NCBI GenBank assembly: GCA_942493375.1 | Contig: OW818698.1 | Coordinates: 5,032,568-5,096,567, forward strand | Direction of reading: 5' to 3' | Length of the DNA: 64,000 bases | Origin: Abditibacteriota bacterium | GTDB lineage: Bacteria; Armatimonadota; UBA5829 | In this document: positions 1 to 64,000 of the stretch, piece by piece | How the letters are laid out: every line of letters begins with the position of its first letter | Position numbering within the stretch: the stretch's first letter is position 1 | Translations under genes and position numbers: made by a program | The notes under the pieces: model-generated | Databases searched by the model: none | Told to the model about the DNA's origin: nothing | Seen by the model: the letters and a program-made list of their open reading frames with translations, nothing else

Positions 1-1185
1 GTAAAGACAGCATCCAATTCCGGTCCGGAACTAACAGGATGCAAGGAGGTTCCAGGTCCGTTTGCCAAAGGATTGTCTGCTGATGACGGAGCATTGTTTA
101 TTGATTACCTGGCCAAAAACAATACTCGAATCGTGACTTTCCACGAAAACTGGAGCAGATACCAGGGCTATCCTGACCAGTTACAGATTCCAAAACTAAA
201 AGCTGTGGCGGATGCATGTCACGCCCGGGGAATGCGTTTTTTGATCTATTTCAACCAGCATATGTCAGATGCGGCACCTGAATGGAAAGGAATGGAATGG
301 GATTTTGGGCTTGGCGGAATGCTTACAAACTACCGCCGCGAGTATGATGAGATCAAGCAGAACGGTTACATGTCTTGCGTCAATGGACCATTCGGCGACC
401 TGTTACTCGATGGCATAGCCAAAATTGCCGATGAAGCAGGGATTGATGGGGTCTATATGGATGGTACCAGCGTAGCATGGCCCTGTGAAAATCCGACTCA
501 TCCAGGTTGCGGAGTACCTGCTGGAGATGGCAGGTATATAACGCACATGCCGCTTCGAGCTACCCGCAGGTTTCTTATGCGGCTAAGAAACATTTTTGTT
601 CAGCGTGGTAAGGATGTATTTATGGATACTCACACCGGTGGGGGTATTAATATTGCGACCTCATCGCTCTGTGATGCTTATCTGGATGGAGAAGCTCTTG
701 CTCGTTACAAGAATGGATATCGTCTACCGGCAGAATCTTTTGCTGCTGCTTGTATGGGTAAGCAGTATGGCTATCGCGGTGAGTTTTTGCCCAGCAAGTT
801 TAGTGTAGACGAGGGACTGGCATTGTCTCTAGTCCACGATTGCGAAACTCGCGGCGCACCCTCTGCTTTAGTCAATACGCTTGCTAGATATGAAGACATT
901 ACCACGCAGTTTATTCCATATTGGTCAAAATCTAATCTCTACCAGCTTAGCTCAGACAAAATATTGGCCAGCGCATATTTGAAAACAGGCAGCGCTCTGA
1001 TTGTGTTTGGAAGTCAGACCCAGGAGAGTGTTCAACTTACTGTGGATCTCTCTGGAGTTCAGGCAAAACTGGGATCTGCCGTGCAGGCTTTCGACCCGAT
1101 AAGCGGCCAGAAGTTGGATATGACAGCTGGCAAAGTAAATATTGAAATTACTGGAAGAGGTTGGAAGACAATTGAATTGAAGTGA
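1..1185 (+). CDS. 5'-partial hypothetical protein, possibly a glycoside-hydrolase-like enzyme. The ORF is open to the window edge.
   Basis: The reading frame is open from position 1 with no upstream in-frame stop. The annotated Met at 73 is probably internal. The protein runs 370+ aa, stops at 1185 and is followed by a hairpin. Confidence 0.5.
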   Translation, partial: VKTASNSGPELTGCKEVPGPFAKGLSADDGALFIDYLAKNNTRIVTFHENWSRYQGYPDQLQIPKLKAVADACHARGMRFLIYFNQHMSDAAPEWKGMEWDFGLGGMLTNYRREYDEIKQNGYMSCVNGPFGDLLLDGIAKIADEAGIDGVYMDGTSVAWPCENPTHPGCGVPAGDGRYITHMPLRATRRFLMRLRNIFVQRGKDVFMDTHTGGGINIATSSLCDAYLDGEALARYKNGYRLPAESFAAACMGKQYGYRGEFLPSKFSVDEGLALSLVHDCETRGAPSALVNTLARYEDITTQFIPYWSKSNLYQLSSDKILASAYLKTGSALIVFGSQTQESVQLTVDLSGVQAKLGSAVQAFDPISGQKLDMTAGKVNIEITGRGWKTIELK

Positions 1186-1202
1186 GTAATAAAGCGAGTT
1201 AG

Positions 1203-1237
1203 TCATGCAGGGGCAGTTTTCATCTGCCCCTGCATGA
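1203..1237. terminator. Bidirectional stem-loop between convergent genes.
   Basis: Perfect inverted repeat tcatgcaggggcag / ctgcccctgcatga around a tttcat loop. It lies between the stop of the + gene at 1185 and the stop of the - gene at 1248. Confidence 0.45.
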
Positions 1238-1247
1238 GAATGGGTCG

Positions 1248-4103
1248 CTAATCCAGCCCGCTGATTGCTATCAGGGTCGGACCGGCGGTGGTGTTGGTGG
1301 AGACCATTTCAATAGACTTGATCTCTTTTTCAGGATGGGGGTTGTCCCACTGTGCTCTCCACAGAGAAACTTTCTGCCCACTCTTTGTCCGACCATCCCA
1401 GATCTTGGTTGCTCCATTAAGAGAACGCTGGTCTATCCAGCTGTTGATATTCACACCATAGATTAATGGTACCTCTTCAACTGTGCCGTCAGCGTATCGG
1501 ATATTGTAGGCTCCTATTTTTGCACGTCCTTTTTCGGTCCAGGCGGAGGTATGCATGAAGAGTAGTGAACCTGCTTTTCTGTTCACTGCTATTTCAACTC
1601 TGTCCGGGTAACTCTGGTCGGTATCCAGCAGACTGCAGAGCCGTACCGCAGATGGTTTCGATGTATCTGCAGGCATTTTGATCAGATCGCCGTCCAACCG
1701 TACATCTCCAGTGGGAACTGATGACATATCATCTCCGGAACCAAGTCTAAGCCAGCCTGTTTTATTGTCATTATCCGCCAATGAAACGTTGTAGGCTGAG
1801 GAAAGATCAATTACAAAGCCCTTTCTAGCCAGCCTCTGCACTGGAGATGGATTCCACTGTTTGCGGAACTCATCATCCCACTTATAGGGCAGGTGATCGA
1901 TGTCTGTTTTGCCGCTGTTCCATGAGTATTCTGCAGCCAGAATCATCGCTGAGAACTGAATGAAGTTTTCTTTGAGGTTATTCTCGTTGCTGTTGAAACC
2001 GGCCCAGGTGGTCTGGAGAAGGCCTTCAGCCCCAACTTTCTTGACCTGAGCGGACAGGTGTTCAATATTCGCAGGAGTATACCAGGTTGCTCCGATTGTA
2101 TCATGTCCTGCTTTATGAAAGATGCTTACGGATTTGAACGTTTCCGGTTCATCAGGAGCATAGTGCCAGTCCGTTATTACTATATCCTTCGGGAGCCTGT
2201 CGCGGATCCATTTGGCTGCTTCAGGACTCTTTGCATTCATTGCGTCCGGGTCATCTCCACGGAACAGCATCATATCTCCCCACATCATTATCCTTGCACC
2301 GAGTTTCTTCAGGTGATTACGGATTTTCAGCACGTCATCGACGAATATCTGCTCTGCGCCTACCTTTTTACATGCTTCGTGTTTTGGGAAACCACCGGGC
2401 TCAACGACTTCATCGTGCCCGATATGGACCATTTTTGGATTTTCGAAGAGTTTTACTACTTCATCATAAAACGGCATCACATAACTATAGGTTTTTGGGT
2501 TCAATGGACAGTAAGAATAGGGCTTCTCAGGGCACTCTGCAATATCACGGTTCTTGCCGTTATTGAAAAGCCAGTCACTGTGTCCCAATGACTGCAACAG
2601 CGGAGAGACAGTAATGAAGTGCTCTTTGGCGTAAGCCAGCTCTTTCTTTATGTCTTCCTGGTCCATAGAGAAATCAACAGCCAGCGCCGGATCTGTCTTC
2701 CACTTCATGAAATCAGTTTCCAGGACCAGGTTGTTCATTTTGAAGCGTGAGAATATCCTGTCCATCAGTTTGTTGTGGAAAGGCAGCGCCTGGTTGCCGG
2801 TAAATAGATGGGCTCCCCGGAACTTGAGGCTGGGCCAGTCATTTATCAGGCAACCTTGCAGATATACCTTCGAAGGATCGTGCTTTAAAAGCTGCTTGAG
2901 GGTCTGCATTCCATAGTATGTACCCCTGCGGTCATTGCCAATTACCAGAACTTGCTCCGGAGTTGAACTAAGGATGTAGCTTTCCTCTTTTCTGGGTGCT
3001 CTGATTTTTGCCGTTTTTGCAGCCTGGGAGAGTTTCTTGTTGATTGAAGATTCACCGACCAGGATCAACGACTTTTCTTTTGTAACAACAGATTCCTTAA
3101 TAATCGCCGGTTCAAAACCATAGAGGATCTTTACTTCCTCGGCAAAGCTTTTAGCTCCTAAAAGGTCTTCACGTTTGGCTTTGTTTCCAACCACGATTTT
3201 AGTGGATTCATTCAACACGAAATCGCCGCTGGTCAGTTTCATCTGCTGAGGTTCAGGGATGACATAAACAGGCACAGAGACAGGAGCCCTTGCGTCCGGT
3301 TTATCTGCGATGGTTGTAGATTTTACATCGCCGGACTGAGTTATTACCGGTTTTGCACTCTGGGGTTCGATGGACAATATGTCCGTATGGGTATATTCCT
3401 TCCCGTATTCGAGGTGTATGCCCAGAATACCAGACCAAAAAATGGGTGTTGCATCGGCTGCTTCGTAAGGAGACATGCGGTTATCGAAAATATTGAGCCC
3501 GTCAGGATCACTTGACGATTCGAGTGTCAGTTTACCTATGCGTGACTGTATCTCGATTTTCTTTATCGCATCCGCAGTTATCAGTGTCTTTGCCATATCT
3601 GCACTTGTAGCATGCACATCCAGATTGCCCTCTTTTGTCTCTCCCTTTACAGTTGTGGCTTTGTATGCGCATCCAAAAATCGGTGCAGCTACGATGTTCC
3701 CGAAGCAGTATTCCATGTCAGCATCTGTAACATCCTGGGTTAGCTTGAATTTGAACTCGACACTCACTGAGTGTTCGGTAATAGTAACACGCTGGAACCC
3801 GAGGAATGACTCCGACTTATGAGTAATCAGGACTTCCTTGCCTCCAGGTATATCTTTTATCTGGACAGGGTCCTTGATGAACGGTAAACCATAGTAATGG
3901 TGTGACCAGAGGGGATTATGTACCCAGATACTGGAGTCTCTAATTAATTGGACTCCGCCATAGCTGACGCTCAAGCCATCAGAGCCACGGTTGAAACCGA
4001 CATTCATCTTGCCGACATCCAACCCAAAGTTACTCTGTGCCTGACTGATACCGGCTAACCCAAATATCAGGAGTAGTATGAGAACATAAACATTGAGGTT
4101 CAT
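1248..4103 (-). CDS. Secreted GH20-like glycoside hydrolase (beta-N-acetylhexosaminidase-like) with C-terminal accessory domains.
   Basis: N-terminal signal peptide MNLNVYVLILLLIFGLAGISQAQ. The motif DWPSLKFRGAHLF resembles the GH20 D-x-P-R-F-x-x-R-G start of the catalytic domain. HIGHDEV resembles the GH20 H-x-G-G-D-E motif. Length 951 aa. Confidence 0.55.
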   Translation of the reverse strand: MNLNVYVLILLLIFGLAGISQAQSNFGLDVGKMNVGFNRGSDGLSVSYGGVQLIRDSSIWVHNPLWSHHYYGLPFIKDPVQIKDIPGGKEVLITHKSESFLGFQRVTITEHSVSVEFKFKLTQDVTDADMEYCFGNIVAAPIFGCAYKATTVKGETKEGNLDVHATSADMAKTLITADAIKKIEIQSRIGKLTLESSSDPDGLNIFDNRMSPYEAADATPIFWSGILGIHLEYGKEYTHTDILSIEPQSAKPVITQSGDVKSTTIADKPDARAPVSVPVYVIPEPQQMKLTSGDFVLNESTKIVVGNKAKREDLLGAKSFAEEVKILYGFEPAIIKESVVTKEKSLILVGESSINKKLSQAAKTAKIRAPRKEESYILSSTPEQVLVIGNDRRGTYYGMQTLKQLLKHDPSKVYLQGCLINDWPSLKFRGAHLFTGNQALPFHNKLMDRIFSRFKMNNLVLETDFMKWKTDPALAVDFSMDQEDIKKELAYAKEHFITVSPLLQSLGHSDWLFNNGKNRDIAECPEKPYSYCPLNPKTYSYVMPFYDEVVKLFENPKMVHIGHDEVVEPGGFPKHEACKKVGAEQIFVDDVLKIRNHLKKLGARIMMWGDMMLFRGDDPDAMNAKSPEAAKWIRDRLPKDIVITDWHYAPDEPETFKSVSIFHKAGHDTIGATWYTPANIEHLSAQVKKVGAEGLLQTTWAGFNSNENNLKENFIQFSAMILAAEYSWNSGKTDIDHLPYKWDDEFRKQWNPSPVQRLARKGFVIDLSSAYNVSLADNDNKTGWLRLGSGDDMSSVPTGDVRLDGDLIKMPADTSKPSAVRLCSLLDTDQSYPDRVEIAVNRKAGSLLFMHTSAWTEKGRAKIGAYNIRYADGTVEEVPLIYGVNINSWIDQRSLNGATKIWDGRTKSGQKVSLWRAQWDNPHPEKEIKSIEMVSTNTTAGPTLIAISGLD

Positions 4104-4230
4104 TTAATAGCTCCACAGTTAAGATTAATCATACTGATTATTTGCCAAGTAAACGATTACCTAATTTTACCACAACTGTAGTATAATATTGCAAGAGATA
4201 TTGAAATATCTTGTAACAGTTCAAAGTCGC

Positions 4231-4370
4231 TGGAACAATGTCATCCTGAGTCCCCAAGTTGGGGGTGCCAACTTATTTCAATTAGAAACCTGTATTAGTC
4301 TTGGGAGGCCAAGTTGTGGTGCGGGCTTCTAGCCTGCGATCCCTTCGTTCCTCAGGATGACATTGTTCCA
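4231..4370. repeat. MITE/REP-like element with 20 bp perfect terminal inverted repeats (tggaacaatgtcatcctgag ... ctcaggatgacattgttcca).
   Basis: The terminal inverted repeats were read directly. The internal part contains cccttcgttcctcaggatgac, the same core found at 17108, 26284, 28756 and 35472. It lies in the divergent promoter region between the GH20-like gene and the LacI gene. Confidence 0.6.
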
Positions 4371-4454
4371 ATATTACTGATCTATTACAAAATCTTTCCT
4401 CATTCGATCAATGTAGTATAATTGACGGATACTGAATGATTGTGAGCTGAATAC

Positions 4455-5441
4455 ATGCCAATTACTCTGGGACAAATTGCAAAAGAGTGTGGAGTTACCA
4501 ATGCCACGGTGTCAAGAATATTGAATGCCAAGCAGGGATTCTCGGTTTCTGACGAAACCAGGCAGAACGTTCTTGAAACTGCTAAGAGACTTGGATATCA
4601 ACCCAACCGGTTCGCCAGGTCTCTGATTACCGGCAAGAGCGATATCATCAGCTTTGTCGGCGGCCATGGAATGGGTTACCAACTGTATGGAAGCATACTT
4701 CACGGTATCCGAACACCCCTGGAAAAGAGCAAATATAGCCTGTTGATTGAAGATCGGCTCAACCCTTCCCAGTTCAATCCTGATGGACTAATAGTCTGGA
4801 ATGAAGAGGACATTCTCATCGACAGCATGACTGCTATCAATGAGCGCGGGACAAAGGTTATTGGACTTGGGGACAGGTACGTCGATTGTAACTGGCTGGA
4901 TGCCTATGTTGCTCTGGACTCTAGAGCGGCAATAAGGGAAGCTCTATTGCACCTGTGGGCAAATGGGCAGCGGGAGATAGGTTGTGTTCACATCATGCCC
5001 TGCTATCACTGGGTTGAGAGACAGGACCCCAGGCACATTATATACAATGAAGTAGCAAAAGAGTTGGGATTCACTACAAGATGCATAGAAATACCCTTTA
5101 CTAACGTTAGGAGAAATGCCAGACAAACCATGCGCGAACTGGCTGGAGAAGGTTCACTGCCAGGAGCTCTTTTCTGTTATAACGATGAAACAGCAATTGG
5201 AACTCTGGCTGGTCTGATTGACGCCGGTATCAAGGTTCCGGAACAGGTCTCAGTATTAGGTTTTGATGGTATAGAAGACACCGATTATGCACAGGTACCC
5301 ATCTCAACTATTGCTCTGCCGATAGATGAAGGTTGCGCTCAGAGTGTTAAAATGATCACCGAAATGATTGAGACGGGATCAACCGGAGAACGAATTACCC
5401 TTCAGTCTGCACTGATAAAACGTAAATCGAGCGAAGTCTAG
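4455..5441 (+). CDS. LacI-family transcriptional regulator.
   Basis: N-terminal helix-turn-helix LGQIAKECGVTNATVSRILN and a periplasmic-binding-fold C-terminus. Length 328 aa, typical of LacI/GalR. Confidence 0.85.
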   Translation: MPITLGQIAKECGVTNATVSRILNAKQGFSVSDETRQNVLETAKRLGYQPNRFARSLITGKSDIISFVGGHGMGYQLYGSILHGIRTPLEKSKYSLLIEDRLNPSQFNPDGLIVWNEEDILIDSMTAINERGTKVIGLGDRYVDCNWLDAYVALDSRAAIREALLHLWANGQREIGCVHIMPCYHWVERQDPRHIIYNEVAKELGFTTRCIEIPFTNVRRNARQTMRELAGEGSLPGALFCYNDETAIGTLAGLIDAGIKVPEQVSVLGFDGIEDTDYAQVPISTIALPIDEGCAQSVKMITEMIETGSTGERITLQSALIKRKSSEV

Positions 5442-5514
5442 CCTGCCTTATTCACTATTCTTAGCTGTTGTCTCTACTTCCAGGCAAAAGCGAGTCAATC
5501 ACTAATAATGCGCG

Positions 5515-7740
5515 CTAAAGTTTCTGTGGTGCAAGTTTTGGTTTGTTGTCTTTAGGTTCTTCCTGTTTGATTAGGCAGAACCTGTCAATCCAAACAGATT
5601 CCGCTGCCCCTGCGTCACCGTTTTGCCTGATCACCACCTCATATCCCTGGTTCATATCCTGCACACCCATATCGACAGCGACGTATTCATCCTTTTCAGT
5701 AGGTTCGCAGATGATCTGTTTAGCAACTAACACTGAGTTGGTAACACTGTCTTCGATACCGACTGAGCATACTCTGCCCGCAGCAAGCCCTGGTTTAACC
5801 CTCATGTAGACTACGCACTTATATTTGCCCATTACATTGACTGGAGCCCGCAAAATACCTGATGCGTCGGACTGACTCATCACAAGTGCTTTGCCATCCG
5901 ATGCATTTGGGTCATCAGTAATTACTATGCTATCAGAGCTTTTCAGAGCAAACCAGGTTTCCTGTCTATCAACCAATGTGCCTTCAATTTTCGGAGGCGA
6001 TGACGGACGGGGTGATGCCATCAGTTTAAGCGCATCGACCACTCTGTCCTGAAGCTCCATACCGGAAGCTGAGGCGGTATGTCTAAACGATTCAGCGGCA
6101 GTATCAGGATCTGCTGGTCCTGAAAATGGCATCTGGTATAATGCTGCTTCTGTGCGTAATTCCTTGTATCGCAGAAGCCACAGAGCATCCAGGAATAGTT
6201 TTTCCCTGACCACTCGCTGCTGGTGCACAGCATCGTCCGACACAGCTTTCAGTGCGGCATCCATCAATACCTGTGCGCGGTTCATTGCTGCAATATCCAT
6301 GAAAGAAAAATCTGTGTTACCCGGGCAGATATATACAGTGGATTTTCCCGCCAGCCCGTTAACCAGCATCAGGTATGAGAGTATGAATTTGCCTGCACGA
6401 CCGTAGAAACCGTCCGTAAACTGTTTCATCAGCTTCATTTCATCTGCCTGTGGGTCCCAGAGCAGTTCTGAAGCAAGCCACAGTCGCAGTTCTCTGAAAT
6501 CCACGGGTGTCTGAACTGATCCCATATCCAGCATCGCTCCTGAGACTTTATTTGCTGCCAGGTACCGGAGGGTTATCGGCAGGGAGAGTATGTTTGGATA
6601 GGGTAGGGGAAGTCCACCTGAGGATACAATCCGACCCTGGACCCATGACTGCGGGTAGATCAGCTGCCATCCAGCCATTGTTTTCTCGAACCGTTTGTTC
6701 CACTCAGGACCATCAGGATTGCCCAATGGTTTGGACATATCACAAGCGCCCAGATCCATGCTGAGGATAGCGCCTTTCTGGACCGTTATGTTTTGCGGGG
6801 CATCTCCCATCGCAGCACGGACAGGGATTACTAACTGGATTCCGGAGTACTGATTGTCGATGTAGGTGGCGATGCGGTTGGCGAATTGCACATATCCAGC
6901 AGAAGCAGTGGAGTATTTCTTCCCAAGTGCTCTGCACCAGGCACATTGGCAGGGCTTCTGAGTTTCTACTGTATTCAGATACACATAGCCTGCTCTTCGG
7001 GGACGATTGGGTCTGTTGGCTACTACGGCATCAAACCGGAGCTTACTGTCCAGGCTGTTGACCACCCAGTTGCACATTGTGTTGTCATTAGGACATATTC
7101 CGGGAGCTGGTTTGCCTGTCAGGATCCCGATGTGTGAACCCAGTTCTTGTGTAATATCCTGTGTTTTGCCATTTAATCTGAGCTGTGTAGCGAATAGTCC
7201 TACTGCGTTGTCTGCAGATATTCCACGGTAAGTGAATGGCGGGCAGTAGACATAATCCAGGTTTGGGACACTGATATCCGGTTTGTTGGGTATTATGATG
7301 TCTGATTCAGTCCACCACCTGCAGCCGATGACTCTCTCAAGGAATACACCGACGGCATTCATTGTCCCGCGATCTGTTGCTCCGGTGATGATCAATTTAT
7401 TGCCGATAGTCTTGATTAGAACTCCGTCAGATCCCAGCACACCCCATTCCTGGTCTTTCAACATAAACTCAACTCTGGGTGAACGCCCGACAAGTATCTG
7501 AGGCTCTGATGGATCGGAATTGGACTCCAATAAGGTTTTGAATTCAACTCCTGACACTTGCGATAGAGTCTGGGCCAGTTCGTTAGCAGCTGTCGTCGTC
7601 GCCTTGCCGGCAATATCCGCAGTCACAACCACGCACTGTGCCTCTCCCTCAGCCGATATAACAAACCCGGCACAACAAGCAGCCGAAGCCACAGCAAGCG
7701 CCAGGATAATAATCAATAAAATTTGAATGGTTTTCATCAC
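5515..7740 (-). CDS. Secreted DUF4838/GH20b-like putative glycoside hydrolase, a distant paralog of the tandem array.
   Basis: Signal peptide. GNKLIITGATDRGTMNAVGVFLERVIGCRWW parallels GNRLVLAGGRPRGTLYAVYHFLEDVMGIRWW in the array genes. It also carries the CQCAWC Cys motif. Confidence 0.55.
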   Translation of the reverse strand: MMKTIQILLIIILALAVASAACCAGFVISAEGEAQCVVVTADIAGKATTTAANELAQTLSQVSGVEFKTLLESNSDPSEPQILVGRSPRVEFMLKDQEWGVLGSDGVLIKTIGNKLIITGATDRGTMNAVGVFLERVIGCRWWTESDIIIPNKPDISVPNLDYVYCPPFTYRGISADNAVGLFATQLRLNGKTQDITQELGSHIGILTGKPAPGICPNDNTMCNWVVNSLDSKLRFDAVVANRPNRPRRAGYVYLNTVETQKPCQCAWCRALGKKYSTASAGYVQFANRIATYIDNQYSGIQLVIPVRAAMGDAPQNITVQKGAILSMDLGACDMSKPLGNPDGPEWNKRFEKTMAGWQLIYPQSWVQGRIVSSGGLPLPYPNILSLPITLRYLAANKVSGAMLDMGSVQTPVDFRELRLWLASELLWDPQADEMKLMKQFTDGFYGRAGKFILSYLMLVNGLAGKSTVYICPGNTDFSFMDIAAMNRAQVLMDAALKAVSDDAVHQQRVVREKLFLDALWLLRYKELRTEAALYQMPFSGPADPDTAAESFRHTASASGMELQDRVVDALKLMASPRPSSPPKIEGTLVDRQETWFALKSSDSIVITDDPNASDGKALVMSQSDASGILRAPVNVMGKYKCVVYMRVKPGLAAGRVCSVGIEDSVTNSVLVAKQIICEPTEKDEYVAVDMGVQDMNQGYEVVIRQNGDAGAAESVWIDRFCLIKQEEPKDNKPKLAPQKL

Positions 7741-7799
7741 TTAGAATTATCGGCCTAATCAATGCCGGACAAGAGAGCACCCCCGTGCAAGATAGCACT

Positions 7800-7876
7800 C
7801 CGTTCGCCCTGAGCGCAGTCGAAGGACGCGGACTTACACAAACCGTTTCGTCTTTCGACTACGCTCAAGACGAACG
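7800..7876. repeat. Imperfect inverted repeat related to the CCTGAG..CGAAGG repeat family.
   Basis: ccgttcgccctgagcgcagtcgaaggacg ... cgtctttcgactacgctcaagacgaacgg. The arms are reverse complements with a few mismatches. The core cctgagNNNNNcgaagg is shared with the other elements. Confidence 0.45.
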
Positions 7877-7886
7877 GGTATCATTT

Positions 7887-7916
7887 CCTAAAGCCTAAAG
7901 CCTAAAGCCTAAAGCC
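7887..7916. repeat. Tandem heptamer repeat (CCTAAAG) x4.
   Basis: cctaaagcctaaagcctaaagcctaaagcc read directly. It is intergenic, between divergent genes. Confidence 0.7.
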
Positions 7917-8017
7917 TTCCTCCCCCCCACAAACCTGAAGGACTCTACCACCCTTCTGCCTAATAGTCCAACAGTAGAACGTCATTATCTGACTCCTAAA
8001 AACGAAGGAAGATACCG

Positions 8018-10171
8018 ATGCGAAGATTTGCAGGATTGTTGATTTTATTGCTGGTTTTGTCTGGTTCAGTGGCAGAAGCACAGCAATATAATATACGGAT
8101 AAGCTCGAACGCAAAGTCTGTGGGTATCGGGAGGAGCGTTACAATTAATGCTCTGGTTACCGATATGAATGGAAAACCAGCAGCCGGGATAGAAGTTCAT
8201 CCCTATCGCAATGGCAAGCGGTGGGGTTCGCATGAGTTCACCGATTCTACCGGTCGCGCATCTTTTCCTGTTCCACTGCCTGTTATGGAAACCTCAAAGA
8301 TATCGGTAGCAGTGTGCCCAATGAAGCGAGAATTTAATGAGAAGTGGATATGGGCGGCAAACATCCGGGATAGTCAGACTGTGTATATGGTCAAGAAATT
8401 CGATGTGGCTAATGTTCAAGGCGCAAAACTGTGGTTCTCTGTGGATGACAGAGCCAGCGTATATTTGAACGGTGTGCTGGTCAAGGAGATGCATGGCTGG
8501 AATCCGGTTATTCCTGTCGATATCAAACCCGAGAGTTTCATTAAGGGAACTAACTCCCTGTGTGTAGAAGCCGAGAATGGTACCGGTCCTGCTGCAATGT
8601 TGTTGCGAATGGATTTTGCCGGCAATGATAAGGGCTCGATTGTATCCGATGAATCATGGACTGTTTATCCAACAAAACCAGCTTCATGGCCTTTGGCTCC
8701 GGATACTGCCGGAGAACGGACTCGTGTGGTCTTTGAAATCGGGCAAGCTATTTACAACCTGGAAAACTGGCCCAGCATACACTACACCAGGGTACGAAAC
8801 ACCGGCATGGAGATGCCCGAAGGGTGCAGCGTCTCAAACACTGTGTCAATTGATGTCCGCAATCGTAAGCTGGAGACCTTCAAGCGTGATGAGAAAAAGC
8901 TGATTGGCATGCAGTGGGAGGAATGGTTTACTCCACTGAATATCAACTGGTCTACTGCTCCGGCTGTTCCTGTTATGGGTTTTTATAGTTCATATGATCC
9001 GGATGTTGCCAGGCAGCACTTGATATGGTTCATTGAGTCGGGGATTGATTATTTATTGGTCGACTGGTCCAACAATATATGGTTCTCAAAGAGTTGGGAC
9101 GATGTTGGCAAAGGCACGTATGAACTTGATGATACCACAACTCTGATGATGGACGGACTGGTCAAGATGCGTAGCGAGGGTTATGTTGTGCCAAAAATGA
9201 CGTTCCTGATCGGTGTCAGTCACGTCCGACCAGAGGGCCCGAATGCGGTCAACGGCCAGCTCAAATATATCTGGGACCACTATGTGACCAATCCGAAATA
9301 TGACGGCCTCTGGCAGTATCTGGATGGTAAGCCGCTTATTCAGATATTGGATCTTGGCGCATCCTACGTAAGGGAGAACCTCAAACTTGATGACCGGTTT
9401 GCCATCAGATTTACAGGTTCTCAGCAGGATACACAGAAGCAGAATGAGCTTGGTTTCTGGACCTGGATGGACAGAGTCCCTGTTCCTACTCCTCCTACCG
9501 GCAAGACAGAGGCTCTTACTGTAAGCGCCGGCAGTTTCGGACAGGGAGGCTGGAAAGCTGCCAATGCGCGAGGACACCGTGGGGGGGCTACCCTTATAGA
9601 GGACTGGCAGCTGGCTATGAAATATCAGCCCGGATTTCTTGCAATCCACCAGTTCAACGAATTCGCTGGTCAGATAGAGGGCCAGCCCGCAGCTCCTCCA
9701 AACATGTATGTAGATTCCTATAGCGTAGAATTGAGTGATGACATAGAACCCACCTCCCTGAACACTCCTGCATATCGTGGAGACGGTGGCTGGGGTTATC
9801 TTTACCTAAACATGACCAAGGCTCTGGTAGACTTATATAAGGAAACAACACCAACGTCTACAGTTCTTGCAATCGCAAGTCCGCTCAGAAAGCAGGTCAT
9901 AACTGGGCCAACTGTCTATGTCACATGGCGGACAGTTGGAGCTGCTGCTGAATCATTCACAATATATGTGAACGATAAAAAAACAGCCTCAAACATAAAG
10001 GAAAATCATGCATTTATCGACCTGTCAAAATACAAAACAGGCCCAGTCCAAATAAGAGTCCGTGCAGAAGGCACCAAGACCCGCTACGTCCTGCACTACG
10101 AAAAAGATGCAGTCAGATTGAAAAATCCCGTACCAGCAGAGAGTTATGTAGATATAGAGCTAAAGCGATAA
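8018..10171 (+). CDS. Secreted hypothetical protein, putative carbohydrate-active enzyme (beta-sandwich plus TIM-barrel-like region).
   Basis: Signal peptide MRRFAGLLILLLVLSGSVAEA. RBS gaaggaag upstream. The family is not recognised with confidence. Confidence 0.5.
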   Translation: MRRFAGLLILLLVLSGSVAEAQQYNIRISSNAKSVGIGRSVTINALVTDMNGKPAAGIEVHPYRNGKRWGSHEFTDSTGRASFPVPLPVMETSKISVAVCPMKREFNEKWIWAANIRDSQTVYMVKKFDVANVQGAKLWFSVDDRASVYLNGVLVKEMHGWNPVIPVDIKPESFIKGTNSLCVEAENGTGPAAMLLRMDFAGNDKGSIVSDESWTVYPTKPASWPLAPDTAGERTRVVFEIGQAIYNLENWPSIHYTRVRNTGMEMPEGCSVSNTVSIDVRNRKLETFKRDEKKLIGMQWEEWFTPLNINWSTAPAVPVMGFYSSYDPDVARQHLIWFIESGIDYLLVDWSNNIWFSKSWDDVGKGTYELDDTTTLMMDGLVKMRSEGYVVPKMTFLIGVSHVRPEGPNAVNGQLKYIWDHYVTNPKYDGLWQYLDGKPLIQILDLGASYVRENLKLDDRFAIRFTGSQQDTQKQNELGFWTWMDRVPVPTPPTGKTEALTVSAGSFGQGGWKAANARGHRGGATLIEDWQLAMKYQPGFLAIHQFNEFAGQIEGQPAAPPNMYVDSYSVELSDDIEPTSLNTPAYRGDGGWGYLYLNMTKALVDLYKETTPTSTVLAIASPLRKQVITGPTVYVTWRTVGAAAESFTIYVNDKKTASNIKENHAFIDLSKYKTGPVQIRVRAEGTKTRYVLHYEKDAVRLKNPVPAESYVDIELKR

Positions 10172-10233
10172 TCCATAATCATGTCATCCTACTCAGTGAA
10201 GAATCAGATGATTCAAAGGTAAACATTAACCAT

Positions 10234-10578
10234 ATGAACAGTAATTTTGGTCCATTAGGTATCATTCTGGTATCAGCATTTGTATTGTATTTTGTATATG
10301 ACATAGTAAAGGTCCTCAAAAAGGCCTATGTATCTGATATGACTAGAGATGAATTCGGTGCTCTGGTGATCAATCTGGTAACGTCTTTTCTAGCGTTATT
10401 AATAGTGTTGTCCATAACAACCTATTTGAGAGTGAAAAATGAACTCAACTCAACAATATATATCGTATTGGTTGCTTGTTTGACACCATTAATGAAGGGG
10501 CATACAGAGTCAATATCACTGCTGTTGAAGACAAAATCCGAAGCACCAGACAACCAGGTAAAGCCTCCGTCAGAATAA
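10234..10578 (+). CDS. Small hypothetical membrane protein.
   Basis: Two hydrophobic helices. It lies directly upstream of the MFS gene. Weak support. Confidence 0.3.
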   Translation: MNSNFGPLGIILVSAFVLYFVYDIVKVLKKAYVSDMTRDEFGALVINLVTSFLALLIVLSITTYLRVKNELNSTIYIVLVACLTPLMKGHTESISLLLKTKSEAPDNQVKPPSE

Positions 10579-10627
10579 TTCTTCTTCCCTCGTTTGTGCA
10601 ATTTTGAAATAGCAAGAGTATATAAAA

Positions 10628-11977
10628 TTGAATACAAATACAACCGAACATAGTATTTCCAGATCTCAAGTACAAAAAGCAGTAAAGCTCTCATGCGCAC
10701 AGGCGATGCTTGGGGCTATTTATAGTGCATCCACAGGTGGAATGTTCCTGGTTGGTTATGCTCTAAAGATGGGAGCAAGCGATGTAGAGCTGGGGCTTCT
10801 CTCAACTATCCCTCTCTTTGCAGTAGTATTTCAACTGGTTGCAGCGTATATCGTTGAAAAGGGAATCAGCCGCAAGAAGATAACGTTTGTATCTCAGCTT
10901 ATAAATGTCCTCTGTTGGTGTGTGATTGCCCTGATGCCGTGGTTGTTGAAATCAGTGACCAATGGCGTAAAAATAGGTGTTTTGATAGCCACTGTGGGTA
11001 TTATCACAGCCTTTGCCCACCTGGCAGCCAATTCAAGGGCGAGTTGGCTTGGTGACCTCATACCAGCATCTGAACGCGGTTCATTCTTTGGAAGAATAAC
11101 CATGTTCGGTATGATCATCGGAGCTTCGCTCTCTGTTGTAGCAGGCAAGTTTCTTGATGTAGCCAAATCCGGTGGAATTGCTGCCTTTAGCTGGTTGTTT
11201 ATATTCGGCATGTTGATTGGCCTGATCAACACAGCCTTGTTTATCCCTCAAAAAGATGTGCCCTTAAAGCCTGAGAAAGAGACCACACCTTTTCCAAGAA
11301 TGATCATGGATACTTTCAAGAATAAAGGGCTCATGATGATGGCTCTTTTTTCTTTGGTGTGGTCATTGCAGAACATCGCAGGCCCGTTTTATGCAGCGTA
11401 CGTTATCAGGGACTTGAAGATGCCGTATATCGGACTTGGAATACTGTCAGCAAGTTCAGGTCTGATGATGATTGCTACGTCGTCATTCTGGGGCAGAATG
11501 GTCGATAAACACGGATGTAAGCCCATATTGATAGTCGCAGCCGCAGCTATCGCACCTACATGCATTGCCTGGGGATTTGTAGATACCGCATTGAAAGCTT
11601 ATTTGTTAATAGTGCCGATCAACCTGTTCCAGGGATTTTGGATGGCGGGCATACAAATCTGCTCAAGCACGATAATCTATAAAGTGACTCCGGAAAAAGG
11701 TAGAAGTGTTCAGCTGGCGATTCACTCTATAATTGCAGTAGTAGTTACAGCACCCATACCTACTCTTGGAGGATATCTACCAAAACTCTTTGGGACGGAC
11801 CTCAGGATAACTTTTCTACTGGTTGGAATATTCCAGCTTGCTGCAGCGTTCGTCGCAATGCGAATACCGGAAGCAGACGCCGGGAAACCCATCAGTGTTC
11901 TCGCTGACCTGAGAGACAGAATGTTTAAGAGAACAAGAGCAGCAGAATATGATCCTGATGGTTCCAGGGAGAGATAA
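10628..11977 (+). CDS. MFS-type transporter (putative sugar/oligosaccharide permease).
   Basis: Length 449 aa with about 12 hydrophobic segments in a 6+6 arrangement. It is embedded in the glycoside-hydrolase locus. Confidence 0.75.
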   Translation: MNTNTTEHSISRSQVQKAVKLSCAQAMLGAIYSASTGGMFLVGYALKMGASDVELGLLSTIPLFAVVFQLVAAYIVEKGISRKKITFVSQLINVLCWCVIALMPWLLKSVTNGVKIGVLIATVGIITAFAHLAANSRASWLGDLIPASERGSFFGRITMFGMIIGASLSVVAGKFLDVAKSGGIAAFSWLFIFGMLIGLINTALFIPQKDVPLKPEKETTPFPRMIMDTFKNKGLMMMALFSLVWSLQNIAGPFYAAYVIRDLKMPYIGLGILSASSGLMMIATSSFWGRMVDKHGCKPILIVAAAAIAPTCIAWGFVDTALKAYLLIVPINLFQGFWMAGIQICSSTIIYKVTPEKGRSVQLAIHSIIAVVVTAPIPTLGGYLPKLFGTDLRITFLLVGIFQLAAAFVAMRIPEADAGKPISVLADLRDRMFKRTRAAEYDPDGSRER

Positions 11978-11982
11978 ATAGA

Positions 11983-12360
11983 ATGACTGTCATATTAAAC
12001 TGCATTAAATCCAGGATATTCTGCGTCTGGCGATGGGTTCACATTGTCATAATGATTGCGTGGACTATTCTGTTTTTCCGTGTAAATAATGTAGACATTA
12101 TTGGAACCCAGATTGCCTATCCTAATTTTTTCCTTGGAGTAGTGCCTGCTGCTATATTTCTGTTTTTGAGATACACAAAACTGAACTGGGCTTGCTGGTT
12201 TGCATTCGCTTATGATCTCCTTATTATTCTGACACTTCTGGTGGGTTTGGTATTTCTACCAAACTATTATGGCTTATTCTTTTTTTTCCCTTTGGCAGGA
12301 TTTATATGTGAGTTCATAATACTGATTGCTATCCTGATTGCAAGCAAACCTCACAGATAA
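11983..12360 (+). CDS. Hypothetical small membrane protein.
   Basis: Length 125 aa, highly hydrophobic, AT-rich. Confidence 0.4.
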   Translation: MTVILNCIKSRIFCVWRWVHIVIMIAWTILFFRVNNVDIIGTQIAYPNFFLGVVPAAIFLFLRYTKLNWACWFAFAYDLLIILTLLVGLVFLPNYYGLFFFFPLAGFICEFIILIAILIASKPHR

Positions 12361-12388
12361 GCATTGGGTATAGGAGGAAGGGAACTGT

Positions 12389-13072
12389 ATGATTGTCAAT
12401 ATCCGTTTGCTTCACTACCTCAGTGAAGAGACATACAAGACAATATGCAACAGATTGGGGCTTGATCCCAGTTACAGCAGGATAGGGGAGAACTACATCG
12501 AATATGCAGACTCCCCCATATCCAAAGTCCATATGTTCAATATAGATTACAAGTCACTGGGGCGTATATGGTTTATGCATGTGGATGTGGATTTCCCGCG
12601 CTTTACCTGTACCTATGAAGAGTTTCCAGATAGGTTGTTCGCAGCATATCGTGTGCTGTTCGGTGAGGATGCAATGTCGGATTTTCCAGCATATGACTGC
12701 ATAAACTGCGATTATATTGAATACACATCGGTCATTGAGATTTATAACGCGGACAATGCTATCGAAAAGCTGCAAACGGGTAAATGCGTCCCGGAACAAC
12801 TCGACAGGCTGCTCTGGGAGAAGTATCAGAAACCGAACAGCACCATCTCATTCTACATCTGCAAAGAAGATGATTCCCATCTCCGGCTACATGCAAAGTG
12901 TCACGGTACAGCTCTAAAAAGACGTATAAAAGACGCTTCACTTCACCGTGCAACAGGAATCACGCCCAATACTGCAATCAACGCAGAAACAGAACGCAAC
13001 ATCATAGACTGGCAACTGCTACAGTATTTTGCTCCAGCTGGACTGTCATACGTTACTTCGGCTGCCGGGTGA
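12389..13072 (+). CDS. Hypothetical protein.
   Basis: Clean ORF with RBS ggaggaag upstream. No recognisable motifs. Confidence 0.45.
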   Translation: MIVNIRLLHYLSEETYKTICNRLGLDPSYSRIGENYIEYADSPISKVHMFNIDYKSLGRIWFMHVDVDFPRFTCTYEEFPDRLFAAYRVLFGEDAMSDFPAYDCINCDYIEYTSVIEIYNADNAIEKLQTGKCVPEQLDRLLWEKYQKPNSTISFYICKEDDSHLRLHAKCHGTALKRRIKDASLHRATGITPNTAINAETERNIIDWQLLQYFAPAGLSYVTSAAG

Positions 13073-13088
13073 ACAGCCGAAGTAACGG
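13051..13088. terminator. Stem-loop overlapping the stop codon, between convergent genes.
   Basis: cgttacttcggctg ... cagccgaagtaacg inverted repeat. Confidence 0.4.
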
Positions 13089-13101
13089 TTCCGCAGCAAT
13101 C

Positions 13102-14106
13102 TCATTTCTCAATTATCAAATCGCGCATCAGGATATCATGGGCATTGGCAGGCTGGTTGCTGGGAAGTACCACATCCTTGTTCAGTAGTATTCCGAACCC
13201 GGTGCCGGCTGGGATTTGTACATCCTTACCAATTGCTGGCGTGATTTGCCTTTGGTCATATAGATAGCCCTCTCCTGCACCAAATACAGCTCCAACAAAC
13301 GGTTGACTCCCGAAAGTCTGACCAATCGCCAGCCCTGCTCCAGCTCCGGATGCTATAAACTGGTTATCCGTTCCCGAGTTAATGGTTCCCATAAGCCTGC
13401 TGGTTATCGGGTCCATTCTCACACTGTTTTCATCCAGGGCAGCCAACTGTCCCACAATTGGAATAGATACACCGTTTGGTAAAGTCGCTTTTACAAAGCT
13501 GATACCGATTTGCCCGGCAGTATTCAGTGATGCTCTCGTCACAGATCCTACTTTACCCATGAACACCGTATGTTGGGGAAATCCGATAGCACTTATATCC
13601 TTTTGATAAGCATAGAAACTGTCACCAACTTTACTTGTAGCAGAACTCAGAGTTCTATCCAAAGTGACCCTGATAACTGTGCCATTGGGAATTCTGGCCT
13701 GATCATTACTGAGCAACATAGGTTTGTATAGACTCATAATCCTGGGGATTATGGTGTTCAGTCGATTGATCCAGACATTAGCCAGTTTTTGAGGTGTCGT
13801 CTGATTTGCCCTGGCATCATCTGCAGTAACAGTCATGAAGAATTTATTGTCGGCGTAAATGTAGCAATCTGCACCGAATTTCGTGGTTGTGAACATCGGA
13901 GTATTACCACCGAATTGCATAAGGTCATTCGCACGCTGCTGAAGTTCTTTAACACGCTGCTCAATAGTGTAGCCACCTGCACCGTTACGTATAGTAAGAA
14001 CGGGGGAGTTAGCGAGCCACACCTGACGGCTGTCAATTGCCCATACTGTTGAATACATGCATATGGTTGCTAGAACCATGAAAGTAATCGCTACATGTCT
14101 TTTCAT
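13102..14106 (-). CDS. Secreted protein with a conserved N-terminal 'VWLANSP' module and a C-terminal glycine-zipper. Member of a four-paralog family in this window.
   Basis: The start was moved to the Met of MKRHVAITFMVLATICMYSTVWA (signal peptide, RBS ggag). The N-terminal domain is shared with 60640, 61759 and 62906. C-terminus ASGAGAGLAIGQTFGSQPFVGAVFGAG shows the GxxxG glycine-zipper pattern. Confidence 0.6.
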   Translation of the reverse strand: MKRHVAITFMVLATICMYSTVWAIDSRQVWLANSPVLTIRNGAGGYTIEQRVKELQQRANDLMQFGGNTPMFTTTKFGADCYIYADNKFFMTVTADDARANQTTPQKLANVWINRLNTIIPRIMSLYKPMLLSNDQARIPNGTVIRVTLDRTLSSATSKVGDSFYAYQKDISAIGFPQHTVFMGKVGSVTRASLNTAGQIGISFVKATLPNGVSIPIVGQLAALDENSVRMDPITSRLMGTINSGTDNQFIASGAGAGLAIGQTFGSQPFVGAVFGAGEGYLYDQRQITPAIGKDVQIPAGTGFGILLNKDVVLPSNQPANAHDILMRDLIIEK

Positions 14107-14340
14107 ATTCATACTCCATATGAAGGATCCACCCACTGTTTCCTTACTCCTATACATGGAGAAGAGTGAATCCAGTTTTTTACAACTCCAATGTCGTTTT
14201 TGTACGAAAGGAGATTGTTTACATATGCCAATAGTTAGGTGTGCCTAACTTATATATATTATCCCCAAGTCAGGAGGATAGGAAACCTATCATAAAGTCA
14301 AGGGGAATTGGTTGTGCATTTGTTAACTCTTCAGATAACC

Positions 14341-16941
14341 TTATGGTGTCATATCCTTCACATCTGCATTCTTCTGCTGCATTACAAGAGCGTTCACGCT
14401 GCGGGCCAATAGCATCTTGGGGATTTCAAACCAAACCACACTAGCAATTCCAGCTCCCACACAGGTTGCTGCCATTGCAGCATTCAAGTGTTTGAAACGG
14501 AAGATCTCGCGTAGAAATGGCACATACAGGACTAATCCCAGGAATACGAAAGCGCCGCCAACAACCCACCACATTGCTTGATTCTTAGAACGGAGAGTAG
14601 CAATAATGCTTCTTGACCATGATGCATTCGTTAATATGAGAGATATATTGGCGATTATCAAAGTCGTGAATGTCATAGTGCGGCAGTTTTTGTCATCCAG
14701 ACCAATATTCCGACCGATGATGAAGACTCCGAGGCACACAACTAATACACTCAATCCTTGCAGCATACTCATTATGACTGTGTGTTTGTCGAATATCGAT
14801 TCCTTCGGGTCGCGCGGAGGCCGTTTCATCACATTCGTTTCCCCTGGTTCTGCCTCGAAAACTGTAGAGCAAGCCGGGTCGATGATAAGTTCCATAAACA
14901 CAATGTGTATGGGAAGCAATATCAACGTCCAGTCAGCTATCACGGGGATTAGAGACAGACCTGCAATAGGTACGTGAACTGCAAATATGTAGGCCATTGC
15001 TTTACGCAGGTTATCGAATATCCTGCGTCCCATTCTGATCGCTGCAACGATCGATGAGAAGTCATCATCCAGCAGCACCAGTCCGGCAGCTTCACGCGCG
15101 ACATCGGTTCCTCGTCCACCCATAGCAACCCCAATATCTGAAGCTTTGAGAGCTGGTGCATCGTTAACACCATCACCGGTCATTGCAACAGTCTCGCCAT
15201 TAGCTTTGAGCGCCTGAACCAGCCGCAGCTTTTGCTCCGGCACTACTCTGGCGAAGACATTGACTCCTCCAATGCGTTGATTTAAATCCTCATCTGACAT
15301 CGCATTGAGCTCTTCACCGGAGATTATATGATCAGGATCTTTAAGCCCTATCTGTGTCGCAATATTGCGGGCAGTTGCGGGATAGTCTCCAGTGATCATT
15401 ACAACCCGGATACCTGCCTCATAGCACTCCTTCACAGCTCCTTGCACTGATGGACGCACAGGGTCAACCAATCCTACAAGGCCAATAAACTCGAAGTCGA
15501 AATCGTGCTGCTCTCCGGGGAGTTCATTTGATTGGGTGAAATGCGCTTTGGCTACACCCAGGACCCGGAGTCCATTCTCAGCCATTATTCCTATTTGAAC
15601 AGCGAGATCATTTTTCTGAGTGTCATTGAAGTGGCAAAGATCAGCTATAGCCTCGGGAGCGCCTTTGGTGGCGATAACGTAGTTCTCTCCCTTTGTAGAT
15701 TTCCATACGTGGGACATTGCCAGTAGTTCCTTAGACAAAGGATACTGCTGGACCAGAACCCAGTCCCCATGTATGTGCTCGGTTTGGGCCAGATGCTCTT
15801 CACCAAGTATGTGGAACGCCTTCTCCATCGGGTCGAACGGGTCACGCTGACTCGCTAATATACTGTATTCGATAAGGGCATGGAAGTCTTCAGGCAGAAC
15901 ATGCCCATCACCACTGATTATTGACAGGTGCTTGTTGTTTGCAAAAAGTTGCCCTACAGACATCTGGTTGAGTGTGAGTGTTCCGGTCTTGTCCACACAC
16001 AGGACAGTAGCCGAACCAAGTGTTTCTATTGCAGGCATTCGCCTGGTGAGTACATGCTTACGTGATATACGCCAGGCGCCAAGAGCTAGAAAAATCGTGA
16101 GGACTACCGGAAACTCCTCAGGTAATAGTGCCATTGCCAGAGCGACTCCAGCCAGAATGCCCTGTAACCAGTCTTCTCTGGTCAATCCGTAGGCAATGAC
16201 TACAATAGCGCTCATTGAACCACCAGTTATGGCCAGGTTGCGGACTAAGCGTGATGTCTGTTTTTCCAGCGAGGTTTTTTCTACAACAAGTGTCTGCAGG
16301 GATTTTCCGATCTTTCCGATCTCTGTGTTAATCCCTGTCCTCTGGATTTCTATCAGCGCCTGCCCCTGCACCACGAGTGTGCCTGAGAATACAAAGGGTT
16401 CGTCATCTCCACCAGGGCGCTGTATTGTCGAGTTCCCATCCCATTCACTCTTCCGCACGGGCATGGATTCACCGGTCAGCAGGGATTCGTCAACGGACAG
16501 GTTCAGGGACGAGAGCACTACTCCATCAGCCGGAACACGGTCTCCCTCTGAGATAATTACGGAATCTCCGCGCACAACTTCTCGGCCCGGTATTCGCTTT
16601 TCCTCACCACTACGGATCACACGTGCCCTGGGACTCGATAGATTCCTGAGGGCTTGAAGCGCATTCTCGGTCTTGCGTTCCTGATGAAGCGTGATACCTA
16701 TGACTACGAACACAAACCCCATCAGCAGAAGAGCTTCTTGTAAATCACCCAGCAGAAGATATATGATACCTCCGCCAACCAGCAGTAAAAACATCGGTTC
16801 GCGGATTACTTCGAATGCAATGGCAAAAATGCTGCGTGGTTTGGCCGATGGCAGCTCATTGGGGCCATCCGATTTTAATATTCTATCTGCATCATCGTGG
16901 GATAGACCAATAACATTCTTGATATCGAAGCCTTTTGCCAC
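14341..16941 (-). CDS. Cation-transporting P-type ATPase (P2-like).
   Basis: Phosphorylation motif CVDKTGTLT. Also VVMITGD and the hinge motif TGDGVNDAPALK. Cation-ATPase N-terminal domain. Length 866 aa with 8-10 transmembrane segments. Confidence 0.9.
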   Translation of the reverse strand: MAKGFDIKNVIGLSHDDADRILKSDGPNELPSAKPRSIFAIAFEVIREPMFLLLVGGGIIYLLLGDLQEALLLMGFVFVVIGITLHQERKTENALQALRNLSSPRARVIRSGEEKRIPGREVVRGDSVIISEGDRVPADGVVLSSLNLSVDESLLTGESMPVRKSEWDGNSTIQRPGGDDEPFVFSGTLVVQGQALIEIQRTGINTEIGKIGKSLQTLVVEKTSLEKQTSRLVRNLAITGGSMSAIVVIAYGLTREDWLQGILAGVALAMALLPEEFPVVLTIFLALGAWRISRKHVLTRRMPAIETLGSATVLCVDKTGTLTLNQMSVGQLFANNKHLSIISGDGHVLPEDFHALIEYSILASQRDPFDPMEKAFHILGEEHLAQTEHIHGDWVLVQQYPLSKELLAMSHVWKSTKGENYVIATKGAPEAIADLCHFNDTQKNDLAVQIGIMAENGLRVLGVAKAHFTQSNELPGEQHDFDFEFIGLVGLVDPVRPSVQGAVKECYEAGIRVVMITGDYPATARNIATQIGLKDPDHIISGEELNAMSDEDLNQRIGGVNVFARVVPEQKLRLVQALKANGETVAMTGDGVNDAPALKASDIGVAMGGRGTDVAREAAGLVLLDDDFSSIVAAIRMGRRIFDNLRKAMAYIFAVHVPIAGLSLIPVIADWTLILLPIHIVFMELIIDPACSTVFEAEPGETNVMKRPPRDPKESIFDKHTVIMSMLQGLSVLVVCLGVFIIGRNIGLDDKNCRTMTFTTLIIANISLILTNASWSRSIIATLRSKNQAMWWVVGGAFVFLGLVLYVPFLREIFRFKHLNAAMAATCVGAGIASVVWFEIPKMLLARSVNALVMQQKNADVKDMTP

Positions 16942-17107
16942 TGAGAATCTCCCTGGTTGTGTTGAGGACTTGCTTGCCTTGTCCTCTGTAGACCCACGAC
17001 AATAGGCCTGCTACCCGGTGGAGGACTGGGTAGCAGGCTTCTGGAGGCAGGTGAGTAATGTTGTTCAGTCCTATACGGTTCACTTAATATGACGATAAAC
17101 TGAGTGT

Positions 17108-17147
17108 GGAATTTGTCATCCTTCGTTCCTCAGGATGACAAATTCCG
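17108..17147. repeat. Short palindromic member of the GTCATCCT..AGGATGAC repeat family.
   Basis: ggaatttgtcatccttcgttcctcaggatgacaaattcc. The arms gaatttgtcatcct / aggatgacaaattc are perfect. Confidence 0.55.
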
Positions 17148-17190
17148 TAACCTTTTCCTGATTCCACTCACTAAGTGAACGGTATGTGGA

Positions 17191-17526
17191 CTAGTCGTCG
17201 CCGCCTAATCCTCCCAGAATATCTCCCAGCCATGATCCTTTGCGTTTACGTTCACCATATCCGCGTTCTCCGCCTTCACGACGGTCATTGTCTTTGTCGT
17301 ATTCCCTGTATTCGCGGCTGTGTTCATCACGCTTATCATATGGCCTGGCTGCTTCTGGTCTGGATGAACTCATTTCGGTCTTTGTTGTTTCGGAAACACT
17401 AAGCTCCAGTAACTTTTCCAGTTCGCCTTTATCCAGCCACACGCCTTTACAGCTCGGGCAGACATCCAGTGTCACACCATTCCTATCGACTTCTTTCATA
17501 CGATCTTCGCATACCGGACAATTCAT
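17191..17526 (-). CDS. Zinc-ribbon protein (TFIIB-type zf, PF13453-like) with a charged low-complexity tail.
   Basis: CPVC...CPSC plus GVWLDKGELEKL, the hallmark of the zf-TFIIB family. C-terminal R/E/D/G-rich tail. Confidence 0.6.
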   Translation of the reverse strand: MNCPVCEDRMKEVDRNGVTLDVCPSCKGVWLDKGELEKLLELSVSETTKTEMSSSRPEAARPYDKRDEHSREYREYDKDNDRREGGERGYGERKRKGSWLGDILGGLGGDD

Positions 17527-17544
17527 TTTTTAGGTTCTCCTCTA

Positions 17545-18225
17545 TCATATATTCGTGAAACGGGTTTTCTGTGCTGGGGGTTTCAATCTACCAATCTGTG
17601 TGTTCTTGCCGGTTTCGGTTACTACGAAGGTTCCTCTTCCACGAATGACCAACGTATTCATGAATACCCGATTTTGGTTCTCCTCAGACAGAACGGACTG
17701 GTCATTTAGTTGCAGAGCATGCTTTGTTACGGGTTCTGAGTTGCCCGATAACGTTTCTTCCTGCACTACCAGATTTATAGCTTCGGTTAAACGACCATCA
17801 GCGGGTATTGTTTCTCCGGCTTGTATTCTCACGATGTCTCCTGGTACCAGCTGACTGACAGCTAACTGCAGCAATTTACCTCCGCGTATTCCTGTGCATA
17901 CGCTGAGATACTGGCCCCCGGATGAGATCAGTGATTGCCTGTATCGTCTTTTCAAAACTGAAGACGCAATTATCATTACTACACTAAGAATAGCAAAGCC
18001 TAGCGCGAACAGCAGGTCATATTCAACTGCCAAAACGATTCCTATGGCTAAGCAGACCAAACCAGTTGATCTTACATGCTGGTAAAATAAATATGGACGT
18101 TCTAATTCGTTGGTCCCATATTTACGAAGACGATCATAGGCCTCAACCTCGGACAATCCATAGTCAGAGTCAGTTTTCAGATTCTTTAATATGTCTTGTA
18201 TTTCGGATTCCCCGCGGTTAAGCAC
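17545..18225 (-). pseudogene. N-terminal fragment of a second P-type ATPase (cation-ATPase-N plus actuator domain only).
   Basis: LSEVEAYDRLRKYGTNEL is the cation ATPase N-terminal domain. GETIPADGRL...LSGNSEPVTKH is the actuator domain. The ORF stops after 226 aa, before any DKTGT motif. The downstream sequence encodes an unrelated gene. Confidence 0.5.
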
Positions 18226-18383
18226 GGCTAGTTACTCCTTCGTCGGGTCCAACCGTTTGGCACGCAGCTTCCTTGAATGCTACAATCACATGGTCTTAAT
18301 ACGACCATGATGCCATGGCAAGGTTGCGCCATGGTAACGTTTAGGTTAATTCTTTCGACCGGTTTTTTAGAACAGGACATACA

Positions 18384-19079
18384 ATGAAAACGATCCTTCT
18401 TGTAGATGATGACAATGCTCTGGTAGCCTCACTTAGCGCTGGACTGAGTGATGAAGGTTTCGAAGTTGCCTCCGTAGGCAATGGTGAAGATGCATTGAGC
18501 GTCTTCAAAGCCAAGTCTCCGGATCTTGTGATTCTGGACCTGATGCTGCCGGGTATCGATGGAATGACCGTGTGCAGGATGATCCGGCGAGATTCACCTG
18601 TGCCCATTATTATGCTTACAGCCAAGAAAGACGATATCGACAAGATAATTGGTCTGGAGATTGGTGCAGATGATTTCATCACGAAACCATTTAACTTCAG
18701 GGAGCTCCTTGCACGTATCAAGTCAGCATTAAGACGACCGGAGATGGATGGTTACCAGCAAGACGATCTTCCGGACACTGCGAAGTTTGGGGAACTTTCC
18801 ATAGATTTCACAAGGCGAGAAGTCAGGCTTTCCGGTAAGATTGTGCCATTACCGTTGAAAGAATATGAACTACTTGCAGTAATGGCACGTAAACCTGGAA
18901 AAGTTTTCGAACGCGACGAACTGCTTCAGCGGATATGGGGAGATGATTTCTACGGTGATGAGAAGACTCTGGATGTGCATATTCGACGTCTGAGAGCGAA
19001 GGTCGAACTCAATCCGGCATCTCCTGAGTATATTGTGACCGTGCGCGGGGTCGGCTATAAAGTGCATTCGGGAGGATAA
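18384..19079 (+). CDS. OmpR-family response regulator.
   Basis: Receiver domain (LVDDD, ILDLMLPGIDG) and C-terminal winged-helix (TVRGVGYK). Confidence 0.85.
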   Translation: MKTILLVDDDNALVASLSAGLSDEGFEVASVGNGEDALSVFKAKSPDLVILDLMLPGIDGMTVCRMIRRDSPVPIIMLTAKKDDIDKIIGLEIGADDFITKPFNFRELLARIKSALRRPEMDGYQQDDLPDTAKFGELSIDFTRREVRLSGKIVPLPLKEYELLAVMARKPGKVFERDELLQRIWGDDFYGDEKTLDVHIRRLRAKVELNPASPEYIVTVRGVGYKVHSGG

Positions 19080-19081
19080 AT

Positions 19082-20470
19082 ATGTTCGTCAGTATTAAGG
19101 CCCGTTTGCTGCTCAGTCACCTGGGTGTTGCTTTACTCACCGCAATGGCAGCCTTAGGCTATATTTATGTTTCATTTACAAGAATGCAGGCTGACTACAG
19201 TGAGCATGCCCTGCTATCAAGTGCTTACACTCTGGCCGATGCTGTTGAGACTGACTTCGGCACTCAGCACGGACGAATCCAGATAAAGCATGCAATGGGT
19301 GAGCTTGCAGTGGAGGAGAAAGTCCAGTTTGCCGTGATGGAGATAGACGGCACTGTAATTTCTTCTACAGTTCCAGAGGTTTATGCCGGAAACAAGCTGT
19401 CACTGATGGAAAAGCTCAGCAGTGGGAAGCCAAATGTCTACCATCCCAAAGTAAACTCCCCAGATCAGAAGAGGATTATTGTCGATGTGCCGATTGAGCA
19501 GAACCATCAGGTTGTCGGCATAGTCAGAACCTGGATTCTCGAACGGGACTACCAGTCATCAATTAATCCCATCAAGCGGATTACTGGATTTGCTCTTGCC
19601 GGGGTAATGGTCCTCTGTATCGCACTGTCTCTGCTTCTTGCATACGCATTGATATCTCCCATCAAGAGAATGAAACGACTATCCAGACGTATTGCCCAGG
19701 GTGACTTTGGGATAAGGTTGGATAAAGTTGGAAGTGATGAACTGGGTGAACTGGCGACTGATCTTAATACGATGGCTGCTCAGCTTCAGGAACTTGAGAA
19801 CTCCCGCAGGGACTTCCTGGGAAATGTATCCCATGAATTGAGATCACCGATAAGCAACATCCGGATCACCAGCGAAGTGCTTCAAAGGCGTGCAGAGAGG
19901 CTGGGTGATGATTCTGCAAAGCTGTTTCAAACGGTGATTGTGGAGACCCAGCGGCTTGAAATAATGATAAACGAACTAATGGAACTTGCCGCGATCAAAT
20001 CCGGAGCCCTGGTGTTAAATAAGGAAGCGTTTAGTATAGAAGTCCTTATTGACGAGATAATGCCTGGCTTATTGATTCGTGCCCAACAAAAGCAGCAGGA
20101 TTTGGAAACAACTATCGATCCTGACCTGATGCTTTTTGCTGATCGGGACAGGATAGCCAGAGCTATATCGAATCTTCTGGATAATGCTATTAAGTTTACG
20201 CCAGTTACCGGACAGATAAAATTGCAAGCAAAACAAGAGCCGGATGTGGTGGTTATTGAAGTATCTGATACAGGTGAAGGCATATCGAACGATGACTTGC
20301 CAAAAGTATTTGAACGGTTTTATCGTGCAGACAAAGCAAGGCAGCGTGAAGGCGGATCAGGCATTGGGCTAGCCATAGTCAAGAACATAATCCTCGCACA
20401 CGGCGGCAGTGTTGATGTCAGGAGCAACGAAGGACACGGCAGCATATTCCGGATAATTCTTCCTGTGTAG
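19082..20470 (+). CDS. Sensor histidine kinase (two transmembrane segments, HAMP, HisKA, HATPase_c).
   Basis: H-box HELRSPISNI, N-box LDNAIKFT, G-boxes DTGEGI and GGSGIGLAIVK. The start overlaps the response-regulator stop (ggaggataaATG). Confidence 0.85.
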   Translation: MFVSIKARLLLSHLGVALLTAMAALGYIYVSFTRMQADYSEHALLSSAYTLADAVETDFGTQHGRIQIKHAMGELAVEEKVQFAVMEIDGTVISSTVPEVYAGNKLSLMEKLSSGKPNVYHPKVNSPDQKRIIVDVPIEQNHQVVGIVRTWILERDYQSSINPIKRITGFALAGVMVLCIALSLLLAYALISPIKRMKRLSRRIAQGDFGIRLDKVGSDELGELATDLNTMAAQLQELENSRRDFLGNVSHELRSPISNIRITSEVLQRRAERLGDDSAKLFQTVIVETQRLEIMINELMELAAIKSGALVLNKEAFSIEVLIDEIMPGLLIRAQQKQQDLETTIDPDLMLFADRDRIARAISNLLDNAIKFTPVTGQIKLQAKQEPDVVVIEVSDTGEGISNDDLPKVFERFYRADKARQREGGSGIGLAIVKNIILAHGGSVDVRSNEGHGSIFRIILPV

Positions 20471-20771
20471 AAGAAACTTCAACAGGATGGACGCATCTAA
20501 TTTTGTACACGAGAGAATAGGCCGGGATATACTGCGGGAATGCCGGTTTTACTGGATGTTCCGAATCATGTCTATGCTCAATTCCCGCAGTATATCCCTT
20601 GGTTACTGTTTGCCCTGGCAACTTCACATAATTCCTCTCTCCCACATTCAATATCTACTACACAGTCTGCAAATATCCTTGACTCAAAAAGACTAGCTGT
20701 GCTAGAGTCTCGTACCAGTGGTTCCTAATAAAGGAATAATTCGGTAAGGTCCCACTAATCGGAGGCAGTAA

Positions 20772-23114
20772 TTGAAAAACATGTTCCTGGTGATATTGAT
20801 GGTTTTGGTAAGTTGTGTAATCACAAATGCCGCAACTACCAAAAATCTAAAACTTGCTGCTAATAAGAAATCCAGCTATGTTATTGCTGTATCAAATAAG
20901 CAGATTCCGTCCGAAGTCACAGCTTCAAAAGAACTGCAGACTTATATATTGAAAGCTACCGGAGTTAAGCTTCCGATTATAAAAGAATCGAAACTCAAAC
21001 CCGGAACTGCTGCCATAATGCTTGGGCCGACCAAGTTTGCTGGTAAAAAAGGCATTTCACCTAAAGGAACAGAGCAGTGGGTAATAAAAACTGTCGGAAA
21101 CCGGCTGGTGCTGGCAGGCGGCAGACCGCGGGGCACTCTTTATGCTGTCTATCATTTCCTCGAGGATGTAATGGGTATCCGATGGTGGACTATCTGGGAT
21201 GAGACAGTACCAAAACGCAATATATTGTCCATAGGCACTCTCAATCTATCCGGCACTCCCGGATTTGCTTATCGAGAGATCTATGATGCAGAGCTTTCCT
21301 GGCCCAAGGAATTCTATGCAAGAAACCGAGTCAATGGGCACTATTCATTCATACCGTTGTCGTATGGCGGAACGCTTCAATACGGGCTGCCTTACCACGT
21401 GCACACATTCAGCCGATATTTCCCTCCGGAGCAATACTTTGCAACTCATCCGGAATACTATGCCCTCACAAACGGCAAACGAAATCCCCAGGGGCAACTC
21501 TGTCTGACGAACAAGGACTTATTCAATGCATGGGTTGCCAAAATGAAAGACTATATCAAGACTTCCTATGCTGATGCAGACAAACAGGGATTACCCCGTC
21601 CTGTTTACTTCTCGATCTCTCAGAATGACTGGGAAGGCAGCTGCGAGTGTGATAACTGCAAAGCTATTTTCGACAAGGAAGGCCATTCCGGTCTGTCTCT
21701 GATGTTTGTCAATGCTGTGGCAGAAGAGATTGAGAAGGAATACCCCGAAATCCTCGTAGATACCCTCGCATACTGGTTTTATGAAGAAGCCCCCAAGACC
21801 ATCAAACCCCGCGACAATGTCCGGATACGTCTGTGCGATGTCGGGGAGGACGTCATGCACCCGATAACCCATCCGAACAATAAAAATGGTCTGAGGCGTT
21901 TGCAGGACTGGTATAAAATCACCAAACATCTCAACATATGGAAATATGGTGTCATTTATACTCCCAACCTCCCCACGCCTACTCAGTTGGACTATTCAGA
22001 TGATGTCAAGACATACAAGAAGTACGGCGTAGAGGGGGTTTTTATCGAGGTTGAGAATATAATGACCACGGATATGTGGGATATGAAAGCCTGGATGCTG
22101 GCTAAGCTGTATGAAAACCCATATGCAGATTCTAATAAGCTTGTTAAGGAGTTTACGGAAGGTTTCTATGGACCAGCTGGCAAGTATATCAGGGATTATC
22201 TCAATTTAGTTCACAAAGCTTTGCAGGACAAACCCAGCTATATCAACTTTGGCGGAACACCTTCGGGATACACGTTTATGTCACTGGATGTCGTTCGCAA
22301 GTGCAATGAACTATTTGATAGAGCTGAAGCTGCTGTAGCAAATAAACAGGCGTATCTGGACCGGGTTCAACTGGCAAGAACATCACTGGACAGGACTATA
22401 TGCTACCGATCTGCAGAATTGAACAGAGAATATGTGAAGAACGGTAAACAGGGCGAGTTTGGCCTGTCAGTTGAAACATCCAGCAAGAGAGCTGCTGCAG
22501 TTCTGCGAAAAATGGCAGATACCAGGTTCGCAGGCCGAAAACAGTTCGCTCAACATGCCTATGATCAGGCGACTGCACTGGAGATGATTACAGTGTTCTC
22601 AAAACCTGCTAAATTACCGGAACAGTTTGCTAACCTGCCGGTTGACACTGTGTTTGATTGCTCCCCCAGTTATTTCAGGCTCAGCGGAGTTTCACTGATA
22701 AAGGACACAGAAGCAGCATATGGTTCTGCAGCGAAACTCGATTTAGCAGGTAACGCAGATGCAGCTAGATACCTTGTGACTCCAACTCAGGGCATGCCAA
22801 TGGGAGTCTATAATGTTGCGGAAAAGCTCCATGGTATGACTACCACTGTTACGTATGACCAGATCAAACCTGGTTACAACTTCTACAAACTTGGACCGAC
22901 CAAGTTCAAACCATCTGAATATTTTTACCTGTTCTGGAGCTGGGTGATTCAAGCTGATTTGGATACTGCTATGAATGACAATCCTGATCAATTATACGAA
23001 GTCTATGCTTCGGTGAAGTTCGAAGGCCCCTCCTTCCCAACCGGAGACCCGACAAAAACAGATGCGATTCTGGTAGACCGGATTATCGTTGTTCAGGTGA
23101 AGAGAAATAATTGA
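20772..23114 (+). CDS. Secreted DUF4838/GH20b-like putative glycoside hydrolase, tandem paralog 1 of 5.
   Basis: TTG start after ggaggca. Signal peptide. GRPRGTLYAVYHFLEDVMGIRWW. Conserved SQNDWEGSCECDNCKA. Length 780 aa. Confidence 0.65.
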   Translation: MKNMFLVILMVLVSCVITNAATTKNLKLAANKKSSYVIAVSNKQIPSEVTASKELQTYILKATGVKLPIIKESKLKPGTAAIMLGPTKFAGKKGISPKGTEQWVIKTVGNRLVLAGGRPRGTLYAVYHFLEDVMGIRWWTIWDETVPKRNILSIGTLNLSGTPGFAYREIYDAELSWPKEFYARNRVNGHYSFIPLSYGGTLQYGLPYHVHTFSRYFPPEQYFATHPEYYALTNGKRNPQGQLCLTNKDLFNAWVAKMKDYIKTSYADADKQGLPRPVYFSISQNDWEGSCECDNCKAIFDKEGHSGLSLMFVNAVAEEIEKEYPEILVDTLAYWFYEEAPKTIKPRDNVRIRLCDVGEDVMHPITHPNNKNGLRRLQDWYKITKHLNIWKYGVIYTPNLPTPTQLDYSDDVKTYKKYGVEGVFIEVENIMTTDMWDMKAWMLAKLYENPYADSNKLVKEFTEGFYGPAGKYIRDYLNLVHKALQDKPSYINFGGTPSGYTFMSLDVVRKCNELFDRAEAAVANKQAYLDRVQLARTSLDRTICYRSAELNREYVKNGKQGEFGLSVETSSKRAAAVLRKMADTRFAGRKQFAQHAYDQATALEMITVFSKPAKLPEQFANLPVDTVFDCSPSYFRLSGVSLIKDTEAAYGSAAKLDLAGNADAARYLVTPTQGMPMGVYNVAEKLHGMTTTVTYDQIKPGYNFYKLGPTKFKPSEYFYLFWSWVIQADLDTAMNDNPDQLYEVYASVKFEGPSFPTGDPTKTDAILVDRIIVVQVKRNN

Positions 23115-23215
23115 ACAGGATTAATGGGAATTGCAGGATAGACAGGATTATTTGGGACGCATCGTTTTAAGTGCGTCCCAAAAATACACGAAAGTCCATC
23201 ACAAGGAAATGATTA

Positions 23216-23845
23216 ATGAATGATTCTTCTAAGTGGTTCAAGAAATTACCAAACGAACTAGTAGTAGAAACCGTAATCGAAGAAGCACCAAAGATACTGG
23301 GCAAATGGAATCCAACCATATACAAGGATTCCGATTATGGATGTTGTATAAATACAGATAATTCCAGGATTCATATCGGTTGTAACCGTAATTATTTAGG
23401 CACTACTCTTAAATCACCAACTGAGACTGCTATATATGAGGACATTGAGCTGGACTCAGTGCTAGAGGCGCTTTTTCCGGAATTGCCGGATACAGTAACT
23501 AAGCCACGTTATTTATTTGCCAATTATGTAATTCCAAGCGAAGTTACAAGACATCTGAATCTGATTGCAGGATACTGTTATCCGTTACTTGATGGTGACA
23601 AGAATGCCTGGTTATCTTTTGAGAATTGGAAGATAACCAGGGGTGGCCGTATGAGAACACCTGGGCAAACAATCGAGGATCATCTTAGAGAGTTGAAGCA
23701 ACAAGCTGAAATTGCATGTTCAAGACGTAAATTTTGGACTGCGTTTGAATTTTATACAGAGTATAAAGATGCTGGGGGTAGAATGACTCTCAAAGACAGA
23801 TGGCATTTATACCTATTATCAAGACATACTTTTCTATTACGATAA
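23216..23845 (+). CDS. Hypothetical protein, AT-rich insert between paralogs 1 and 2.
   Basis: Clean 209 aa ORF, visibly AT-richer than the flanking genes. No recognised motif. Confidence 0.45.
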   Translation: MNDSSKWFKKLPNELVVETVIEEAPKILGKWNPTIYKDSDYGCCINTDNSRIHIGCNRNYLGTTLKSPTETAIYEDIELDSVLEALFPELPDTVTKPRYLFANYVIPSEVTRHLNLIAGYCYPLLDGDKNAWLSFENWKITRGGRMRTPGQTIEDHLRELKQQAEIACSRRKFWTAFEFYTEYKDAGGRMTLKDRWHLYLLSRHTFLLR

Positions 23846-23903
23846 TAGAAATAGGCACAATCCTATCTGATATCAATATCATAAAACAGATTGGAGGCAG
23901 GCA

Positions 23904-26249
23904 TTGAATAGAGTATTGATTTTTGCATTATTGATAGTATTATCTTCCGGGGTTGTCGAAGCTGCGGTTGTACCTGCAAAAGGACTCAAGTTAGTTGCAA
24001 ATGGAAAATCCAGTTATGTGATTGTCTCGCCGGATGTGCCGATACCTTCCGAGGTTACAGCTTCAACAGAACTGCAGACATATATTCGCCAGTCCACTGG
24101 AGTAAGTCTACCTATTATAAACCAGTCAAGCCTCAAGAGCGGGGCTCCTGCAATTATGATTGGCTCAACCAGATTTGCTGAAAAGGTTGGCATCACACCC
24201 AAGGGGCCTGAGAAATGGGTTATCAAGACAGTTGGCAACCGGCTGGTGCTGACAGGCGGACGGCCACGGGGCACGCTATATGCTGTCTACCATTTCCTCG
24301 AGGATGTTATGGGTGTTCATTGGTGGACGATGTGGGAAGAAACTGTGCCCAAGCTGGCAGTGTTATCTGTAGGCACCCTGGATTTATCCGGTGAACCAGG
24401 GTTTTCATACAGAGACATATATGATGCAGAGATACCCTGGCCCAAAGAGTTCTGCGCCAGGAACCGGTTAAACGGGCATTTTTCTATGATACCCTGGCAA
24501 TATGGCGGTGCAATTCAATATGGGCCACCATACCATGTACATACATTCAATCTATACTTCCCCCCGGGTGAATATTTCGCCAACCATCCTGAATATTTCT
24601 CTCTTTCAAAGGGCCAGAGAGTATACAATGGTCAGCTCTGTCTTACGAACCCGGATGTGCTCAGCGAATGGATACTCAAGATGAAGGATTACATCAAGAC
24701 TTCATATGCTGAAGCTGATAAGAGGGGAGTTCCCAGGCCTCTTTACTTCTCGGTCTCTCAAAATGACTGGGAAGGCAGCTGTGAGTGTGATAACTGCAAA
24801 GCTATCTACGAAAAAGAAGGGCACTCGGGTTTGTCCCTGATGTTTGTGAATGATATAGCAGAGGAGATCGAGAAGGAATATCCCGATGTCCTTGTTGATA
24901 CACTTGCTTACTGGTTCTATCAGGATGCTCCAAAGACCATAAAACCACGAGACAACGTAAGGATCCGGCTGTGTGATTCGAGTGAAGACATATTCCATTC
25001 GATTACTCACACTGGCAACAAAGCTGGTCTCAGACGGCTGAAAGCATGGTCAAAGATCACCAAACACCTCGATATCTGGAAATACGGCGTCGTATACAGT
25101 CCAAATCTCCCCACACCCAGCCAGTTGAACTATTCCGATGATGTAAAGGAATACAAAATGGCCGGTGTGCAGGGAATGTTCATGGAGTTCGAGAACGTAT
25201 TGACTACCGACATGTGGGATATGAAAGCCTGGATGCTGGCTAAGTTATATGAAAACCCTTACGCAGATTCGGATACCCTTGTTAAGCAGTTCACTGCTGG
25301 CTACTACGGCTCCGCAGGCCAATATATCCGTGAATATCTGATCACTCTGCAGAAAGCGCTTCACGATGAACCCAGCTATATTAACTTTACAATGGGAACG
25401 TCTGAGTATAAGTTTATGAAACTGGATGTCGTCCGGAAGTGTAATGAACTTTTCGATAAAGCTGAAGCCTCTGTAGCGGACAACCAGATAATATTGGACC
25501 GTGTCCTATTTGCAAGGACATCTCTGGACAGGACTATCTGTTTCCGCTCTGCTGAACTCTATGATGAATATGTGAATGGCGGCAAAAAAGGCGATTACGG
25601 CCTTTCTACTGTTAAATCAAGCAGGAGAGCTTCCGATATATTGCTCAAAATGGCCATTGCAAGATTTGCCGGTCGTAAACAATATGCAGCGCATGCATAT
25701 GATCAGATAACTGCATTGGGCAAATTTACTGCTTTCTCGAAGCCTGCGGTAATCCCGGACCAGTTTGTGAACCTGCCACCGGATACAGTATTTGAGTGTT
25801 CCCCAAAATACTTCCGGTTGGTTGGTTCGACAATTGTCAATGACCCATCAGCTGCATTCGGAATTGCAGCAAAACTGGACCTGGCATCTACCGGCGGGGA
25901 TGCAGCAAAGTATCTGGTAACTCCAACTCAAGGGATGCTTATAGGACAATACAATGCTGTAGAGAAAGTAGAAGCCGGTTCTACAACAATAACCCGGGAC
26001 GCCATAAAGCCTGGTTATAACTTCTATAAATTTGGCCCGAGGAAGTTCAAACCATCAGAGTTCATTTATCTGTTCTGGAGCTGGGGGATACAGGTTGATG
26101 TAGATTCGGCATTGAATAATAACCCTGATCAGGACTATGATGTGTATGTTTCAGTCAAGTTCGAAGGCCCATCATTCCCGAATGGAGACCCAACCCAACC
26201 AGACTCGATATCCGTGGACAGAGTTATAGTTGTGCAGGTAAAGAGTTAA
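23904..26249 (+). CDS. Secreted DUF4838/GH20b-like putative glycoside hydrolase, tandem paralog 2.
   Basis: TTG start after ggaggca. Signal peptide. About 75% identity to paralog 1 over the core. Confidence 0.65.
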   Translation: MNRVLIFALLIVLSSGVVEAAVVPAKGLKLVANGKSSYVIVSPDVPIPSEVTASTELQTYIRQSTGVSLPIINQSSLKSGAPAIMIGSTRFAEKVGITPKGPEKWVIKTVGNRLVLTGGRPRGTLYAVYHFLEDVMGVHWWTMWEETVPKLAVLSVGTLDLSGEPGFSYRDIYDAEIPWPKEFCARNRLNGHFSMIPWQYGGAIQYGPPYHVHTFNLYFPPGEYFANHPEYFSLSKGQRVYNGQLCLTNPDVLSEWILKMKDYIKTSYAEADKRGVPRPLYFSVSQNDWEGSCECDNCKAIYEKEGHSGLSLMFVNDIAEEIEKEYPDVLVDTLAYWFYQDAPKTIKPRDNVRIRLCDSSEDIFHSITHTGNKAGLRRLKAWSKITKHLDIWKYGVVYSPNLPTPSQLNYSDDVKEYKMAGVQGMFMEFENVLTTDMWDMKAWMLAKLYENPYADSDTLVKQFTAGYYGSAGQYIREYLITLQKALHDEPSYINFTMGTSEYKFMKLDVVRKCNELFDKAEASVADNQIILDRVLFARTSLDRTICFRSAELYDEYVNGGKKGDYGLSTVKSSRRASDILLKMAIARFAGRKQYAAHAYDQITALGKFTAFSKPAVIPDQFVNLPPDTVFECSPKYFRLVGSTIVNDPSAAFGIAAKLDLASTGGDAAKYLVTPTQGMLIGQYNAVEKVEAGSTTITRDAIKPGYNFYKFGPRKFKPSEFIYLFWSWGIQVDVDSALNNNPDQDYDVYVSVKFEGPSFPNGDPTQPDSISVDRVIVVQVKS

Positions 26250-26283
26250 TATAATAAGACACAAGATCCCACATCGTTCACGC

Positions 26284-26369
26284 GCCATTGTCATCCTGAG
26301 GAACGAAGGATCTGCTTTTTCAGTGAACCATGGTAAAGCAGATCCTTCGTTCCTCAGGATGACAATGGC
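26284..26369. repeat. Perfect 35 bp-arm inverted repeat of the GTCATCCTGAGGAACGAAGGATCTGCTTT family.
   Basis: gccattgtcatcctgaggaacgaaggatctgcttt ... aaagcagatccttcgttcctcaggatgacaatggc. Lies between paralogs 2 and 3. Confidence 0.7.
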
Positions 26370-26388
26370 GCATAATTGGAGTAAATAA

Positions 26389-28731
26389 TTGAAATCAATT
26401 CTTCTATTAATAATGGTAATGATTGTATCGGGAGGTGTAGCCGGAGCTGCATCTGTTGTGAAGCTTAAAATAGCAGCGAATGGTATATCTAAATATGTGA
26501 TTGCAGCTGCTGATAATCAGATACCTTCTGAGATCACAGCTTGCAAAGAGCTCCAGACATACATAGCAAAGTCCACCGGGGTTACGCTTCCGATCATCAA
26601 GGAATCGGAATTGAAGCCTGGCTCTTTAGCAATCATTGTTGGGCAGAGTAAAGCCGCACGCTCTGCAGGGATTATTCCCAAAGGACCGGAGCAGTGGGTG
26701 ATCAAGACAGTTGGCAACAGATTGCTTCTGACCGGGGGTAGACCGCGAGGCACTCTTTATGCTGTTTATCATTTTCTTGAGGATATAGTAGGAGTTCACT
26801 GGTGGACGATATGGGATGAAACAGTGCCAAAACGGACTGTTTTATCTGTTGGGCATCTCAATCTATCCGGACAGCCCAGTTTTGATTCAAGAGAGATATA
26901 CGATGGAGTTATGCCGTGGCCTAAAGAGTTCTATCCCCGGAACAGAGTCAATGGATGCTATTCGCTGACCCCATGGGAATACGGTGGGACTCTTCGATAT
27001 GGACCACCGGACCAGGCGCACACATGCAGCATGTATTTCCCACCGGCAAAGTATTTCGGGACCCATCCTGAGTATTATGCTCTCATAGATGGAAAACGCT
27101 CTCCCAATGGCCAGCTCTGCTTGACTAATAAAGACCTGATCAATGAGTGCATAGCCAAGGTTAAGGAGAGCATCAGGTCATCTTATGCAGAATCAGACAG
27201 CAAGGGTATCCCCCGGCCTGTTTTCTATGCTGTTTCACAAAATGATACTACAGGCAACTGTGAGTGTGATTCATGTAAAGCTGTGTATAAAAAGGAAAAC
27301 GCATCAGGCCTGTCTCTTTCATTTGTAAACGCTGTAGCTGATGGTGTTGAGAAGGAATATCCCGAGGTTCTTATAGATACACTGGCATACTGGTTCTACC
27401 AGGAAGCCCCAAAGACCATCAAACCCCGGGACAACGTGAGAATCCGTCTGTGCGATATGGATGAAGATATAATGCACTCCATCATCCATAAGAACAACAA
27501 GAATGGCTTGAGGCGGTTGGGTGATTGGTCGAAGATTACCAGGCACCTGAATATCTGGAAATATGGAGTCATCTACAGTCCAAATCTTCCTACGCCCAGC
27601 ATGCTGAATGCAGCAGACGATGTCCGGACATACAAGAAGTATGGAGTAGAGGGTATATTCACTGAGCTTGAGAACATAATGACTACAGATATGTGGGAAA
27701 TGAAAGCCTGGATGCTGGCTAAACTATATGAAAACCCATATCTGGATACCGAAACTCTCGCTAAGACATTTACAGATGGCTACTATGGTCCGGCTGGCAA
27801 GTATATTAATCAATATGTCCACCTGGTTCATAAAGCCCTGGATGAGAAACCAGATTCCCTCAACTTTGGCGGAAATCCATCCGGGTATTCATTCATGACG
27901 CTTAATTTGACCCGCAAGTGCAATAAGCTGTTTGATGATGCTGAAGCGTCTGTGGTTAATAACCAAACGTTGCTGGATAGAGTTCAGCTGGCCAGGACAT
28001 CTCTGGACCGGACTATCACTTATCGTTCAGTTGAGTTATACAGAGAATATAAAAAAACCGGAAAAAAAGGAGACTATGGCCTGTCGGTTGAGACATCAAC
28101 TCGAAGAGCGTCTGCCATTATCCGCAAAATGACTGATGCCAGGTTTGCTGGTCTTGGTGGGTATGTGCAATATGCTTATGACCAGGCGGATGCATTGGGA
28201 AAGCTTACTGCTTTCTCAAAACCTGTCCCTCTTCCGGAGCAGTTTGCAAAATTACCGGAGGATACTGTTTATGACTGTGCGCCAGTATACTTCAGACTGT
28301 CTGGGGTGAACATAGTGAAAGATCCTGCTGCAGCTTTCGGGGCAACGGCAAAACTGGACATATCATCTGCCGGAGCAGAATCCTCAAGGTATCTAATAAC
28401 ACCTACTCAAGGCATGATAATGGGTTTCTATAACGTTGGCGATAGGACCCATGGCAAGGTAGCAACCCTTATGCCAGGTGATATAAGACCTGGATATAAC
28501 TTCTATAAACTCGGACCTGCAAAGTTCAAGCCCCAGGAGTATTTCTATTTGTTCTGGAGTTGGGTGATACAGGCTGATCTGGGTTTTGCAATGAATGATG
28601 ATCCAAACCAGGAGTATGAGGTATACGTCTCAATAAAATTCGAAGGCCCCTCTTTTCCAACCGGAGACCCAACCAAACCCGACGCCATACTAGTGGACAG
28701 ATTAATAGTGGTGCAGGTGAAGAGTAAATAA
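26389..28731 (+). CDS. Secreted DUF4838/GH20b-like putative glycoside hydrolase, tandem paralog 3.
   Basis: TTG start. Signal peptide. Conserved core and NCECDSCKA motif. Confidence 0.65.
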   Translation: MKSILLLIMVMIVSGGVAGAASVVKLKIAANGISKYVIAAADNQIPSEITACKELQTYIAKSTGVTLPIIKESELKPGSLAIIVGQSKAARSAGIIPKGPEQWVIKTVGNRLLLTGGRPRGTLYAVYHFLEDIVGVHWWTIWDETVPKRTVLSVGHLNLSGQPSFDSREIYDGVMPWPKEFYPRNRVNGCYSLTPWEYGGTLRYGPPDQAHTCSMYFPPAKYFGTHPEYYALIDGKRSPNGQLCLTNKDLINECIAKVKESIRSSYAESDSKGIPRPVFYAVSQNDTTGNCECDSCKAVYKKENASGLSLSFVNAVADGVEKEYPEVLIDTLAYWFYQEAPKTIKPRDNVRIRLCDMDEDIMHSIIHKNNKNGLRRLGDWSKITRHLNIWKYGVIYSPNLPTPSMLNAADDVRTYKKYGVEGIFTELENIMTTDMWEMKAWMLAKLYENPYLDTETLAKTFTDGYYGPAGKYINQYVHLVHKALDEKPDSLNFGGNPSGYSFMTLNLTRKCNKLFDDAEASVVNNQTLLDRVQLARTSLDRTITYRSVELYREYKKTGKKGDYGLSVETSTRRASAIIRKMTDARFAGLGGYVQYAYDQADALGKLTAFSKPVPLPEQFAKLPEDTVYDCAPVYFRLSGVNIVKDPAAAFGATAKLDISSAGAESSRYLITPTQGMIMGFYNVGDRTHGKVATLMPGDIRPGYNFYKLGPAKFKPQEYFYLFWSWVIQADLGFAMNDDPNQEYEVYVSIKFEGPSFPTGDPTKPDAILVDRLIVVQVKSK

Positions 28732-28755
28732 TACCAGGTATCGTCATAATTACCA

Positions 28756-28837
28756 TGTCATCCTGAGGAACGAAGGATCTGCTTTTGGACATTTAGCTCA
28801 ACCATAAAGAGCAGATCCTTCGTTCCTCAGGATGACA
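28756..28837. repeat. Inverted repeat of the same family (28 bp arms).
   Basis: tgtcatcctgaggaacgaaggatctgct ... agcagatccttcgttcctcaggatgaca. Lies between paralogs 3 and 4. Confidence 0.7.
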
Positions 28838-28854
28838 ATTTTCGGAGGCAACAG

Positions 28855-31194
28855 TTGAAAACTATACTCTCGTTAATGCTAGCACTAATTGTATTGAGCA
28901 GTATCACCAACGCTGCACCGACTGCAAAGCTCAAATTGGTTGAAAATGGCAGGTCGGAGTATGTGATTGCTACAGCCGGGAATCAGATACCTGCTGAGAT
29001 TACAGCTTCAAAAGAACTGCAGGCATACATAAGTAAGTCTACCGGAGTGATGCTTCCGATTATCAAGGAATCTGAACTTAAGCCCGGCGCTCCGGCTGTA
29101 GTAGTTGGGCAGACAAACATTGCACGCTCTGCCGGGATCATCCCCAAAGGCTCTGAGCAGTGGGTTATTAAGACCATTGGTAACAAGCTGGTGCTTACGG
29201 GCGGTAGGCCGAGGGGAAGTCTATACGCTGTTTACCATTTCTTGGAAGATAATCTGGGTATCCGGTGGTGGACTATATGGGATGAATCGGTTCCGAAACA
29301 CGGCTCTATCATCCTGACTGATATCAACCGGTCCGGGCAGCCCACATTTTCATACCGGGAAATATTCGACTGCCTGATCCCCTGGCCTAAGGAGTTTTAT
29401 GCAAGAAATAGAGTCAATGGAGAGTTTTCGGGGATTCCTATTGAATATGGCGGGACTGTTATGTATGGTCCACCTTCTCATGTGCATACATTCAACAGGT
29501 ATTTCCCTCCAGAGGAGTATTTTGAAGCCCATCCGGAATGGTTCGCTCTTTCAAAAGGCAAAAGAGATCCCCAGGGGCAACTTTGTCTGACAAACACAGA
29601 ACTGTTCGATGCCTGGGTAGCCAAGATGAAGGGTTTTATAAAGACATCTTATGCAGCAGCAGATCAGAAAGGCATAGAGAGACCTGCATTCTTCTCGATT
29701 TCAGCAAATGACAGCCTGGGTGGCTGCGAATGTCACAACTGTAAAGCTATCATCGACAAAGAGAATGAGTCCGGGCTTTCACTGTGGTTCGTAAACAAAG
29801 TTGCTGATGAGATCCGGAAAGAGTATCCCGAAATACTGGTTGATACCCTTGCATACTGGTTTTATGTGGAAGCTCCAAAGACCATCAAGCCCCGGGACAA
29901 CGTGCGAATACGCCTGTGTGATTTTATTGAGGATATACTGCACGGGATCAATCATAATAACAACAAGGATGGTTTGAGGCGTTTAAAAGAGTGGTCAAAA
30001 ATCACCAAACACCTTGCTATCTGGAAATATGGGGTAATTTACTCTCCGAACCTTCCTACACCGAGCATGCTTTATTTCTCAGATGACGTCAAGACCTATA
30101 AAAAATATGGAGTCGAAGGCGTGTTCTTTGAGTTTGAATATGCGATGACTACTGATATGTGGGATATGAAGACCTGGATGTCAGCCAAGCTTTATGAAGA
30201 CCCGGATGCTGATTCCACTAAGCTGGTTAAGGAGTTCACCGATGGTTTCTACGGGCCAGCCGGTAAATATATCCGGGAGTATCTCAACGTAACGCATGAA
30301 GCTCTGCAAAAGATACCAAGCAGTATCAACTTCGGTGGAAATATATCAGGATACAACTTCCTCACGCTGGATGTCGTTCGCAAGTGCAGTGCTCTGTTCG
30401 ATAAAGCTGAGGCGTCTGTAACCCACAACCAGACGCTGCTGGACCGTGTTCAGTTTGCAAGAACATCCCTGGACAGGACAATCTGTTACAGGTATGCCAA
30501 CCTGCAGAAAGACTTCCGAAAAGCTGGCAGCAAGGGTGAGTTCGGACTGTCTGTTTCAGACTCAGCAATAAGAGCAGCTGCAATCCTGCGCAAAATAGCC
30601 GGTACAAGGTTCGCCAATTACCCGGATTCTGCAAAGGACGCATATGATCAAGCAACTGCCCTGGACCAGTACTCTTATATAACCAAGCCTGCCTCCTTGC
30701 CCAAACAGTTCGCGTCGTTGCCTGCAGACACAGTGTTCGACTACTCTCCGAACGCATTCCGTCTTGTAAGCACTCCGAAAATGACCAAAGACACCCAAGC
30801 AGCATATGGATTCGCAGCAATGATAGACGTGTCAGCTGCAGGTAAAGATACATCCAGATACATGATAACCCCGACTCAGGGAATGCCGATGGGCAGCTAC
30901 AACATCCAGGACAAAGTAGAATCCACACCAGCAATGATATTCCCAGACGATATCAAACCCGGTTACAATTTCTACAAGCTGGGCCTGGTCAAGTTCAAAC
31001 CGACAGAATATTTCTACCTCCTATGGAGCTGGACAATCCAACTGGACCTGACAACAGCCATGAACAACAACCCAAACCAGGAATACGAAGTCTACGCCTC
31101 AATAAAATTCGACGGTCCATCCTTCCCAAAAGGCAACCCATCAAAACCGGATTCGATTTGGGTAGATAGGATAATCGTGGTGCAGAAGCAGTGA
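28855..31194 (+). CDS. Secreted DUF4838/GH20b-like putative glycoside hydrolase, tandem paralog 4.
   Basis: TTG start after ggaggca. Signal peptide. Conserved core and GCECHNCKA motif. Confidence 0.65.
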   Translation: MKTILSLMLALIVLSSITNAAPTAKLKLVENGRSEYVIATAGNQIPAEITASKELQAYISKSTGVMLPIIKESELKPGAPAVVVGQTNIARSAGIIPKGSEQWVIKTIGNKLVLTGGRPRGSLYAVYHFLEDNLGIRWWTIWDESVPKHGSIILTDINRSGQPTFSYREIFDCLIPWPKEFYARNRVNGEFSGIPIEYGGTVMYGPPSHVHTFNRYFPPEEYFEAHPEWFALSKGKRDPQGQLCLTNTELFDAWVAKMKGFIKTSYAAADQKGIERPAFFSISANDSLGGCECHNCKAIIDKENESGLSLWFVNKVADEIRKEYPEILVDTLAYWFYVEAPKTIKPRDNVRIRLCDFIEDILHGINHNNNKDGLRRLKEWSKITKHLAIWKYGVIYSPNLPTPSMLYFSDDVKTYKKYGVEGVFFEFEYAMTTDMWDMKTWMSAKLYEDPDADSTKLVKEFTDGFYGPAGKYIREYLNVTHEALQKIPSSINFGGNISGYNFLTLDVVRKCSALFDKAEASVTHNQTLLDRVQFARTSLDRTICYRYANLQKDFRKAGSKGEFGLSVSDSAIRAAAILRKIAGTRFANYPDSAKDAYDQATALDQYSYITKPASLPKQFASLPADTVFDYSPNAFRLVSTPKMTKDTQAAYGFAAMIDVSAAGKDTSRYMITPTQGMPMGSYNIQDKVESTPAMIFPDDIKPGYNFYKLGLVKFKPTEYFYLLWSWTIQLDLTTAMNNNPNQEYEVYASIKFDGPSFPKGNPSKPDSIWVDRIIVVQKQ

Positions 31195-31281
31195 GATGGT
31201 GATACGACTTCGATTTTCTCGAATCTATGCAAGTAATAGAGCGAAACAATGGAAAAGTGTCAATAATATAGTACGAAAAAC

Positions 31282-31310
31282 TTGACATAATAATTGCCGA
31301 TGGACATAAT
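31282..31310 (+). promoter_or_regulatory. Near-consensus sigma70-type promoter for the AbiE operon, with a GACATAAT direct repeat.
   Basis: TTGACA at 31282-31287, a 17 nt spacer, then CATAAT at 31305-31310. GACATAAT occurs twice, 23 bp apart. Confidence 0.5.
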
Positions 31311-31321
31311 GAATAGAGAGT

Positions 31322-32068
31322 ATGCACTATAGGATTAACACTATGCAATCCACAAACATGGATAAAAAAGAGAGATCAGTTGCATCGCAAGTCAGGAAGA
31401 TTATCTCTCAGTCGCCTGATAGCATCTGGACTTACACGGACTTTCATGATTTACCGCTTATGGCAGTTAGTCAGGCTTTGTCGCGGCTCCATCGAGAAGG
31501 AATGGTAAAACGGGTAAGAAAAGGGCTTTATTATCACCCAAAACAGACTGTTTTAGGTGAAAGTAGTGTTTCACCCGTTGCTTTGAGTTCGAAGCTTCTT
31601 TCCAGCGATGCCCGGCCTACTGGATATACTGCTGCACGGGTGCTTGGGTTAAACACCCAAGTTCCAGTTGAGCCGTCCTATGCGATTTCCAAGACTAAAG
31701 CACCTGCAAGCATAGCTGGTGTAAAACTGACTGTCCGTCGTCCTTTACCAACTCTCCATATAAGCACACGTGAAGCTGCTATCCTGGAGTTTTTGCGTGA
31801 AAGAGGGGAGACAAGTGAGTTGTCTCCCGAGAAGACCGTTAAAAGACTCCTGGATATTGTCAGAGAAACAGGAATATTCACCAACCTTACCGAAGCATCA
31901 ATGCATGACCCCCCACGAGTACGGGCTATGCTCGGGGCATTGGGGGAGGAAGCTAATAATGAACAACGAGAACTGATGAAGCTAAAATTATCACTCAACC
32001 CACTATCCAGGTATGATTTCGGGAGATTGAAATGTTTGAAATACGCTAAGGAGTGGCAAGCAAAATGA
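31322..32068 (+). CDS. abiEi: AbiEi-family antitoxin / transcriptional regulator (type IV toxin-antitoxin or abortive-infection system).
   Basis: Size and sequence resemble AbiEi/DUF6088 antitoxins. Its stop overlaps the downstream gene start in ATGA. The true start may instead be the Met at 31343. Confidence 0.55.
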   Translation: MHYRINTMQSTNMDKKERSVASQVRKIISQSPDSIWTYTDFHDLPLMAVSQALSRLHREGMVKRVRKGLYYHPKQTVLGESSVSPVALSSKLLSSDARPTGYTAARVLGLNTQVPVEPSYAISKTKAPASIAGVKLTVRRPLPTLHISTREAAILEFLRERGETSELSPEKTVKRLLDIVRETGIFTNLTEASMHDPPRVRAMLGALGEEANNEQRELMKLKLSLNPLSRYDFGRLKCLKYAKEWQAK

Positions 32069-33042
32069 TGCTACATGAGCATGATGATTTTGGCCCGATA
32101 TTGACCGAAGCGACTGCCTGGCTAAGGGGAAAACCTGGTTTTGAACGTATTACTACTCAGATTGTAGAGAAAGATTACTATGTAACTCAAGTATTGCGTA
32201 TTATCGCAGCTAAGCTGGGTGAAACAGTCCTGTTCAAGGGTGGTACAAGTCTTTCAAAAGGTTGGGGATTGATCCAGCGATTTTCTGAGGATGTTGATCT
32301 TTTTTTGAATCCGAAAGCTTTTGATCCTCCATTGGGAGAAAGCAGAATACAAAAGAAACTGCTTGAAATGAGAGATATAGTTGGAGGTAGGCAGGGACTT
32401 ACCTGGCTGCGAAATGACTCCAGAGTTGATAAAAAATCACGTGCCGATGTGTATTCCTATAATGCTAAGTATGAAATTAATTCCGAGATACCATCTGAAG
32501 TATTGATGGAGGCGGGCGTCAGGAGTGGGTATTTTCCCAGTGTGCAGGTGAACTTGGATTCTTATGTGGGAGAGTTTCTACGCAGTAAAGGTTTGGATAA
32601 CATTGCTGAAGATATCAGTCTTTTTCCAATGATGTTGTTGCACTTCAAACGCACTTTTATTGAGAAGCTGTTCACAGTATATTCCAAGGTAGAACTGATG
32701 TTGAATCATAATGAATCGAGTCTTGGTGACAACGCTAGACATTACTATGATTTGGTTCAACTCGCACGTACACCGGAGGTTCAGGAACTGTTAAGATCAC
32801 CTTATGAGATAGCAGAGATCATCGAAAATTATTATGCAATTACTCAGAAGCATTTTCCAAAAAGTCCACTTCCTGACACACACCGTCTATGTGATAGCAG
32901 GGCACTTTTTCCGGATAAGGACCTTAGGCATATCTTGGCAAATGCATACAAAATACAGTGCGATAGGCTATGTTATACGTACAATTACCCATCTTTTGAT
33001 GAGGTTTTAGGTGAGTTTGAGAAGATGCGTGAGTTTATATGA
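32065..33042 (+). CDS. abiEii: AbiEii/AbiGii-family nucleotidyltransferase toxin (DUF1814).
   Basis: KGGTSLSK followed by RFSEDVDLF gives the GS...DxD nucleotidyltransferase motif. The ATG at 32065 overlaps the AbiEi stop. RBS aaggag. Confidence 0.65.
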   Translation: MMLHEHDDFGPILTEATAWLRGKPGFERITTQIVEKDYYVTQVLRIIAAKLGETVLFKGGTSLSKGWGLIQRFSEDVDLFLNPKAFDPPLGESRIQKKLLEMRDIVGGRQGLTWLRNDSRVDKKSRADVYSYNAKYEINSEIPSEVLMEAGVRSGYFPSVQVNLDSYVGEFLRSKGLDNIAEDISLFPMMLLHFKRTFIEKLFTVYSKVELMLNHNESSLGDNARHYYDLVQLARTPEVQELLRSPYEIAEIIENYYAITQKHFPKSPLPDTHRLCDSRALFPDKDLRHILANAYKIQCDRLCYTYNYPSFDEVLGEFEKMREFI

Positions 33043-33130
33043 TTATCGCAATAAAATAAAGTATGTATGAAAACAGTATCGCCGTGTATTACCTGAATGG
33101 GCTATATTTCAGTTTTCGAAGGGGGATGAC

Positions 33131-35398
33131 TTGATGTCACTTGAAATAACCGTAAATGGCAAATCTGAATACGTAATCGCTGCCTCAGAGGACCAGATTC
33201 CATCTGAAATTACAGCATCAAAGGAATTGCAGACATACATAGCCAAATCCACCGGAGCAACGCTGCCGATTGTCAATGAATCGGACATAAAGCCGGATGC
33301 ACCAGCTATATTAGTTGGACGAACAGATTTTGCTAAGTCTGCCGGACTAATCCCCGATGGAGAAGAGCAGTGGGTTATTAAGACTATTGGCAACCGGTTG
33401 GTCCTCACAGGGGGCCGTCCGAGAGGCACTCTGTATGCTGTCTATCACTTCCTGGAAGACCATCTGGGTGTGCGGTGGTGGACTATATGGGATGAGACTG
33501 TTCCCAACCATAGCAGCTTATCAATAGCAGATACCGACCGTTCGGGTGAACCGGGGTTTGCTTACCGGGATATATATGATGCCGAGGTCCCATGGCCCAA
33601 AGAGTTCTACGCACGGAACAGAGTCAACGGCCACTTCTCGTTTGTTCCATGGGAGTATGGCGGGACTATCCAGTATGGTCCTCCTCACCATGTGCATACA
33701 TTCGACCACTACTTCCATCCGGACGAATACTACGATACCCATCCTGAGTATTTCTCCCTGTCCAAAGGCGAACGCATCCGCAATGGCCAGCTCTGTCTCA
33801 CTAACAAGGATGTATTCAAAGAGTGGATAGCTAAGATGAAGGAATACATCAAGACTTCATATGCTGAGGCAGACAGTAAGGGCGAACCCAGGCCTGTTTT
33901 CTTCTCGATCTCCCAGAACGATTGGGAAGGCAGCTGCGAGTGCGACTGCTGCAAAGCTATCTATGAAAAAGAGAACCACTCCGGGCTCTCATTAATGTTC
34001 GTAAACGCTGTCGCAGCAGAGATCGAAAAGGAATATCCCGAAGTCCTGATCGATACCCTGGCATACTGGTTCTACGAAGAAGCTCCCAATTCTATCAAAC
34101 CGCGGGACAACGTAAGGATACGGGTTTGTGATTTTGGTGAGGATGTCATGCATCCTATTACCCACGAAAACAACAAGCAGGGCCTCAGAAGACTGGGTGA
34201 ATGGGCGAAGATCACCAAACACACAAACATCTGGAAATACGGGGTCATATACTCTCCGAACCTGCCTATCCCCAGCCAGTTGGACTATGCCGAAGATGTC
34301 AAAGCATACAAAGCTAACGGTGTAGAGGGAGTATTCATAGAGCTGGAAAACATAATGACTACAGACATGTGGGAGATGAAAGCATGGATGCTGGCGAAGC
34401 TCTACGAAGACCCGTATGCTAACTCCGAAGCCCTGGTAAATGACTTCACCAACGGTTACTACGGCCCCGCTGGCCTCTATATCCGTGAATACCTAAATGC
34501 AACACACGATGCCTTGCAGAAAACTCCAAGCTATATAAACTTCGGAGGGACTGCATCTAAGTATTCCTATATAACTTATGACCTGATCCGCACCTGCAAC
34601 GCAATATTTGAAAAGGCAGAAGCTGCTGTATTGGGTGATGAATTCCTATTAGACAGAGTCAGGATGGCCAGAACATCAGTAGACAGGGCAATCTGTTACA
34701 GGACAAAAGACCTTGTGAATGAGTATGAAAACGGCGGAAGCAAAGGCGATTTCGGCCTTTCGGTGGAAGTCTCATCCAAGAGGGCATCTGCCATACTCCG
34801 CAAAATATCTGATCTCAGGTTTGGTGATTGTCAAAAACACGCGCGAGATGGATATGACCAGGCAGGTGTGCTTGAAATGGTCTCCAGCCTACCAGTATCA
34901 GTCCCGCTGCCTGAACAGTTTGCAGCAATGCCAAAGGACAATGTCTTCGATTTCTCCCCCAAAGACTTCAGGCTGGTTGGCCCGATAGTAGTCAAAGACC
35001 CTGGAGCTGACTTCGGAGCTGCTGCCAAACTGGACTACGTAATGTCCGGTTCAGATGCAGCGAAGTTCATAGTATCAGAAACAGAAGGCATGCCGATGGG
35101 CCTCTGCAACGTCAGCGAACACGTATTCGGGGAGACCAGATACATTAAACAGGGAGACATCAAACCTGGATACACCTACTACAAACTCAATAAAGCCAAG
35201 TTCCACCCGTCCGAGTATTTCAACATGTTCTGGGACTGGACATTGCAGCTGGACCTGACCCCAACAATGAATGAAAACCTCGACCAGGAATACGAAATTT
35301 ACGCATCCATAAAATTCGAAGGACCTTTGTTCTCCAACGGAGAACCAGCAAACACGAATGGGATATATGTGGAGAGGATAATAGTTGTTCGAGTCTAG
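33131..35398 (+). CDS. DUF4838/GH20b-like paralog 5, N-terminally truncated (no signal peptide). Possibly non-secreted or a decaying copy.
   Basis: Begins LMSLEITVNGKSEYVIA, which aligns to residues about 26 onward of paralog 4. An in-frame TGA lies 21 codons upstream. No hydrophobic leader. The core is intact. Confidence 0.55.
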   Translation: MMSLEITVNGKSEYVIAASEDQIPSEITASKELQTYIAKSTGATLPIVNESDIKPDAPAILVGRTDFAKSAGLIPDGEEQWVIKTIGNRLVLTGGRPRGTLYAVYHFLEDHLGVRWWTIWDETVPNHSSLSIADTDRSGEPGFAYRDIYDAEVPWPKEFYARNRVNGHFSFVPWEYGGTIQYGPPHHVHTFDHYFHPDEYYDTHPEYFSLSKGERIRNGQLCLTNKDVFKEWIAKMKEYIKTSYAEADSKGEPRPVFFSISQNDWEGSCECDCCKAIYEKENHSGLSLMFVNAVAAEIEKEYPEVLIDTLAYWFYEEAPNSIKPRDNVRIRVCDFGEDVMHPITHENNKQGLRRLGEWAKITKHTNIWKYGVIYSPNLPIPSQLDYAEDVKAYKANGVEGVFIELENIMTTDMWEMKAWMLAKLYEDPYANSEALVNDFTNGYYGPAGLYIREYLNATHDALQKTPSYINFGGTASKYSYITYDLIRTCNAIFEKAEAAVLGDEFLLDRVRMARTSVDRAICYRTKDLVNEYENGGSKGDFGLSVEVSSKRASAILRKISDLRFGDCQKHARDGYDQAGVLEMVSSLPVSVPLPEQFAAMPKDNVFDFSPKDFRLVGPIVVKDPGADFGAAAKLDYVMSGSDAAKFIVSETEGMPMGLCNVSEHVFGETRYIKQGDIKPGYTYYKLNKAKFHPSEYFNMFWDWTLQLDLTPTMNENLDQEYEIYASIKFEGPLFSNGEPANTNGIYVERIIVVRV

Positions 35399-35471
35399 GG
35401 GTGGTTTTAACCGATTTCATGTTTTTGGACAGGATCAACAAGATTTTCAAGATTAACAGGAAGGGAATTGT

Positions 35472-35546
35472 TTGTAACAGTTCAGAGTTGCCGGAATTTG
35501 TCATCCTCAGGATGACAAATTCCCATGTTACTGTACTGTTACAATT
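35472..35546. repeat. Palindromic element of the TTGTAACAGTTCA...GTCATCCTCAGGATGAC family.
   Basis: ttgtaacagttcagagttgccggaatttgtcatcctcaggatgacaaattcccatgttactgtactgttacaa. The left arm matches 4211-4250. Confidence 0.6.
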
Positions 35547-35666
35547 GTTTAGCTTTATTTAGGGGTTGTGTCTTTGTTGTTGAATGGTTTGGTCTTAGAG
35601 ATTATGCTGCTGGGTAAATATTATCTCAGCACTGATGAGACAATTGAAAGGGTTTTTCATTTTGTA

Positions 35667-35700
35667 AATCCTGTTAATCTTGTTAATCTGTCAAAAAAAG
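35667..35700 (+). promoter_or_regulatory. Upstream motif shared with 38054..38096 (CCTGTTAATCTTGTTAATCTGTCAAAAAAA).
   Basis: Near-identical 35-40 nt motif 55 nt upstream of the 35755 start and 69 nt upstream of the 38165 start. Confidence 0.45.
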
Positions 35701-35754
35701 AATTGCAATATTTATCATCCGGGTGTGGTGTTGTAACTGCGAAAGGAACTGAAT

Positions 35755-37389
35755 ATGTCTTGTGAAGTTACTGTTGAGCTTAGAGCTAATCCTGATGCTT
35801 TGGTATCCAGAGTATTTCAGATACTGAAAGATCGTATCGAGCAGCGGTGTTCATCGATTGTGGTCGAAAAAGATGCCGGGGCTCAGATCGTATTGTCAGT
35901 CGATGACAGTTTAGAACCGGATGCATTCCGTATTGACCAGGTCGATGCGGCTGTGCGAGTTGCTGGTGGGTCTGCTCGCGGATTGCTTTATGGTGTTGGG
36001 AAGTTTTTGCGGACCAGCGGGTATGATGGAGTGTTCCAACCGTCGCAGTGGCAAGGGACATCGGTGCCTCAGGGATCACTGCGCGGGATGTATTTCGCGT
36101 CGCATTTCCACAACTGGTACCATCAGTCCTCGGAGCCGGAGATATCCCGTTACATTGAAGACATTGCCCTCTGGGGTGTGAATGCCATAATGGTCATCTA
36201 CCCGATGATCAACCTGCAGGACTGGGATGATCCACAGGCTGCCCCGGCTATGGACATGGTTCGGTGCTACGCTAGAGCGACCAAAGACCTTGGACTGATG
36301 TTTGTTACCGGCGTCGGCAATACGATGTTCAGAGGCGTATCATCAGACCTGCTGGCGACACCTCTGCCCGATCCAACCGGACGGCGGGGGAACAGCGGGT
36401 TTCCGGTCTGCCCGAGCAACCCGGCAGGGCACGACTACATTATGGAAAATGCCCGTATCCTTTTTGAGAAGTTGTCGGATGTAGGGATAGATGCCTTGTG
36501 CTTCTGGCCTTACGATGAAGGCGGGTGTGCTTGCGAGAAGTGCATGCCCTGGGGCAGCAATGCATACCTGAAGCTGTCGTGTGACCTGACGAAACTCGGA
36601 CGAGAGTATTTCCCGGACCTGAAGACGGTTATGAGCACATGGATGTTTGATACTCCTCCGGAGGGTGAGTGGCAGGGACTAACCGACGCTTTGGCCACGA
36701 AGAATGAGTGTATAGATTATATTCTTGCCGATTCCCACGAGGACTTTCCGCGCTATCCCCTGGATGCCTGTGTGCCCGGAAACCTGCCTCTAATAAACTT
36801 CCCTGAGATCAGCATGTGGGGCAACTGGCCCTGGGGTGGTGTGGGAGCTCATCCGCTGCCTGCCCGATTCCAGCGTCTGTGGGACCAGGTCAAGCACGTG
36901 GTTGAAGGAGGCTTCCCCTACAGTGAAGGTATCTACGAGGATATAAACAAAGCGATAGCGGTTCAGTTCTATTGGGACAGGGATCAGTCTGCACGCACAA
37001 CACTGGAGGAATACATCGCATATGAATTCACTCCGAATGTCACGCAAGACGTACTGACTATCATCGACATTCTGGAGATCGCAGCAGGAAACAGATTCAA
37101 GGGGCTGACTGTAAGCACAGAAGACGTTCAACAGGCATACGATTTGGCAGACACAGTGCATGCCAGTCTCCCGGATTGGGCAAGGCAGAACTGGAGATGG
37201 GAAATTCTATATCTGCGAACAGTGCTGGAGCATGAACACGCCAGTGGTGGACTGGAAACTCCAACAGCCGAAGCTGCAATGACACGCCTGATCGAAATAT
37301 ACCACTGCATGCTTGAAACAGACGATCCCTACCACCACCGCGTCCGCCCTCCCCTGAAACGCGCTATAACCCAGGGTGGGGAGTGTTAA
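35755..37389 (+). CDS. Cytoplasmic GH20b-like-domain protein, putative glycoside hydrolase.
   Basis: AAVRVAGGSARGLLYGVGKFL resembles the GH20b/GH67-N fold motif. Carries a CACEKC Cys motif. No signal peptide. Confidence 0.5.
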   Translation: MSCEVTVELRANPDALVSRVFQILKDRIEQRCSSIVVEKDAGAQIVLSVDDSLEPDAFRIDQVDAAVRVAGGSARGLLYGVGKFLRTSGYDGVFQPSQWQGTSVPQGSLRGMYFASHFHNWYHQSSEPEISRYIEDIALWGVNAIMVIYPMINLQDWDDPQAAPAMDMVRCYARATKDLGLMFVTGVGNTMFRGVSSDLLATPLPDPTGRRGNSGFPVCPSNPAGHDYIMENARILFEKLSDVGIDALCFWPYDEGGCACEKCMPWGSNAYLKLSCDLTKLGREYFPDLKTVMSTWMFDTPPEGEWQGLTDALATKNECIDYILADSHEDFPRYPLDACVPGNLPLINFPEISMWGNWPWGGVGAHPLPARFQRLWDQVKHVVEGGFPYSEGIYEDINKAIAVQFYWDRDQSARTTLEEYIAYEFTPNVTQDVLTIIDILEIAAGNRFKGLTVSTEDVQQAYDLADTVHASLPDWARQNWRWEILYLRTVLEHEHASGGLETPTAEAAMTRLIEIYHCMLETDDPYHHRVRPPLKRAITQGGEC

Positions 37390-37563
37390 AGACTGAAGTA
37401 CGCTGGTGTATTTTTGCTCTAGTATGCAAAATCAAGGTGAAAACCCAAACCATACTATTTTTCCAAGCTTCGCTAATACCGACTGCAAAGGGATGGGGAA
37501 GCTTCAGCAGTGGAGTTTATAGCAGAAGTAACTGCTGAAGATATATAAGATAAGAGGGATTCT

Positions 37564-37989
37564 ATGTCTGATGTTGATTCTTTCAGAGCAGCAATTAAAA
37601 GGGCTTTCGTATTAGCGCCTGAATTATCTGATGAGGATTCTGCTCGAATACGTAATGCTGTTAAGGACAAATACACTAATAATAATCGTGGATTACTATG
37701 GGAACGATTTCAAGAATATATAGGCAAACGACGTGTAGATGGATGGAAGAGAGCGTGCGAATATCCTGCAGAAGAAAAAGTTATCCTTTTCCTAGATGAG
37801 CGTGAAGGTGAAGTCATGTGGCTTTTCGAGAATGGTAACGATCTTCGCACGGCAATAGGTGAAACATCCAATGAGGAGTTCTATCTTACTGATTATGATA
37901 CGAGTTATGTGATAGCTTTTAGCCATCACGACATTTTATATGGAGTTGGCTCGTGTAGATCATGGCTTGAACTACTGAGTGAAGATTGA
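37564..37989 (+). CDS. Hypothetical small protein (AT-rich).
   Basis: Clean 141 aa ORF. No known motif. Confidence 0.4.
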   Translation: MSDVDSFRAAIKRAFVLAPELSDEDSARIRNAVKDKYTNNNRGLLWERFQEYIGKRRVDGWKRACEYPAEEKVILFLDEREGEVMWLFENGNDLRTAIGETSNEEFYLTDYDTSYVIAFSHHDILYGVGSCRSWLELLSED

Positions 37990-38053
37990 ATAGCAATTGA
38001 GACTAGGGATAATGAGCAATAATATGACTTGATGTCATTACTGTCCCTCCCTT

Positions 38054-38096
38054 CCTGTTAATCTTGAAAATCTTGTTAATCCTGTCTAAAAAAATA
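38054..38096 (+). promoter_or_regulatory. Second copy of the CCTGTTAATCTTG..TTGTTAATCCTGTCTAAAAAAA motif.
   Basis: See 35667..35700. Confidence 0.45.
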
Positions 38097-38164
38097 TCAA
38101 GGGTATTCATGCAACGAAAAAGAAGCAAACAAAGCAATCACAGATAAAAAGGAGATCAAAAACA

Positions 38165-39079
38165 ATGATTTGGGCAAATTTACTTCATTTAGGTCTTAAC
38201 ATGTGGTGTGACAGGTATGATCCTTCCTGGGGGACTACTGACATCACCGGAATGCCTCATATAAGGTTCGACATGGAACTCTGGGATGAACTCAAACCCA
38301 GGATGCGGGATGCAGGACTGAATATGGTTATCATCGACCTCGGGGAAGCCTTGAAATACAAGAGCCATCCCGAGATACCGGTTGCTGATGCATGGGAAGT
38401 CGATAAGTTAAAAGGTGAACTCGATCAGCTGCGGCAGATGGGACTTGAGCCTATCCCCAAACTCAACTTCTCTGCTACTCATGACCTCTGGCTTGGGAAG
38501 TATTCCAGAATGGTATCTACTCCGGAATACTATCAGGTGTGCGCTGATCTGATTAACGAAGTCAGTGATATCTTCGACAAACCCAGGTTCTTCCATCTGG
38601 GTATGGATGAAGAGCAGATCGAGCACTATGCAAACCACGAGTATGTAGTAATAAGGCAATACGACCTGTGGTGGCACGACTTCCTGAAGCTGGTTAGCAC
38701 CGTTGAAGCAAATGGAGCAAAGGCCTGGATCTGGTCCGACTATATCTGGAACCACCACGATATCTTCGCAGAGAGAATGCCAAAATCCGTCCTGCAGAGC
38801 AATTGGTACTATGGGGATGAGTTCGGTGAAGATGCACAGTATGTCAAAGCCTATCACGAGCTGGAGAAACTGGGATACGACCAGGTCCCCACAGGCAGCA
38901 ACTTCGGAATCCCAACCAACTTCGAGCTGACTGTCGACTACTGCTCCAAAATCATCTCCCCTGATAAACTAAAGGGTTTCATGCAGACCCCCTGGAAAGC
39001 GACCCTCAACCAATACAAAGACCACCACCTCGCAGCCATAGAGCAGGTGGAAAGAGCAAGGATAAAGTTGGAAGGTTAA
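38165..39079 (+). CDS. Putative glycoside hydrolase-like protein (TIM-barrel-type), cytoplasmic.
   Basis: Length 304 aa. RBS aaaggagat upstream. Followed by a strong hairpin. Family uncertain. Confidence 0.5.
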   Translation: MIWANLLHLGLNMWCDRYDPSWGTTDITGMPHIRFDMELWDELKPRMRDAGLNMVIIDLGEALKYKSHPEIPVADAWEVDKLKGELDQLRQMGLEPIPKLNFSATHDLWLGKYSRMVSTPEYYQVCADLINEVSDIFDKPRFFHLGMDEEQIEHYANHEYVVIRQYDLWWHDFLKLVSTVEANGAKAWIWSDYIWNHHDIFAERMPKSVLQSNWYYGDEFGEDAQYVKAYHELEKLGYDQVPTGSNFGIPTNFELTVDYCSKIISPDKLKGFMQTPWKATLNQYKDHHLAAIEQVERARIKLEG

Positions 39080-39085
39080 CCCCCT

Positions 39086-39145
39086 GGGCACGTTGAACCC
39101 CAGTTCGGCCCTTTCGGGCATGCCGAACTGGGGTTCAATGTGCCC
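39086..39145. terminator. GC-rich 24 bp-stem hairpin just after the stop codon.
   Basis: gggcacgttgaaccccagttcggc ... gccgaactggggttcaatgtgccc, with one mismatch. Confidence 0.5.
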
Positions 39146-39231
39146 GAAATAGAATTTGTGACGATCTGATGGGATCAATAGATATATATAGAAAACGCAG
39201 TATATTTTTCAGTCTTTAAACGGAGACAACA

Positions 39232-41016
39232 ATGTATAAGCGCGTAAAGTATGCTTCATTCTTTATTGGCCTTGTTTTATTCTGTGTTTTTGTGTTTGGA
39301 CTATTTGAGGTTTATAAACAATATCAGGATACTATCTGGCTGGATAAGTTCTGTGAAATTGATAAAGAGATAACTCAAATGCTCCCAACTGCGCCATACA
39401 CTGAATATAGTCCGCATGCAACTAAAGCAATTATGCATGTCGGTGCCACATATATTGATGTCGGAGCAAGGTTACCGGAAGCAGATTATGCATATAAGGT
39501 TGTTCCAAAACTGATTAATATTCTCGTAAAACACGGCTTAACAAACACTCGGTATAAGATATACCCAATTGGAAAAGGAGTGATTCTGCACGTATCCGGA
39601 ACAAATGCTGCAGTAGGTAGAATCAGTAGTGACAACAACATTTCACCGGATTCCATATTGGATGTCATTATGGGCAGGAAGAAAAATGCCCGGAATCCTG
39701 TCGTAAAAGATGAAAAGAAGTTTGCTGCTAAGTCTCTAGACCCCTTTTGGATACCATTTTCATCTGGTATTACTTTTAACTGTGGATACTTTCCGTCATC
39801 ACCTCCTGCTATGTCAAAAATACATATTTCGCTACTCGACAACCCTTACAAGATTCTGCTGGCGTTTTTTATTATCTCTTTACTCATATCACTAGTCGGT
39901 GCTTTGGGTTCGTTAGGATCATTTTATAAAACTGAGGAAGAATACAGAAATAGCTCCACGCTGATAGGCGTGCTGAATATGATCCCGATTATTCTGATAG
40001 CCGTTATTGGCTTCTACTCACATGCATTAAATCCATTCGACTATACAAATTTAATGACAGATATGTGGTTTGGCCCACTCTTTATTGGAGGTTGGGGTCT
40101 TCTACTTGTTTTGGGATTTCCATTCCTGGCAATGCTGGCCAGCGGAACATTTATTAACTTTTGCTCTGAACTGTTAACCGCGGAAACTACATTTAAAAAG
40201 ACACCACACACACCGGAAATGATCAAGCTGAAAGCCTGGACCATTATACTTAGCAGGCCGGCTGGGTTTTTAGTTTGGGGATTATGTATTGCTGTCTGTT
40301 ATTGTTTTCTAGGCCGATATGCCGGTATTCTAGCTGGTCCTATAACGTTCATGTCAGTATCGATCCATAAACTATTCGATACTTACTACAAATCCAGAGC
40401 AAGAACAATTCTCACCAAATCAAGCCTGGTCGATCAGGACTGGCTCCGGACCAAACAACAGGAGTTAAATGACACTGCAATCAGACTAGCTGGTGAAATG
40501 AATCGCGAACCGTTGAAAGTGGAGATCCGATATGATGGCAATGAATTATCAATACCGATGGTTTCGCAGAACTCTCCAAAATCGATTATGGTGTCAATAA
40601 GAGCCGCCCAGGATTTTACAAACGATGAAATGGAGTTTATGCTCTGTCGGGAATTAGCCGGATCAACCGGAAAAAGAATCCCTCCATCAATAATACCAGT
40701 TATCATTGTACTATTGATTCCACCGCTAATGCAGTGGATAATATATGCTCATCACGGGGAGTGGTTAAAGATGCTTTTTGTTATATATGCCGCGATACTT
40801 GGTCTGATGTATCTCATATATAGAAGAAAAATCCCGTACATTGAACAATCCAGAATTGCCTTGAGACATACTAAAAACCCGCAAGCTGCCGCTTCTGTTT
40901 TGATGAAAATAATAGACTACAACCGGAAACAGCTTTCATTACCGGATCAGAAAATCGAAGAGATAACGCATATAAAAGATCTTGGCCTGGGTGAATGGGT
41001 GCAGTATAGTTTATAA
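39232..41016 (+). CDS. Hypothetical polytopic membrane protein (AT-rich).
   Basis: Length 594 aa with 6 or more transmembrane helices. RBS aaacggagacaacaATG. Confidence 0.5.
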   Translation: MYKRVKYASFFIGLVLFCVFVFGLFEVYKQYQDTIWLDKFCEIDKEITQMLPTAPYTEYSPHATKAIMHVGATYIDVGARLPEADYAYKVVPKLINILVKHGLTNTRYKIYPIGKGVILHVSGTNAAVGRISSDNNISPDSILDVIMGRKKNARNPVVKDEKKFAAKSLDPFWIPFSSGITFNCGYFPSSPPAMSKIHISLLDNPYKILLAFFIISLLISLVGALGSLGSFYKTEEEYRNSSTLIGVLNMIPIILIAVIGFYSHALNPFDYTNLMTDMWFGPLFIGGWGLLLVLGFPFLAMLASGTFINFCSELLTAETTFKKTPHTPEMIKLKAWTIILSRPAGFLVWGLCIAVCYCFLGRYAGILAGPITFMSVSIHKLFDTYYKSRARTILTKSSLVDQDWLRTKQQELNDTAIRLAGEMNREPLKVEIRYDGNELSIPMVSQNSPKSIMVSIRAAQDFTNDEMEFMLCRELAGSTGKRIPPSIIPVIIVLLIPPLMQWIIYAHHGEWLKMLFVIYAAILGLMYLIYRRKIPYIEQSRIALRHTKNPQAAASVLMKIIDYNRKQLSLPDQKIEEITHIKDLGLGEWVQYSL

Positions 41017-41110
41017 GCAAAATATCCTAACCTGGAAACATCAATATCTATTTTGGAAGTCAAGTAACTCTGGGAGCTCTTGATGATATGAAATATGGAG
41101 GAACGGAATA

Positions 41111-42538
41111 GTGAATAGACTTTTTGCAGTTTTGATTCTACTTGTTTTTTCGATTCCGGCTTTTACCGCACCGGATAGTGTTGCTCTTACTGTCTATAAT
41201 GATAATTTTGCCCTGGTAAAGGAAAGTAGAACAATCAAGCTTGATAAAGGCATTACCCCGATCAATATGGAAGATGTCGCATCCGGAATAGACCCGACAA
41301 GCATACTATTCAAGTCTCTGACTGCTCCGAATGGTGTTTCTATATTGGAGCAGAACTATCAGTATGATCTTATTAATCCAGAAAATATACTGAATAAGTC
41401 TATTGGACAAAGATTGACATTCACGAACTATGATCAATCAGGAAAGCCTTATACTACATCCGGAGTGTTGTTGAACCAGATGAAATATGGTGATGGTGTT
41501 ATCAAAACTGATGATGGAAAAGTGGTTCTAAGAGCTTCCGGGCAGATATCACTAGAGAAGATGCCGGAAGGATTGAAATCCAAGCCAACAATAAACTGGT
41601 TGATATCCACCGAACAACCTGGAGAGCACAAGACTGAATTAAGCTATATAACCTCAGGGCTCAAATGGAATGCAGATTATGTTGCTTTAGTAAATGCTGA
41701 TGACACAAAGGCTGATATATCCGGTTGGGTGACAATGAACAACCAGAGCGGTGCAACATATAATAATGCAAAACTCTCACTGATTGCAGGTGATGTAAGA
41801 AGAGTGCGAGAGAACAACAGTATAAGGGCATATGATCTTGATAGTTCATTGTTGGACAAATCCAATAGATCACAATTTCAGGAGAGTTCTTTCTTTGAGT
41901 ATCATATGTATAAGATGGATAGGCCGACAACAATTGCGGACAAGGAGACGAAGCAACTTTCACTACTCAATGCTTCCGGAGCATCGGTAACAAAAGAGTT
42001 GATTTATGATGGGCGAGGTGCCTGGTTTCGGAGGTGGTATTATCCGGGCAGAACTGGGGAACCCGGTGCGGGATCAGATACCTCGACTTATCATAAAGTG
42101 AATGTTGTCATGGTTCTAAATAATTCTAAAGACAATAATATGGGGATACCTCTCCCCAAGGGTAAAGTCAGGGTCTACAAACTGGATCAGGATGGCAGCC
42201 AACAGTTTGTGGGTGAAGATATAATAGACCATACCCCTAAAGACGAAAAAATAAGGTTGTATATCGGAGATACATTTGACGTAATTGGCGAATACAAGAG
42301 GACTAACTATTCAAAAATCTCGGCAAGTGTTATCGAGGAATCATTTGAAGTAGTAATCAAAAACCATAAAGAGACATCTGTCGACGTTAGAGTAATCGAT
42401 CATGCATGGGGAGACTGGAAGATAACTCAGTCGAATACAAATAGCATCAAAAAAGATGCAACAACAATAGAGCTTCCTGTCAGTATTCCAGCCAACAGTG
42501 AGAAAATAGTTACCTATACGATAAGGGTAACTTGGTAA
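41111..42538 (+). CDS. Secreted DUF4139/DUF4140-family protein (TIGR02231-like, 'mucoidy inhibitor MuiA' family).
   Basis: GTG start after ggagga. Signal peptide. LKWNADYVALVN...ISGWVTMNNQSG pattern. Confidence 0.5.
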   Translation: MNRLFAVLILLVFSIPAFTAPDSVALTVYNDNFALVKESRTIKLDKGITPINMEDVASGIDPTSILFKSLTAPNGVSILEQNYQYDLINPENILNKSIGQRLTFTNYDQSGKPYTTSGVLLNQMKYGDGVIKTDDGKVVLRASGQISLEKMPEGLKSKPTINWLISTEQPGEHKTELSYITSGLKWNADYVALVNADDTKADISGWVTMNNQSGATYNNAKLSLIAGDVRRVRENNSIRAYDLDSSLLDKSNRSQFQESSFFEYHMYKMDRPTTIADKETKQLSLLNASGASVTKELIYDGRGAWFRRWYYPGRTGEPGAGSDTSTYHKVNVVMVLNNSKDNNMGIPLPKGKVRVYKLDQDGSQQFVGEDIIDHTPKDEKIRLYIGDTFDVIGEYKRTNYSKISASVIEESFEVVIKNHKETSVDVRVIDHAWGDWKITQSNTNSIKKDATTIELPVSIPANSEKIVTYTIRVTW

Positions 42539-42618
42539 TCCGTGGTGCAATTACAATCGTAAGCAAATCAGCAGTAACGGCAGTTATGTGTGATACAGAT
42601 GTTTTTGGATAACTTTCT

Positions 42619-43767
42619 TTGGAGCAAATAATGCAAACCCGTAATCTCTTAAAATCTGCTGGTGTTCTTTCGTTATTATTAATATTTGCTGCGGTTCCGG
42701 CACATGCCAATGCCGGGACTCCATTGATGTGGTTTACTTCATTTCATTTGTTACTGGGGAATGCAATAATTGGGGTTATAGAGGGTAGAATACTTGCCCG
42801 CTGGTGGAAGCTGCCGAAGATATCCGAATGCGGATGGATGATTGCTGCCAACTATGTCTCGGCTTTTTGCGGGGTGTTTGTATTAGGTTACTATCTTGAA
42901 GTTCATAATATCTTCGCGGACCATGGCAACATACCATTCTCCCGGATACCTGAAGCTTTGATACTCATTGTTATCAGCTTATACATTTTGACAGTTGTAA
43001 TTGAGTGGCCGTTTGTGCATTTTTCTGTTAAAAAAGCCGGAGCGTCGTTCGATCGTCTTTGGCTGAAGACTCTCTCATCCTCAGCTCTCGTCAATATTAT
43101 CTCATATACTGGTCTAATAATCCTGTACTTGCTCAATGGAAATATTAGCCTTTTGACCAAGACTACTTATGATGCTTCAGCATCGTTTTTAGAAGGGCGG
43201 CCGGGGCATATATATTACTTCGACCAGAGCAAAGACGCAGTTTGCAAGATGACACTTACCGGCAAACAGGAACCATTTTCTGTACATACTACTTTCAACG
43301 GTGATACAATGTGGCACTATATATTCGCACGTCCAAATAAGACAACGCTATTATGGGACCTGTGCGTAATGGATAAGGAATGGGATACTTCAACAGTTCT
43401 CGTTAAAAGCTTTTCAAAAGCTGCGACTGACGTGTTCAACGGCTATGACGGCATAAAGCATCAAAACTCCACTAATAGAAATTCCTGGTATGCAATGGAT
43501 TTTCGTAAACATTCTGATATGAAATATACAGTAAGGGTGGGATTCTGGGATGCAGAAGGACTTACAGTTACTGATAAGAAATCGAACAGGTCGACAACCT
43601 ATGCACTGGAAAGCAGTATCCTGCGTGCTACCTGCCGTCGTGCGACTGTTCTGCCCGGTGACATAGTCATATGGGACCTGGGTGGACGAATAATGGCAAT
43701 GGACTTGAACAATAAACACATTACCCAACTGGCACACGGAAGATCACCGGTTGTGACTCTAGACTAA
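42619..43767 (+). CDS. Hypothetical membrane protein with a C-terminal soluble domain.
   Basis: Length 382 aa. Signal or transmembrane segments at the N-terminus. Confidence 0.45.
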   Translation: MEQIMQTRNLLKSAGVLSLLLIFAAVPAHANAGTPLMWFTSFHLLLGNAIIGVIEGRILARWWKLPKISECGWMIAANYVSAFCGVFVLGYYLEVHNIFADHGNIPFSRIPEALILIVISLYILTVVIEWPFVHFSVKKAGASFDRLWLKTLSSSALVNIISYTGLIILYLLNGNISLLTKTTYDASASFLEGRPGHIYYFDQSKDAVCKMTLTGKQEPFSVHTTFNGDTMWHYIFARPNKTTLLWDLCVMDKEWDTSTVLVKSFSKAATDVFNGYDGIKHQNSTNRNSWYAMDFRKHSDMKYTVRVGFWDAEGLTVTDKKSNRSTTYALESSILRATCRRATVLPGDIVIWDLGGRIMAMDLNNKHITQLAHGRSPVVTLD

Positions 43768-43838
43768 GGAGTTGCGATATAAACAAATCTGGCGATGTTT
43801 GCAATCAATCTCAAAATGTCGTATCACTGATACGACAA

Positions 43839-44582
43839 TTGAGTTGGACACATTTTATAGCATTGATCCCACTAAACTCCCCGCTGCAGCGCGATTTCTA
43901 TGCTGAGATGTGCCGTATTGAACACTGGAGCGTTCGCACGCTTCGCCAAAAAATCGCTTCAATGCTCTATGAACGCACAGCTTTGTCGAAAAAATCCGAA
44001 GAACTGGCCCGTATCGAACTCGATTCCCTGCGTGAAGAAGATAAACTAAGCCCTGATCTTATCTTCCGCGATCCCTATGTTCTTGATTTTCTTGGATTGA
44101 ATGATGTGTTTCAGGAAAAAGACCTGGAAGCTGCAATCATTCGCGAAATGGAGTCTTTTATACTGGAACTTGGTGTGGGTTTCTGTTTTGTTGCCAGGCA
44201 GAAACGCATAACGGTAGATGATGACGACTTTTATCTCGACCTTCTCTTCTTCCACCGAAACCTGCGGCGTCTGGTCGCCATCGAATTAAAATTAGATAAG
44301 TTCCGACCAGAGCACAAAGGACAAATGGAACTCTATCTACGCTGGTTGGATAAATATGAGCGCAATGAAGGCGAGGATTCACCCATTGGCTTGATCCTTT
44401 GTGCGGGTAAAAAGCAAGAACAGATCGAACTGCTGGAACTCGTCCATTCAGACATTCATGTCGCAGAATACCTTACTGCACTTCCACCAAAGGAATTACT
44501 CCAGGAGAAACTTCAAAAAGCCATTGCACTCGCCCGTAAAATGCAAGCTGAACGGACAAACGCGCAAGATGATGCAAGGTGA
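43839..44582 (+). CDS. DUF1016/YhcG-family PD-(D/E)XK nuclease, apparently N-terminally truncated.
   Basis: C-terminal YLTALPPKELLQEKL and the preceding block are typical of YhcG. At 247 aa it is shorter than the usual ~340 aa. Confidence 0.5.
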   Translation: MSWTHFIALIPLNSPLQRDFYAEMCRIEHWSVRTLRQKIASMLYERTALSKKSEELARIELDSLREEDKLSPDLIFRDPYVLDFLGLNDVFQEKDLEAAIIREMESFILELGVGFCFVARQKRITVDDDDFYLDLLFFHRNLRRLVAIELKLDKFRPEHKGQMELYLRWLDKYERNEGEDSPIGLILCAGKKQEQIELLELVHSDIHVAEYLTALPPKELLQEKLQKAIALARKMQAERTNAQDDAR

Positions 44583-44809
44583 TTTGCAGTTTAACACGAA
44601 CAAAAACAATCCATCAAACATAAAGGCAGGTAGTATTGCAATATATTGTTTTAGCCATAAAATGCCGAACTGTTGTTTTTATCCCACTTAGGGCCCTGTT
44701 TCTTTAGTTTTTGAATTGACAATATCCTAACGTCAGCGCAAAATACACGAAATTTTGAGGTATACTGTATCAATCAACACGATGTCCCACAAGAAAGACC
44801 AATAGCTGT

Positions 44810-45250
44810 TTGCAAATCTGGATACCAGAGGTGATAAAAATGCGTATTGGATCAAAGATCATAGCCTGTTGCTGGTTAGTATATGCATTAATACCTGTAT
44901 ACTACATTATATTTCAAAATAATGGATCTGCGCGAGGGGATTTTCTTTTGATTGAGCTGGTCACTATAATTCTGACTGCGCTGATACCCGCAGCTGCATC
45001 CATAGCTATCTGGCTTGGACATGTATGGGGATTGTGGGTGTTGGTCGCTTACTCCGGGCTTGGAGGTTTTCTACATATTTTTACGGCATGGAATCTGTAT
45101 AACTCACCACGGGATGCAAGTTGTATGGATCCTTTTGGTTTCGATCCAACGGAGGGCATATATTTCAATCTTGCAACTGCCAGTCTGATGTTGATAGGCC
45201 TGATCGTGCTGCTTTTAAGCAGACCCAAACCAGCCCATTTAGCCCGATAA
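44810..45250 (+). CDS. Small hypothetical membrane protein.
   Basis: Four hydrophobic helices. Confidence 0.4.
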   Translation: MQIWIPEVIKMRIGSKIIACCWLVYALIPVYYIIFQNNGSARGDFLLIELVTIILTALIPAAASIAIWLGHVWGLWVLVAYSGLGGFLHIFTAWNLYNSPRDASCMDPFGFDPTEGIYFNLATASLMLIGLIVLLLSRPKPAHLAR

Positions 45251-45324
45251 CTATATATTCTTGCTCTTGCCAATTCCCTGCTGGGGTGCAGTAATTAGCT
45301 GCACCCAGGTAAGTTGCAGCGAAA

Positions 45325-48267
45325 CTATTCGTAAATCCCCAACTCACTGATCTCCGGATAGTCCCATCCCTTGTGACTCTTGCGCTGGGTGACGACTACT
45401 ATGCGCAGTTTGTCGGTTGTTACCTTTTCACCGGAATACTCGACTTTCTGCAGAAGCTGGTTTCGCCACTGGTGGATTGTCTTCCAATCACCATCTTTCC
45501 AGATTTGCAGGTCAGCATCTTTGATGGTCGGGGTGATCATCTCCACACGGCTGAATGTCACAGGCTCCTTGAATACTATCTGACAGTAACCCCGTTCTGC
45601 ATAGACAGGAAGCCAACCGGCTGCATCGTTAGCACCGTCTGCCAGGTCATCATCGCTGCTGAAGTCTGTTCCGAAATCACCAGCAGCCCATTTGATCTTC
45701 TTGTTTGCCAGTAGATTGCCGGCTTTTACCGGTCGATCAAGTGCCGATGCAATCTCCTGCGTGATCTCATCGACAGTCTTCAGATTAGGCAGCACTTCGC
45801 AGCTGGTGTAGAGGTGCGCGCCGATACCTTCAAAGGTATCAGTGAACTTGCCATTAACCACCGGAATCACCCGGTTTTCACGCACGACCAGAAGATGGGT
45901 AACATTGTCCTTTGCCAGCGCTGGGATATCGAATGTTGCAGTCTTTGCATCATAACTCTGGTTGGCGGTAATGATGTATGTCTGTGCATTTTCAGATAAC
46001 TTTACATGTTTTGCGAGGACATCGACATCGGGATTGTCGCTCTTTGCTTCGGTCGCAGAGTCACGCTCAAGCCATGCAGGGGCCAGCAGTGTAAGGTCTT
46101 CAAAGATATAGTCCATCGCAATGCGGTTTTCCAGATGGTTCCAGTAGCCATTGAATATGAACGGCACAATCCCCTTGGCTCCGGTGGCCATTGAGGCGTA
46201 AACGAACCAGCGGGATTCCTTGAATGTTGGGTTCTGGCCTCGTGCACCGCCGTAACTGAATGTCTGCGGCATTGCCCACATAGCCTTGCTGCCATCGTTT
46301 GCTGCGCAGCCATCGACCATATTGTTGTGGATAGACCGCATCGGGCTTCCAAAAGAGCGATTCCCTTCCTCATCCAGCATTGGGCTCATGTAAGGATGCG
46401 GACACATGACATCACATGCCTGCATATACTCCACCGGAGAGCGCGAAACTATCTTACAGAACCTGTATGGGTCTTGCTGCGCAAGAAAATCGTAAACGCT
46501 CTGCAAAAAGACCGGTGAAAGTCCACGGCACTCCGGTTCGTCCGAAGTGTAGTAGCCTATCACATTGCGGTTCATTCTCGTTTTCGCTATTACCTCGCGG
46601 AACTTGGCTTTGAGCTGATCATCTATTGGCTGATCGAGTTTTGCCTTAGCCTCATCAATCTCTCTCGAAACATCAACAAGGGTATACAGCCCCATATTGC
46701 TGGTTTCATAATTGCTGGCACCCATCATGAAGTTGGTGGAGTGGGGGAGTTGTGCTATCGGGAATGATGAGTTTCCGACCATATAAGCCATAGAACCATA
46801 CCACCCGCGGATAAAGACCGGACTGCCGTTTATAATCAGATTACCTTGATCATCGATCCGTGACTCAATGGCAGGAGCTGAAGCCAGTTTGCGCAGAGAT
46901 ACTTCTTTTGCGAATAGAACATCGAATTTTGCTCCATTCGGTTTGGGATTTGCGACGGGCTGCAGCACTTCAGCAAGTAATACATAACTTCCTTCGGGCA
47001 GGTCTGCTGCCGGAAGCTCGAAGGAAACTGTTGTGTCATTTATCTGAGATTCTGTCATCTTCGAGGGTATCAGCGAAGAGGATAGCGTGACGCGTGCAGT
47101 AGCGCCTTTCACTTTCTCCAGAGGCATACCGAGTGAGATGTTGCCTTTGATAGTGTTGATAGTCTGGGTGGCATAAATAGTGTTCCGATAGTTTGGCTGG
47201 GTGACTTTCACGGTAATAGGAGTGTAACTGAGCCAGGAGTCAAACCGGGTAACCAGCGCCGGGATTTTGTTCTGCATTGCCCGGAAGATGACCGGCCACT
47301 TGCCTTCTTCTTTTACAAAAGCTTCAGGGAGTGTGATCCGCGTCTTGCTATTTGCATCCAATTTCAAAGGCATCTCGCAGCCTTTCGCGCCCGGGACAGC
47401 AATCTCCATCGACAGCGTACCATCGAACACTTTGTCACCGCGATTTTCAACCATCAGCGACGGAATCACAGTAAAGCCGACATCTTTGGGTTCCAGCCGG
47501 AAAGCAGGAGATTCGGCATACAGATTGTATCTGGATTTATCTATCTTAATGCCTTCCAGATATCCGTAGTTCTTGATGTTGTTATATCCATATCCGGGGC
47601 TGTATTGCGAGTAGTAGTTGTTGGGAGTGACCGAGCGTGTGCGTGACATTGAAAAAACCCATCGGTCAGCCCACATTTTCGACGGACGGTTGTGGAACAG
47701 TGCGAAGGGGATGGCTATCTCAACTGACCAGAAATCCTTGCCGATGAAGGTCGCTGTTTTCCAGTCAGAAGACCATCCGGCTTTGCCTGTATTCCCGCCT
47801 TCTATCATGTAAAGGTCTACTTTTGTCCCTTCGGAGTTTACTGTCAGCTGGTAATACTGGTCCCGGTCACCAACAGGATCAACGAAAAGTTCAACATCGT
47901 CATCCGACCACATCGCTGCATCGTGTATGCGTGCTGCCTCAACTACTAGCTTGGATGGATTAGGTTCGTTGCAGCGGATGCCAAAGTAGAGGTTCTCGTC
48001 GTCATAAAGCACTCGAAAGGAGGTCTGTGTCTCCTGTGGGATAGGTTTGCGTTCACCGGCTCCCAAAAGTGTCTCAAACCCGGTCTGCAGTGGAGCTTTA
48101 TCCCAAGCCTTTTCATCGATCTTTCCATCAATGACCAGTTTTCCCTGCAGCTTAGCAGCAACCGCAGATTTCATAGGCCCGGGAGGATCAGCAGCAAAAG
48201 CAGGAAACACTGACAATACATACATCACCAGCGACAACAGCAACAGCAACCTGACAGCAAATCTCAT
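45325..48267 (-). CDS. Large secreted protein with an N-terminal CBM9-like carbohydrate-binding domain, putative glycoside hydrolase.
   Basis: Start moved to MRFAVRLLLLLSLVMYVLSVFPAFA (RBS aaggagag). DGKIDEKAWDKAP...LYFGIRC is CBM9-like. Confidence 0.55.
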   Translation of the reverse strand: MRFAVRLLLLLSLVMYVLSVFPAFAADPPGPMKSAVAAKLQGKLVIDGKIDEKAWDKAPLQTGFETLLGAGERKPIPQETQTSFRVLYDDENLYFGIRCNEPNPSKLVVEAARIHDAAMWSDDDVELFVDPVGDRDQYYQLTVNSEGTKVDLYMIEGGNTGKAGWSSDWKTATFIGKDFWSVEIAIPFALFHNRPSKMWADRWVFSMSRTRSVTPNNYYSQYSPGYGYNNIKNYGYLEGIKIDKSRYNLYAESPAFRLEPKDVGFTVIPSLMVENRGDKVFDGTLSMEIAVPGAKGCEMPLKLDANSKTRITLPEAFVKEEGKWPVIFRAMQNKIPALVTRFDSWLSYTPITVKVTQPNYRNTIYATQTINTIKGNISLGMPLEKVKGATARVTLSSSLIPSKMTESQINDTTVSFELPAADLPEGSYVLLAEVLQPVANPKPNGAKFDVLFAKEVSLRKLASAPAIESRIDDQGNLIINGSPVFIRGWYGSMAYMVGNSSFPIAQLPHSTNFMMGASNYETSNMGLYTLVDVSREIDEAKAKLDQPIDDQLKAKFREVIAKTRMNRNVIGYYTSDEPECRGLSPVFLQSVYDFLAQQDPYRFCKIVSRSPVEYMQACDVMCPHPYMSPMLDEEGNRSFGSPMRSIHNNMVDGCAANDGSKAMWAMPQTFSYGGARGQNPTFKESRWFVYASMATGAKGIVPFIFNGYWNHLENRIAMDYIFEDLTLLAPAWLERDSATEAKSDNPDVDVLAKHVKLSENAQTYIITANQSYDAKTATFDIPALAKDNVTHLLVVRENRVIPVVNGKFTDTFEGIGAHLYTSCEVLPNLKTVDEITQEIASALDRPVKAGNLLANKKIKWAAGDFGTDFSSDDDLADGANDAAGWLPVYAERGYCQIVFKEPVTFSRVEMITPTIKDADLQIWKDGDWKTIHQWRNQLLQKVEYSGEKVTTDKLRIVVVTQRKSHKGWDYPEISELGIYE

Positions 48268-48763
48268 CGGAACTCTCCTTGCAAATACACCAGATATATC
48301 ATACGAGAAAACATTCGGCATTCAATGCTGTTATTGTGTAATATATGCTCCATATTGTCAATTATTGGAACCCAGAACCCAGGAGTCAGGAGACAGGAGA
48401 CAGAATCTCGTCATCCTTAACTTGATTCAGGGCCTAGAAATCCACCCACCCATTCCCCCTCGTCAGAGGGTCAGGGGGATTGATTCCCTTCACAAATCGC
48501 ATATATATGTGCTAACCGTGTGAGATGAGATGCATCGGTATCAGAGCGAAGGGGGTACAGGTTTCCGCTAACCACAACCCATCGCCCCTTAGCGCCGATG
48601 CCGATGCACAACCTCTGCCGAAGAGCCACACCAGTTCCCCCTTCTCCAAAATCTAGAGAAGTTTAGAACTCCCCCAATTTGGGCAGAAATGTATTGTTGT
48701 GAATACTATGTCTGTAAGCATATTGTTGATATACACATCAAGTGCACTATGGAGGAGATAAAA

Positions 48764-49000
48764 ATGTCTGATGACCTGCAATATGAACTATGTCCCGAGA
48801 CCGGTATAGGCTGTGTGCTGGTGAACCGTGAAGCTGGTTTGTTGAAGATAGACCTGATGCCCGATGAAGCCGCTGAGCTGAAACAATTTGTGGAAGCAGG
48901 AGACATGATAGGAGCCAAGGAACTCCTGGTCGGTATAGATTCCAAAGCCGCAGACCTCGACGATGCCGCGCTCGAAGCCCTTGCTCGAGAGGTAGTCTGA
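48764..49000 (+). CDS. Small acidic hypothetical protein (78 aa).
   Basis: ggaggag RBS 7 nt upstream of the ATG at 48764. Followed by a terminator hairpin. Confidence 0.45.
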   Translation: MSDDLQYELCPETGIGCVLVNREAGLLKIDLMPDEAAELKQFVEAGDMIGAKELLVGIDSKAADLDDAALEALAREVV

Positions 49001-49019
49001 ACTCTTTACTTCACTCTCC

Positions 49020-49050
49020 GCTCGGGTCCGATTTGCAATCGGACCCGAGC
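49020..49050. terminator. Hairpin between convergent genes.
   Basis: gctcgggtccgatt tgcaa tcggacccgagc. Confidence 0.5.
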
Positions 49051-49065
49051 AGAAAACTATTGCTA

Positions 49066-52000
49066 CTACTCTTTACATCTCTCAATAATAACCACAGCAG
49101 CGTCATCTGTCAGGTGTCCCCCACTGAAGTCCAGCGCAGTTTTGAATAGCGCTTCCAGGGTATCGGCGGGTGAGTTGCTGATGCAGTTTTCCAATAAAAG
49201 ACATATACCATCGGTGTTGAGCATGGAAGAGCTATTGTGCGATTCACTTATTCCATCGGTGTACATAACCATCTGGTCACCAGGAGCAAGATGGGATTTG
49301 TCGAGTGTATAATCACCATCATTTACAACTCCAATCGGAAATGAACCACTATTCAATAGCTCAACATCACCCGCTGACTTTTTGACCATAACCGTTGGGT
49401 GTCCTGCACTTGAGTAAGTGAATCCACCTGTTTCCGGATCAAGCACAGCCAGGAACGCTGTTGCGAACCGTTCATAAATGGGACTCTGGATTATGACTGT
49501 GTTTGCATGGTTGAGTGCCTGTGCAGGGTCTCCCATATCGTATGCAAATGCGCGGACAGTGCTCCTGGTTGCAGCGGCCATTGCTGCAGATTCTATCCCC
49601 TTGCCCGAGACATCCCCTATCAGTATGGCGGTCTTGCCATCTTCCGTTTCAAATACATCGTAAAAGTCTCCGCCAACCTGCTTACCTGCGGCGCCGGGAA
49701 TGAATCTGGTAGCTAACTGGTATCCGGGAGTTATATGCGGGTCACCAGGGAGCAGCGCCTGCTGGAGCATACTGTGATCCTCCGCTAATAATTTACGGAT
49801 TACCTCTGCATCGAGTTTTGCCTGGTGTTCAGCTTCGAGGAGACGAGAGGCTATAAGAGCCAAAGATACTGCAAGGCCCATCTTGTGAGCGCATTCTATG
49901 TCGTCATCTGCAAATTCGACGAGTTTAGCTGTGCTTACAAGTGAAAGGACTCCAAGCAATTCCTTTCCCGCTATCAAAGGTATGCCAAGGATAGATCGCA
50001 TACCATATTCGTCGCACATTTCAGAACTGATCCTGACATCTGACCTGGTATCATTTATAGCTGTGGGTTGAATCGTTTCAGAGACAAGCACATGGTATGG
50101 TGCCTGCTCTGCAGTAAACTTCAGTCCAGGGGAGAGCTTTGCTTCGTTAGAAACGTATCGCACTACCCAGAGACCATCCTCATTCACAGTGATCATGCCC
50201 AGGTCAACACCAACAGCTTCAGCAGCTTCTACCAATACAGCGTGCATGACACTATCGAAATCCATAGTGGAGCTGATTGCTACGTGGATAACATTGAGCG
50301 CCCGGCTCAAACTTTCACTCCTTAACAACGCTGTTTCCAGGTGCTTTGGTTTTGTAATATCACTGAATGTGATTACAACACCGTCAATAACATTGTCCAG
50401 GGTCATATAAGGCATGATGCGCATGATAAACCAACGCCCGTCAGTGCTCTCTACCTGGCATTCCTGTACTGAAAGCGTGTCTAGTGCACTAAGGACATCA
50501 TGCTCAATAGTGTCATATTTCAAGTTCTGAGTGATATCAGTTATCGGCCTTCCAATATCTATAGAGCGGATGTTGAAAGTTCCAACTACAGCTGGTGTAA
50601 ACATCTTGATGCGTAGGTCATTATCAAGGAATATAGTAGCGACCTGTGCGCCGTTCATCAGGTTGACTATGTCGTTTTTCAAAGCGGTTACATCGTCAAT
50701 TCTCGATTTGAGTTCCCCATTGAGTGTCATCTGCTCTTCTTTGGATGTTATCAGCTCTTCGTTGGTGCTCCGAAGCTCCTCGTTTGTTGACTGGAGTTCT
50801 TCGTTGGTCGATTTCAACTCCTCAGAAGTTGATTCCATCTCCTCCAGCGTAGTTTGCAGACGTTCTTTTGTAAACTCAAGTTGCTGTTCAAGCTCCGAGT
50901 ATCTGGCTTCAGGTTCACCTGAAAGCTGTGTGGTTATCTCTGCAACCTCAGGAGTTTCCACATCATCAAATGCTACGACGAATAACTCACTTGAACCTAC
51001 TGGCCGGGGTAATGGGCTTATAGTTACATCAACCTTCTGATAGCTGCCATTAGTCTTTACATTCAAAGCTTTGAGAAATACGATGCTTCTGTTTGCAGCT
51101 GACCTGCGTATTGCATTTGGTAGTTCCAGCTTAAGTCCTTCGCGGGCCATTGCTCCTACGTTCCAGTTTGCTTTTCCCTCAGCCGGTTCCAGATACTTAC
51201 CAGTCTTTCCACTAATTAGCACAATGTCTCCATCTGCAGCTACTACAACAGATGGAGGGGCGTATCTTTCAAGAAGCGTCTTTTGCAGCGCTTCTTTTAC
51301 ATCCATTATGGCGTATTTTTCCAGGTCCTCAAATTTTGGTGTCTCAACAAGAGGAGCACGGAATGGGATACTCATTAAGCGTGTCTGGTTTGCAGTGGTT
51401 TCTTTGCGTCTGAAGATTTTCCACTTCTTTTCGATGGTGGCAAACAACTCATCCAGGCTGCCAATGTCTTCCACCGTTCCCATAAATAGAATACCATCCG
51501 GGCTTAATGAATAATGGAAGATAGGAATGACCTTTTTCTGCAGTTCGGGGTTAAAATAAATCAACAAGTTCCTGCACGAGACCATATTCATTCTTGTAAA
51601 TGGAGGATCAGCTGTCAGGTCTTGACGTGCAAAAACTACTGTATCACGGATCAATTTCTTAACCGCGTATCCACTTTCTGTCTGGTTAAAGAATCCATGC
51701 AGGCGTTCCGGTGATATATCATTCGCAATTTTTGCCGGATAGAGTCCTTTTCGGGCTACTTCTATTGCTCGCTCGTCGATATCCGTGCCGAATATCTGCA
51801 GCTTGATTGCCGCATTTGGTCGCAATCTATCAAGACATTCACGCAGCAATATAGCCAGCGAATATGCTTCCTCGCCTGTTGAGCAAGCCGGCACCCAGAC
51901 TCGAATTGTACCTTCCAGAGGAGCGTTCTTTACCAATTCAGGGATAACCTTGTCCTGAATATAATCAAATGCTTTAGGATCCCTGAAGAACTGGGTTACT

Positions 52001-52890
52001 GCTATCAGGAGTTCCCGGAAAAGGGCGTCTATCTCTTCGGGATTCTGTTCTATATAACGAGTGTATCCGGATATGCCATTTATCTGGAATAAGTTGGCGC
52101 GTTTTTCAATACGTCGGTACAGTGTGCTCTTTTTGTAAAGTGAGAAATCATGGCTGGTGTGAGTTTTAAGCAGCTGCAAAATCCGTTGTAACTCACCAGG
52201 AGGTTGATTGCTACTATCAAAGACATCTTTCTGCCGTACAGGCACATGGTTTACATAGTCCACAAGCTGGATAGGGAGTTCATCGATTGGAGCTACAAAA
52301 TCAACAAGGCCTGTGCTGATCGCGCTTTTTGGCATACTGTCGAACTTTGCGGAGTCCGGGCTTTGCACAAGAACAATCCCGGATGCTTCCTTAATACTCC
52401 TCAATCCAAGTGTTCCATCATTACCCATGCCCGAAACGATCACAGCAATGCTCTTGTCACCATATTCTGAGGCAAGACTCCTGAAGAACGAATCTATAGG
52501 CAAGCGATGACCGTGAGGTTCTACTGGTTCACTTAGTTTCAGGTGGCCGTTAGAAATGGAGAGGCTGGTGTTTGGAGGGATCACATAGATGTTATCTGGT
52601 TCAACTAAAACCCCGTCTTGAATCTCATTGACAGGTATTTTCATAGAGCGTTGCAGCAGTTGAGGGACAAGGGCCTTGTGGTCAGGGTCAAGATGCTGGA
52701 TCACCACGAAAGCCATTCCAGTATCCGGAGGTATACCCGCAAAAAAACGCTCGAAAGCCTCCAAGCCACCTGCAGATCCTCCTACAGCTACAATGTATCC
52801 TGGCTTCTTGACTGGCTCACTGGGTGGATGCGTATCCACAGGAGACACAACTACATTCTGTTTCCTGGACTGCTTACGTTCACTACTCAT
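49066..52890 (-). CDS. Multidomain signalling protein: CheB methylesterase, CheR methyltransferase, coiled coil, PAS, GAF and a PP2C/SpoIIE-type phosphatase.
   Basis: CheB: VAVGGSAGGLEAF...VVIQHL. CheR: VWVPACSTGEEAYSLAILL. The repeat EELKSTNEELQSTNEELRSTNEEL is typical of CheBR fusions. PP2C: GGDFYDVFE...LIGDVSGKG. Confidence 0.8.
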   Translation of the reverse strand: MSSERKQSRKQNVVVSPVDTHPPSEPVKKPGYIVAVGGSAGGLEAFERFFAGIPPDTGMAFVVIQHLDPDHKALVPQLLQRSMKIPVNEIQDGVLVEPDNIYVIPPNTSLSISNGHLKLSEPVEPHGHRLPIDSFFRSLASEYGDKSIAVIVSGMGNDGTLGLRSIKEASGIVLVQSPDSAKFDSMPKSAISTGLVDFVAPIDELPIQLVDYVNHVPVRQKDVFDSSNQPPGELQRILQLLKTHTSHDFSLYKKSTLYRRIEKRANLFQINGISGYTRYIEQNPEEIDALFRELLIAVTQFFRDPKAFDYIQDKVIPELVKNAPLEGTIRVWVPACSTGEEAYSLAILLRECLDRLRPNAAIKLQIFGTDIDERAIEVARKGLYPAKIANDISPERLHGFFNQTESGYAVKKLIRDTVVFARQDLTADPPFTRMNMVSCRNLLIYFNPELQKKVIPIFHYSLSPDGILFMGTVEDIGSLDELFATIEKKWKIFRRKETTANQTRLMSIPFRAPLVETPKFEDLEKYAIMDVKEALQKTLLERYAPPSVVVAADGDIVLISGKTGKYLEPAEGKANWNVGAMAREGLKLELPNAIRRSAANRSIVFLKALNVKTNGSYQKVDVTISPLPRPVGSSELFVVAFDDVETPEVAEITTQLSGEPEARYSELEQQLEFTKERLQTTLEEMESTSEELKSTNEELQSTNEELRSTNEELITSKEEQMTLNGELKSRIDDVTALKNDIVNLMNGAQVATIFLDNDLRIKMFTPAVVGTFNIRSIDIGRPITDITQNLKYDTIEHDVLSALDTLSVQECQVESTDGRWFIMRIMPYMTLDNVIDGVVITFSDITKPKHLETALLRSESLSRALNVIHVAISSTMDFDSVMHAVLVEAAEAVGVDLGMITVNEDGLWVVRYVSNEAKLSPGLKFTAEQAPYHVLVSETIQPTAINDTRSDVRISSEMCDEYGMRSILGIPLIAGKELLGVLSLVSTAKLVEFADDDIECAHKMGLAVSLALIASRLLEAEHQAKLDAEVIRKLLAEDHSMLQQALLPGDPHITPGYQLATRFIPGAAGKQVGGDFYDVFETEDGKTAILIGDVSGKGIESAAMAAATRSTVRAFAYDMGDPAQALNHANTVIIQSPIYERFATAFLAVLDPETGGFTYSSAGHPTVMVKKSAGDVELLNSGSFPIGVVNDGDYTLDKSHLAPGDQMVMYTDGISESHNSSSMLNTDGICLLLENCISNSPADTLEALFKTALDFSGGHLTDDAAVVIIERCKE

Positions 52891-53151
52891 GCATACCCCT
52901 TGTTGCTAAGCCATACAATGGATAATCATCCGGGTCATAATGTATCAAAAGAGTTAACCCATATATTTGTAACTATATGAGTATACCCAAATCGACCGAG
53001 AAAATTATGCGTTTATACAACTTCTTGCAGGTACAGTATACGCTTTTATTTGCAACAAGGTACGAAAGAATGAGTCTAGTTCTTCTACTGAGATGATCTG
53101 GTATTGAAGTGCTCAGCTTGACACCAACAAGAGATAAAACCTACAGTAGGT

Positions 53152-53331
53152 TTATTTCCCCAGTATCTCCTCAACCTGACCGACCTTTTTCTGGACTTTA
53201 CCGGTAGTGTTTTCGATTTTGCCTTCTGTTTTAAGCTTGGGATTATCTGTTATTTTCCCAACTGCTTCCTTTACGTTACCTTTTGCTTCGCGAACACTAC
53301 CTTTGATTTTGTTATTTGTGCTGGCTTTCAT
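53152..53331 (-). CDS. CsbD-family stress-response protein.
   Basis: MKASTNNKIKGSVREAKGNVKEAVGKITDNPKLKTEGK matches CsbD repeats. RBS aaggag upstream of the re-assigned start. Confidence 0.65.
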   Translation of the reverse strand: MKASTNNKIKGSVREAKGNVKEAVGKITDNPKLKTEGKIENTTGKVQKKVGQVEEILGK

Positions 53332-53663
53332 TATATATCTCCTTCTTGGTATAAAATGGATCATTTGTATCATACCCGCATATATACTATTTCAACAAAT
53401 GAATATAAATGGCTGTTCTGGGCGATTTATTTGCAGATGATATTTGCAATATTAACTGCAGGATAAATATAATTGAACTATTATGTGCAATAGATGAATG
53501 ATGCGGGTTAGTTAGCTCCTGGTATGATTGGGTATAGTATAAGGAGCGGTAATGCTGTGGTTGTCCTGGGTATTTTTGAGATTACTTCTGTGCAACCTCA
53601 TATGCATCTACCTTCTCACCTATACCGGGCAAGCTAATGACATCAGAAAACGAGTAACTATCA

Positions 53664-54260
53664 ATGAAAACCAATATTACAGCCAAAGACTTTCCTGTAG
53701 TCTGTGTGGGCGGTTCAGCTGGCGGACTTGATGCCTATACCCGGCTACTGCAGCATCTACCTGATGATCTGGGTGTTGCTATTGTCATCGTAAATCATCT
53801 ACGGACCGTAGCCACCTTGCTCCACGAGATTCTTCCACGCTTTACCGGTATGCCGGTGGAATTGATCAGTGAAAAACTGGACATTGAACCCAACCACGTA
53901 TACATAATTCCGGAAAAGCGGGATATGCACGTTCTTGACGGAGAATTCCGATTGGAGCCGATATCAAAACCCCATGGTTGGCCGGATGTTATTACAGTCT
54001 TCATGCGTTCCTTAACAGAGCAGTGGGACGGCAAACTGATCGCTGTCATTGTATCGGGTTATGATGGTGATGGAGCAGCAGCGCTATGTGGCATTAAAGA
54101 AGTTGGAGGCATTACTATTGCACAGAAACCAGAGACAGCCATACAACCAGATATGCCTGAAAGCGCAATTGCCAGTGGTTGTATAGATTTTATTCTATCT
54201 CCCGAGGATATTGCCAAGAAAATTTCGAGCATTGCCCGTGCAGTGACCCAGAGTGAGTAA
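53664..54260 (+). CDS. Stand-alone CheB-type methylesterase catalytic domain (no receiver domain).
   Basis: VVCVGGSAGGLDAYTRLL...VIVNHL parallels the N-terminal domain of 49066..52890. Confidence 0.65.
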   Translation: MKTNITAKDFPVVCVGGSAGGLDAYTRLLQHLPDDLGVAIVIVNHLRTVATLLHEILPRFTGMPVELISEKLDIEPNHVYIIPEKRDMHVLDGEFRLEPISKPHGWPDVITVFMRSLTEQWDGKLIAVIVSGYDGDGAAALCGIKEVGGITIAQKPETAIQPDMPESAIASGCIDFILSPEDIAKKISSIARAVTQSE

Positions 54261-54420
54261 CAGGATTAGCGTTGCTGGTAAAAATCCACATGAAAAGTTC
54301 GGCTGCCATTGTCATAGTGATGACAGCATAACTTCATGCAATTTCAAGAACACCCACTTGGCATCAATATCCTCAGGCGATTAGTTACCCAATCATACCT
54401 ATATATATATTTATTCTCAA

Positions 54421-54819
54421 TCATATTGCTGCCGATTTCTCAGTTGAAAAGTGTTGTTTTACTCTAGCAGCAATCTGGCGATCAGTCATTTTGTCAACAG
54501 TCTCAATTCCAACGATGGAGCCGTTGTACCCTTCGTCCTGGAGCTGTTTTACAAATTGCCCCTTTGCTTCTCCGGGACCCATGACCAGGATTGAATGCGC
54601 ATTTCGAACGCGTGAGATTATCTCTTTGTAGTATTTACTGAGATGATTCATGTATCGCTTGTCACGCTGGTCTTCCCCGGACTCTTCCTCAGCCTCACCT
54701 GAATAACGTACACGTTTCTCTATATCCGATGATAACTGTGTTATTTCCACTGTTTCACCAATGAGTATCACTAAGACCGCTTTCCTATGATCAATCCATA
54801 AACCTATTTTATTATTCAA
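54421..54819 (-). CDS. Hypothetical protein.
   Basis: Clean 132 aa ORF. Confidence 0.4.
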   Translation of the reverse strand: MNNKIGLWIDHRKAVLVILIGETVEITQLSSDIEKRVRYSGEAEEESGEDQRDKRYMNHLSKYYKEIISRVRNAHSILVMGPGEAKGQFVKQLQDEGYNGSIVGIETVDKMTDRQIAARVKQHFSTEKSAAI

Positions 54820-54861
54820 TGTATTTCCTCTCGCATTTAAGCAGGTATAGAATAAGACTGG

Positions 54862-55599
54862 CTAATCGCTTGTATCAATCTTTCTATTATTCGGGTGTAA
54901 TGCCAACCAGGGACGAATGGCTTTTGCGACTGCTGATTGCGCTGCACTCTTCTCAGGAGGTGTCTTTGGACCTCCACTTACTATGGTTAACGGCAGTGAT
55001 GAAGAGAATAAGCCTTTTGCTCCGGCAACTCCAAGCAAGATAGTCGTCGCTGCTTTTAATGGGTTTTCCCTTGGGGCGTTGTCCATCTTAACTTTCCTGG
55101 CATCCAGGGATAGTTCTTTCTTCTTCACATCAATAATCAGCATATCCACAACGCAATCGGATTTGGTCTTTGGTCCCAGACCTATCCAGACACTTCGGGT
55201 GTGCCACATTGCATACCCTGAGATAACCCAGTCTGCTCCCAGTTTTTCACCGAGTTTAAGGAGCTCTTTTGGAGATGGGAGTGATGTTTTCTGCGCCTCA
55301 AGATCCTGTCCCATCTCCTTTGTCCAGGTATTAATAACTTGTTCTTCAGGGATTATTGAAAAACTGTCTTCACGGAAATAGAGTGATTTCATCAGACTGG
55401 TTTCCAGATACTCTTTTACAGATGCTCGTGATCCGGTTGTCCCATTCTCATAAATCCAGGGCAGAATGGCTACTATCTCTGGAGTATGCGTTGGTTCACT
55501 ACTAGACGTGTTAACTTGAAGTTCCTGTGCCATACAAGAGTTTGCAAACAACACAACCAGGAATGAAAATATGTACGTTCTCTGCATTGTTTCTCTCAC
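54862..55599 (-). CDS. Secreted hypothetical protein.
   Basis: Signal peptide MQRTYIFSFLVVLFANSCMA. Confidence 0.45.
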   Translation of the reverse strand: MRETMQRTYIFSFLVVLFANSCMAQELQVNTSSSEPTHTPEIVAILPWIYENGTTGSRASVKEYLETSLMKSLYFREDSFSIIPEEQVINTWTKEMGQDLEAQKTSLPSPKELLKLGEKLGADWVISGYAMWHTRSVWIGLGPKTKSDCVVDMLIIDVKKKELSLDARKVKMDNAPRENPLKAATTILLGVAGAKGLFSSSLPLTIVSGGPKTPPEKSAAQSAVAKAIRPWLALHPNNRKIDTSD

Positions 55600-55656
55600 T
55601 GATTTACGTATTAGTTTAGTATCATATCTTGATGAGCACGTTGAGTGACGGTTAAC

Positions 55657-56802
55657 CTACGGATTGGTCTTGACTATATTTCCTTCTTCAAGTCCGGATT
55701 TGATCTCGGTATACTTCCCGTCGCTCAAGCCAATTTCTACGATCCGCTGTTTCCATTCCTTGCCTTCCTGCAACTTCACCGCATAGTGCTTGTCAACTTC
55801 GTATACAGCGTTTGCAGGCACTGCAAGTACGTTTTGAACTTCGCCTACTTTGATTGATACTGTAGCTTCCATGCCTGGTTTAGCCTCACCCTTGGTGTTC
55901 TTGAAGTCCACTAGTGCAACATATTTTTGCCCTTGCAGGAATCCTGCTTTTTCCGAGTAGATCTCATCCAGTGAACCAGGAAAGTCCACGTTAGGTACTT
56001 CTGTAATCGTTACAAGGGTAAGGTCTTTCGGTTTCAATAAAACAAGATGCTCTTCTCGAATTCCAGCAGCAACTTTCAAAGCTTCCAGATTGACTACAGT
56101 TACTAATGGTTGCTCGCTTTCCGGGTCGGGAACGGTACCTACTTTTACATTCACTGCAAGCACAGTGCCGTTAATTGGTGATTTGACCTGAGCGGATTTG
56201 CCACCGGCCTTTGCGGCCTGGAACTGTTCCTGGGCTGTAACAACCGCCTGTTGGTAAGAGATAAGTCCTTCGTTCATCCTGGCTTGTGCATCGATAACTG
56301 CCTGTTCGTCAGCCTGTCTGTTCGCTGATGGGACAGTTGTGTCCACTGGACTGACCCTTGCATTTCTTTCTATCGATCGGGATGATGCAAGTTGCTGTTG
56401 AGCGGATCTAAGGTCCTGGCTGAATTGTTTTCGTGCCTGGTCAAGGGATCTCTGTGCACTCAATAGCGCAGTGCGTGCCTGGTCGTAATAGACTACATTT
56501 TGAGGAGCCGAGAACAGGATGAGGGTCTCGCCGCGGCTGACGCTTTTCCCCACAGTTACATATACTTTGTCTATTGGCACCTGGTAAGGTGACCGAATAT
56601 CTGCCCTTGCCGAAGCAGGTGCAACGACTGTTCCCTCCGCTGGTAAATAAGCTGTGATATCACGCTTACCGGCGATCGCTTCAGATGACTTTTTTGCGCA
56701 TCCGGTTATCATAACAACCGATAACACAAGGGATAATATCCCAATTACAAATAGTACCGATCCAATTCCCACTTTGCTATGATATAGTTGTCGCAACATC
56801 AT
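55657..56802 (-). CDS. HlyD-family membrane-fusion / periplasmic adaptor protein.
   Basis: N-terminal transmembrane anchor, a long coiled-coil (Q/A-rich) and beta-barrel/lipoyl-like flanks. Length 381 aa. Confidence 0.65.
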   Translation of the reverse strand: MMLRQLYHSKVGIGSVLFVIGILSLVLSVVMITGCAKKSSEAIAGKRDITAYLPAEGTVVAPASARADIRSPYQVPIDKVYVTVGKSVSRGETLILFSAPQNVVYYDQARTALLSAQRSLDQARKQFSQDLRSAQQQLASSRSIERNARVSPVDTTVPSANRQADEQAVIDAQARMNEGLISYQQAVVTAQEQFQAAKAGGKSAQVKSPINGTVLAVNVKVGTVPDPESEQPLVTVVNLEALKVAAGIREEHLVLLKPKDLTLVTITEVPNVDFPGSLDEIYSEKAGFLQGQKYVALVDFKNTKGEAKPGMEATVSIKVGEVQNVLAVPANAVYEVDKHYAVKLQEGKEWKQRIVEIGLSDGKYTEIKSGLEEGNIVKTNP

Positions 56803-57083
56803 ACCACCTCTGTTTATAATAAAAAACCCGGTAGTGGTTATCGATTCTCACCTGATAACCACTACCGTTCAACTTTACTCATGTCATACTACGTCTGCCT
56901 GATAGCAGATTGATTATTAACACAATCACTGCTACAACCAGCACCAGGTGGATAAGGTTACCACCCACGTGCCCCAGCAGACCTAGAAACCACAGGATTA
57001 CCAGAACCCCGATTACTGTCCATATCATCGTAGTTACCTCCATTCCATAGTCACTCATATATCATTAGGTGTATAATTTACTG

Positions 57084-57452
57084 TTAATTGGGCGGTATCA
57101 CTGAGTCCTGACCTGGCTCACCTTGTTCGCCAGTTGCTCCTGTTGCACCCGTATCACCCGTCGCACCTGCTGCTCCTGCAGGACCCGCAGTTCCGGCAGC
57201 TCCCTGGTTACCCTGGGCAGCCGGAGCTCCAGCTGGACCCTGCAGACCCTGTGGGCCAGGTGTTGTTACTGCAGGTTGTGCTATTACAACTGTGTTTTGG
57301 TGGTTTGGGGCATACCACGCGAAATACCCGATCATGAGCCCTACGATTACTACTACCAGGACTGCTATTATTGCCGTCCAGGCAGATCTCTCCTCTGATG
57401 AGGGATCTGAGGAACCAACTATGTATGTTCTCATAACAATCACTCCATTCAA
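57084..57452 (-). CDS. Small membrane-anchored collagen-like (Gly-X-Y repeat) protein.
   Basis: A transmembrane helix followed by GPQGLQGPAGAPAAQGNQGAAGTAGPAGAAGATGDTGATGATGEQGEPG, about 17 consecutive G-X-Y triplets. Confidence 0.55.
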   Translation of the reverse strand: MNGVIVMRTYIVGSSDPSSEERSAWTAIIAVLVVVIVGLMIGYFAWYAPNHQNTVVIAQPAVTTPGPQGLQGPAGAPAAQGNQGAAGTAGPAGAAGATGDTGATGATGEQGEPGQDSVIPPN

Positions 57453-57515
57453 TTTCTAATGGTTCCCAGGTCTGAATACTCAATCAGACCTGGATGCTGA
57501 TTTGTCGATACGACT

Positions 57516-57950
57516 CTATATTCGTATATCTATAAGCGCGCTTACGCCGACTCCATAGATCCTCTTTATGTTACTTGTCGTCTTGCTGCCTACCGGGACA
57601 AGGGCTTTAGCACGGATATTTGTTCCGAAAACCTTATCGCCTTCAATCTGGACGACAGCTTTACACTTAGCAACATTCTGTTTGGTTCCTATAACCTGAG
57701 CAGCTCCAATATATCCGCCGCTGCCGATTGATAGTATTGGCACTACAGCAGTCGCCTGCTGGGTGCCCACGTTCTTGTTTGCGGTCAGTGTATTCACGAA
57801 TTTATTGATCTGACCACCAAATTTACTGACTACAAACCCTATACCCCCAACCTTCACTACATCGCCTATCAAACTGCCAAAACAAGCTGCTGTAGTCAAA
57901 GATATGATTAAGGTTGCAACCAGTAGTAGTCTTTTAATTCTTGTATTCAT
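57516..57950 (-). CDS. Secreted protein or lipoprotein, hypothetical.
   Basis: Signal peptide with a Cys near the cleavage region. Confidence 0.45.
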   Translation of the reverse strand: MNTRIKRLLLVATLIISLTTAACFGSLIGDVVKVGGIGFVVSKFGGQINKFVNTLTANKNVGTQQATAVVPILSIGSGGYIGAAQVIGTKQNVAKCKAVVQIEGDKVFGTNIRAKALVPVGSKTTSNIKRIYGVGVSALIDIRI

Positions 57951-58038
57951 TTTTCTACCTCACATTAATTACTGAGCATCGGTAAGATGATAAGTACCTA
58001 TCTACAGTATTCCCACGCACAATTATGAATAAAGCGGG

Positions 58039-58764
58039 TTAGTCATTTTTCCCGTTTTCCTTTGCGCTGTTGTTTCGTTTCGAGTGGTTATCAGGATAAT
58101 ATTTACCCTGTCCTGAAGTTGGCTTATTGCTTTTCATTTTGCCGTGACCACTCATATTGTCATTCTTCGATTTATCAAGGGTGTTATATCTACCTTGCCC
58201 TGAAATATGCTTATTGGTCTTTTGCTTTGTATTGTTGTCTACTCGTCCGTCGTTTGAATGACCCGGATTACCGTTACCACGCACACCCCATGCCGGTGCC
58301 CAGGGTGGGGGACCGGAATTCCAGGGAGGACGGGTATTCGCTTTCATTTTTTTCCAGCCGTTTGGACCTTTTATTGTTACTTCGGACTTGCTCCTGTCAT
58401 AGCTAACTGGGATGTCATAATACTTCTTTAATGCGGATGCAGGGACATAAGTCACACCATTTATAAGCACAGGAGCTGATTGAAGTGTGACAGGTTGACC
58501 AGCAAACATAGCATCAAGGCTGTTTGGAGTCAGAACGAGTTCCTCTCCCTGGTAGTTCATAGTAGCATTGTTGTTTGCCGCATCCCATTGCAACGGTGCT
58601 CCTAATAAATCGGCAACACCGCCTAGAGGGAGATAGCTGAGTCCTTGATACAAAAACGGCATTATCGTATTAATATCAATGGCGCTGTTAGCTTTGACAG
58701 ACATCCATGTAGAGCTCAGCACTACTGTCGTTAATGCCAAGACTAGAATACTTCTCTTTTTCAT
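58039..58764 (-). CDS. Secreted copper-amine-oxidase-N-terminal ('stalk') domain protein with a basic low-complexity C-terminus.
   Basis: Start moved to MKKRSILVLALTTVVLSSTWMSVKA. NGVTYVPASALKKYYDIPVSYD matches the stalk domain. Confidence 0.55.
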   Translation of the reverse strand: MKKRSILVLALTTVVLSSTWMSVKANSAIDINTIMPFLYQGLSYLPLGGVADLLGAPLQWDAANNNATMNYQGEELVLTPNSLDAMFAGQPVTLQSAPVLINGVTYVPASALKKYYDIPVSYDRSKSEVTIKGPNGWKKMKANTRPPWNSGPPPWAPAWGVRGNGNPGHSNDGRVDNNTKQKTNKHISGQGRYNTLDKSKNDNMSGHGKMKSNKPTSGQGKYYPDNHSKRNNSAKENGKND

Positions 58765-58851
58765 GGTAATCATCCAGTCTGCATTATTCACCAAGCTTCG
58801 CTTTTGTCCGGTATTAGGGACAAAAGCTGAGTCAATCATGAATAATGCGGG

Positions 58852-60516
58852 TTAGTTTCCTTTGACCGTAACTATGGTCGGTTCCGATTCGTTTTCATTG
58901 GCATATATGGTTGTCGCGGTGATTGTATACTCGGTGCCCTTGCCGCTTATTAGCGTTGTAAGGTTGATCGGAGTTGATTTGAACTTCCCCTTTGAGTCCA
59001 CATCAATAGTCTGGTCTGACAACTGACCATTTGTCTCGAAAAGTCCGAGGATCTTGGTTGTATAATCCAGCTTAAGGTTTACACTGGAATTGGGTGGCGC
59101 TATACCGGTGATAATCAGAGGTGAGACAATGCTCTTTCCTTCGACAGGAGCAGTTATTACTGGTGCACCAGCAGCTACCGCAGTTGAAGTGTTTATAGTT
59201 GTCTCTGAAGTGGTTGTATAAGTCTGTCCGGATGAGGTCTTAAACGAACCTGCAATTGATGCCATATTTAAGTCCTGACCCTTTCGGACTGTATACTGGC
59301 CCTCGTAGTTACCAGAGGAAGTTTCCTGCATACTCCGGGTAACAAGTTGCAGGCCCTTAGGTGAAATAATCGAGAAAGTAACTTTGCCATTGGGTTGTCC
59401 CACCAGATTGGCAGTAATTACATCGCCGGGTTGCAGGTTGGATATGTCAGAATGAGTGAACGATTTGATTATGTTTTCTGCTCCCTGCACATCGAAAGAC
59501 CATGCTAGAGTCGTTGTGTTGCCTGCCCGGTCATAAGTTGCCACTTTTACATTGTTCAGCCCACTCCGCAGAGAGTCCTGAGGTCGGTAAGTTGCAAAGT
59601 TTTTGGTGATGATGGCTAAGTCCGTTACATCGACACCATTTACAGACATACTCACTCTTGCCGGGTCAATTCCGCTGCCATTGTCTTCGGTGACTACCGA
59701 TATACTAGGGCGAAGTGCAACGACAGTGCTCTTTGGATCTGGCGTCCCATTGATGATTTTTGGAGCTATAGTGTCAATTGAAACCGAGTTCCCCGCCTGT
59801 ATCAGGCGTTGTGTGTTTCCTATGCGCAACTGTCCCAGTACTTTACCATCTGTAACCGTCAGGTTCTTTGCAGCTGGAACTGTCCACTTTCCAACATACT
59901 GGCCCGGGCTGACTTCTTTCATCACGACTCCATCAACTACTCCTGGTATCTCAAATGTAGCCCCACCACCGGAAGTTGCTTCCATAACAACCTCAAGGAC
60001 CGATCCCGCTTTGAGCCAGCCATTCGAGTTCTGGGTGAATGAAGATATATTCGCTGTTGTCGCTGTCGGCGCTGTTGGCGGAGTTACTGGCGACGCAGTA
60101 GTGTTTATCATCACTGTCCGGGTTATGTTATCCCACGCAACATCAGATCCCAGCGCTTCACTCAGAAATCGCAGAGGGACAAGAGTGCTGCCGCCGATTA
60201 TCTGTGCAGGAACATCAAGGGTCACTGTGTTTCCGTTAACCGTTGCGGTTTTGGATCCTATCCGGAGCTGGACGTCAGTACCACTTTTTTGTGCGAACAC
60301 GGTTTGACTAGCAGCTTCCCATCCAACAAATGCTCCCATCTGTTCCAGAACTCCGCGCAGCGGTACCATTACCCGTCCCCGAACTGCCATCGGTTGTGTG
60401 CCCTGGAAACGGACTGGAGAACCATTAATGGCTACGTTTAATGACTGAGCCATGCCTGGGCCGATAGCGGCTGCCAGTAGTGTTAAGACAAAAATATAAC
60501 ATGTAAAGCGTTTCAT
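58852..60516 (-). CDS. Secreted stalk-domain (Cu_amine_oxidN1-like) protein with Ig-like repeats.
   Basis: Start moved to MKRFTCYIFVLTLLAAAIGPGMA (RBS gagga). VMVPLRGVLEQMGAFVGW and STLVPLRFLSEALGSDVAWD match the stalk domain. Confidence 0.6.
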   Translation of the reverse strand: MKRFTCYIFVLTLLAAAIGPGMAQSLNVAINGSPVRFQGTQPMAVRGRVMVPLRGVLEQMGAFVGWEAASQTVFAQKSGTDVQLRIGSKTATVNGNTVTLDVPAQIIGGSTLVPLRFLSEALGSDVAWDNITRTVMINTTASPVTPPTAPTATTANISSFTQNSNGWLKAGSVLEVVMEATSGGGATFEIPGVVDGVVMKEVSPGQYVGKWTVPAAKNLTVTDGKVLGQLRIGNTQRLIQAGNSVSIDTIAPKIINGTPDPKSTVVALRPSISVVTEDNGSGIDPARVSMSVNGVDVTDLAIITKNFATYRPQDSLRSGLNNVKVATYDRAGNTTTLAWSFDVQGAENIIKSFTHSDISNLQPGDVITANLVGQPNGKVTFSIISPKGLQLVTRSMQETSSGNYEGQYTVRKGQDLNMASIAGSFKTSSGQTYTTTSETTINTSTAVAAGAPVITAPVEGKSIVSPLIITGIAPPNSSVNLKLDYTTKILGLFETNGQLSDQTIDVDSKGKFKSTPINLTTLISGKGTEYTITATTIYANENESEPTIVTVKGN

Positions 60517-60639
60517 AGCGTGTTCCTCATTGCGTTGACCCTGAACCCGGGAATCTTGCGGAGTCTTGTGATTCTGAGGGTGATAGTTGGAGGCGGTGGG
60601 CATTCCCAGGCGCCTCATTCCATCCTGTATAGAATTGGG

Positions 60640-61389
60640 TTAATCAATCCGCAGTATTTTTGATCTTTGGTTCCAGTAGGATGTCTTGCCAGTCAGCATA
60701 TTAATATAGCTGGAAGGAACATATATCGTTCCGTTAGAAATACGGGAAGCCAGTTTCATTCTGACAGTCTTTCCATTGACATTGACTGTTCTTGTCCCTA
60801 CAGTGTGTTGGGTCTTTGCAATACGACTGTTGGCACGGATTGTTTTTGAGTTTGCATCATATACGAATGGTATATTGATGGACTTCATAACTTGCTTGAA
60901 AGGAAGCATCAAGTTTCGTCCGGTCATATAGGGCTTGGTGCTTGCAAGTGGCACTTTCCAACTTGGACCAGTGGACAGATTCTCAACGTTCGGGTTGTGT
61001 TGAGCTCTAACCTGAGGCAGGATTCGGCGCATATTTTTCGCCCAGTAATTGGCCAGGCCTGTAGGAGTTTTGCCATATGATTTTGCATCGGCTGGGGTGA
61101 CAGTAGTAAATAGTGAATTGTCTACAAAGATGCTGCTGCCCATTCCGTATTTTCTAACTGTGATTGAAGGCAGTGTCTTGCGCTCTCGCAGAAGTTCATT
61201 AGCACGCCCCTGCAAGATATCAACACGCTGCTCTAGAGTGAGGTCACCTGCACCGTTATGAACTGTGAAAAGAGGGGAGTTTGCAAACCATACTTTTTTG
61301 CTTTGCTGAGCCCATACTGATGAGCACAATAGCACAGCTATTGCTGCCAGGATGGTTGATAGAATTGTTAATCTGATACTTTGTTTCAT
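60640..61389 (-). CDS. Secreted protein with a 'VWFANSP' N-terminal module and a stalk-domain C-terminus (family chimera).
   Basis: Start moved to MKQSIRLTIL... (RBS aaggag). The N-terminal domain matches 13102, 61759 and 62906. C-terminus NVNGKTVRMKLASRISNGTIYVPSSYINMLTG is stalk-like. Confidence 0.55.
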   Translation of the reverse strand: MKQSIRLTILSTILAAIAVLLCSSVWAQQSKKVWFANSPLFTVHNGAGDLTLEQRVDILQGRANELLRERKTLPSITVRKYGMGSSIFVDNSLFTTVTPADAKSYGKTPTGLANYWAKNMRRILPQVRAQHNPNVENLSTGPSWKVPLASTKPYMTGRNLMLPFKQVMKSINIPFVYDANSKTIRANSRIAKTQHTVGTRTVNVNGKTVRMKLASRISNGTIYVPSSYINMLTGKTSYWNQRSKILRID

Positions 61390-61758
61390 TTTATTCTTTC
61401 TCCTTGAGGTCTCTGTGTGCGTTTGCAACATTTGAGGCATCCTGCACATAATATATCATGCCCAATTCATACAAGATTCAACCTTGACTCACTTATATTT
61501 TCAAAATATCACGAATTATTTGCTAATATCTTAGTATGTCTGAACAATAAGGTCGGTTGCACGTATAATAATGGAACATGTATGTGATTTGTTGTGGAAG
61601 AAAGGCATGTGTTTTCGGGGTAATTTGGCTCGAAATACTATGAAGATTTGATCAGGATTGTTGCTTGTAGTATGCGATTTGGTTGATAAGGTTGCCGGAA
61701 TCCTGTCGTCATTGACAGGATTCCGGACACTTTGCCTGCAAACACCAGGCTCTTTGTC

Positions 61759-62817
61759 TTACTGATTGTTATATGCGTTGTCCATAGCGCCAGGTGTGGT
61801 GTCAACGAAAGCGGCATCCTGCATAAGGAGTATTCCGAACGCGGTTCCTGCTGCAACCTGGACGTCTCTGCCGACTGCTGGCTTAGCCTGCTTTTGTCCG
61901 TAGAAGTATCCAGCAGCTGCTCCCAGTAAAGTTCCAAGGAATGCCTTTTTGCCGATGACTTCGCCGATGACAAGTCCTGCTCCTGCTCCATAAGCAATGA
62001 ACTTGCTGTCAGCTTTACCCGATGTAGATTTACCGGTAAGTCTGCCAGTGTCTGCGTCTGTGCTGACACTGGATTCATCCAGAGATGTCAACCGGCCAGT
62101 GATCGGGATCCGTGAACCGTCAGGCAGCTTGGCGCTGACGAAGTTGACGCCTATCTGTCCAGCTACTTTGCCGGATGCTCTTGAAACCGATACCACTCTG
62201 CCGGTAAATATGGTCTGCTCAGGGAATCCGCTGGCATTAGTACCCTCTTGATGAGCATAGAATGTGCCGCCGACTCTGCTGGTAGCTGAGCTTAATGATT
62301 TGTCGAGAACGACTGGGATTACAGTGTCTCTCGGGACAACTATATGGGCGTCTGTTGTTGAAACCTCGTGATATACCTGAGCATCAACATTCTGTGCATA
62401 AGGTGTGCCATCACTTGGTTGATAAAGACTCTTGACTCCAGGAAGTGCAACGGCCAGACGGCGTGCCCAGGTGTTGGCCAGTTCTTCGGTTGTGGTCATG
62501 TTAGCCCGTGCATCAGCAGGAGTAACAGTCATGAAGAAGTTGTTGTCTGCGTAGATATTGGCATCATTGCCATATTTTCTGACTGTAAACACTGGTGTGT
62601 TGCTGGTGTCTGAGACAAGTGCATTAGCACGAAGCTGCAATGCATTGACTCTCTGAGAAGCTGAGTATCCACCGGCATCATTGCGTATCCGGAGAACAGG
62701 AGAGTTAGCCAGCCAGACCTGCCGGCTGTCCGTCGCTGCCAATACAGATGAGACTGAGAACATGGTTAGTATTGCCATGATTGTGATTAGTACTTTAGGT
62801 GTTGTGTTCGTTTTCAT
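61759..62817 (-). CDS. Secreted 'VWLANSP'-module plus glycine-zipper protein (family paralog).
   Basis: Start moved to MKTNTTPKVLITIMAILTMFSVSSVLA. C-terminus GAGAGLVIGEVIGKKAFLGTLLGAAAG. Confidence 0.6.
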   Translation of the reverse strand: MKTNTTPKVLITIMAILTMFSVSSVLAATDSRQVWLANSPVLRIRNDAGGYSASQRVNALQLRANALVSDTSNTPVFTVRKYGNDANIYADNNFFMTVTPADARANMTTTEELANTWARRLAVALPGVKSLYQPSDGTPYAQNVDAQVYHEVSTTDAHIVVPRDTVIPVVLDKSLSSATSRVGGTFYAHQEGTNASGFPEQTIFTGRVVSVSRASGKVAGQIGVNFVSAKLPDGSRIPITGRLTSLDESSVSTDADTGRLTGKSTSGKADSKFIAYGAGAGLVIGEVIGKKAFLGTLLGAAAGYFYGQKQAKPAVGRDVQVAAGTAFGILLMQDAAFVDTTPGAMDNAYNNQ

Positions 62818-62905
62818 TTTGATTCCTCTAAAGCATTCTAAATGCTTGTATCTGTGAATACCGGAGTCTTGTTTGTTTGCAAGACTCCGGATTATCAATT
62901 CCATG

Positions 62906-63895
62906 CTACTTGTCAATTATAGATTGATTGGATGTATCGGCAAGGGTGACTTGCTGGTCTAGAAGTATTCCGATCCCAGTGCCGGATGAGATATGAACAT
63001 TCCTGCCGACAGCTGGTCGGATACTCTGCTTGTTGTATTGATTGTATGTATCAGCGCCAAGAACTGCGCCAAGAAAGGGACGGTTACCAATAGGTTGACC
63101 TATTGCCAGTCCTGCTCCGGCTCCGGAAGCTACAAACTTACTGTTTGCACTTCGAGAACCCGCTGTGGCGATCAGTCTTCCTGAACTGGAGTCTATCATT
63201 ACGCTCTGGTCGTCCAGCGAAATCAGTCGTCCTTTAATTGGTAATCGGGTGCCGTCGAGTAATTTGGCGTTTACAAAGCTTATGCCAATCTGCCCGGCTC
63301 TTCTTCCGGAAGCCTTTGTTACAGACTCAACCCTGCCGGTGAATCTGGTGTCCATAGGGAATCCACTGTTAATACCCTGTTGGTATGCATAGAAGTTGTC
63401 GCCGACTTTACTTGTCGAAGAACTGAGGGAATTGTCCATATTGACCCGGATAACAGTGTTCCTTGGGATGTCCAAATGACTCAGTTTAACTCCGCTAGGT
63501 TGGTAGAGGCTAATAACCGCCGGAATAACATTGTTCAATCGTGCAATATAGGCTGTTGCCAGCTTTGCAGAAGTTGTCCCGTGATCTCTGGCGTCCTGGT
63601 TGGTTACTGTCATTAGAAATTCTTTGTCTGCATAGATGTTGCTATCCTTGCCGGACTTCATTATTGTAAAGGTTGGAGTGTTCTTGCCGAATGGTAGGAG
63701 ATCGTTAGCTCGCAGCTGTAGGTCATTGACTCTCTGTTCAACCGAATATCCGCCTGCATCATTCAGAACTGTCAAGATAGGAGAATTAGCCAGCCAAACC
63801 TGCCGGATGTCTGCAGTCCACGCAGACGAACCCAATAACATGGTCGCTAGAACCATTAGAGTAGTAAATGCTGTTGAAGATACATTCCTGTTCAT
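62906..63895 (-). CDS. Secreted 'VWLANSP'-module plus glycine-zipper protein (family paralog).
   Basis: Signal peptide. N-terminus ADIRQVWLANSPILTVLNDAGGYSVEQRVNDLQLRAN. C-terminus ASGAGAGLAIGQPIGNRPFLGAVLGA. Confidence 0.6.
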   Translation of the reverse strand: MNRNVSSTAFTTLMVLATMLLGSSAWTADIRQVWLANSPILTVLNDAGGYSVEQRVNDLQLRANDLLPFGKNTPTFTIMKSGKDSNIYADKEFLMTVTNQDARDHGTTSAKLATAYIARLNNVIPAVISLYQPSGVKLSHLDIPRNTVIRVNMDNSLSSSTSKVGDNFYAYQQGINSGFPMDTRFTGRVESVTKASGRRAGQIGISFVNAKLLDGTRLPIKGRLISLDDQSVMIDSSSGRLIATAGSRSANSKFVASGAGAGLAIGQPIGNRPFLGAVLGADTYNQYNKQSIRPAVGRNVHISSGTGIGILLDQQVTLADTSNQSIIDK

Positions 63896-64000
63896 TTCAA
63901 TACCTCCATAAGGTATTTTTAAATGTTTACGGCTGCGTTTGAATGTAGTCCGTATGTTGAATCCAATTTTCTGTTCTAGAAGTCCATCGTTTATCCCTGA

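Follow-up and report, generated by a model that had tools for sequence, protein, structure and literature searches.

Hairpin repeats with a TGTC tag between the genes of an Abditibacteriota genome, and their probable relation to the CGTC-tagged REPs

The CGTC-tagged REPs are the closest described counterpart of the repeats treated here. In the account of Di Nocera, De Gregorio and Rocco (2013, BMC Genomics 14:522, PMC3733652), their tag is sometimes TGTC and can also read CCTC, their stems of 8-9 bp almost always start with complementary A-T, their loops measure 4-5 nt, and a tail of 3 nt, mostly CCA, follows. The same description gives them as mostly HH dimers with the tags outside and spacers of 20-100 bp, often as heterodimers; it names Proteobacteria, Chlorobi, Bacteroidetes, Spirochaetes and Thermotogae as hosts, takes in the Neisseria dRS3 and the Rickettsia RPE-4/RPE-6 repeats, and portrays these REPs as being without an associated transposase gene (PMC3733652). 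The GTAG-tagged REPs of E. coli and Pseudomonas, with the REPIN-RAYT system (Nunvar 2010, Bertels and Rainey 2011, Quentin 2018), likewise combine a tag with a hairpin at extragenic positions, and the 'double-foot' REPs among them are derived by Quentin (2018) from a central deletion in a dimer. REP-type repeats can account for a noticeable share of intergenic DNA, influence the expression of operons and act as landing pads for other mobile DNA; for the CGTC-tagged half, a mobilising enzyme is not yet known.

In this study I describe a family of tagged hairpin repeats in a 64-kb stretch of the genome of an Abditibacteriota bacterium, referred to as the window throughout. In the window the core 23-mer GTCATCCTGAGGAACGAAGGATC has six matches when up to 3 mismatches are allowed, where shuffles give an expectation of 0.00, and the 9-mer CATCCTGAG occurs 10 times against 0.76 expected. 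A preliminary description, made from the letters alone, had proposed a palindromic family at five or more intergenic sites. The family is real: an inverted-repeat scan recovered every element listed there, and all the sites lie between ORFs. The genes around them are a GH20-like gene, LacI, five DUF4838 paralogs and a P-type ATPase.

Elements in the window

Table 1. Position, composition and setting of the repeat elements in the window. Core matches are those of the 23-mer at <=3 mismatches; core span is the stretch covered by the 23-mer or its close derivatives; scores marked R1 are those of a covariance model of the arm, in bits.
Element	Position	Strand	Core matches	Core span	Composition, scores and folding	Setting
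Tag-outward (HH) homodimer, intact	26282..26371		26290 (+), 26341 (-)	26282-26371	Two TGTC-tagged tandem-GA hairpin arms, 26288-26317 (+) and 26336-26365 (-), 16-nt spacer; inverted arms 26282-26318 / 26335-26371; R1 41.6 per arm; RNA fold -77.4 kcal/mol, z = -15	DUF4838 paralog 2 stop 26249, paralog 3 start 26389
HH homodimer, intact	28755..28838		28757 (+), 28814 (-)	28755-28838	Arms 28755-28784 (+) and 28809-28838 (-), 20-nt spacer; 31-nt inverted arms 28756-28786 / 28807-28837 at 97%; R1 39.1 and 41.1; RNA fold -57.5 kcal/mol, z = -13	Paralog 3 stop 28731, paralog 4 start 28855
Composite element, ~180 bp	4211..4390		4339-4361 (-)	4240-4363	Outer inverted repeat TTGTAACAGTTCAAAGT (4211-4227) with ACTGATCTATTACAA (4376-4390); inner inverted repeat 4231-4250 with 4351-4370, perfect 20 bp; left half-arm GTCATCCTGAG at 4240-4250; full right arm 4334-4363 (-), R1 24.9	Divergent region, GH20-like gene (start 4103) and LacI (4455)
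Second mini-element copy, 3'-truncated	4252..4338	+			5' hairpin CCCCAAGTTGGGG, then conserved TGCCAACTTATTTCAATTAGAAACC, then hairpin GCGGGCTTCTAGCCTGC; full size ~105-125 nt	In the left-arm loop, directly after CTGAG
Putatively collapsed 'double-foot' derivative	17108..17146		17117-17139 (-)	17108-17146	GGAATTTGTCATCCT-tcgttcctc-AGGATGACAAATTCC; inverted pair 17108-17122 / 17132-17146; R1 33.2 on the minus strand; nested within outer inverted repeat 17073-17086 with 17172-17185	3' of a small zinc-ribbon ORF, upstream of the P-type ATPase
Long-arm subfamily of 4211-4390, apparently further collapsed	35472..35544			35493-35523	Outer repeat TTGTAACAGT...ACTGTTACAA around GGAATTTGTCATCCT-c-AGGATGACAAATTCC (35493-35523); inverted pair 35493-35507 / 35509-35523	Inside a ~270-bp block (35415-35713) bounded by arms of another repeat family (GACAGGATCAACAAGAT...; GACAGGAT family)
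Decayed single arm	10181..10210	+			catGTCATCCTACTCAGTGAAGAATCag; R1 19.7, E = 0.004	Directly after the stop of ORF 8018..10171
Tag-outward hairpin pair, other family	7800..7877				CCGTTCGCCCTGAGCGCAGTCGAAGGAC ... GTCTTTCGACTACGCTCAAGACGAACGG; fold -44.2 kcal/mol, z = -6.7	Divergent region, 5515..7740 (-) and 8018..10171 (+)

The tag is TGTC in all arms of the window (Table 1). The covariance model brought out the decayed single arm at 10181 in addition to the sites with the core. Both intact homodimers sit close to coding sequence, 6-33 nt past a stop codon and 17-18 nt ahead of the next start, and the check by RNA folding proposed in the preliminary description returned very stable structures for the two of them. 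The arms of the element at 26282 had been reported as perfect over 35 bp; they are perfect, but their length is 37 nt, the inverted repeat running 8 nt past the tag (GCGCCATT). An intrinsic (Rho-independent) terminator consists of a short G+C-rich hairpin followed by a T-run. In the region 26000-29100, neither of the two elements gave a match to the terminator consensus or showed a T-run, their tails being AATGGCGCAT and AATTTTCGG.

The copy of about 140 bp at 4231-4370, first described as MITE-like, does have the perfect 20-nt inverted repeats claimed for it, but it is no simple MITE: it consists of an arm pair with a second mini-element in the hairpin loop. The longer left arm that this copy was said to have in common with the one at 35472 is borne out, as the outer arm TTGTAACAGTTCARAGT was found at these two positions and nowhere else in the window, and the right ends of the two elements match as well (ACTGATCTATTACAA at 4376-4390, ACTGTACTGTTACAA at 35530-35544).

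Two of the copies look like shortened palindromes, the inverted pairs at 17108 and 35493 both being 15 nt long and both containing GGAATTTGTCATCCT. Positions 17108-17146 read GTCATCCT|TCGTTCCTCAGGATGAC, the exact product expected from an ATCCT-ATCCT deletion between inverted arms, and this element would thus be the remnant of an HH dimer after a deletion between two ATCCT direct repeats. The stretch 35493-35523 (GTCATCCT|CAGGATGAC) could represent a further deletion, between TCCT repeats.

Complementarity outside the tags extends over 8-9 nt at 26290 and 4240 and over 7 nt (GGAATTT) at 17108 and 35493; elsewhere, among the matches listed, it is 1-3 nt in 108 of 126 doublets and reaches up to 10 nt in a few. 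The copies at 4240, 17108 and 35493 are moreover centred in further inverted repeats. Such nested and extended palindromes suggest either that the copies inserted at the apex of palindromes already present or that palindromes were perfected outward by template switching.

The hairpin pair at 7800, put forward earlier as a diverged relative, shares with the arms the stem-GA-loop-GA-stem core (..YTGAG-loop-CGAAR..), which upholds the kinship as far as architecture goes. Its tag is a different one (CCGTTCG), it lies below detection by R1, and its core has only 1 match in the other loci; it is a relative of the arms at the level of architecture only.

The single arm and its distribution

An arm is made up of an unpaired (T/C)GTC tag, a 5-bp stem that begins with A-T and T-A and goes on with three freely covarying pairs (AT-NNN), an invariant tandem G.A/A.G (5'-YGAR-3'), 1-2 further pairs, a loop, and a tail starting with C. 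The loop usually measures 3-7 nt and is occasionally longer or much longer; in the commonest variants (G-GAA-C, AC-GCA-GT) the apical loop has 3 nt, in others 4-7 nt. The 5'-YGAR-3' context is one that favours sheared tandem G.A pairs.

In order to assess this hairpin, tested as AT-NNN / GA / 1-2 bp / loop / GA / N'N'N'-AT, I took 55 distinct arms of other genomes; almost all were partner arms and hence outside the selection by the scan pattern. In the stem, 94.5% of cells are paired, a share that falls to 29-46% if the 3' side is shifted by 1-3 columns. Changes on both sides are observed in 64 cells against 20 in shuffles, none of the 500 shuffles reaching 64. The central stem pair is UA in 16 arms, GC in 15, CG in 13, GU in 3 and AU in 2. 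Other positions are nearly fixed: stem position 1 is A-U in 48 and position 2 U-A in 52 of the 55 arms, the G and A of both sides are kept in 53-55, and a C follows the stem in 52. The exceptions to stem pairing are divided about equally between G.T (14) and A.C (10). Among the matches listed, the tag is TGTC in 140 and CGTC in 8 of 149 exact-core instances. The three bases after the tail C vary, with ACA 53 times, TAT 20 times, TTC 9 times, and others.

A scan for the exact 23-mer in one genome per species returned at least 109 stretches, so that the elements are multi-copy well beyond this locus. Among the matches listed, 88 belong by record title to Bacteroidota (Flavobacterium, Mucilaginibacter, Pedobacter, Chitinophagales, Cytophagales and Bacteroidales), 13 to Chloroflexota, 3 to Gracilibacteria, 2 to Armatimonadota, and 1 each to Verrucomicrobiota, Acidobacteriota and Gammaproteobacteria. 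The arms thus occur in at least 7 phyla, the records other than Bacteroidota being mostly MAGs. The core was present in 1 of 2.9 million viral contigs, there as a tandem cluster, and this near absence indicates that the elements are chromosomal.

The core is usually followed at 40-90 nt by an inverted partner, often another variant such as GTCATGCTGAACGCAGTGAAGCATC or GTCATTCTGAGCTTGCGAAGAATC. Under a strict arm definition, and among the matches listed, neighbouring arms are arranged HH in 89 cases, HT in 20 and TT in 16; the 89 HH doublets comprise 29 homodimers and 60 heterodimers, with spacers mostly of 10-69 bp. As those 60 doublets join two variants, each of which forms a perfect local hairpin, the conserved unit is the single arm with its own hairpin and not the long palindrome between arms; the long palindrome seen in the window is a special case, the homodimer. 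Single arms and tandem arrays are common too, and tandem clusters of arms occur in three of the sequences (L002, L062, L111).

The repeats are extragenic. Among the matches listed, 17 of 149 cores (11%) fall in stop-free stretches of at least 150 codons, compared with 81% of random positions. The doublets in other genomes lie between co-directional genes in 27 cases, between convergent genes in 19 and between divergent genes in 6, again among the matches listed, and a gene 3' end adjoins 46 of these 52. The orientation of single arms with respect to flanking co-directional genes shows no significant bias (14 vs 8 among the matches listed). Given this, and the similar numbers of G.T and A.C exceptions in the stems, neither a role as RNA nor a strand-specific role as DNA is demonstrated.

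The likeness to the CGTC-tagged REPs covers most of these properties. In both, an unpaired CGTC/TGTC tag immediately precedes a short hairpin whose stem opens with A-T and T-A and has 8-9 positions overall; both form mostly HH dimers, often heterodimers, lie outside genes and mostly 3' of them with occasional clusters, and are present in Bacteroidetes among other phyla, and no transposase gene flanked by arms was found in the window or the loci searched. On account of the shared tag, A-T foot, stem length, HH dimers, spacers, location and the lack of an adjoining transposase, I place the arms in the CGTC-tagged superfamily, and they are in all likelihood REP-type repeats of that superfamily, mostly TGTC-tagged. 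They differ from the described members in that stem positions 6-7 are the invariant tandem G.A/A.G, never Watson-Crick, with 5 Watson-Crick pairs below; in the loop, which ranges from 3 to 7 nt and is occasionally much longer; in the tail, a C with variable bases instead of CCA; and in their centre of distribution, which among the matches listed is Bacteroidota and Chloroflexota instead of Alphaproteobacteria. The arms could therefore be a further, new family in a known superfamily, a comparison made against the text description in PMC3733652, whose Gramella forsetii example may be the same.

With the GTAG-tagged REPs and REPINs the arms share the inverted doublets able to fold as one long hairpin, the tag-outward arms being usually 10-70 bp apart as in REPINs and BIMEs, the BIME-like tandem clusters, and the collapsed 'double-foot' forms. 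Unlike in the REPIN-RAYT system, the tag is (T/C)GTC and not the GT[AG]G guide tetranucleotide, a RAYT gene flanked by arms was not found in the window or the loci searched, and the arm recurs across phyla whereas REPINs are usually lineage-specific. The REPs of the Bacteroidetes RAYT subclass 2.6 were considered and set aside as another family, being of the GCTAG-CGCGAGCG type in the list of Quentin (2018). A hammerhead or other small ribozyme, which the string GUC...CUGAG...CGAA might bring to mind, was likewise rejected on inspection, since neither the CUGANGA core nor a three-way junction would fit and Rfam gave no match. Searched against Rfam 15, the whole window gave nothing at the gathering threshold, with only sub-threshold look-alikes of miRNA hairpins at 26282-26371. 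A search of literature full text for the core sequence returned no relevant paper, and one for REPs in Flavobacterium or Bacteroidetes returned nothing specific.

The preliminary description had also suggested looking for a cognate RAYT or IS200-like gene. Y1 genes were sought by motif scan and phmmer in all ORFs of the 109 loci, the window, the related contig L110 and the cluster-bearing L111, with IS200 and IS608 TnpA sequences as queries. No RAYT-like ORF was found in the window or in L110, and among the 109 listed element-bearing stretches none was tied to arms. The sole Y1_Tnp match in these loci, in a Mucilaginibacter sequence (L058, 7475-7936), has the signature DHIH...Y...Q..HH, that of subclass 1.2 in Quentin's classification. 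This gene is highly conserved in Mucilaginibacter with a fixed synteny after pyrD. Hairpins of the GGAGGCACCTACGGAGCC type, and no TGTC arm, flank both this gene and its L112 ortholog.

A related array and an inserted mini-element

The history of the window's copies can be followed in L110, a 200-kb metagenome contig that contains the best homolog of paralog 3 (88% identity) and has the same five-paralog DUF4838 array; among named records, the nearest homologs are MAG proteins from Verrucomicrobiota and Armatimonadota, with 40-53% identity. Orthologous paralogs of the window and L110 are 82-89% identical in DNA, while paralogs within a genome are 66-72% identical, which makes the duplications old. 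The arm model detected no arm in the paralog spacers of L110: its spacer between paralogs 2 and 3 has a decayed arm beside a GCAGGCTTCCAGCCTGC hairpin, that between 3 and 4 an unrelated inverted-repeat element (TTGACAGGATTAACAGGAT...), and that between 4 and 5 a third type. Spacer conservation between the two is restricted to 25-35 nt ahead of each start codon, and the block 35415-35713 is missing in L110 (window 35414-35714 vs L110 17299-17329). In the window itself, arms are present in 2 of the 4 paralog spacers only. Since the array of L110 exists without model-detected arms, the arms of the window are, to judge from the sequences compared, recent arrivals or replacements in an older array and not the drivers of its duplication. 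Of the evidence gathered here, this comparison speaks most strongly for mobility or rapid turnover. An empty site with clean boundaries was not found in the comparisons made, and the arms may have come by insertion or by gradual replacement.

The interior of the composite element at 4231-4370 has a history of its own. It shares 76% identity with L110 7332-7449, which is not the orthologous site, and a metagenome scan with the conserved interior gave 7 copies on different long contigs from two samples. In three of these (L122, L123, L126), and probably in a fourth (L121), an insert of ~105 nt, CCCCCAAGTTGGGGG-TGCCAACTTATTTCGATTAGAAACC-...-CCTAA..TTAGGAG, splits a single arm directly after ..CTGAG. 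Without the insert, the sequence reads again as an arm, of type CCT/AGG or TCT/AGA and with the loop GGAAC, GCTTGTC or GGAAT; the restored arm is perfect in L122 and L126, while L123 keeps only the downstream half-arm. The hairpin loop of the arm thus appears to be a specific insertion target of the mini-element. The window's own copy has lost part of its 3' side and runs on into the inverted right arm, and a further partial copy with the 3' hairpin of the window type ends in TCTTAGGAG ahead of a decayed arm remainder.

The mini-element lacks terminal inverted repeats, is predicted to form a hairpin close to either end, and gave no Rfam match; a full-length parent was not found. IS elements that insert into REP hairpins include IS1397 and ISKpn1 of the IS3 family and IS621, ISPpu9/10 and ISPa11 of the IS110 family. 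The mini-element is like these in having the repeat hairpin as its specific target in several independent copies, but differs from the IS3 and IS110 elements in being tiny and non-coding, with subterminal hairpins. Elements of the IS200/IS605 type enter single-stranded DNA on the 3' side of a fixed short sequence, and by analogy the mini-element resembles miniature elements derived from IS200/IS605 more than it does IS3 or IS110. Its insertion may proceed without duplication, with a 3-nt GAG duplication, or by some other mechanism.

Origin and possible effects of the repeats

The explanation that fits these observations best, and that I consider fairly probable, is that the elements are non-coding, non-autonomous REP-type hairpin repeats of the CGTC-tagged superfamily, newly arrived in an older array. 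The arms would act as single-stranded hairpins that are copied or moved by a trans-acting enzyme encoded elsewhere. That enzyme would most likely work on single-stranded DNA in the HUH/Y1 manner, though this mechanism is put forward tentatively. By such a route the arms would have entered the spacers of the tandem array, which is older than they are, as well as other 3' intergenic regions. Deletions between short direct repeats could later have shortened some of the long palindromes (17108, 35493), and one palindrome could have become the target of the second mini-element, which inserts into the hairpin loop behind CTGAG (4252-4338). After transcription, the perfect hairpins of 31-37 bp at 26282 and 28755 would form barriers at 3' ends or partial terminators between co-directional paralogs. 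On the analogy with REP/BIME elements, these homodimers should block 3' exonucleases or partially terminate transcription, and in this way uncouple neighbouring paralogs. By the same analogy, the repeats in the window probably separate the transcripts of the tandem glycoside-hydrolase-like paralogs, an array that is not their product.

A more far-reaching version of this explanation seems doubtful. In it, the tag and the tandem-G.A hairpin would be the substrate of an unrecognised, widely conserved trans-acting enzyme for single-stranded DNA (an orphan HUH/Y1 protein or some other nuclease or recombinase), the arms would form a pan-phylum, REPIN-like replicator maintained both vertically and horizontally, and the hairpin would be extruded in vivo, with its loop as the landing site for an IS200/IS605-like mini-element. 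If an enzyme of this kind does act on the arms, the absence of a transposase beside CGTC REPs would be explained.

Alternatively, the elements could be locus-specific functional RNA structures, such as terminators, attenuators or mRNA stabilisers, that are kept by selection and are not mobile DNA. Such structures would account for the extremely stable hairpins directly 3' of stop codons and for the gene 3' ends adjoining most doublets elsewhere, and there is a precedent in REP elements, which according to the background cited in PMC6006769 stabilise mRNA and terminate transcription. However, the orthologous spacers of a close relative are without model-detected arms, two copies in the window (4211, 7800) lie in divergent promoter regions, single arms have no orientation bias, and no T-run, match to the terminator consensus or Rfam family was detected. 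As an origin of the elements this is unlikely, and a role as RNA structure may well be a secondary effect.

It is improbable, too, that the elements are classical MITEs, that is, deletion derivatives of DDE-type IS that move by cut-and-paste via their terminal inverted repeats and leave a target-site duplication. They are like MITEs such as Correia/NEMIS and ERIC in their size of 80-180 bp, terminal inverted repeats, intergenic position and co-transcription with neighbouring genes: the elements at 4211-4390 and 35472-35544 have terminal inverted repeats of 20-40 bp and MITE-like sizes, related copies occupy non-orthologous sites in the related genome, and the copies in Flavobacterium have a conserved spacer of ~50 nt in common. 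Unlike in MITEs, no direct target duplications were seen, the flanks being complementary instead (T/TT/TTT vs A/AA/AAA), and what is conserved is a local hairpin that covaries and has an unpaired tag, the two ends often being different variants. In two thirds of the doublets the arms are non-identical, each hairpin being kept by compensatory change, which a protein that reads double-stranded inverted repeats would not require. The frequency of single arms and tandem arrays also speaks against MITEs, and no IS with such ends was seen.

The preliminary description had further raised the possibility that the repeats are recombination substrates that generated the tandem DUF4838 array, as the two perfect copies exactly in paralog spacers might suggest; this is very improbable, as L110 has the same array with other palindromes and no model-detected arms in its spacers, only 2 of the 4 spacers in the window carry arms, and the arms are identical while the paralogs, at 66-72% identity, are not. 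Just as improbable is a double-stranded binding site for a regulatory protein, for instance a palindromic operator of glycoside-hydrolase genes, for in spite of the palindromic sequences and the copy in the LacI-divergent region, the same sequence stands beside unrelated genes in at least 7 phyla, its covariation keeps the pairing and not the sequence, and the elements are far longer than operators.

With REP-type hairpin repeats of the CGTC-tagged superfamily as the favoured explanation, the arm family offers a good handle on the missing enzyme. It has a clean structural signature in its tag, covarying stem and invariant tandem G.A, it is found in many phyla, including the cultivable Flavobacterium and Mucilaginibacter, and its loop is read by a second element. 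Within the window, the repeats also account for spurious small ORFs and mark recent intergenic turnover.

Tandem arrays of the arms outside the window

The 23-mer core of the TGTC family, the (T/C)GTC-tagged REP-type hairpins of the window, is carried by a single viral contig (L111, from IMG/VR). At positions 9000-9520 of this contig, heterodimer units, each a doublet of two different arm variants, form a tandem cluster with a period of ~78 nt, and these units are almost identical to those of the Anaerolineaceae locus L028. Long arrays, in which whole doublets are repeated together with their linker, are present in a Flavobacterium and in a Mucilaginibacter MAG (see table), and their organisation is BIME-like.

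The Y1_Tnp gene of Mucilaginibacter

In Mucilaginibacter, the gene with the Y1_Tnp domain is 80-88% conserved and is always located immediately after pyrD. On its 3' side, repeated GGAGGCACCTACGGAGCC / GGCTCCGTAGGTGCCTCC hairpins are observed together with a non-coding stretch of variable length. The arrangement resembles a REPtron-like locus that has been domesticated and that serves a hairpin family other than the TGTC arms. However, Y1 subclass 1.2 has been reported to be without REPtron-like structures, contrary to the appearance of this locus.

Other repeats and genes around the paralog array

While the window carries a DUF6088 and AbiEii gene pair between paralogs 4 and 5 of the DUF4838 array, the corresponding interval in L110, a related 200-kb metagenome contig with the same five paralogs, consists of a 189-bp spacer only, which indicates an insertion or deletion difference within the array. 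A second inverted-repeat family, separate from the TGTC arms, has the form (T)TGACAGGAT(T/C)AACA(G/A)GAT... paired with ...ATCTTGTTAATC(C)TGTCAA, and is found in both the window and L110.

Near the hairpin element at 17108, the 226-aa ORF is 34% identical to the full-length P-type ATPase at 14341-16941. It is therefore a second gene that has been truncated, and not the product of a recent duplication. The inverted repeat at 39086-39145 lies immediately 3' of the ORF 38165..39079, and its sequence is unrelated to the TGTC family.

Positions of the repeats and genes considered in this part
Sequence	Position	Strand	Feature	Remarks
L002 (Flavobacterium)	7330-7860		long tandem array, doublets plus linker	period 140 nt
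L062 (Mucilaginibacter MAG)	4480-5610		long tandem array, doublets plus linker	period 110-112 nt
L058 (Mucilaginibacter)	7475-7936		Y1_Tnp gene	HUH DHIH, Y...Q..HH; 153 aa
L112 (ortholog locus)	3001-3462 and 3462-4040		Y1_Tnp locus	as L058
Window	31322-33042		DUF6088 + AbiEii gene pair	type IV toxin-antitoxin, AbiE-like; between paralogs 4 and 5
L110	14845-14965		third palindromic element type, CCCCCTTTGAAGGGGGGTTAGGGGGGATGTGA ... TCACATCCCCCTACCCCCTTCAAAAGGGGG	in paralog 4-5 spacer
Window	35425-35465 + 35660-35700		second inverted-repeat family	bounds ~270 bp nested block
L110	12346-12415		second inverted-repeat family	occupies whole paralog 3-4 spacer
Window	17545-18225	-	P-type ATPase fragment ORF, 226 aa	N-terminal and actuator parts only
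Window	~17192-17525	-	small zinc-ribbon ORF	between ATPase fragment and 17108 element
Window	39086-39145		inverted repeat GGGCACGTTGAACCCCAGTTCGGC / GCCGAACTGGGGTTCAATGTGCCC	24-nt arms, 96% complementarity
Window	20524-20598		perfect 18-nt inverted repeat GGGATATACTGCGGGAAT	39-nt spacer; between histidine kinase gene and paralog 1
Window	7884-7916		short tandem repeat CCTAAAG/AAGCCTA	~4.5 copies; adjoins 7800 hairpin pair; C-run after

Follow-up and report, generated by a model that had tools for sequence, protein, structure and literature searches.

Five genes on the forward strand of the analysed window (the whole 64-kb stretch of DNA) are likely to encode functional, long-separate paralogs of a four-domain DUF4838 glycoside hydrolase, and the same degree of confidence applies to the explanation given here as a whole. 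The copies were produced by a tandem-duplication burst whose unit carried the Shine-Dalgarno (SD) site together with an unusual TTG start, the burst took place before at least two lineages, and probably three, diverged, and each copy has since been maintained under purifying selection. By analogy with characterised relatives, the products P1 to P5 are most likely five non-redundant retaining enzymes of the β-N-acetylhexosaminidase type. The region is a genuine but ordinary sugar-degrading gene cluster in which nothing is mechanistically unprecedented. DUF4838 was recognised as an enzyme family only a short time ago, with GH163 and GH185, and most of its diversity is unexplored; five co-located, long-conserved paralogs form a handy natural panel for mapping specificity residues in the DUF4838 fold.

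An ancient array with lineage-specific spacer insertions

All five proteins (754–781 aa, all encoded on the + strand) match PF16126 (DUF4838) in a Pfam profile search with E-values of 7e-75 to 3e-82 and scores of 253–277 bits against a gathering cut-off of 26.6 bits, covering profile positions 1–325 of 325 and hence the full-length domain, which bears out their preliminary description as DUF4838 paralogs. In a related metagenomic genome each of the five copies has a 1:1 ortholog with 87–93% identity, and the gene order is the same. Copy 1 lies at 20772–23114 (780 aa; E 3e-82; ortholog 87% identical), copy 2 at 23904–26249 (781 aa; E 3e-77; 93%), copy 3 at 26389–28731 (780 aa; E 2e-76; 88%), copy 4 at 28855–31194 (779 aa; E 1e-79; 89%) and copy 5 at 33134–35398 (754 aa from ATG; E 7e-75; 90%). 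Pairwise amino acid identity among the paralogs is 61–70% rather than the 65–75% first claimed, and a repeat finder recovers five in-register copies with 62–75% nucleotide identity. Of the Pfam families proposed beforehand, DUF4838 was thus matched, while P1–P5 gave no match to Glyco_hydro_20 or Glyco_hydro_20b at E ≤ 0.01 and matched Glyco_hydro_67N only below its gathering score.

The duplications are ancient, since synonymous sites between paralogs are saturated (pS 0.72–0.78), and for the same reason dN/dS along the paralogs is not computable. Bootstrap support is 100% for the five-paralog clade and 100% for each ortholog pair, and dN/dS between orthologs is 0.07–0.10.

The copies share one strand, as expected of the head-to-tail array described earlier, but the array is split between copies 1 and 2 by a 209-aa orphan ORF (23216–23845, +) and between copies 4 and 5 by an AbiEi antitoxin and AbiEii toxin pair (31322–33042, +). 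The 209-aa ORF has no match in Pfam, NCBIfam, PADLOC, PHROGs or plasmids, nor in the examined loci of relatives including the orthologous array, where an MFS/isochorismatase/MarR cassette takes its place. The AbiE pair was recognised by PADLOC (AbiEi E 2e-31, AbiEii E 7e-55) and Pfam (AbiEii E 8e-26) and has its own promoter-like site at 31282–31310 in a consensus scan. AbiEi occupies 31322–32068, AbiEii starts at 32053 or 32065 and ends at 33042, and the genes overlap, the adjacency expected of an AbiE type IV toxin-antitoxin system; if AbiEii uses the SD-supported ATG at 32065, its start and the AbiEi stop may overlap as ATGA at 32065–32068. The relative is without the pair, and 188 nt separate its copies 4 and 5. 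A REP/MITE-like perfect hairpin (26282–26371; 37-bp stem, -78 kcal/mol) in the spacer of copies 2 and 3 is missing from the relative's copy 2/3 spacer, and a second such hairpin lies between copies 3 and 4 (28756–28837; 31-bp stem, -60 kcal/mol). The spacers acquired the 209-aa ORF, the AbiE pair and the REP-like hairpins as lineage-specific insertions. Copy 1 is followed by a 12-bp GC-rich terminator-like hairpin in the RNA fold (23151–23182, +) and preceded by a promoter-like TTGACT-N18-TAGAGT with an upstream TG (20679–20708, +; consensus scan), about 64 nt before its start codon. A block of about 100 nt that contains this site recurs almost unchanged before copy 1 of the relative, despite different flanking genes.

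Translation starts and predicted export

The preliminary description had all five genes starting at TTG and four of them following GGAGG, which holds for most but not all of the array. TTG is the start of copies 1 to 4, preceded by GGAGGCAGTAA in copy 1, GGAGGCAGGCA in copy 2, GGAGTAAATAA in copy 3 and GGAGGCAACAG in copy 4; GGAGG stands before copies 1, 2 and 4, but copy 3 has GGAGT. The longer context shared by copies 1, 2 and 4 was confirmed with a spacer of 4 nt instead of 5: GGAGGCA-N4-TTG has exactly three matches in the 64 kb, which are the starts of these copies, against a chance expectation of 0.14. A GGAG(G) SD site, a spacer and TTG are common to copies 1–4 and identical in their orthologs (as seen for the SD/TTG context of copy 2), the context of copy 4 recurs in a third lineage (L012), and more distant homologs with 54–59% identity have ATG starts. 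The proposal that the duplication unit included the translation-initiation region is therefore upheld. For copy 5 the start is most likely ATG at 33134, not TTG at 33131: in its ortholog an in-frame stop precedes the ATG start, and translation of copy 5 from ATG gives a protein of 754 aa that is 100% identical to a public one of that length (P0006).

N-termini were judged by eye. Those of copies 1–4 resemble signal peptides, and LVSC at residues 12–15 of copy 1 also fits a lipobox. Inspection of copy 5 and its ortholog, in both genomes, revealed no signal peptide, and copy 5 is presumed to be cytoplasmic.

Fold, putative active site and related families

The AlphaFold (AF2) model of P1 (pLDDT 92.6) predicts four domains with a GH115/GH20/GH84-like fold, the best structural matches being GH115 and GH67. 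The predicted order is an N-terminal GH20b/GH67N/GH115N-like α/β domain, a (β/α)8 barrel, a helical bundle and a C-terminal β-sandwich. [quoted passage not shown] N285-D286 follow strand β4 in all five copies.

GH163 and GH185, both of which act on β-GlcNAc, have DUF4838 as their catalytic domain, and retaining, substrate-assisted catalysis has been shown for GH185. The GH163 founder, BT1035 of Bacteroides thetaiotaomicron, is an endo-β-N-acetylglucosaminidase on complex N-glycans, and the GH185 founder, Sp_0475 of Streptococcus pneumoniae, is an exo 6-sulfo-β-GlcNAcase. With these two characterised enzymes taken as the model, each array enzyme would work by substrate-assisted catalysis, retaining the configuration at the β-linked N-acetylhexosamine-type linkage that it cuts. 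The role of acid/base would fall to D286 in the loop that follows strand β4, and a Cys4 site, probably binding zinc, would brace this loop. GH163 enzymes have one Cys before α3 and a CxCxxC after β4, in the acid/base loop (PMC11776370). All five copies carry this cluster (C244 with C291/C293/C296), a likeness in pattern, and share with BT1035 a DUF4838 catalytic domain and, for the exported copies, secretion. Unlike BT1035, which carries an accessory C-terminal F5/F8 (discoidin) module, P1–P5 have a helical bundle and a β-sandwich of no assigned family; no F5/F8 type C module was found in them, Pfam giving only DUF4838 and the weak GH67N match. A further difference is that the present host lies outside the Bacteroidota and the array has no PUL context. 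GH185 members are cytoplasmic and without signal peptides (SSN cluster 3, PMC10570127), and have the CxCxxC without a Cys before α3; copies 1–4 differ on both counts, C244 being invariant, and only copy 5 is without a signal peptide. The active-site residues of Sp_0475 are Q174, H227, D309, Y436 and R633, and by order and similar spacing H211, D286 and Y392 are candidate counterparts of three of them (H–D distance 75 versus 82, D–Y 106 versus 127). GH20 and GH84 β-hexosaminidases share the (β/α)8 barrel, the N-terminal α/β domain and the position of the catalytic residues after β4, but P1–P5 have SQND in place of H-x-G-G-D-E and no Pfam GH20 match. The domain order of the GH115 and GH67 α-glucuronidases is the same; their N-terminal domain is detectable by sequence, and the barrel is without sequence similarity. 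We know of no Cys4 cluster in GH115.

Divergence of the copies and neighbouring genes

Mean paralog identity is 57% at residues ~481–720 (the helical bundle and the front of the β-sandwich) versus 70% at residues 25–480. The C-terminal divergence noted earlier is thus real but moderate; the last ~60 residues are conserved again and therefore nothing is hypervariable. The idea of diversifying selection there was not borne out, as ortholog dN/dS is ~0.10 in the C-terminal domains and 0.057 in the barrel, purifying throughout, and all windows beyond the signal peptide stay at or below 0.18. Fixed within orthologs and different among paralogs are 20–32% of columns; these are not limited to the C-terminus, and some adjoin putative catalytic loops and invariant residues (for example 190, 209–213, 284, 287 and 290), with position 287, beside D286, being W/W/T/S/W in copies 1–5. 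Because loop-flanking residues vary among paralogs yet are fixed within orthologs, copies 1–4 may have different sub-specificities, and the substitution patterns suggest that the paralogs differ in specificity.

That the array is instead a dosage amplification of one enzyme in five redundant copies is very improbable. The copies do stand in tandem on the same strand with the same architecture and invariant residues, but their synonymous sites are saturated, all five are kept as 1:1 orthologs at low dN/dS, repeat comparison found no gene-conversion-like stretches that would homogenise the five paralogs, paralog-specific changes beside the catalytic loops are fixed in orthologs, and one copy differs in cellular location. 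It is rather unlikely that TTG in copies 1–4 is a neutral, hitch-hiking relic and not a selected feature. Start codons tend to be conserved in any case, and the sample is small, but TTG and 14–18 nt of SD and spacer are unchanged between orthologs while the adjoining spacer sequence has diverged, and no other TTG occurs among the SD-supported starts of the ~39 window ORFs. If ATG and GTG were equivalent, the chance of no T-to-A or T-to-G change at the first base of the start codon would be ~0.01 by our own estimate, over a tree length of at least ~7 synonymous substitutions per site.

Two further alternatives concern function. A quite possible one, though held at somewhat under even chances, is that relaxed constraint, or oligomer interfaces that have diverged so as to block mixed oligomers, and not diversification of substrate specificity, explains the higher C-terminal divergence. 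The modest regional difference in dN/dS is in line with this, the equivalent helical and β-sandwich domains of GH115 mediate dimerisation, and the fold match to GH115 covers more than 500 residues. Against it, R536, D540, R541, R573, R585, W724 and Q727 in these domains are family-invariant and the C-terminal R633 of Sp_0475 binds the substrate sulfate, so that both domains may have a part in the active site. It is improbable, but less so than dosage amplification, that the enzymes are no hexosaminidases and act on another linkage, as in a GH115/GH67-like α-glucuronidase, or with a new specificity. The diversity of DUF4838 is great, the GH115 α-glucuronidases, which rank highest in structural comparison, are inverting, and substrate and stereochemistry are extrapolated from relatives without direct sequence alignment; the two characterised DUF4838 enzymes favour the hexosaminidase reading.

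On that hexosaminidase reading, copies 1–4 would be exported via Sec and act, with different sub-specificities, on a glycan outside the cell or in the periplasm, and copy 5 would finish the imported oligosaccharides together with two glycosidase-like neighbours. The 544-aa cytoplasmic protein p544 (35755–37389, +), kept beside copy 5 and described as GH20b-like beforehand, has a GH20/GH84-like fold, a D254-E255 pair and a C219 plus CxCxxC cluster; it falls into no Pfam family, and over 1,700 homologs at 65–75% identity are spread across phyla. The 304-aa protein p304 (38165–39079, +), with the motif FHLGMDE, resembles small single-domain GH20 enzymes (phmmer E 0.003 to PDB 8bal, Niako3494, GH20, with the motif aligned). 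Their adjacency, kept in two lineages, suggests co-regulation with the array, and the split into exported and cytoplasmic enzymes with two unannotated GH20/84-like neighbours would sketch a HexNAc-glycan pathway in a little-studied lineage, probably one akin to Armatimonadota. The ~780-aa four-domain DUF4838 clade, with about 3,000 50%-identity clusters at E ≤ 1e-30, holds no characterised enzyme; it is a tentative suggestion, more doubtful than not, that this clade is functionally uncharted, that the five paralogs represent five specificities, one or more of them different from both known DUF4838 activities, and that p544 founds a new GH20/GH84-like family.

Positions 5515–7740 of the minus strand were confirmed to encode a distant sixth DUF4838 homolog of 741 aa, which matches PF16126 at E 2e-28 and aligns along its whole length in hhalign with 23% identity and a probability of 100%. 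It is without equivalents of H211, N285-D286, Y334, W390/Y392 and E426/E428 and is therefore probably not catalytic in the same way. As described beforehand, no SusC/SusD-type gene is present among the 48 larger window ORFs scanned with Pfam. The proposed link to a LacI regulator, an MFS permease and a GH20-like gene is weak, these lying 9–19 kb upstream behind unrelated genes and missing from the 10 kb that precede the orthologous array. In the relative, p304 is 98% identical, and the locus also carries GH123, GH42 and GH36 genes.

Layout, age and maintenance of the array

The tandem array of DUF4838 paralogs is real, and its preliminary description holds largely, with corrections, except for its claim of selection; the arrangement is an ordinary tandem-paralog one of an already known kind of enzyme, made up of proteins that are uncharacterised. 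The ORF map and Pfam place the five copies on the plus strand at 20772-23114 (P1), 23904-26249 (P2), 26389-28731 (P3), 28855-31194 (P4) and 33131/33134-35398 (P5). A repeat finder independently recovered five in-register copies at 62-75% nucleotide identity, whose starts lie 3138, 2479, 2466 and 4210 nt apart. The array is interrupted twice, by a 209-aa ORF (ORF209, 23216-23845) at the P1/P2 junction and by an AbiEi/AbiEii pair at the P4/P5 junction. An antisense ORF within copy 4 (30362-30934) was taken as spurious.

All five proteins match DUF4838 (PF16126) over all 325 model positions (E 7e-75 to 3e-82), as had been anticipated, whereas of the other Pfam families named beforehand Glyco_hydro_67N gives only a sub-gathering-score match to the N-terminal ~100 residues and Glyco_hydro_20b none in any copy. 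NCBIfam holds no model for P1, P5, ORF209, the neighbouring proteins p544 and p304, the distant sixth copy (P6), or the 594-aa (39232-41016) and 717-aa (8018-10171) ORFs. DUF4838 homologs are abundant: phmmer returned 12,374 50%-identity clusters with a cut-off of E<=0.001, and 3,001 when this was tightened to E<=1e-30. Many of them are of ~750-830 aa and match full-length.

Pairwise, the paralogs share 61-70% protein identity, rather than the 65-75% first given, and 65-70% nucleotide identity. Recent gene conversion was rejected by repeat comparison, no stretch among the five copies showing it. Between the paralogs, synonymous change has reached saturation (pS 0.72-0.78), which leaves the dN/dS scan originally proposed without a usable denominator; dN/dS was computed on ortholog pairs instead. 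These come from a metagenomic relative, found by homology search in three samples, which carries the same five genes (R1-R5) in identical order, with identities of 87% (P1-R1), 93% (P2-R2), 88% (P3-R3), 89% (P4-R4) and 90% (P5-R5); in the identity matrix all cross-pairs lie at 60-70%, giving clean 1:1 orthology. A neighbour-joining tree gives 100% bootstrap to the five-paralog clade and to each ortholog pair, with a single-copy gene (54-59% identity) as nearest outgroup, while the branching order of the paralogs is poorly supported (54-65%), which indicates that the duplications would have arisen as a burst. Each ortholog pair has a dN/dS of 0.07-0.10; since this is low in every copy, purifying selection maintains all five, and the array is thus shown to be intact, anciently duplicated and selectively maintained.

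P1 alone found no match when used as query of genome contigs, and a profile search of these returned distant loci only (a Verrucomicrobiota MAG at 54%, Paenibacillus at 39%, Faecousia at 38%). In the protein collection, P5 has a 100% identical match, a 754-aa product starting at ATG, and so has the P-type ATPase of the window; both matches come from the 8,198,536-bp NCBI contig on which the window lies. The closest match to P1 as query there is R1 at 87%, P1 itself not being among the matches, and the list from this P1 query contains no match identical to P2-P4.

Translation starts and array spacers

The pattern GGAGGCA-N4-TTG, for which 0.14 chance matches would be expected, occurs exactly three times in the window, namely at the starts of P1, P2 and P4. 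The longer start context described for these three copies is therefore shared, but with a spacer of N4; the N5 version given earlier has no match in the window. P3 has GGAGTAAATAA-TTG. In the relative, the Shine-Dalgarno sequence, spacer and TTG (14-18 nt) are identical for copies 1-4, the remaining spacer having diverged, and copy 4 of a third lineage (locus L012) has the same context. Since copies 1-4 and their orthologs have this context in common, the duplication unit did include the translation-initiation region, as proposed. Among ~39 ORFs of the window only P1-P4 have SD-supported TTG starts, and more distant homologs start at ATG. One gene caller chooses downstream starts for the same genes, and annotations therefore disagree. 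If ATG and GTG were equivalent, the chance of no change at the first base of TTG would by our estimate be ~0.01, given that the tree spans at least ~7 substitutions at each synonymous site, and TTG thus appears from these comparisons to be actively retained in copies 1-4. The claim that all five copies start at TTG most likely does not extend to P5, given the ATG of its public product and of R5, which begins two codons past an in-frame stop; in the window, the sequence upstream of P5 has been replaced by the AbiE insertion.

A block of ~100 nt upstream of P1, containing TTGACT-N18-TAGAGT, is conserved in the relative despite different flanking genes and therefore likely marks a promoter and, with it, where the array begins on its 5' side. 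A scan for consensus promoters and terminators showed no enrichment over shuffles, the copy 1 promoter being the only candidate to gain support, via conservation.

The array spacers act as insertion hot spots. The P4/P5 junction (31195-33133) holds the AbiEi/AbiEii type IV toxin-antitoxin pair (Pfam AbiEii E 8e-26; PADLOC AbiEi 2e-31, AbiEii 7e-55), whereas in the relative (L002 12347-12534) the same junction contains nothing but a G/C-rich hairpin, and in L012 (2704-3753) two small paralogous ORFs of 158 and 124 aa. At the P1/P2 junction lies ORF209; searches of PADLOC, PHROGs, plasmids and Pfam, the last even at E<=10, gave no match to it. In the relative, an MFS/isochorismatase/MarR cassette takes its place.

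Intergenic spacers are also occupied by REP/MITE-like palindromes (TGTCATCCTGAGG...CCTCAGGATGACA), at 26282-26371, 28756-28837, 35499-35517, 4239-4362 and 17128-17140 of the window and at ~1690-1751 of L013, a locus from a related lineage. In two copies the stems are perfect over 31-37 bp (-60 and -78 kcal/mol) and the 31-nt arms are identical. The palindromes are missing from the corresponding spacers of the relative and are found in a closer one. A second recurring motif, caggattaacaagattaacagga with its inverted partner tcctgttaatcttgttaatcctgt, lies 3' of several paralogs in all three lineages (window 23115-23150 and 35420-35460 / 35680-35710; L002 9861-9940; L012 ~225-320; L013 ~1625-1645). 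No Rfam family or tRNA gene was detected anywhere in the window.

Predicted structure, active site and divergence

Modelled with AlphaFold2 from 106 homologs (mean pLDDT 92.6), P1 is predicted to consist of a signal helix (residues 1-20), an α/β domain (25-135), a (β/α)8 barrel (~150-480), a helical bundle (485-610) and a β-sandwich (625-775). In GH163, a cysteine cluster consists of one Cys before α3 and a C-x-C-x-x-C after β4, on a loop that also bears the putative acid/base (PMC11776370). P1-P5 have both elements: C244 directly ahead of helix 248-272 and C291, C293 and C296 past strand 279-282 are invariant in the five copies and all 106 homologs, as are N285-D286 in the same loop and H211, Y334, W390, Y392, E426 and E428 at other strand ends. 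They differ in this from GH185, which lacks the first Cys (PMC11776370). With this invariant cluster and these active-site candidates, P1-P5 look catalytically competent and GH163-like. Signal-peptide-like N-termini are present in P1-P4, and no signal peptide was found in P5 or R5. Residues 12-15 of P1 (LVSC; window 20772-20820) fit a lipobox and are conserved in its ortholog, and the signal regions of P2-P4 contain no Cys; P1 may therefore be a lipoprotein and the other exported copies soluble.

The C-terminus had been proposed to be hypervariable and under diversifying selection. Mean paralog identity is 70% over residues 25-480 against 57% over residues 481-778, with a minimum of 50-56% at residues ~481-720 and a return to ~65% in the final ~60 residues, so the divergence is graded and moderate, short of hypervariability. 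Nor do the ortholog dN/dS values point to such selection (barrel 0.057, N-terminal domain 0.13, C-terminal domains 0.10-0.11), the signal peptide being the only region with a raised value (0.54). Interface drift or relaxed constraint was considered as the source of the C-terminal divergence. Columns constant within ortholog pairs yet variable between paralogs account for 20-22% of positions in the N-terminal domain and barrel; in the helical domain their share is 25%, and in the β-sandwich 32%. Several of them adjoin the invariant active-site candidates: position 287, next to D286, is W/W/T/S/W in P1-P5, position 284 changes from Q to A in P4, positions 209-213 read DQAHTC in P3 versus YHVHTF in most copies, and position 190 is H/H/C/E/H. 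If specificity diverged, the barrel loops would be at least as likely a seat as the C-terminus.

We infer that P1-P5 would hydrolyse β-HexNAc-type linkages with retention, D286 acting as acid/base and the four cysteines forming a structural site, probably for zinc. The exported copies, with distinct sub-specificities, would trim a HexNAc-containing glycan outside the cell or in the periplasm, and P5 would complete the breakdown in the cytoplasm together with p544 and p304. A non-HexNAc activity of P1-P5 was considered beside this proposal, as was redundancy for dosage in place of distinct sub-specificities.

Neighbouring genes

The p544 protein (35755-37389) has >1,700 homologs at 65-75% identity across Hydrogenedentes, Anaerolineae and other phyla, all labelled hypothetical, and no Pfam domain was found in the family. 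Given the GH20/GH84-like fold, the D-E pair and the Cys4 motif, these proteins may represent an undescribed glycoside hydrolase family; no consistent adjacency to DUF4838 genes was found in other taxa. The array is somewhat less novel than this unannotated family, the retention of TTG starts and the spacer hot spots. p304 (38165-39079) has the motif FHLGMDE, as in small single-domain GH20 enzymes, and a weak match to PDB 8bal (E 0.003), with no Pfam, NCBIfam or PHROG match; it is 98% identical to its ortholog versus 87-93% for its neighbours. The relative has extra genes here, GH36 upstream and GH123 and GH42 downstream.

The distant sixth copy reported at 5515-7740 (P6) is a full-length DUF4838 homolog, but lies on the minus strand and has lost most active-site candidates: the H211 segment and the equivalents of N285-D286, Y334, W390/Y392 and E426/E428 are missing, whereas it is still similar at the level of the fold and retains a signal peptide and some of the Cys motif. 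With nearly all candidates lost, P6 may be a pseudo-enzyme or a binding protein. The LacI, MFS and GH20 genes assigned to the same glycan-degradation locus are weakly linked to the array: they lie 9-19 kb upstream, past a TrbI-like gene, a P-type ATPase and a two-component pair, and none occurs within 10 kb of the orthologous array. The described absence of SusC/SusD genes was borne out, Pfam finding none among the 48 larger ORFs of the window. The best named matches of the P-type ATPase are Armatimonadota MAGs (79% identity). Adjoining the full-length ATPase gene (14341-16941), a 226-aa ORF on the minus strand (17545-18225) encodes only the N-terminal part of such an enzyme (Cation_ATPase_N and part of E1-E2) and is probably a gene fragment.

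Follow-up and report, generated by a model that had tools for sequence, protein, structure and literature searches.

Gene content and organisation of the module

The stretch of DNA analysed here (64,000 nucleotides, hereafter the window) contains an array of five paralogous genes, all of which encode a DUF4838 domain as judged by matches to PF16126 (E 1e-75 to 1e-80). Two co-directional open reading frames, overlapping by 4 nt in an ATGA at 32065–32068, lie between the fourth and the fifth of these paralogs and form the core of a module resembling toxin-antitoxin systems of the AbiE family (Table 1).

Table 1. Features of the module and its surroundings, in window coordinates.
Feature	Position	Strand	Basis
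DUF4838 paralog 4, 779 aa, signal peptide; upstream neighbour of the insert	28855..31194	+	Pfam PF16126 E 1.4e-79
Left junction, 63 bp, paralog 4 stop to module	31195..31257	.	Comparison with cassettes and relatives' spacers
Candidate AbiEi operator, 30-bp imperfect palindrome TGTCAATAATATAGTACGAAAAACTTGACA	31258..31287	+	Family consensus; right arm contains the -35 box
Sigma-70-type promoter, TTGACA, 17-nt spacer, CATAAT	31282..31310	+	11/12 consensus positions; sigma-70-type usage by the host assumed
Shine-Dalgarno-like AGGA, 7 nt 5' of the antitoxin ATG	31332..31335	+	Read from the sequence
abiEi-type antitoxin/repressor gene, 241 aa, DUF6088 subfamily	31343..32068	+	Pfam, PADLOC, predicted fold, homologs
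abiEii-type nucleotidyltransferase toxin gene, 325 aa, DUF1814/PF08843	32065..33042	+	Pfam, PADLOC, motif, predicted fold
Right junction, 91 bp, toxin stop to paralog 5 ATG; 3' end is a Shine-Dalgarno-like GGGGGA	33043..33133	.	Sequence scan, RNA fold
DUF4838 paralog 5, 754 aa, no signal peptide, intact, conserved	33134..35398	+	Pfam PF16126 E 6.9e-75; orthologs

The predicted antitoxin is composed of an N-terminal winged helix and a C-terminal domain. It was matched by Pfam DUF6088 with an E-value of 1.3e-6 (28.7 bits against a curated cutoff of 25) and by PADLOC AbiEi over residues 19–213 (E 1.7e-31), and its homologs also matched AbiEi_4 and AbiEi_3_N. Foldseek searches with the AF2 model (pLDDT 87.7) returned Rv2827c (1zel, E 5.6e-6) and AbiEi of Streptococcus agalactiae (6y8q, E 1.4e-5) as top hits. 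Profile matches and two-domain fold together place the protein in the AbiEi family. Translation most likely starts at the ATG at 31343 rather than at 31322, since the close homologs are all 241–242 amino acids long, each with a Shine-Dalgarno-like motif at the matching place (AAGGA, GAGGA or GGAG in the closest ones), and since the exact 241-residue product (P0244) is present in a public collection.

The predicted toxin was matched by Pfam AbiEii (PF08843) with an E-value of 7.5e-26 (92 bits; cutoff 22.5) and over its full length by PADLOC AbiEii (E 6.7e-55). It carries FKGGTSLSKGWGLIQRFSEDVDLF, that is G-G-T61-S62 ... D76-x-D78, a Pol-beta-type nucleotidyltransferase motif in which a Thr/Ser phospho-acceptor position stands beside the glycines, as in the AbiE and MenAT toxins; K58-G-G-T61-S62 and S74-E-D76-V-D78 are invariant across 37 homologs. 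A motif of this kind had been reported in the first-pass annotation as GS...DxD; the nucleotidyltransferase motif is indeed present (GGTS...EDVD), although a literal 'GS' dipeptide is absent. The AF2 model (pLDDT 95.6) has a MenT3/MenT4-like fold, with MenT4 (6y56) and TglT/MenT3 (6j7n and 8xhr) as top Foldseek hits (E about 1e-5, probability 1.00, TM-score 0.50–0.62). For either protein all other Foldseek matches had E > 0.1, and searching the PDB with the protein sequences themselves gave no significant match.

DNA homology to the nearest cassette spans exactly 31258–33042, with the candidate operator at its left end. The nearest cassettes, from an Armatimonadota MAG and other contigs, encode proteins of 71–74% identity, and among homologous toxin loci the same antitoxin gene is found directly upstream on the same strand in 162 of 166. 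The window module has the bicistronic, antitoxin-first arrangement with ATGA-type translational coupling that is typical of AbiE and MenAT, in which a DUF1814 toxin is paired with a COG5340-type antitoxin. GC3 of the cassette is 0.37–0.41 vs 0.45–0.54 in the DUF4838 paralogs. The left junction has no detectable homology to other cassettes, and neither junction is significantly similar to the spacers found in related lineages (see below). No terminator-like site was found in the right junction, whose predicted RNA fold does not exceed those of shuffled sequences in stability (z 0.61).

The first-pass annotation had described an AbiEi/AbiEii module with an ATGA overlap, situated between paralogs 4 and 5. 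The overlap and the position were confirmed, and searches with AbiEi, DUF6088 and DUF1814/AbiEii models in Pfam and PADLOC gave matches to both proteins that agree with the predicted folds; only the extent, given as 31282–33131, has to be corrected to that of the conserved unit. We conclude that 31258–33042 of the window is a self-contained, probably functional toxin-antitoxin module of the DUF6088/DUF1814 subfamily, and that it is a genuine but ordinary further member of the known AbiEi/AbiEii family.

Promoter and candidate operator

The promoter attributed to the module in the first-pass annotation is present, and its position is kept in homologous cassettes. The 64-kb window contains a single TTGACA-N17-nATAAT, where 0.14 occurrences would be expected, and the four closest cassettes (L008, L009, L010 and L014) have TTGAC and CATAAT at the same position, separated by 17 nt (18 nt in L014) of diverged spacer sequence. 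Use of sigma-70-type promoters by the host is an assumption based on the Shine-Dalgarno motifs and on this promoter conservation.

Of 121 non-redundant regions lying upstream of homologous modules, 117 contain a palindrome that departs from the consensus TGTCAAGTTTTTTTGCAAAAAAACTTGACA at no more than 10 positions, whereas in shuffled controls the best match had 12 mismatches and the mode was 16. These modules belong to Cyanobacteria, Planctomycetota, Actinomycetota, Acidobacteriota and other phyla. The arms of the palindrome are conserved at 0.83–1.0 per position across the family, it overlaps the -35 box, and the family-wide position matrix places the -10 box 17 nt after that box. The copy in the window is degenerate (10 of 15 pairs, 10 mismatches to the family consensus) and, taken alone, is not above chance; an alignment of the five closest cassettes indicated that the diverged operator core TATAGTAC is common to the window module and the cassettes closest to it. 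Characterised AbiEi proteins and Rv2827c bind inverted repeats overlapping their own promoters (PMC7319586), and the palindrome is accordingly listed here as a candidate operator, although its architecture, a single 30-bp palindrome at the -35 box, is unlike that of S. agalactiae, where 3 bp separate two 23-bp repeats (PMC7319586).

A different operator had been proposed in the first-pass annotation, namely two direct repeats of GACATAAT spaced 23 bp apart. These two exact 8-mers do overlap the -35 and -10 boxes. However, the copies start at 31284 and 31303, 19 bp apart, and the 23 bp correspond to the start-to-start distance of the -35 and -10 boxes. The repeat is also not above chance, since an exact direct repeat of at least 8 nt within 30 nt arose in 8.6% of dinucleotide shuffles of the spacer; it is missing from the four closest cassettes, and the operators already known in the AbiEi family are inverted repeats (PMC7319586). 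That GACATAAT serves as the antitoxin binding site is thus extremely improbable.

The divergence of the window palindrome from the family consensus could instead mean that the module is an inactive relic with intact genes that has lost toxicity or regulation, and decay is common among chromosomal toxin-antitoxin modules. We regard this as unlikely, as both reading frames are of full length, the toxin keeps all family-invariant residues including K58, GGTS (59–62), D76 and D78, and the occurrence of the same TATAGTAC core in the closest cassettes points to a subfamily variant rather than to decay.

Insertion history and the leaderless paralog 5

Three related lineages, A (L002–L006), B (L007) and C (L174), were compared with that of the window (W). 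In A, paralog 4 is followed by a 188-bp spacer and the 754-residue paralog 5, while in B the gene neighbourhood differs, the same 754-residue gene being preceded by an unrelated ankyrin gene and a spacer of 51 bp. In C, paralog 4 precedes an inverted-repeat element that A also has, and the spacer contains two small ORFs. Nucleotide identity of paralog 4 to its orthologs is 86.6% (A) and 89.1% (C), with homology ending at 31185. The cassette is absent from all three lineages and no remnants of it were detectable in their spacers. Rooting on eight informative sites (derived residues shared by W and B, 7; W and A, 1; A and B, 0) gave the tree ((W,B),A), in which both the sister relative and the outgroup relative of the window lack the cassette.

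As judged by these comparisons, the module of about 1.8 kb entered the paralog 4/5 spacer in the window lineage only, replaced an older inverted-repeat element that relatives keep in the same spacer, and left both flanking genes intact. The insertion into the array that the first-pass annotation had put forward is therefore upheld as a lineage-specific event, whereas its consequence for paralog 5 is not. The late start of that gene (about 25 codons), its in-frame upstream stop and its missing hydrophobic leader are all real: starting at the ATG at 33134, as in its orthologs, and not at the TTG at 33131, the protein lacks the first 24–25 residues of its siblings, its maximum N-terminal hydropathy is 0.42 vs 3.1–3.7 in paralogs 1–4, and the stop lies 21 codons upstream.

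With a leaderless gene directly 3' of the insert, it had been supposed that insertion of the cassette cost paralog 5 its 5' end and left a possibly crippled gene. The first-pass annotation had itself named leaderless copies in cassette-free genomes as evidence against this, and such copies exist: orthologs in two cassette-free lineages (87.6% and 89.1% nucleotide identity) have the same length of 754 residues, the same start codon and the leaderless N-terminus MSL[D/E]IT, and immediately before this shared start lie stop codons and a Shine-Dalgarno motif. Paralog 5 has a dN/dS of 0.07–0.10 at dS 0.51–0.59, equal to that of the secreted paralogs 1–4, and begins 2–3 residues past the predicted signal-peptide cleavage site of its siblings, which suggests clean removal of the leader rather than random truncation. 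As cassette-free relatives have the same leaderless gene, this state is not due to the module, and truncation by the insertion is most improbable; the gene comparisons indicate that leaderlessness arose before the insertion and that selection maintains it, and paralog 5 is presumably a cytoplasmic DUF4838 glycosidase.

It could be argued that the cassette itself is older, having entered before the split of W, A and B and possibly having removed the leader at that time, with later precise loss in A and again in B/C. Since the leaderless start is common to all three, something must have happened upstream of paralog 5 before they split, and the spacer is a hotspot of rearrangement, as seen from the inverted-repeat element in A and C, the small ORFs in C and the ankyrin gene in B. 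An ancestral cassette would however require at least two independent clean losses vs a single gain on the tree, without detectable remnants, and the inverted-repeat element next to paralog 4 in A and C, absent from the window, marks the window spacer as derived. Moreover, no toxin of at least 90% identity was found among approximately 15 billion proteins; for paralog 5, relatives at that level are present in several samples. Early entry is therefore very unlikely, and a single gain in the window lineage is retained.

Relation to characterised systems

Characterised systems are remote homologs of both window proteins (12–15% identity). The AbiE systems of S. agalactiae and of Lactococcus lactis pNP40 are likewise bicistronic with the antitoxin first, and share the winged-helix plus C-terminal domain layout (the 6y8q fold matching the window model), a DUF1814 nucleotidyltransferase that has GG[TS]...DxD with Thr as the phospho-acceptor residue, and an inverted repeat at the promoter, in the window the candidate operator. 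They differ in that sequence identity is only 13–15% and that the window antitoxin is of the DUF6088 subfamily. The best fold matches to both proteins are MenAT4 (Rv2827c/Rv2826c) and MenAT3 (Rv1044/Rv1045, TglT/TakA) of Mycobacterium tuberculosis (antitoxin, 1zel; toxin, 6y56, 6j7n and 8xhr). Gene order is identical, and FKGGTSL...RFSTDLD of MenT4 (RFSxDxD in general form) aligns with the window toxin motif; unlike the window module, Rv2827c has four inverted repeats with negative cooperativity, and for MenA3 no operator was detected. MenT3 and MenT4 are neutralised by different routes, and MenT4, the top toxin fold match, reportedly does not use the phosphorylation route.

The five array genes share the PF16126 domain with the DUF4838 glycoside hydrolases GH163 (BT1035) and GH185 (Sp_0475); the array proteins are about 780 residues long, and the leaderless copy stands in tandem with four secreted paralogs. 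A GH185 cluster of 252 sequences without signal peptides (PMC10570127) provides a precedent for a leaderless, presumably cytoplasmic form.

Proposed function

In the module, the conserved palindrome overlapping the consensus -35 box and the -10 box 17 nt further on precede a short leader with a Shine-Dalgarno motif, the gene of the 241-residue winged-helix antitoxin and, joined to it by the ATGA overlap, that of the 325-residue Pol-beta-type nucleotidyltransferase. By analogy with AbiE of S. agalactiae and MenAT of M. tuberculosis, the antitoxin would bind the palindrome and block RNA polymerase at the -35 box, resulting in negative autoregulation. Characterised relatives nucleotidylate tRNA 3' ends and, when induced by the antitoxin, auto-phosphorylate a Thr/Ser that occupies the structural position of T61 (bioRxiv 10.64898/2026.01.19.700257, PMC10435456, PMC11375011). 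Free toxin may similarly add nucleotides to the 3'-CCA ends of tRNA, blocking aminoacylation and translation, and the antitoxin may neutralise it by binding and by inducing auto-phosphorylation of the conserved Thr61 in GGTS. A role in phage defence is suggested for the window module solely by the family name; AbiE of S. agalactiae did not protect E. coli from 32 coliphages (bioRxiv 10.64898/2026.01.19.700257). With no terminator after the toxin gene, the module promoter may now also transcribe paralog 5.

Taken together, we are confident in reading the locus as a self-contained, probably functional AbiE module with putative autoregulation and a putative tRNA-nucleotidylating toxin, which entered the window lineage only and landed upstream of an already leaderless paralog 5. 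More tentatively, and as a possibility that we hold to be somewhat less than even, DUF6088-type AbiE modules may cross phyla as whole operator-promoter-antitoxin-toxin units. Since the consensus -35 box and the 30-bp palindromic operator are one and the same element, a single repressor-operator pair could then function wherever the host polymerase is of the sigma-70 type, and the rewritten inner operator half of the window subclade, with its TATAGTAC core, might insulate the module by limiting cross-talk with other AbiE copies. The terminator-less landing before paralog 5 may, in the same case, have placed a cytoplasmic glycosidase under toxin-antitoxin autoregulation.

AbiE/MenAT-family cassette

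ORF listing and reading of the window sequence identified two co-directional ORFs between two large genes, the DUF4838 paralogs 4 and 5, with stop and start overlapping as ATGA (Table). In Pfam the toxin ORF matched AbiEii (PF08843, E 7.5e-26) and the antitoxin ORF matched DUF6088 (28.7 bits against a cutoff of 25); PADLOC matches were full-length and far stronger (AbiEi 1.7e-31, AbiEii 6.7e-55), and no NCBIfam model matched either protein. The toxin contains the stretch FKGGT61S62LSKGWGLIQRFSED76VD78LF, a Pol-beta-type nucleotidyltransferase signature whose motif residues do not vary among 37 aligned homologs. When the PDB was searched by sequence alone, neither cassette protein had a significant match, whether the query was the single protein or a family profile; the one marginal match was to the GGTS...DxD stretch of MenT4 (E 0.37). 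Since these searches were essentially empty, the structures of both proteins were predicted and their folds compared. The toxin model (pLDDT 95.6) matched only MenT4 (6y56) and TglT/MenT3 (6j7n, 8xhr) at E ~1e-5, with generic Pol-beta cores next at E > 0.1, and the antitoxin model (pLDDT 87.7) matched only Rv2827c (1zel, 5.6e-6) and Streptococcus agalactiae AbiEi (6y8q, 1.4e-5), with generic winged-helix regulators next at E > 0.1. Judged by profile matches, motif and predicted folds together, the cassette is a genuine module of the well-known AbiE/MenAT family, in agreement with the AbiEi/AbiEii identity proposed in the first-pass annotation.

The closest homologous antitoxins have 241–242 amino acids and their alignment begins at the second ATG of the window ORF. 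Each has a Shine-Dalgarno-like motif 7–9 nt upstream (AGGA at 31332-31335 in the window), and the exact 241-aa product is present in a public protein collection.

Features of the window and of related contigs (window coordinates unless a locus is named)
Feature	Position	Strand	Remarks
GH123_N	73-1185		glycan-utilisation region
GH20	1248-4103	-	glycan-utilisation region
LacI	4455-5441		glycan-utilisation region
Sixth DUF4838 protein	5515-7740	-	more distant
MFS	10628-11977		glycan-utilisation region
P-type ATPase	14341-16941	-	full length
226-aa ORF	17545-18225	-	matches only N-terminal third of P-type ATPase; probably a gene fragment
DUF4838 (PF16126) paralogs 1-5	starts 20772, 23904, 26389, 28855, 33134		tandem array; paralog 5 (P0001) 754 aa from ATG
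209-aa ORF	23216-23845	+	between paralogs 1 and 2; GC3 0.31
Palindrome copy (candidate operator)	31258-31287		outer arms TGTCAA...CTTGACA kept; core diverged, TATAGTAC
Promoter-like site	31282-31310		TTGACA-17-CATAAT
Antitoxin ORF (AbiEi-type)	31343-32068 (alternative start 31322)	+	241 aa; start set by homologs
Toxin ORF (AbiEii-type)	32065-33042	+	325 aa (P0123)
ATGA overlap	32065-32068
DUF6756 ORF	37564-37989	+	small; GC3 0.275 (very low)
CBM9 protein	45325-48321	-	glycan-utilisation region
Fusion protein	49066-52890	-	1274 aa; CheB methylesterase, CheR methyltransferase, PAS, GAF and SpoIIE phosphatase domains
Inverted-repeat element	L003 5835-5943; L002 12369-12477; L174 ~2725-2835		G/C-rich, ~110 bp, 27-nt arms (ATTCCCCCTTTGAAGGGGGGTTAGGGG...)
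Two small ORFs of relative C	L174 2913-3751		158 aa and at least 124 aa (contig end reached)

Promoter and candidate operator

The best promoter-like site of the region matched 11 of 12 positions, with a predicted transcription start at ~31317; its pattern, with 0.14 occurrences expected in the window, has a single one. A direct repeat of GACATAAT at this promoter had initially been read as an operator with 23 bp spacing. Its copies begin at 31284 and 31303, 19 bp apart; shuffling the spacer with its dinucleotide composition preserved produced a repeat of this type in 8.6% of cases, and the GACATAAT repeat is missing from the closest relatives of the cassette (L008, L009, L010 and L014 compared). 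A different element emerged from 166 loci encoding toxin relatives, fetched from genomes and metagenomes with hosts including Cyanobacteria, Planctomycetota, Actinomycetota, Acidobacteriota and Armatimonadota, 162 of which carry the same antitoxin directly upstream on the same strand. Of 121 non-redundant upstream regions, 117 contain a 30-bp palindrome (consensus TGTCAAGTTTTTTTGCAAAAAAACTTGACA) with no more than 10 mismatches, compared with 12 mismatches for the best shuffled control (mode 16). Conservation in its arms is 83–100% per position. Its right arm forms the −35 box, with a −10 box (nATAnT) 17 nt further on. The diverged core of the window copy is common to L008, L009 and L014. For both Rv2827c and AbiEi, the characterised binding sites are inverted repeats overlapping their own promoters (PMC7319586), and with this precedent the conserved palindrome is a credible operator candidate; the direct repeat is not. 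No prior description of a palindrome operator in the DUF6088 subfamily was found in the searchable literature, where DUF6088 hardly appears.

Among L015-L173, further loci of the DUF6088/AbiEii family, many have a palindrome that starts ~59 nt upstream of the antitoxin ATG and a −10 box that ends 6–7 nt upstream of it, a proximity that suggests leaderless antitoxin mRNAs. The subclade of the window, unlike these loci, has an antitoxin leader of ~26 nt with a Shine-Dalgarno motif. Near this motif lies a second TATAGT (31326-31331 in the window, ~405-412 in L008), inverted relative to the TATAGT of the operator core and not conserved in L009, L010 or L014.

The DUF4838 array and arrival of the cassette

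DUF4838 is the catalytic domain of the GH163 and GH185 families (PMC10570127), and the nearest named DUF4838 relative is from a Verrucomicrobiota MAG (54% identity). The array has glycan-utilisation surroundings (73-14157 and 45325-48321). Paralogs 1–4 have hydrophobic leaders and paralog 5 has none, its first residue lying 2–3 residues past the point aligned with the end of the ...AA leader motif of its siblings. The first-pass annotation attributed this to a probable loss of the 5' end of paralog 5 upon insertion of the cassette.

No relative turned up in a first scan of genome contigs with paralog 5 as query. A search from the same protein led to three 754-aa proteins clustered at 90% identity, whose contigs represent three related lineages. 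The cassette is absent from all three. Relative A (L002-L006, from four samples) is syntenic with the window at 82–91% nucleotide identity and has paralog 4, a 188-bp spacer and then a 754-aa paralog 5 starting MSLDIT, just upstream of which lie a TAA stop codon and the Shine-Dalgarno motif GGAGGA. The window and A are homologous up to the end of paralog 4 (31185), and again from exactly the paralog 5 ATG onwards. Relative B (L007) likewise has a 754-aa paralog 5 starting MSLDIT, 51 bp past an ankyrin-repeat gene. Relative C (L174) is represented by a paralog 4 with 89% identity to that of the window, followed first by the G/C-rich inverted-repeat element also present in A and then by two small ORFs. 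Loss of the 5' end through the insertion is thus refuted by the cassette-free relatives A and B.

With the other paralogs as outgroup, the window lineage shared seven derived residues with B and one with A, and A and B shared none; the cassette is therefore missing from both the sister lineage (B) and the outgroup lineage (A). An ancestral cassette would need to have been lost twice with no trace left, which is unparsimonious. Among ~15 billion proteins, none joins the window toxin in its 90% cluster; its nearest relatives are 71–74% identical and in unrelated contexts. Paralog 5 has the same dN/dS as paralogs 1–4 (0.07–0.10 at dS 0.51–0.59). Together with the shared start in cassette-free relatives, these comparisons show a leaderless form that is old and selectively maintained, and a cassette that arrived later, in the window lineage only. 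The cassette took the place of the inverted-repeat element, which lies directly 3' of paralog 4 in A and C, where the window has the cassette, and was searched for in the window and found absent. The element may be REP- or MITE-like, or a terminator. GC3 of the cassette is somewhat low; composition is a weak sign of foreign origin, and gene length confounds the divergence in codon usage.

Lineages differ in several gaps of the array. Both small ORFs of C are paralogous and begin M..F.TDLS..ECLER, and B and C may represent one lineage in which several genes were inserted between paralogs 4 and 5. The 209-aa ORF had no Pfam, NCBIfam or PADLOC match; in its place A has three genes on the minus strand (MarR, isochorismatase, MFS). 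At the position corresponding to the DUF6756 ORF, A has an 829-aa GH123 gene. The probable ATPase fragment lies upstream of the full-length gene.

Extent of the module

DNA homology with the nearest cassette, L008 (72% identical; toxin 74%), spans exactly 31258-33042; it begins with the palindrome's first base and ends with the stop codon of the toxin. The flanks, 63 bp on the left and 91 bp on the right, matched neither other cassettes nor the spacers of the relatives. Around the cassette, a search for target-site duplications and terminal repeats gave only short chance-level repeats, no mobility genes were found with it, and no terminator or stable hairpin was found 3' of the toxin gene. Alignment of the junctions with the A and B spacers, tried as a way to place the insertion edges, gave a 26-nt apparent match and other short similarities at shuffle level. 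The L008 contig (1-7114) also encodes a second AbiEi_4/AbiEii pair, in convergent orientation, along with an AEP-TOTE protein, a methyltransferase and an HTH_17 protein, and with this content looks like a defence or mobile island.

Proposed function and implications

By analogy with S. agalactiae AbiE and M. tuberculosis MenAT (PMC3985639, PMC7319586, PMC10435456, PMC11375011, bioRxiv 10.64898/2026.01.19.700257), the winged-helix domain of the antitoxin would bind the palindrome and occlude the −35 box. The toxin would nucleotidylate tRNA 3'-CCA ends and so halt translation, and binding of the antitoxin would trigger auto-phosphorylation of the toxin on Thr61. Transcripts of the module may plausibly extend into paralog 5.

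The locus should not be cited as an insertion-driven relocalisation, the signal-peptide-loss reading having been refuted. It offers a cleanly bounded case of a solitary toxin–antitoxin module that entered a tandem gene array unaccompanied by mobility genes. For the poorly described AbiEi subfamily DUF6088, the palindrome combining operator candidate and −35 box is conserved across phyla and could aid module annotation. Another point, modest and testable like the palindrome, is the evidence that the array deliberately keeps one predicted cytoplasmic copy beside four secreted DUF4838 glycosidases.

Follow-up and report, generated by a model that had tools for sequence, protein, structure and literature searches.

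A CheB-CheR fusion ending in a PP2C phosphatase as a putative self-methylating sensor in an Abditibacteriota bacterium

A 1274-residue protein encoded in a 64,000-nucleotide stretch of Abditibacteriota DNA (the window) carries receptor-modifying CheB and CheR domains, a Glu-Glu heptad helix, PAS and GAF sensors and a PP2C phosphatase in a single chain. We put at about one half the probability that it is a self-methylating sensor which tunes its PP2C output toward a stress-type partner switch, where we infer both the self-methylation and the phosphatase target. This mechanism is favoured because of the architecture, the intact active sites, the conserved Glu-Glu pairs, the helix in the AF2 model and the precedent of RsbM acting on RsbK.

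The gene is one uninterrupted reading frame with an ATG start and an AAGGGG ribosome-binding site upstream, and NCBI contains a protein identical to its product. Domains were assigned with Pfam, all matches lying far above the curated cut-offs (Table 1). These matches, and the presence of real repeats, uphold the order given in the initial annotation, namely CheB, CheR, STNEEL repeats, PAS, GAF and a C-terminal SpoIIE/PP2C domain. The methyltransferase divides into CheR_N (aa 233-284) and CheR (aa 298-491, E 2.4e-51).

Table 1. Features of the fusion gene and its neighbours, in window coordinates
Feature	Residues	Position	Strand	Evidence
Whole fusion gene, CheB-CheR-PAS-helix-PAS_10-GAF-PP2C	1274 aa	49066..52890	(-)	ORF, Pfam
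CheB methylesterase domain	34-207	52270..52791	(-)	Pfam CheB_methylest, E 2.5e-56
CheR_N + CheR SAM-dependent methyltransferase	233-491	51418..52194	(-)	Pfam, motif alignment
Tether, probably flexible, low-confidence	492-530	51301..51417	(-)	AF2 pLDDT <50
PAS-like alpha/beta domain	~531-643	50962..51300	(-)	AF2, conserved motifs
Long helix, heptad-phased, continuing into PAS_10	670-747	50650..50883	(-)	AF2 model residues 176-253
Six Glu-Glu heptads, candidate methyl-accepting sites	683-719	50734..50844	(-)	Translation EEMESTSEELKSTNEELQSTNEELRSTNEELITSKEE
PAS_10	743-846	50353..50664	(-)	Pfam, E 4.6e-27; AF2 PAS fold
GAF	877-1012	49855..50262	(-)	Pfam GAF, E 3.5e-11, GAF_2, 5.5e-08; AF2
Linker helix from GAF to PP2C, 52 residues	995-1046	49753..49908	(-)	AF2 model residues 501-552
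SpoIIE-type PP2C (PPM) serine phosphatase	~1057-1271	49078..49722	(-)	Pfam, Foldseek, AF2
CsbD-like small stress protein		53152..53331 (longest ORF to 53373)	(-)	Pfam CsbD, E 1.9e-17
Stand-alone receiver-less CheB catalytic domain	198 aa	53664..54260	(+)	Pfam CheB_methylest only, E 5e-46

The enzyme pair is separated from the sensor body by a tether that is poorly conserved in the homologue alignment and has AF2 pLDDT values below 50 at model residues 1-36 (aa 495-530). The block that follows matches nothing in Pfam, even at E<10. It is modelled by AF2 as a helix with a five-strand sheet, with pLDDT mostly 62-82, and carries the conserved motifs YAPP, SG(K/R)TGKYLE and MAREGL; we label it PAS-like from the predicted order of secondary structure alone. 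The initial annotation contained neither this domain nor the observation that the repeats fit the methylation-site consensus of receptors. The heptad-bearing helix is single and unbroken over 78 residues in the model, and helical connectors join all the sensor domains and the PP2C domain. The protein is a soluble, probably dimeric sensor phosphatase; the AF2 model itself is a monomer (pTM 0.41) that does not fix domain-to-domain geometry or dimerisation.

A mis-assembled chimera had been raised as a possible origin of the gene. The same layout is present in 22 aligned full-length relatives at 50-89% identity, the named ones being Armatimonadota MAGs, and identical domain junctions recur, with colinear architecture and over this identity range, in independent JGI, ENA, NCBI and Logan assemblies. 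The protein is therefore a fusion, and we rejected the chimera. Together with the intact reading frame, this leaves only a negligible chance that the gene arose by mis-assembly or represents a fused pseudogene.

The catalytic residues of all the enzyme domains are intact, and activity is predicted for each from sequence. In CheB, the triad S39, H66 and D158 aligns with S164/H190/D286 of Salmonella CheB (1a2o), and Pfam finds no receiver domain attached to it. In CheR, the motifs FFRD, ACSTGEEAYS, TDID and CRNLLIYF align with the CheR structures 1af7, 1bc5 and 5ftw. The metal-binding residues D1075, D1093, D1212 and D1262/D1263 of the PP2C domain, which was aligned with SpoIIE, RssB and Rv1364c, match those of SpoIIE and are invariant in the 22 homologues, so the phosphatase reading stands. 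It could be argued that CheB and CheR are no longer enzymes and now have a sensing or scaffolding role, such as reporting SAM/SAH levels. We regard this as very unlikely, given that 22 sequences down to 50% identity show no change in the CheB triad or in any SAM or catalytic motif of CheR, and that the CheB and CheR motifs are also kept in 29 distant representatives.

The N-terminal 850 residues are those of the CheBR family, annotated at JGI as ‘two-component system CheB/CheR fusion protein’: a receiver-less CheB, CheR_N and CheR, a PAS-like domain, the Glu-Glu heptad helix and PAS_10. CheBR fusions number at least thousands in bacteria and archaea, and the present protein is 46-57% identical to members from many phyla and from archaea. 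It has the CheB triad, the CheR_N and CheR motifs, and Glu-Glu heptads followed by PAS_10 that mark the family, and differs in its ending. Close relatives mostly stop after PAS_10 or carry extra PAS domains, whereas the fusion adds GAF-PP2C; in the long representatives a histidine-kinase module, with or without receivers, is the most frequent ending. Among 29 such long representatives, a kinase ATPase domain occurs in 18 and GAF-PP2C in 3, the GAF-PP2C ending being seen in three representatives at 35-40% identity. The initial statement that a histidine kinase is the usual ending of CheBR fusions thus holds for the long representatives but not for the closest homologues, most of which have no output domain at all. 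The PP2C ending adds a new type of output to the still uncharacterised CheBR family; we found no functional study of any CheBR fusion in the literature, including any measurement of methylation.

The STNEEL coiled-coil repeats proposed earlier proved to be six Glu-Glu pairs (683/684, 690/691, 697/698, 704/705, 711/712 and 718/719), seven residues apart and all in heptad register. The pairs from 690/691 to 718/719 are invariant in the 22 homologues, and the array is one heptad shorter than in most relatives. Over 633 heptads the family logo reads E.99 E.98 L/M x S/T T/S/A N. Of 120 close CheBR proteins, 109 have at least three such heptads in register, the figure for shuffled sequences being about 0.6, and 28 of 29 distant ones have at least two, irrespective of output domain. 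The sequence around each pair of the fusion reads E-E-x-x-S/T-S/T and matches, at the level of the motif, the pattern recognised on chemoreceptors by CheR and CheB. The strict 10-residue receptor motif, [ASTG][ASTG]xx[EQ][EQ]xx[ASTG][ASTG], gave one match in 24 CheBR proteins and none in the fusion, the small residues of the CheBR heptads lying one position nearer the E-E pair. These sites hardly ever carry Gln, unlike those of many chemoreceptors. We infer that the helix carrying the array is a built-in methyl-accepting helix.

This arrangement resembles that of methyl-accepting chemotaxis proteins (MCPs), which likewise have E-E-x-x-small-S/T sites seven residues apart on a long helix and are modified by the same enzyme families (PMC1079850, PMC2535941). 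In contrast to the chemotaxis adaptation system, the fusion has no MCP signal domain and no CheA/CheW coupling, its enzymes and candidate substrate helix share one polypeptide, and its output is a phosphatase rather than a kinase. The CheB of chemotaxis has an N-terminal receiver phosphorylated by CheA, whereas the fusion and the 198-residue stand-alone CheB are both receiver-less.

CheB and CheR might nonetheless act in trans on chemoreceptors or other proteins. The Glu-Glu helix would then be merely structural, with the sensor-PP2C part regulating or localising the enzymes or the two halves doing unrelated jobs. Both enzymes are known receptor modifiers, Salmonella CheR is reported to methylate the non-receptor protein PhoP (PMC8546571), and short ORFs consisting of only the Glu-Glu helix and PAS_10 exist, which makes trans substrates conceivable. 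However, a Pfam scan of the 46 ORFs over the whole window found no CheA, CheW, MCP, STAS or RsbW-type gene, in agreement with the earlier remark that cheA, cheW and MCP genes are missing here, and no che or MCP genes were found in the related loci examined; MCPs and CheA may be encoded elsewhere in the 8.2-Mb genome. Moreover, the E-E pair is near-invariant across phyla and near-universally in one chain with CheBR, which is hard to explain from coiled-coil structure alone. We therefore consider action in trans unlikely and retain self-methylation as the preferred reading.

The two neighbouring genes noted initially, for a CsbD stress protein and a second CheB, were both recovered. The csbD gene lies upstream of the fusion gene on the same strand; translation probably begins at the ATG at 53331, which is preceded by an AAGGAG ribosome-binding site, and yields 59 aa. 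Its adjacency to the fusion gene is shared by the 89%-identical relative and is otherwise not conserved. The stand-alone CheB gene, divergent from csbD, encodes a protein 40% identical to the CheB domain of the fusion, with the catalytic Ser, His and Asp present. It too lies next to the fusion only in the 89% relative, and is missing beside relatives at 72%, 67%, 58% and 56%. Members of its clade are 82-96% identical across differently named taxa, yet their synonymous sites have diverged; such slow evolution points to a conserved partner. As a guess, this protein could demethylate helices of the Glu-Glu type constitutively, as a second esterase.

The output domain belongs to the SpoIIE/RsbU/RssB/SiaA class of PP2C phosphatases. 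Pfam SpoIIE (PF07228) covers aa 1084-1271 with E 5.1e-45 and 154.2 bits (cut-off 25), the AF2 pLDDT is about 90, and the best Foldseek matches are 3ke6, 3f79, 6k4e and 5ucg. Besides the SpoIIE domain and its metal-binding Asp residues, the fusion has the long helical sensor-PP2C linker of SpoIIE/RsbU-type proteins, as seen in the monomer model. Its linker and PP2C are 54-56% identical to receiver-PP2C response regulators at two loci, L010 and L093. In the L093 relative the same region is 75% identical to a neighbouring receiver-PP2C, which comes after a PAS histidine kinase gene. The domain is, by its sequence, a close paralogue of RsbY-like receiver-PP2Cs, and the coupling to a partner-switching pathway suggested initially is plausible on indirect grounds.

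The phosphatase might instead act outside a STAS/anti-sigma switch, on Ser/Thr-kinase substrates or on another target, be it metabolic or SiaC-like. Genes for a cognate STAS antagonist and an anti-sigma kinase were found neither in the window nor in L001-L006 or L093, and no STAS/anti-sigma partner lies within 10 kb in five related Armatimonadota-type loci; the targets of the SpoIIE family are also varied, SiaA (6k4e) and PppA (6jkv) being among the structural matches. We nevertheless judge such a target improbable. The best sequence and structure matches, Rv1364c, RssB, SpoIIE and RsbX, are partner-switching or sigma-pathway PP2Cs, the paralogy to RsbY-like proteins is close, and one distant CheBR-GAF-PP2C gene (locus L091) has STAS and RsbW-like genes at a distance of 4-6 kb, though not in an operon.

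By analogy, the closest studied counterpart is the B. cereus RsbK/RsbM/RsbY system, where methylation of RsbK, a kinase, on its signalling helix by the CheR-type enzyme RsbM controls sigma-B by way of the receiver-PP2C RsbY, which sets off a partner switch (PMC4574943). Both combine a CheR-type enzyme with a GAF-containing cytoplasmic sensor helix outside chemotaxis and end in a SpoIIE-type PP2C, methylation being a prediction for the fusion. The B. cereus system, however, comprises three proteins, runs by His-Asp phosphotransfer from kinase to receiver-PP2C, and pairs no esterase with RsbM. The fusion holds methyltransferase, esterase, candidate helix, sensors and PP2C in one chain, places the helix before PAS_10 and GAF, unlike RsbK, and has no HisKA, HATPase or receiver domain by Pfam, unlike the RsbK-RsbY phosphorelay. 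A second comparison is with RsbU/RsbP/RsbZ-type PP2Cs, which share the N-terminal GAF or PAS sensor, long helical linker and SpoIIE-family domain and are controlled as dimers by GAF, PAS, HAMP or receiver domains through coiled-coil linkers (PMC12143880). These proteins lack CheB, CheR and Glu-Glu heptads, and the fusion lacks an adjacent cognate STAS gene.

In the mechanism we propose, CheB and CheR would sit on the flexible tether leading to a PAS-like/helix/PAS_10/helix/GAF/helix/PP2C signalling body, and would methylate and demethylate the array glutamates within one chain or across a dimer. As many as 12 negative charges could be neutralised in each pair of helices, which would make the coiled coil more or less stable or shift its register, and its state would set the gain or baseline of PAS and GAF signals relayed through the helices to the phosphatase dimer. 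The Glu-Glu helix would thus give the sensor an adaptation or memory device of its own, comparable to that of chemoreceptors. The target of PP2C would be a phosphorylated STAS protein acting as anti-sigma antagonist, or another partner-switching protein like it, whose gene would lie at a different site in the genome. Receiver-PP2C phosphatases of this lineage would work alongside the fusion on a stress-type transcription programme.

More tentatively, and at somewhat less than even odds, CheBR proteins, the ultra-conserved orphan CheB and possibly the stand-alone Glu-Glu-helix/PAS_10 proteins may form a chemotaxis-independent system of reversible glutamate methylation with the helix built into the sensor, which here would give a stress-type partner-switching phosphatase chemoreceptor-like adaptation or memory. 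Reversible glutamate methylation is the textbook mechanism of chemotaxis adaptation; outside chemotaxis we know of essentially one studied case, RsbM on RsbK. Should CheBR proteins modify their own conserved Glu-Glu heptads, they would be self-adapting one-component sensors, and the PP2C variant would offer, in a single soluble protein, phosphatase activity as a simple read-out of methylation state. If true, methylation-based adaptation would extend to stress or sigma-factor control, and a form of sensory adaptation and memory so far known only from chemoreceptors would be given to a stress-type phosphatase.

The fusion gene encodes a single chain that joins CheB and CheR to a sensory region (a predicted PAS-like domain, a long helix, PAS_10 and GAF) and a C-terminal PP2C phosphatase. 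NCBIfam agrees with the domains placed by Pfam, bearing out the domain-level reading of the initial annotation. In an alignment of 22 sequences, the CheB triad S39/H66/D158 is invariant and aligns with S164/H190/D286 of 1a2o. The CheR motifs FFRD, CSTGEE, TDID and CRNxxIYF are equally invariant, as are the PP2C metal-binding residues D1075, D1093, D1212 and D1262/D1263, which align with those of SpoIIE, RssB and Rv1364c. Judged from this alignment, the catalytic residues are intact. NCBI holds an identical protein on a contig of 8,198,536 bp and, among the matches listed, the full domain set recurs in ~36 further 90%-identity clusters (49–89% identity), the named ones being Armatimonadota MAGs. 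Homologues of the same architecture come from JGI, ENA, NCBI and Logan assemblies. The gene is thus real and not an assembly chimera. The initial annotation had raised two doubts, that the PP2C aspartates might be missing and that the gene might be mis-assembled; the invariant aspartates and the repetition of the architecture in separate assemblies settle both in its favour.

Residues 495–690 gave no Pfam match, even at E<10. Residues 495–1274 were considered from an AF2 model built on a 46-sequence alignment (mean pLDDT 78.6, pTM 0.41), in which the order of secondary-structure elements alone suggests a PAS-like domain ahead of the long helix. As this is a monomer model, its inter-domain geometry is tentative and dimerisation putative.

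Coordinates of the fusion gene, its domains and neighbouring or related features (window coordinates unless a locus or residue range is named; L-numbers denote loci around homologues)
Feature	Position	Strand	Remarks
Fusion ORF	49066..52890	-	1274 aa; ATG start; AAGGGG ribosome-binding site
CheB_methylest	aa 34-207		Pfam, far above curated threshold
CheR_N	aa 233-284		Pfam, far above curated threshold
CheR	aa 298-491		Pfam, far above curated threshold
Disordered tether	aa 495-530		AF2
Predicted PAS-like alpha/beta domain	aa ~531-643		AF2
Unbroken 78-residue helix	aa 670-747		AF2
Glu-Glu array	50734..50844	-	six pairs in long helix
PAS_10	aa 743-846		Pfam, far above curated threshold; aa 751-844 in AF2 model
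29-residue helix	between PAS_10 and GAF		AF2
GAF	aa 877-1012		Pfam, far above curated threshold
52-residue helix	aa 995-1046		AF2; after GAF, before PP2C
SpoIIE	aa 1084-1271		Pfam, far above curated threshold
PP2C	C-terminal		AF2, confident (pLDDT ~90)
CsbD gene	likely start 53331	-	59 aa; strand of fusion gene; between fusion gene and stand-alone CheB
Stand-alone CheB catalytic domain	53664..54260	+	198 aa, nothing else; Pfam
Stand-alone CheB clade member	L001 8651..9247		
Stand-alone CheB clade member	L007 10001..10597		
Stand-alone CheB clade member	L008 10001..10588		
Stand-alone CheB clade member	L094 10001..10600		
DUF4838 paralogue	5515..7740	-	six paralogues in all, ~741-781 aa
DUF4838 paralogues	20772..23114, 23904..26249, 26389..28731, 28855..31194, 33131..35398	+	

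When the long helix is laid out in sevens, Glu-Glu pairs fall at 683/684, 690/691, 697/698, 704/705, 711/712 and 718/719, and the heptad phase runs on into PAS_10. Compared with the other 20 aligned members, both the window protein and the 89% relative are short of a single complete heptad (7 aa, EELQSLN); since the difference is a whole heptad, the helix keeps its register and is one candidate site shorter. The repeat extends well beyond these sequences. Among 120 CheBR proteins (CheB/CheR fusions) from many phyla, one archaeal MAG included, 109 carry at least three heptad-spaced matches to [EQ][EQ]xx[ASTG][ASTG] (mode five; ~0.6 in shuffled sequences), and 28/29 distant representatives have at least two in register. 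A logo over 633 heptads reads E(0.99) E(0.98) L/M x S/T T/S/A N. The repeat departs from receptor sites in two respects: Gln is almost absent at the Glu-Glu positions, and the stricter 10-residue receptor pattern hardly ever fits, with one match among the 24 CheBR proteins listed and no match for the window protein. The methylation sites of FrzCD (168, 175 and 182) are likewise seven apart (PMC2535941), and in its E-E context and seven-residue spacing the repeat reproduces the local consensus and spacing of receptor methylation sites. Two near-invariant heptad positions, kept across phyla and always in one chain with CheB and CheR whatever the output domain, would otherwise be hard to explain. 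We thus infer that the Glu-Glu helix is the protein's own CheB/CheR substrate.

Many short ORFs of 180–310 aa consist of a Glu-Glu heptad helix and PAS_10 only (within proteins P0391–P0510; examples are P0408, P0438, P0459 (Geobacter sulfurreducens) and P0443 (Geomonas)). Some begin within motifs conserved in CheBR and so are probably pieces of split or truncated CheBR genes, several of them clearly truncated. Those with N-termini of their own could be stand-alone methyl-accepting proteins.

The PP2C domain belongs to the SpoIIE family; in structure it is most similar to the RsbU domain of Rv1364c, P. aeruginosa RssB, SiaA, SpoIIE and RsbX. Together with its linker helix it is 54% and 56% identical to receiver-PP2C proteins in loci L010 and L093, respectively. 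In L093, the fusion gene of the 56% relative (10001..13882) divergently adjoins a PAS histidine kinase and the receiver-PP2C that follows it (together 5842..9568, minus strand). Over 245 residues, the linker and PP2C modules of the fusion and the receiver-PP2C share 75% identity, which suggests that a module was exchanged recently; the arrangement looks like a pair of input branches, each with its own paralogous phosphatase, serving one pathway. Genes for a STAS protein and an RsbW-like HATPase_c_2 protein lie 4–6 kb upstream of a distant CheBR-GAF-PP2C gene (P0376). Control of SpoIIE-type PP2C dimers by GAF, PAS, HAMP and receiver domains through coiled-coil linkers has been proposed as general (PMC12143880). 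Taken together, the structural matches, the receiver-PP2C kinship, the neighbours of P0376 and this linker proposal make partner switching the most likely pathway of the PP2C output. Across the whole window (46 ORFs scanned) there is no STAS or RsbW-like partner gene and, as the initial annotation had stated, no cheA, cheW or MCP gene. A search of a genome-contig collection with the C-terminal alignment returned mostly actinobacterial PP2Cs.

PP2C is a minority output in the CheBR family. The closest homologues, among the matches listed, mostly lack an output domain and are CheBR-PAS_10 proteins with or without extra PAS domains. Among the 29 long representatives obtained by 50% clustering, HATPase_c occurs in 18, a receiver in 8, and GAF with SpoIIE in 3. 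These last three are 35–40% identical to the window protein (32% in PP2C), so at least one further, remote lineage has the architecture. The variant already bears automatic annotations such as "SpoIIE family protein phosphatase" and "chemotaxis protein CheB". Our literature search found no paper discussing a PP2C-ending CheBR, and passing mentions only of CheBR, PAS_10, STNEEL and HWE kinases with CheB/CheR.

The stand-alone CheB and the CsbD gene, to which attention had been drawn as neighbours, are both present in the window, but neither is conserved beside the fusion gene. The former adjoins it in the 89% relative only, being absent from the 72%, 67%, 58% and 56% relatives, and was rejected as a conserved neighbour; CsbD was rejected as a conserved partner, the 59-aa ORFs beside the fusions in L005, L006 and L007 being unrelated to it. 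The stand-alone CheB, 40% identical to the CheB domain of the fusion, retains Ser, His and Asp at the aligned catalytic positions. Full-length identity to it is 82–96% in more than 120 distinct 90%-identity clusters. The few that carry a name are MAGs of Methanobacterium, Prolixibacteraceae/Mangrovibacterium, Desulfuromonadaceae and Desulfobacterales, taxa that are MAG labels (different phyla, one archaeon) and in at least one case come from a 3-kb contig. Recent horizontal transfer would account for such conservation, but against two clade homologues, with amino-acid identity of 82–84%, third-codon identity is only ~51%, and we rejected it; the codon comparison indicates instead an old divergence under very strong, indeed extreme, purifying selection. 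The clade is tight: outside it, an exhaustive search finds first a handful of stand-alone proteins with 48–63% identity, and the next tier, at 42–49%, mixes short proteins with CheBR fusions of 1000–1700 aa, which places its kin among CheBR-type CheB domains. The gene stands alone in each of four different contexts, one with a CheBR-PAS_10 gene 8 kb away; it has no conserved neighbour, and no conserved RNA or upstream element was found 5' of it. One might guess that a shared conserved substrate, for example the Glu-Glu helix, slows its evolution.

The window otherwise contains glycoside hydrolases, six DUF4838 paralogues, a P-type ATPase, one OmpR-type two-component pair, an AbiE toxin-antitoxin pair and cell-surface-type proteins; a promoter/terminator scan did no better than shuffles. 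Five DUF4838 copies, with mostly TTG starts, form a same-strand array with an AbiEii-type pair (31322..33042) between its fourth and fifth members, and GH20-type hydrolases lie near DUF4838 copies. The P-type cation ATPase (14341..16941, minus) is full-length. Separated from it by a zinc-ribbon protein, a 226-aa ORF (17545..18225, minus) matches only the N-terminal part of such an ATPase and is probably a truncated duplicate; an OmpR-type regulator and HAMP kinase (18384..20470) adjoin the pair. In a YhcG-type PDDEXK nuclease ORF (43839..44582, plus), the DUF1016 N-terminal domain is matched over its last third only, so the ORF looks 5'-truncated. A block at 55657..61449 (minus), comprising a membrane-fusion protein, small ORFs, a collagen-repeat protein (57084..57452), a 144-aa ORF and several Cu_amine_oxidN1-domain proteins, recurs beside the fusion gene in L001, L004 and L005 (67–89% relatives), which probably reflects a gene order kept by descent and not a link in function.

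By sequence, the fusion protein is a member of both the CheBR and the SpoIIE PP2C families. What defines a chemotaxis adaptation system is absent: its CheB has no receiver and its gene no che context. The closest studied system is that of B. cereus, where the CheR-type RsbM methylates a signalling helix of the CHASE3-HAMP-GAF kinase RsbK, repressing sigma-B signalling via the receiver-PP2C RsbY; a dedicated esterase is not known (PMC4574943). The window protein has analogous parts in a single chain, adds an esterase and skips the phosphorelay; by this analogy it resembles the RsbK/RsbM/RsbY module in its working but does not belong to it. Strong evidence from motifs and architecture, together with this one experimental precedent, points to a sensor helix that would be methylated by the enzymes of its own chain and would thereby adjust a partner-switching phosphatase, which we consider the most likely mechanism. 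Within the CheBR family, widespread yet functionally uncharacterised, the fusion protein represents a new type of output.
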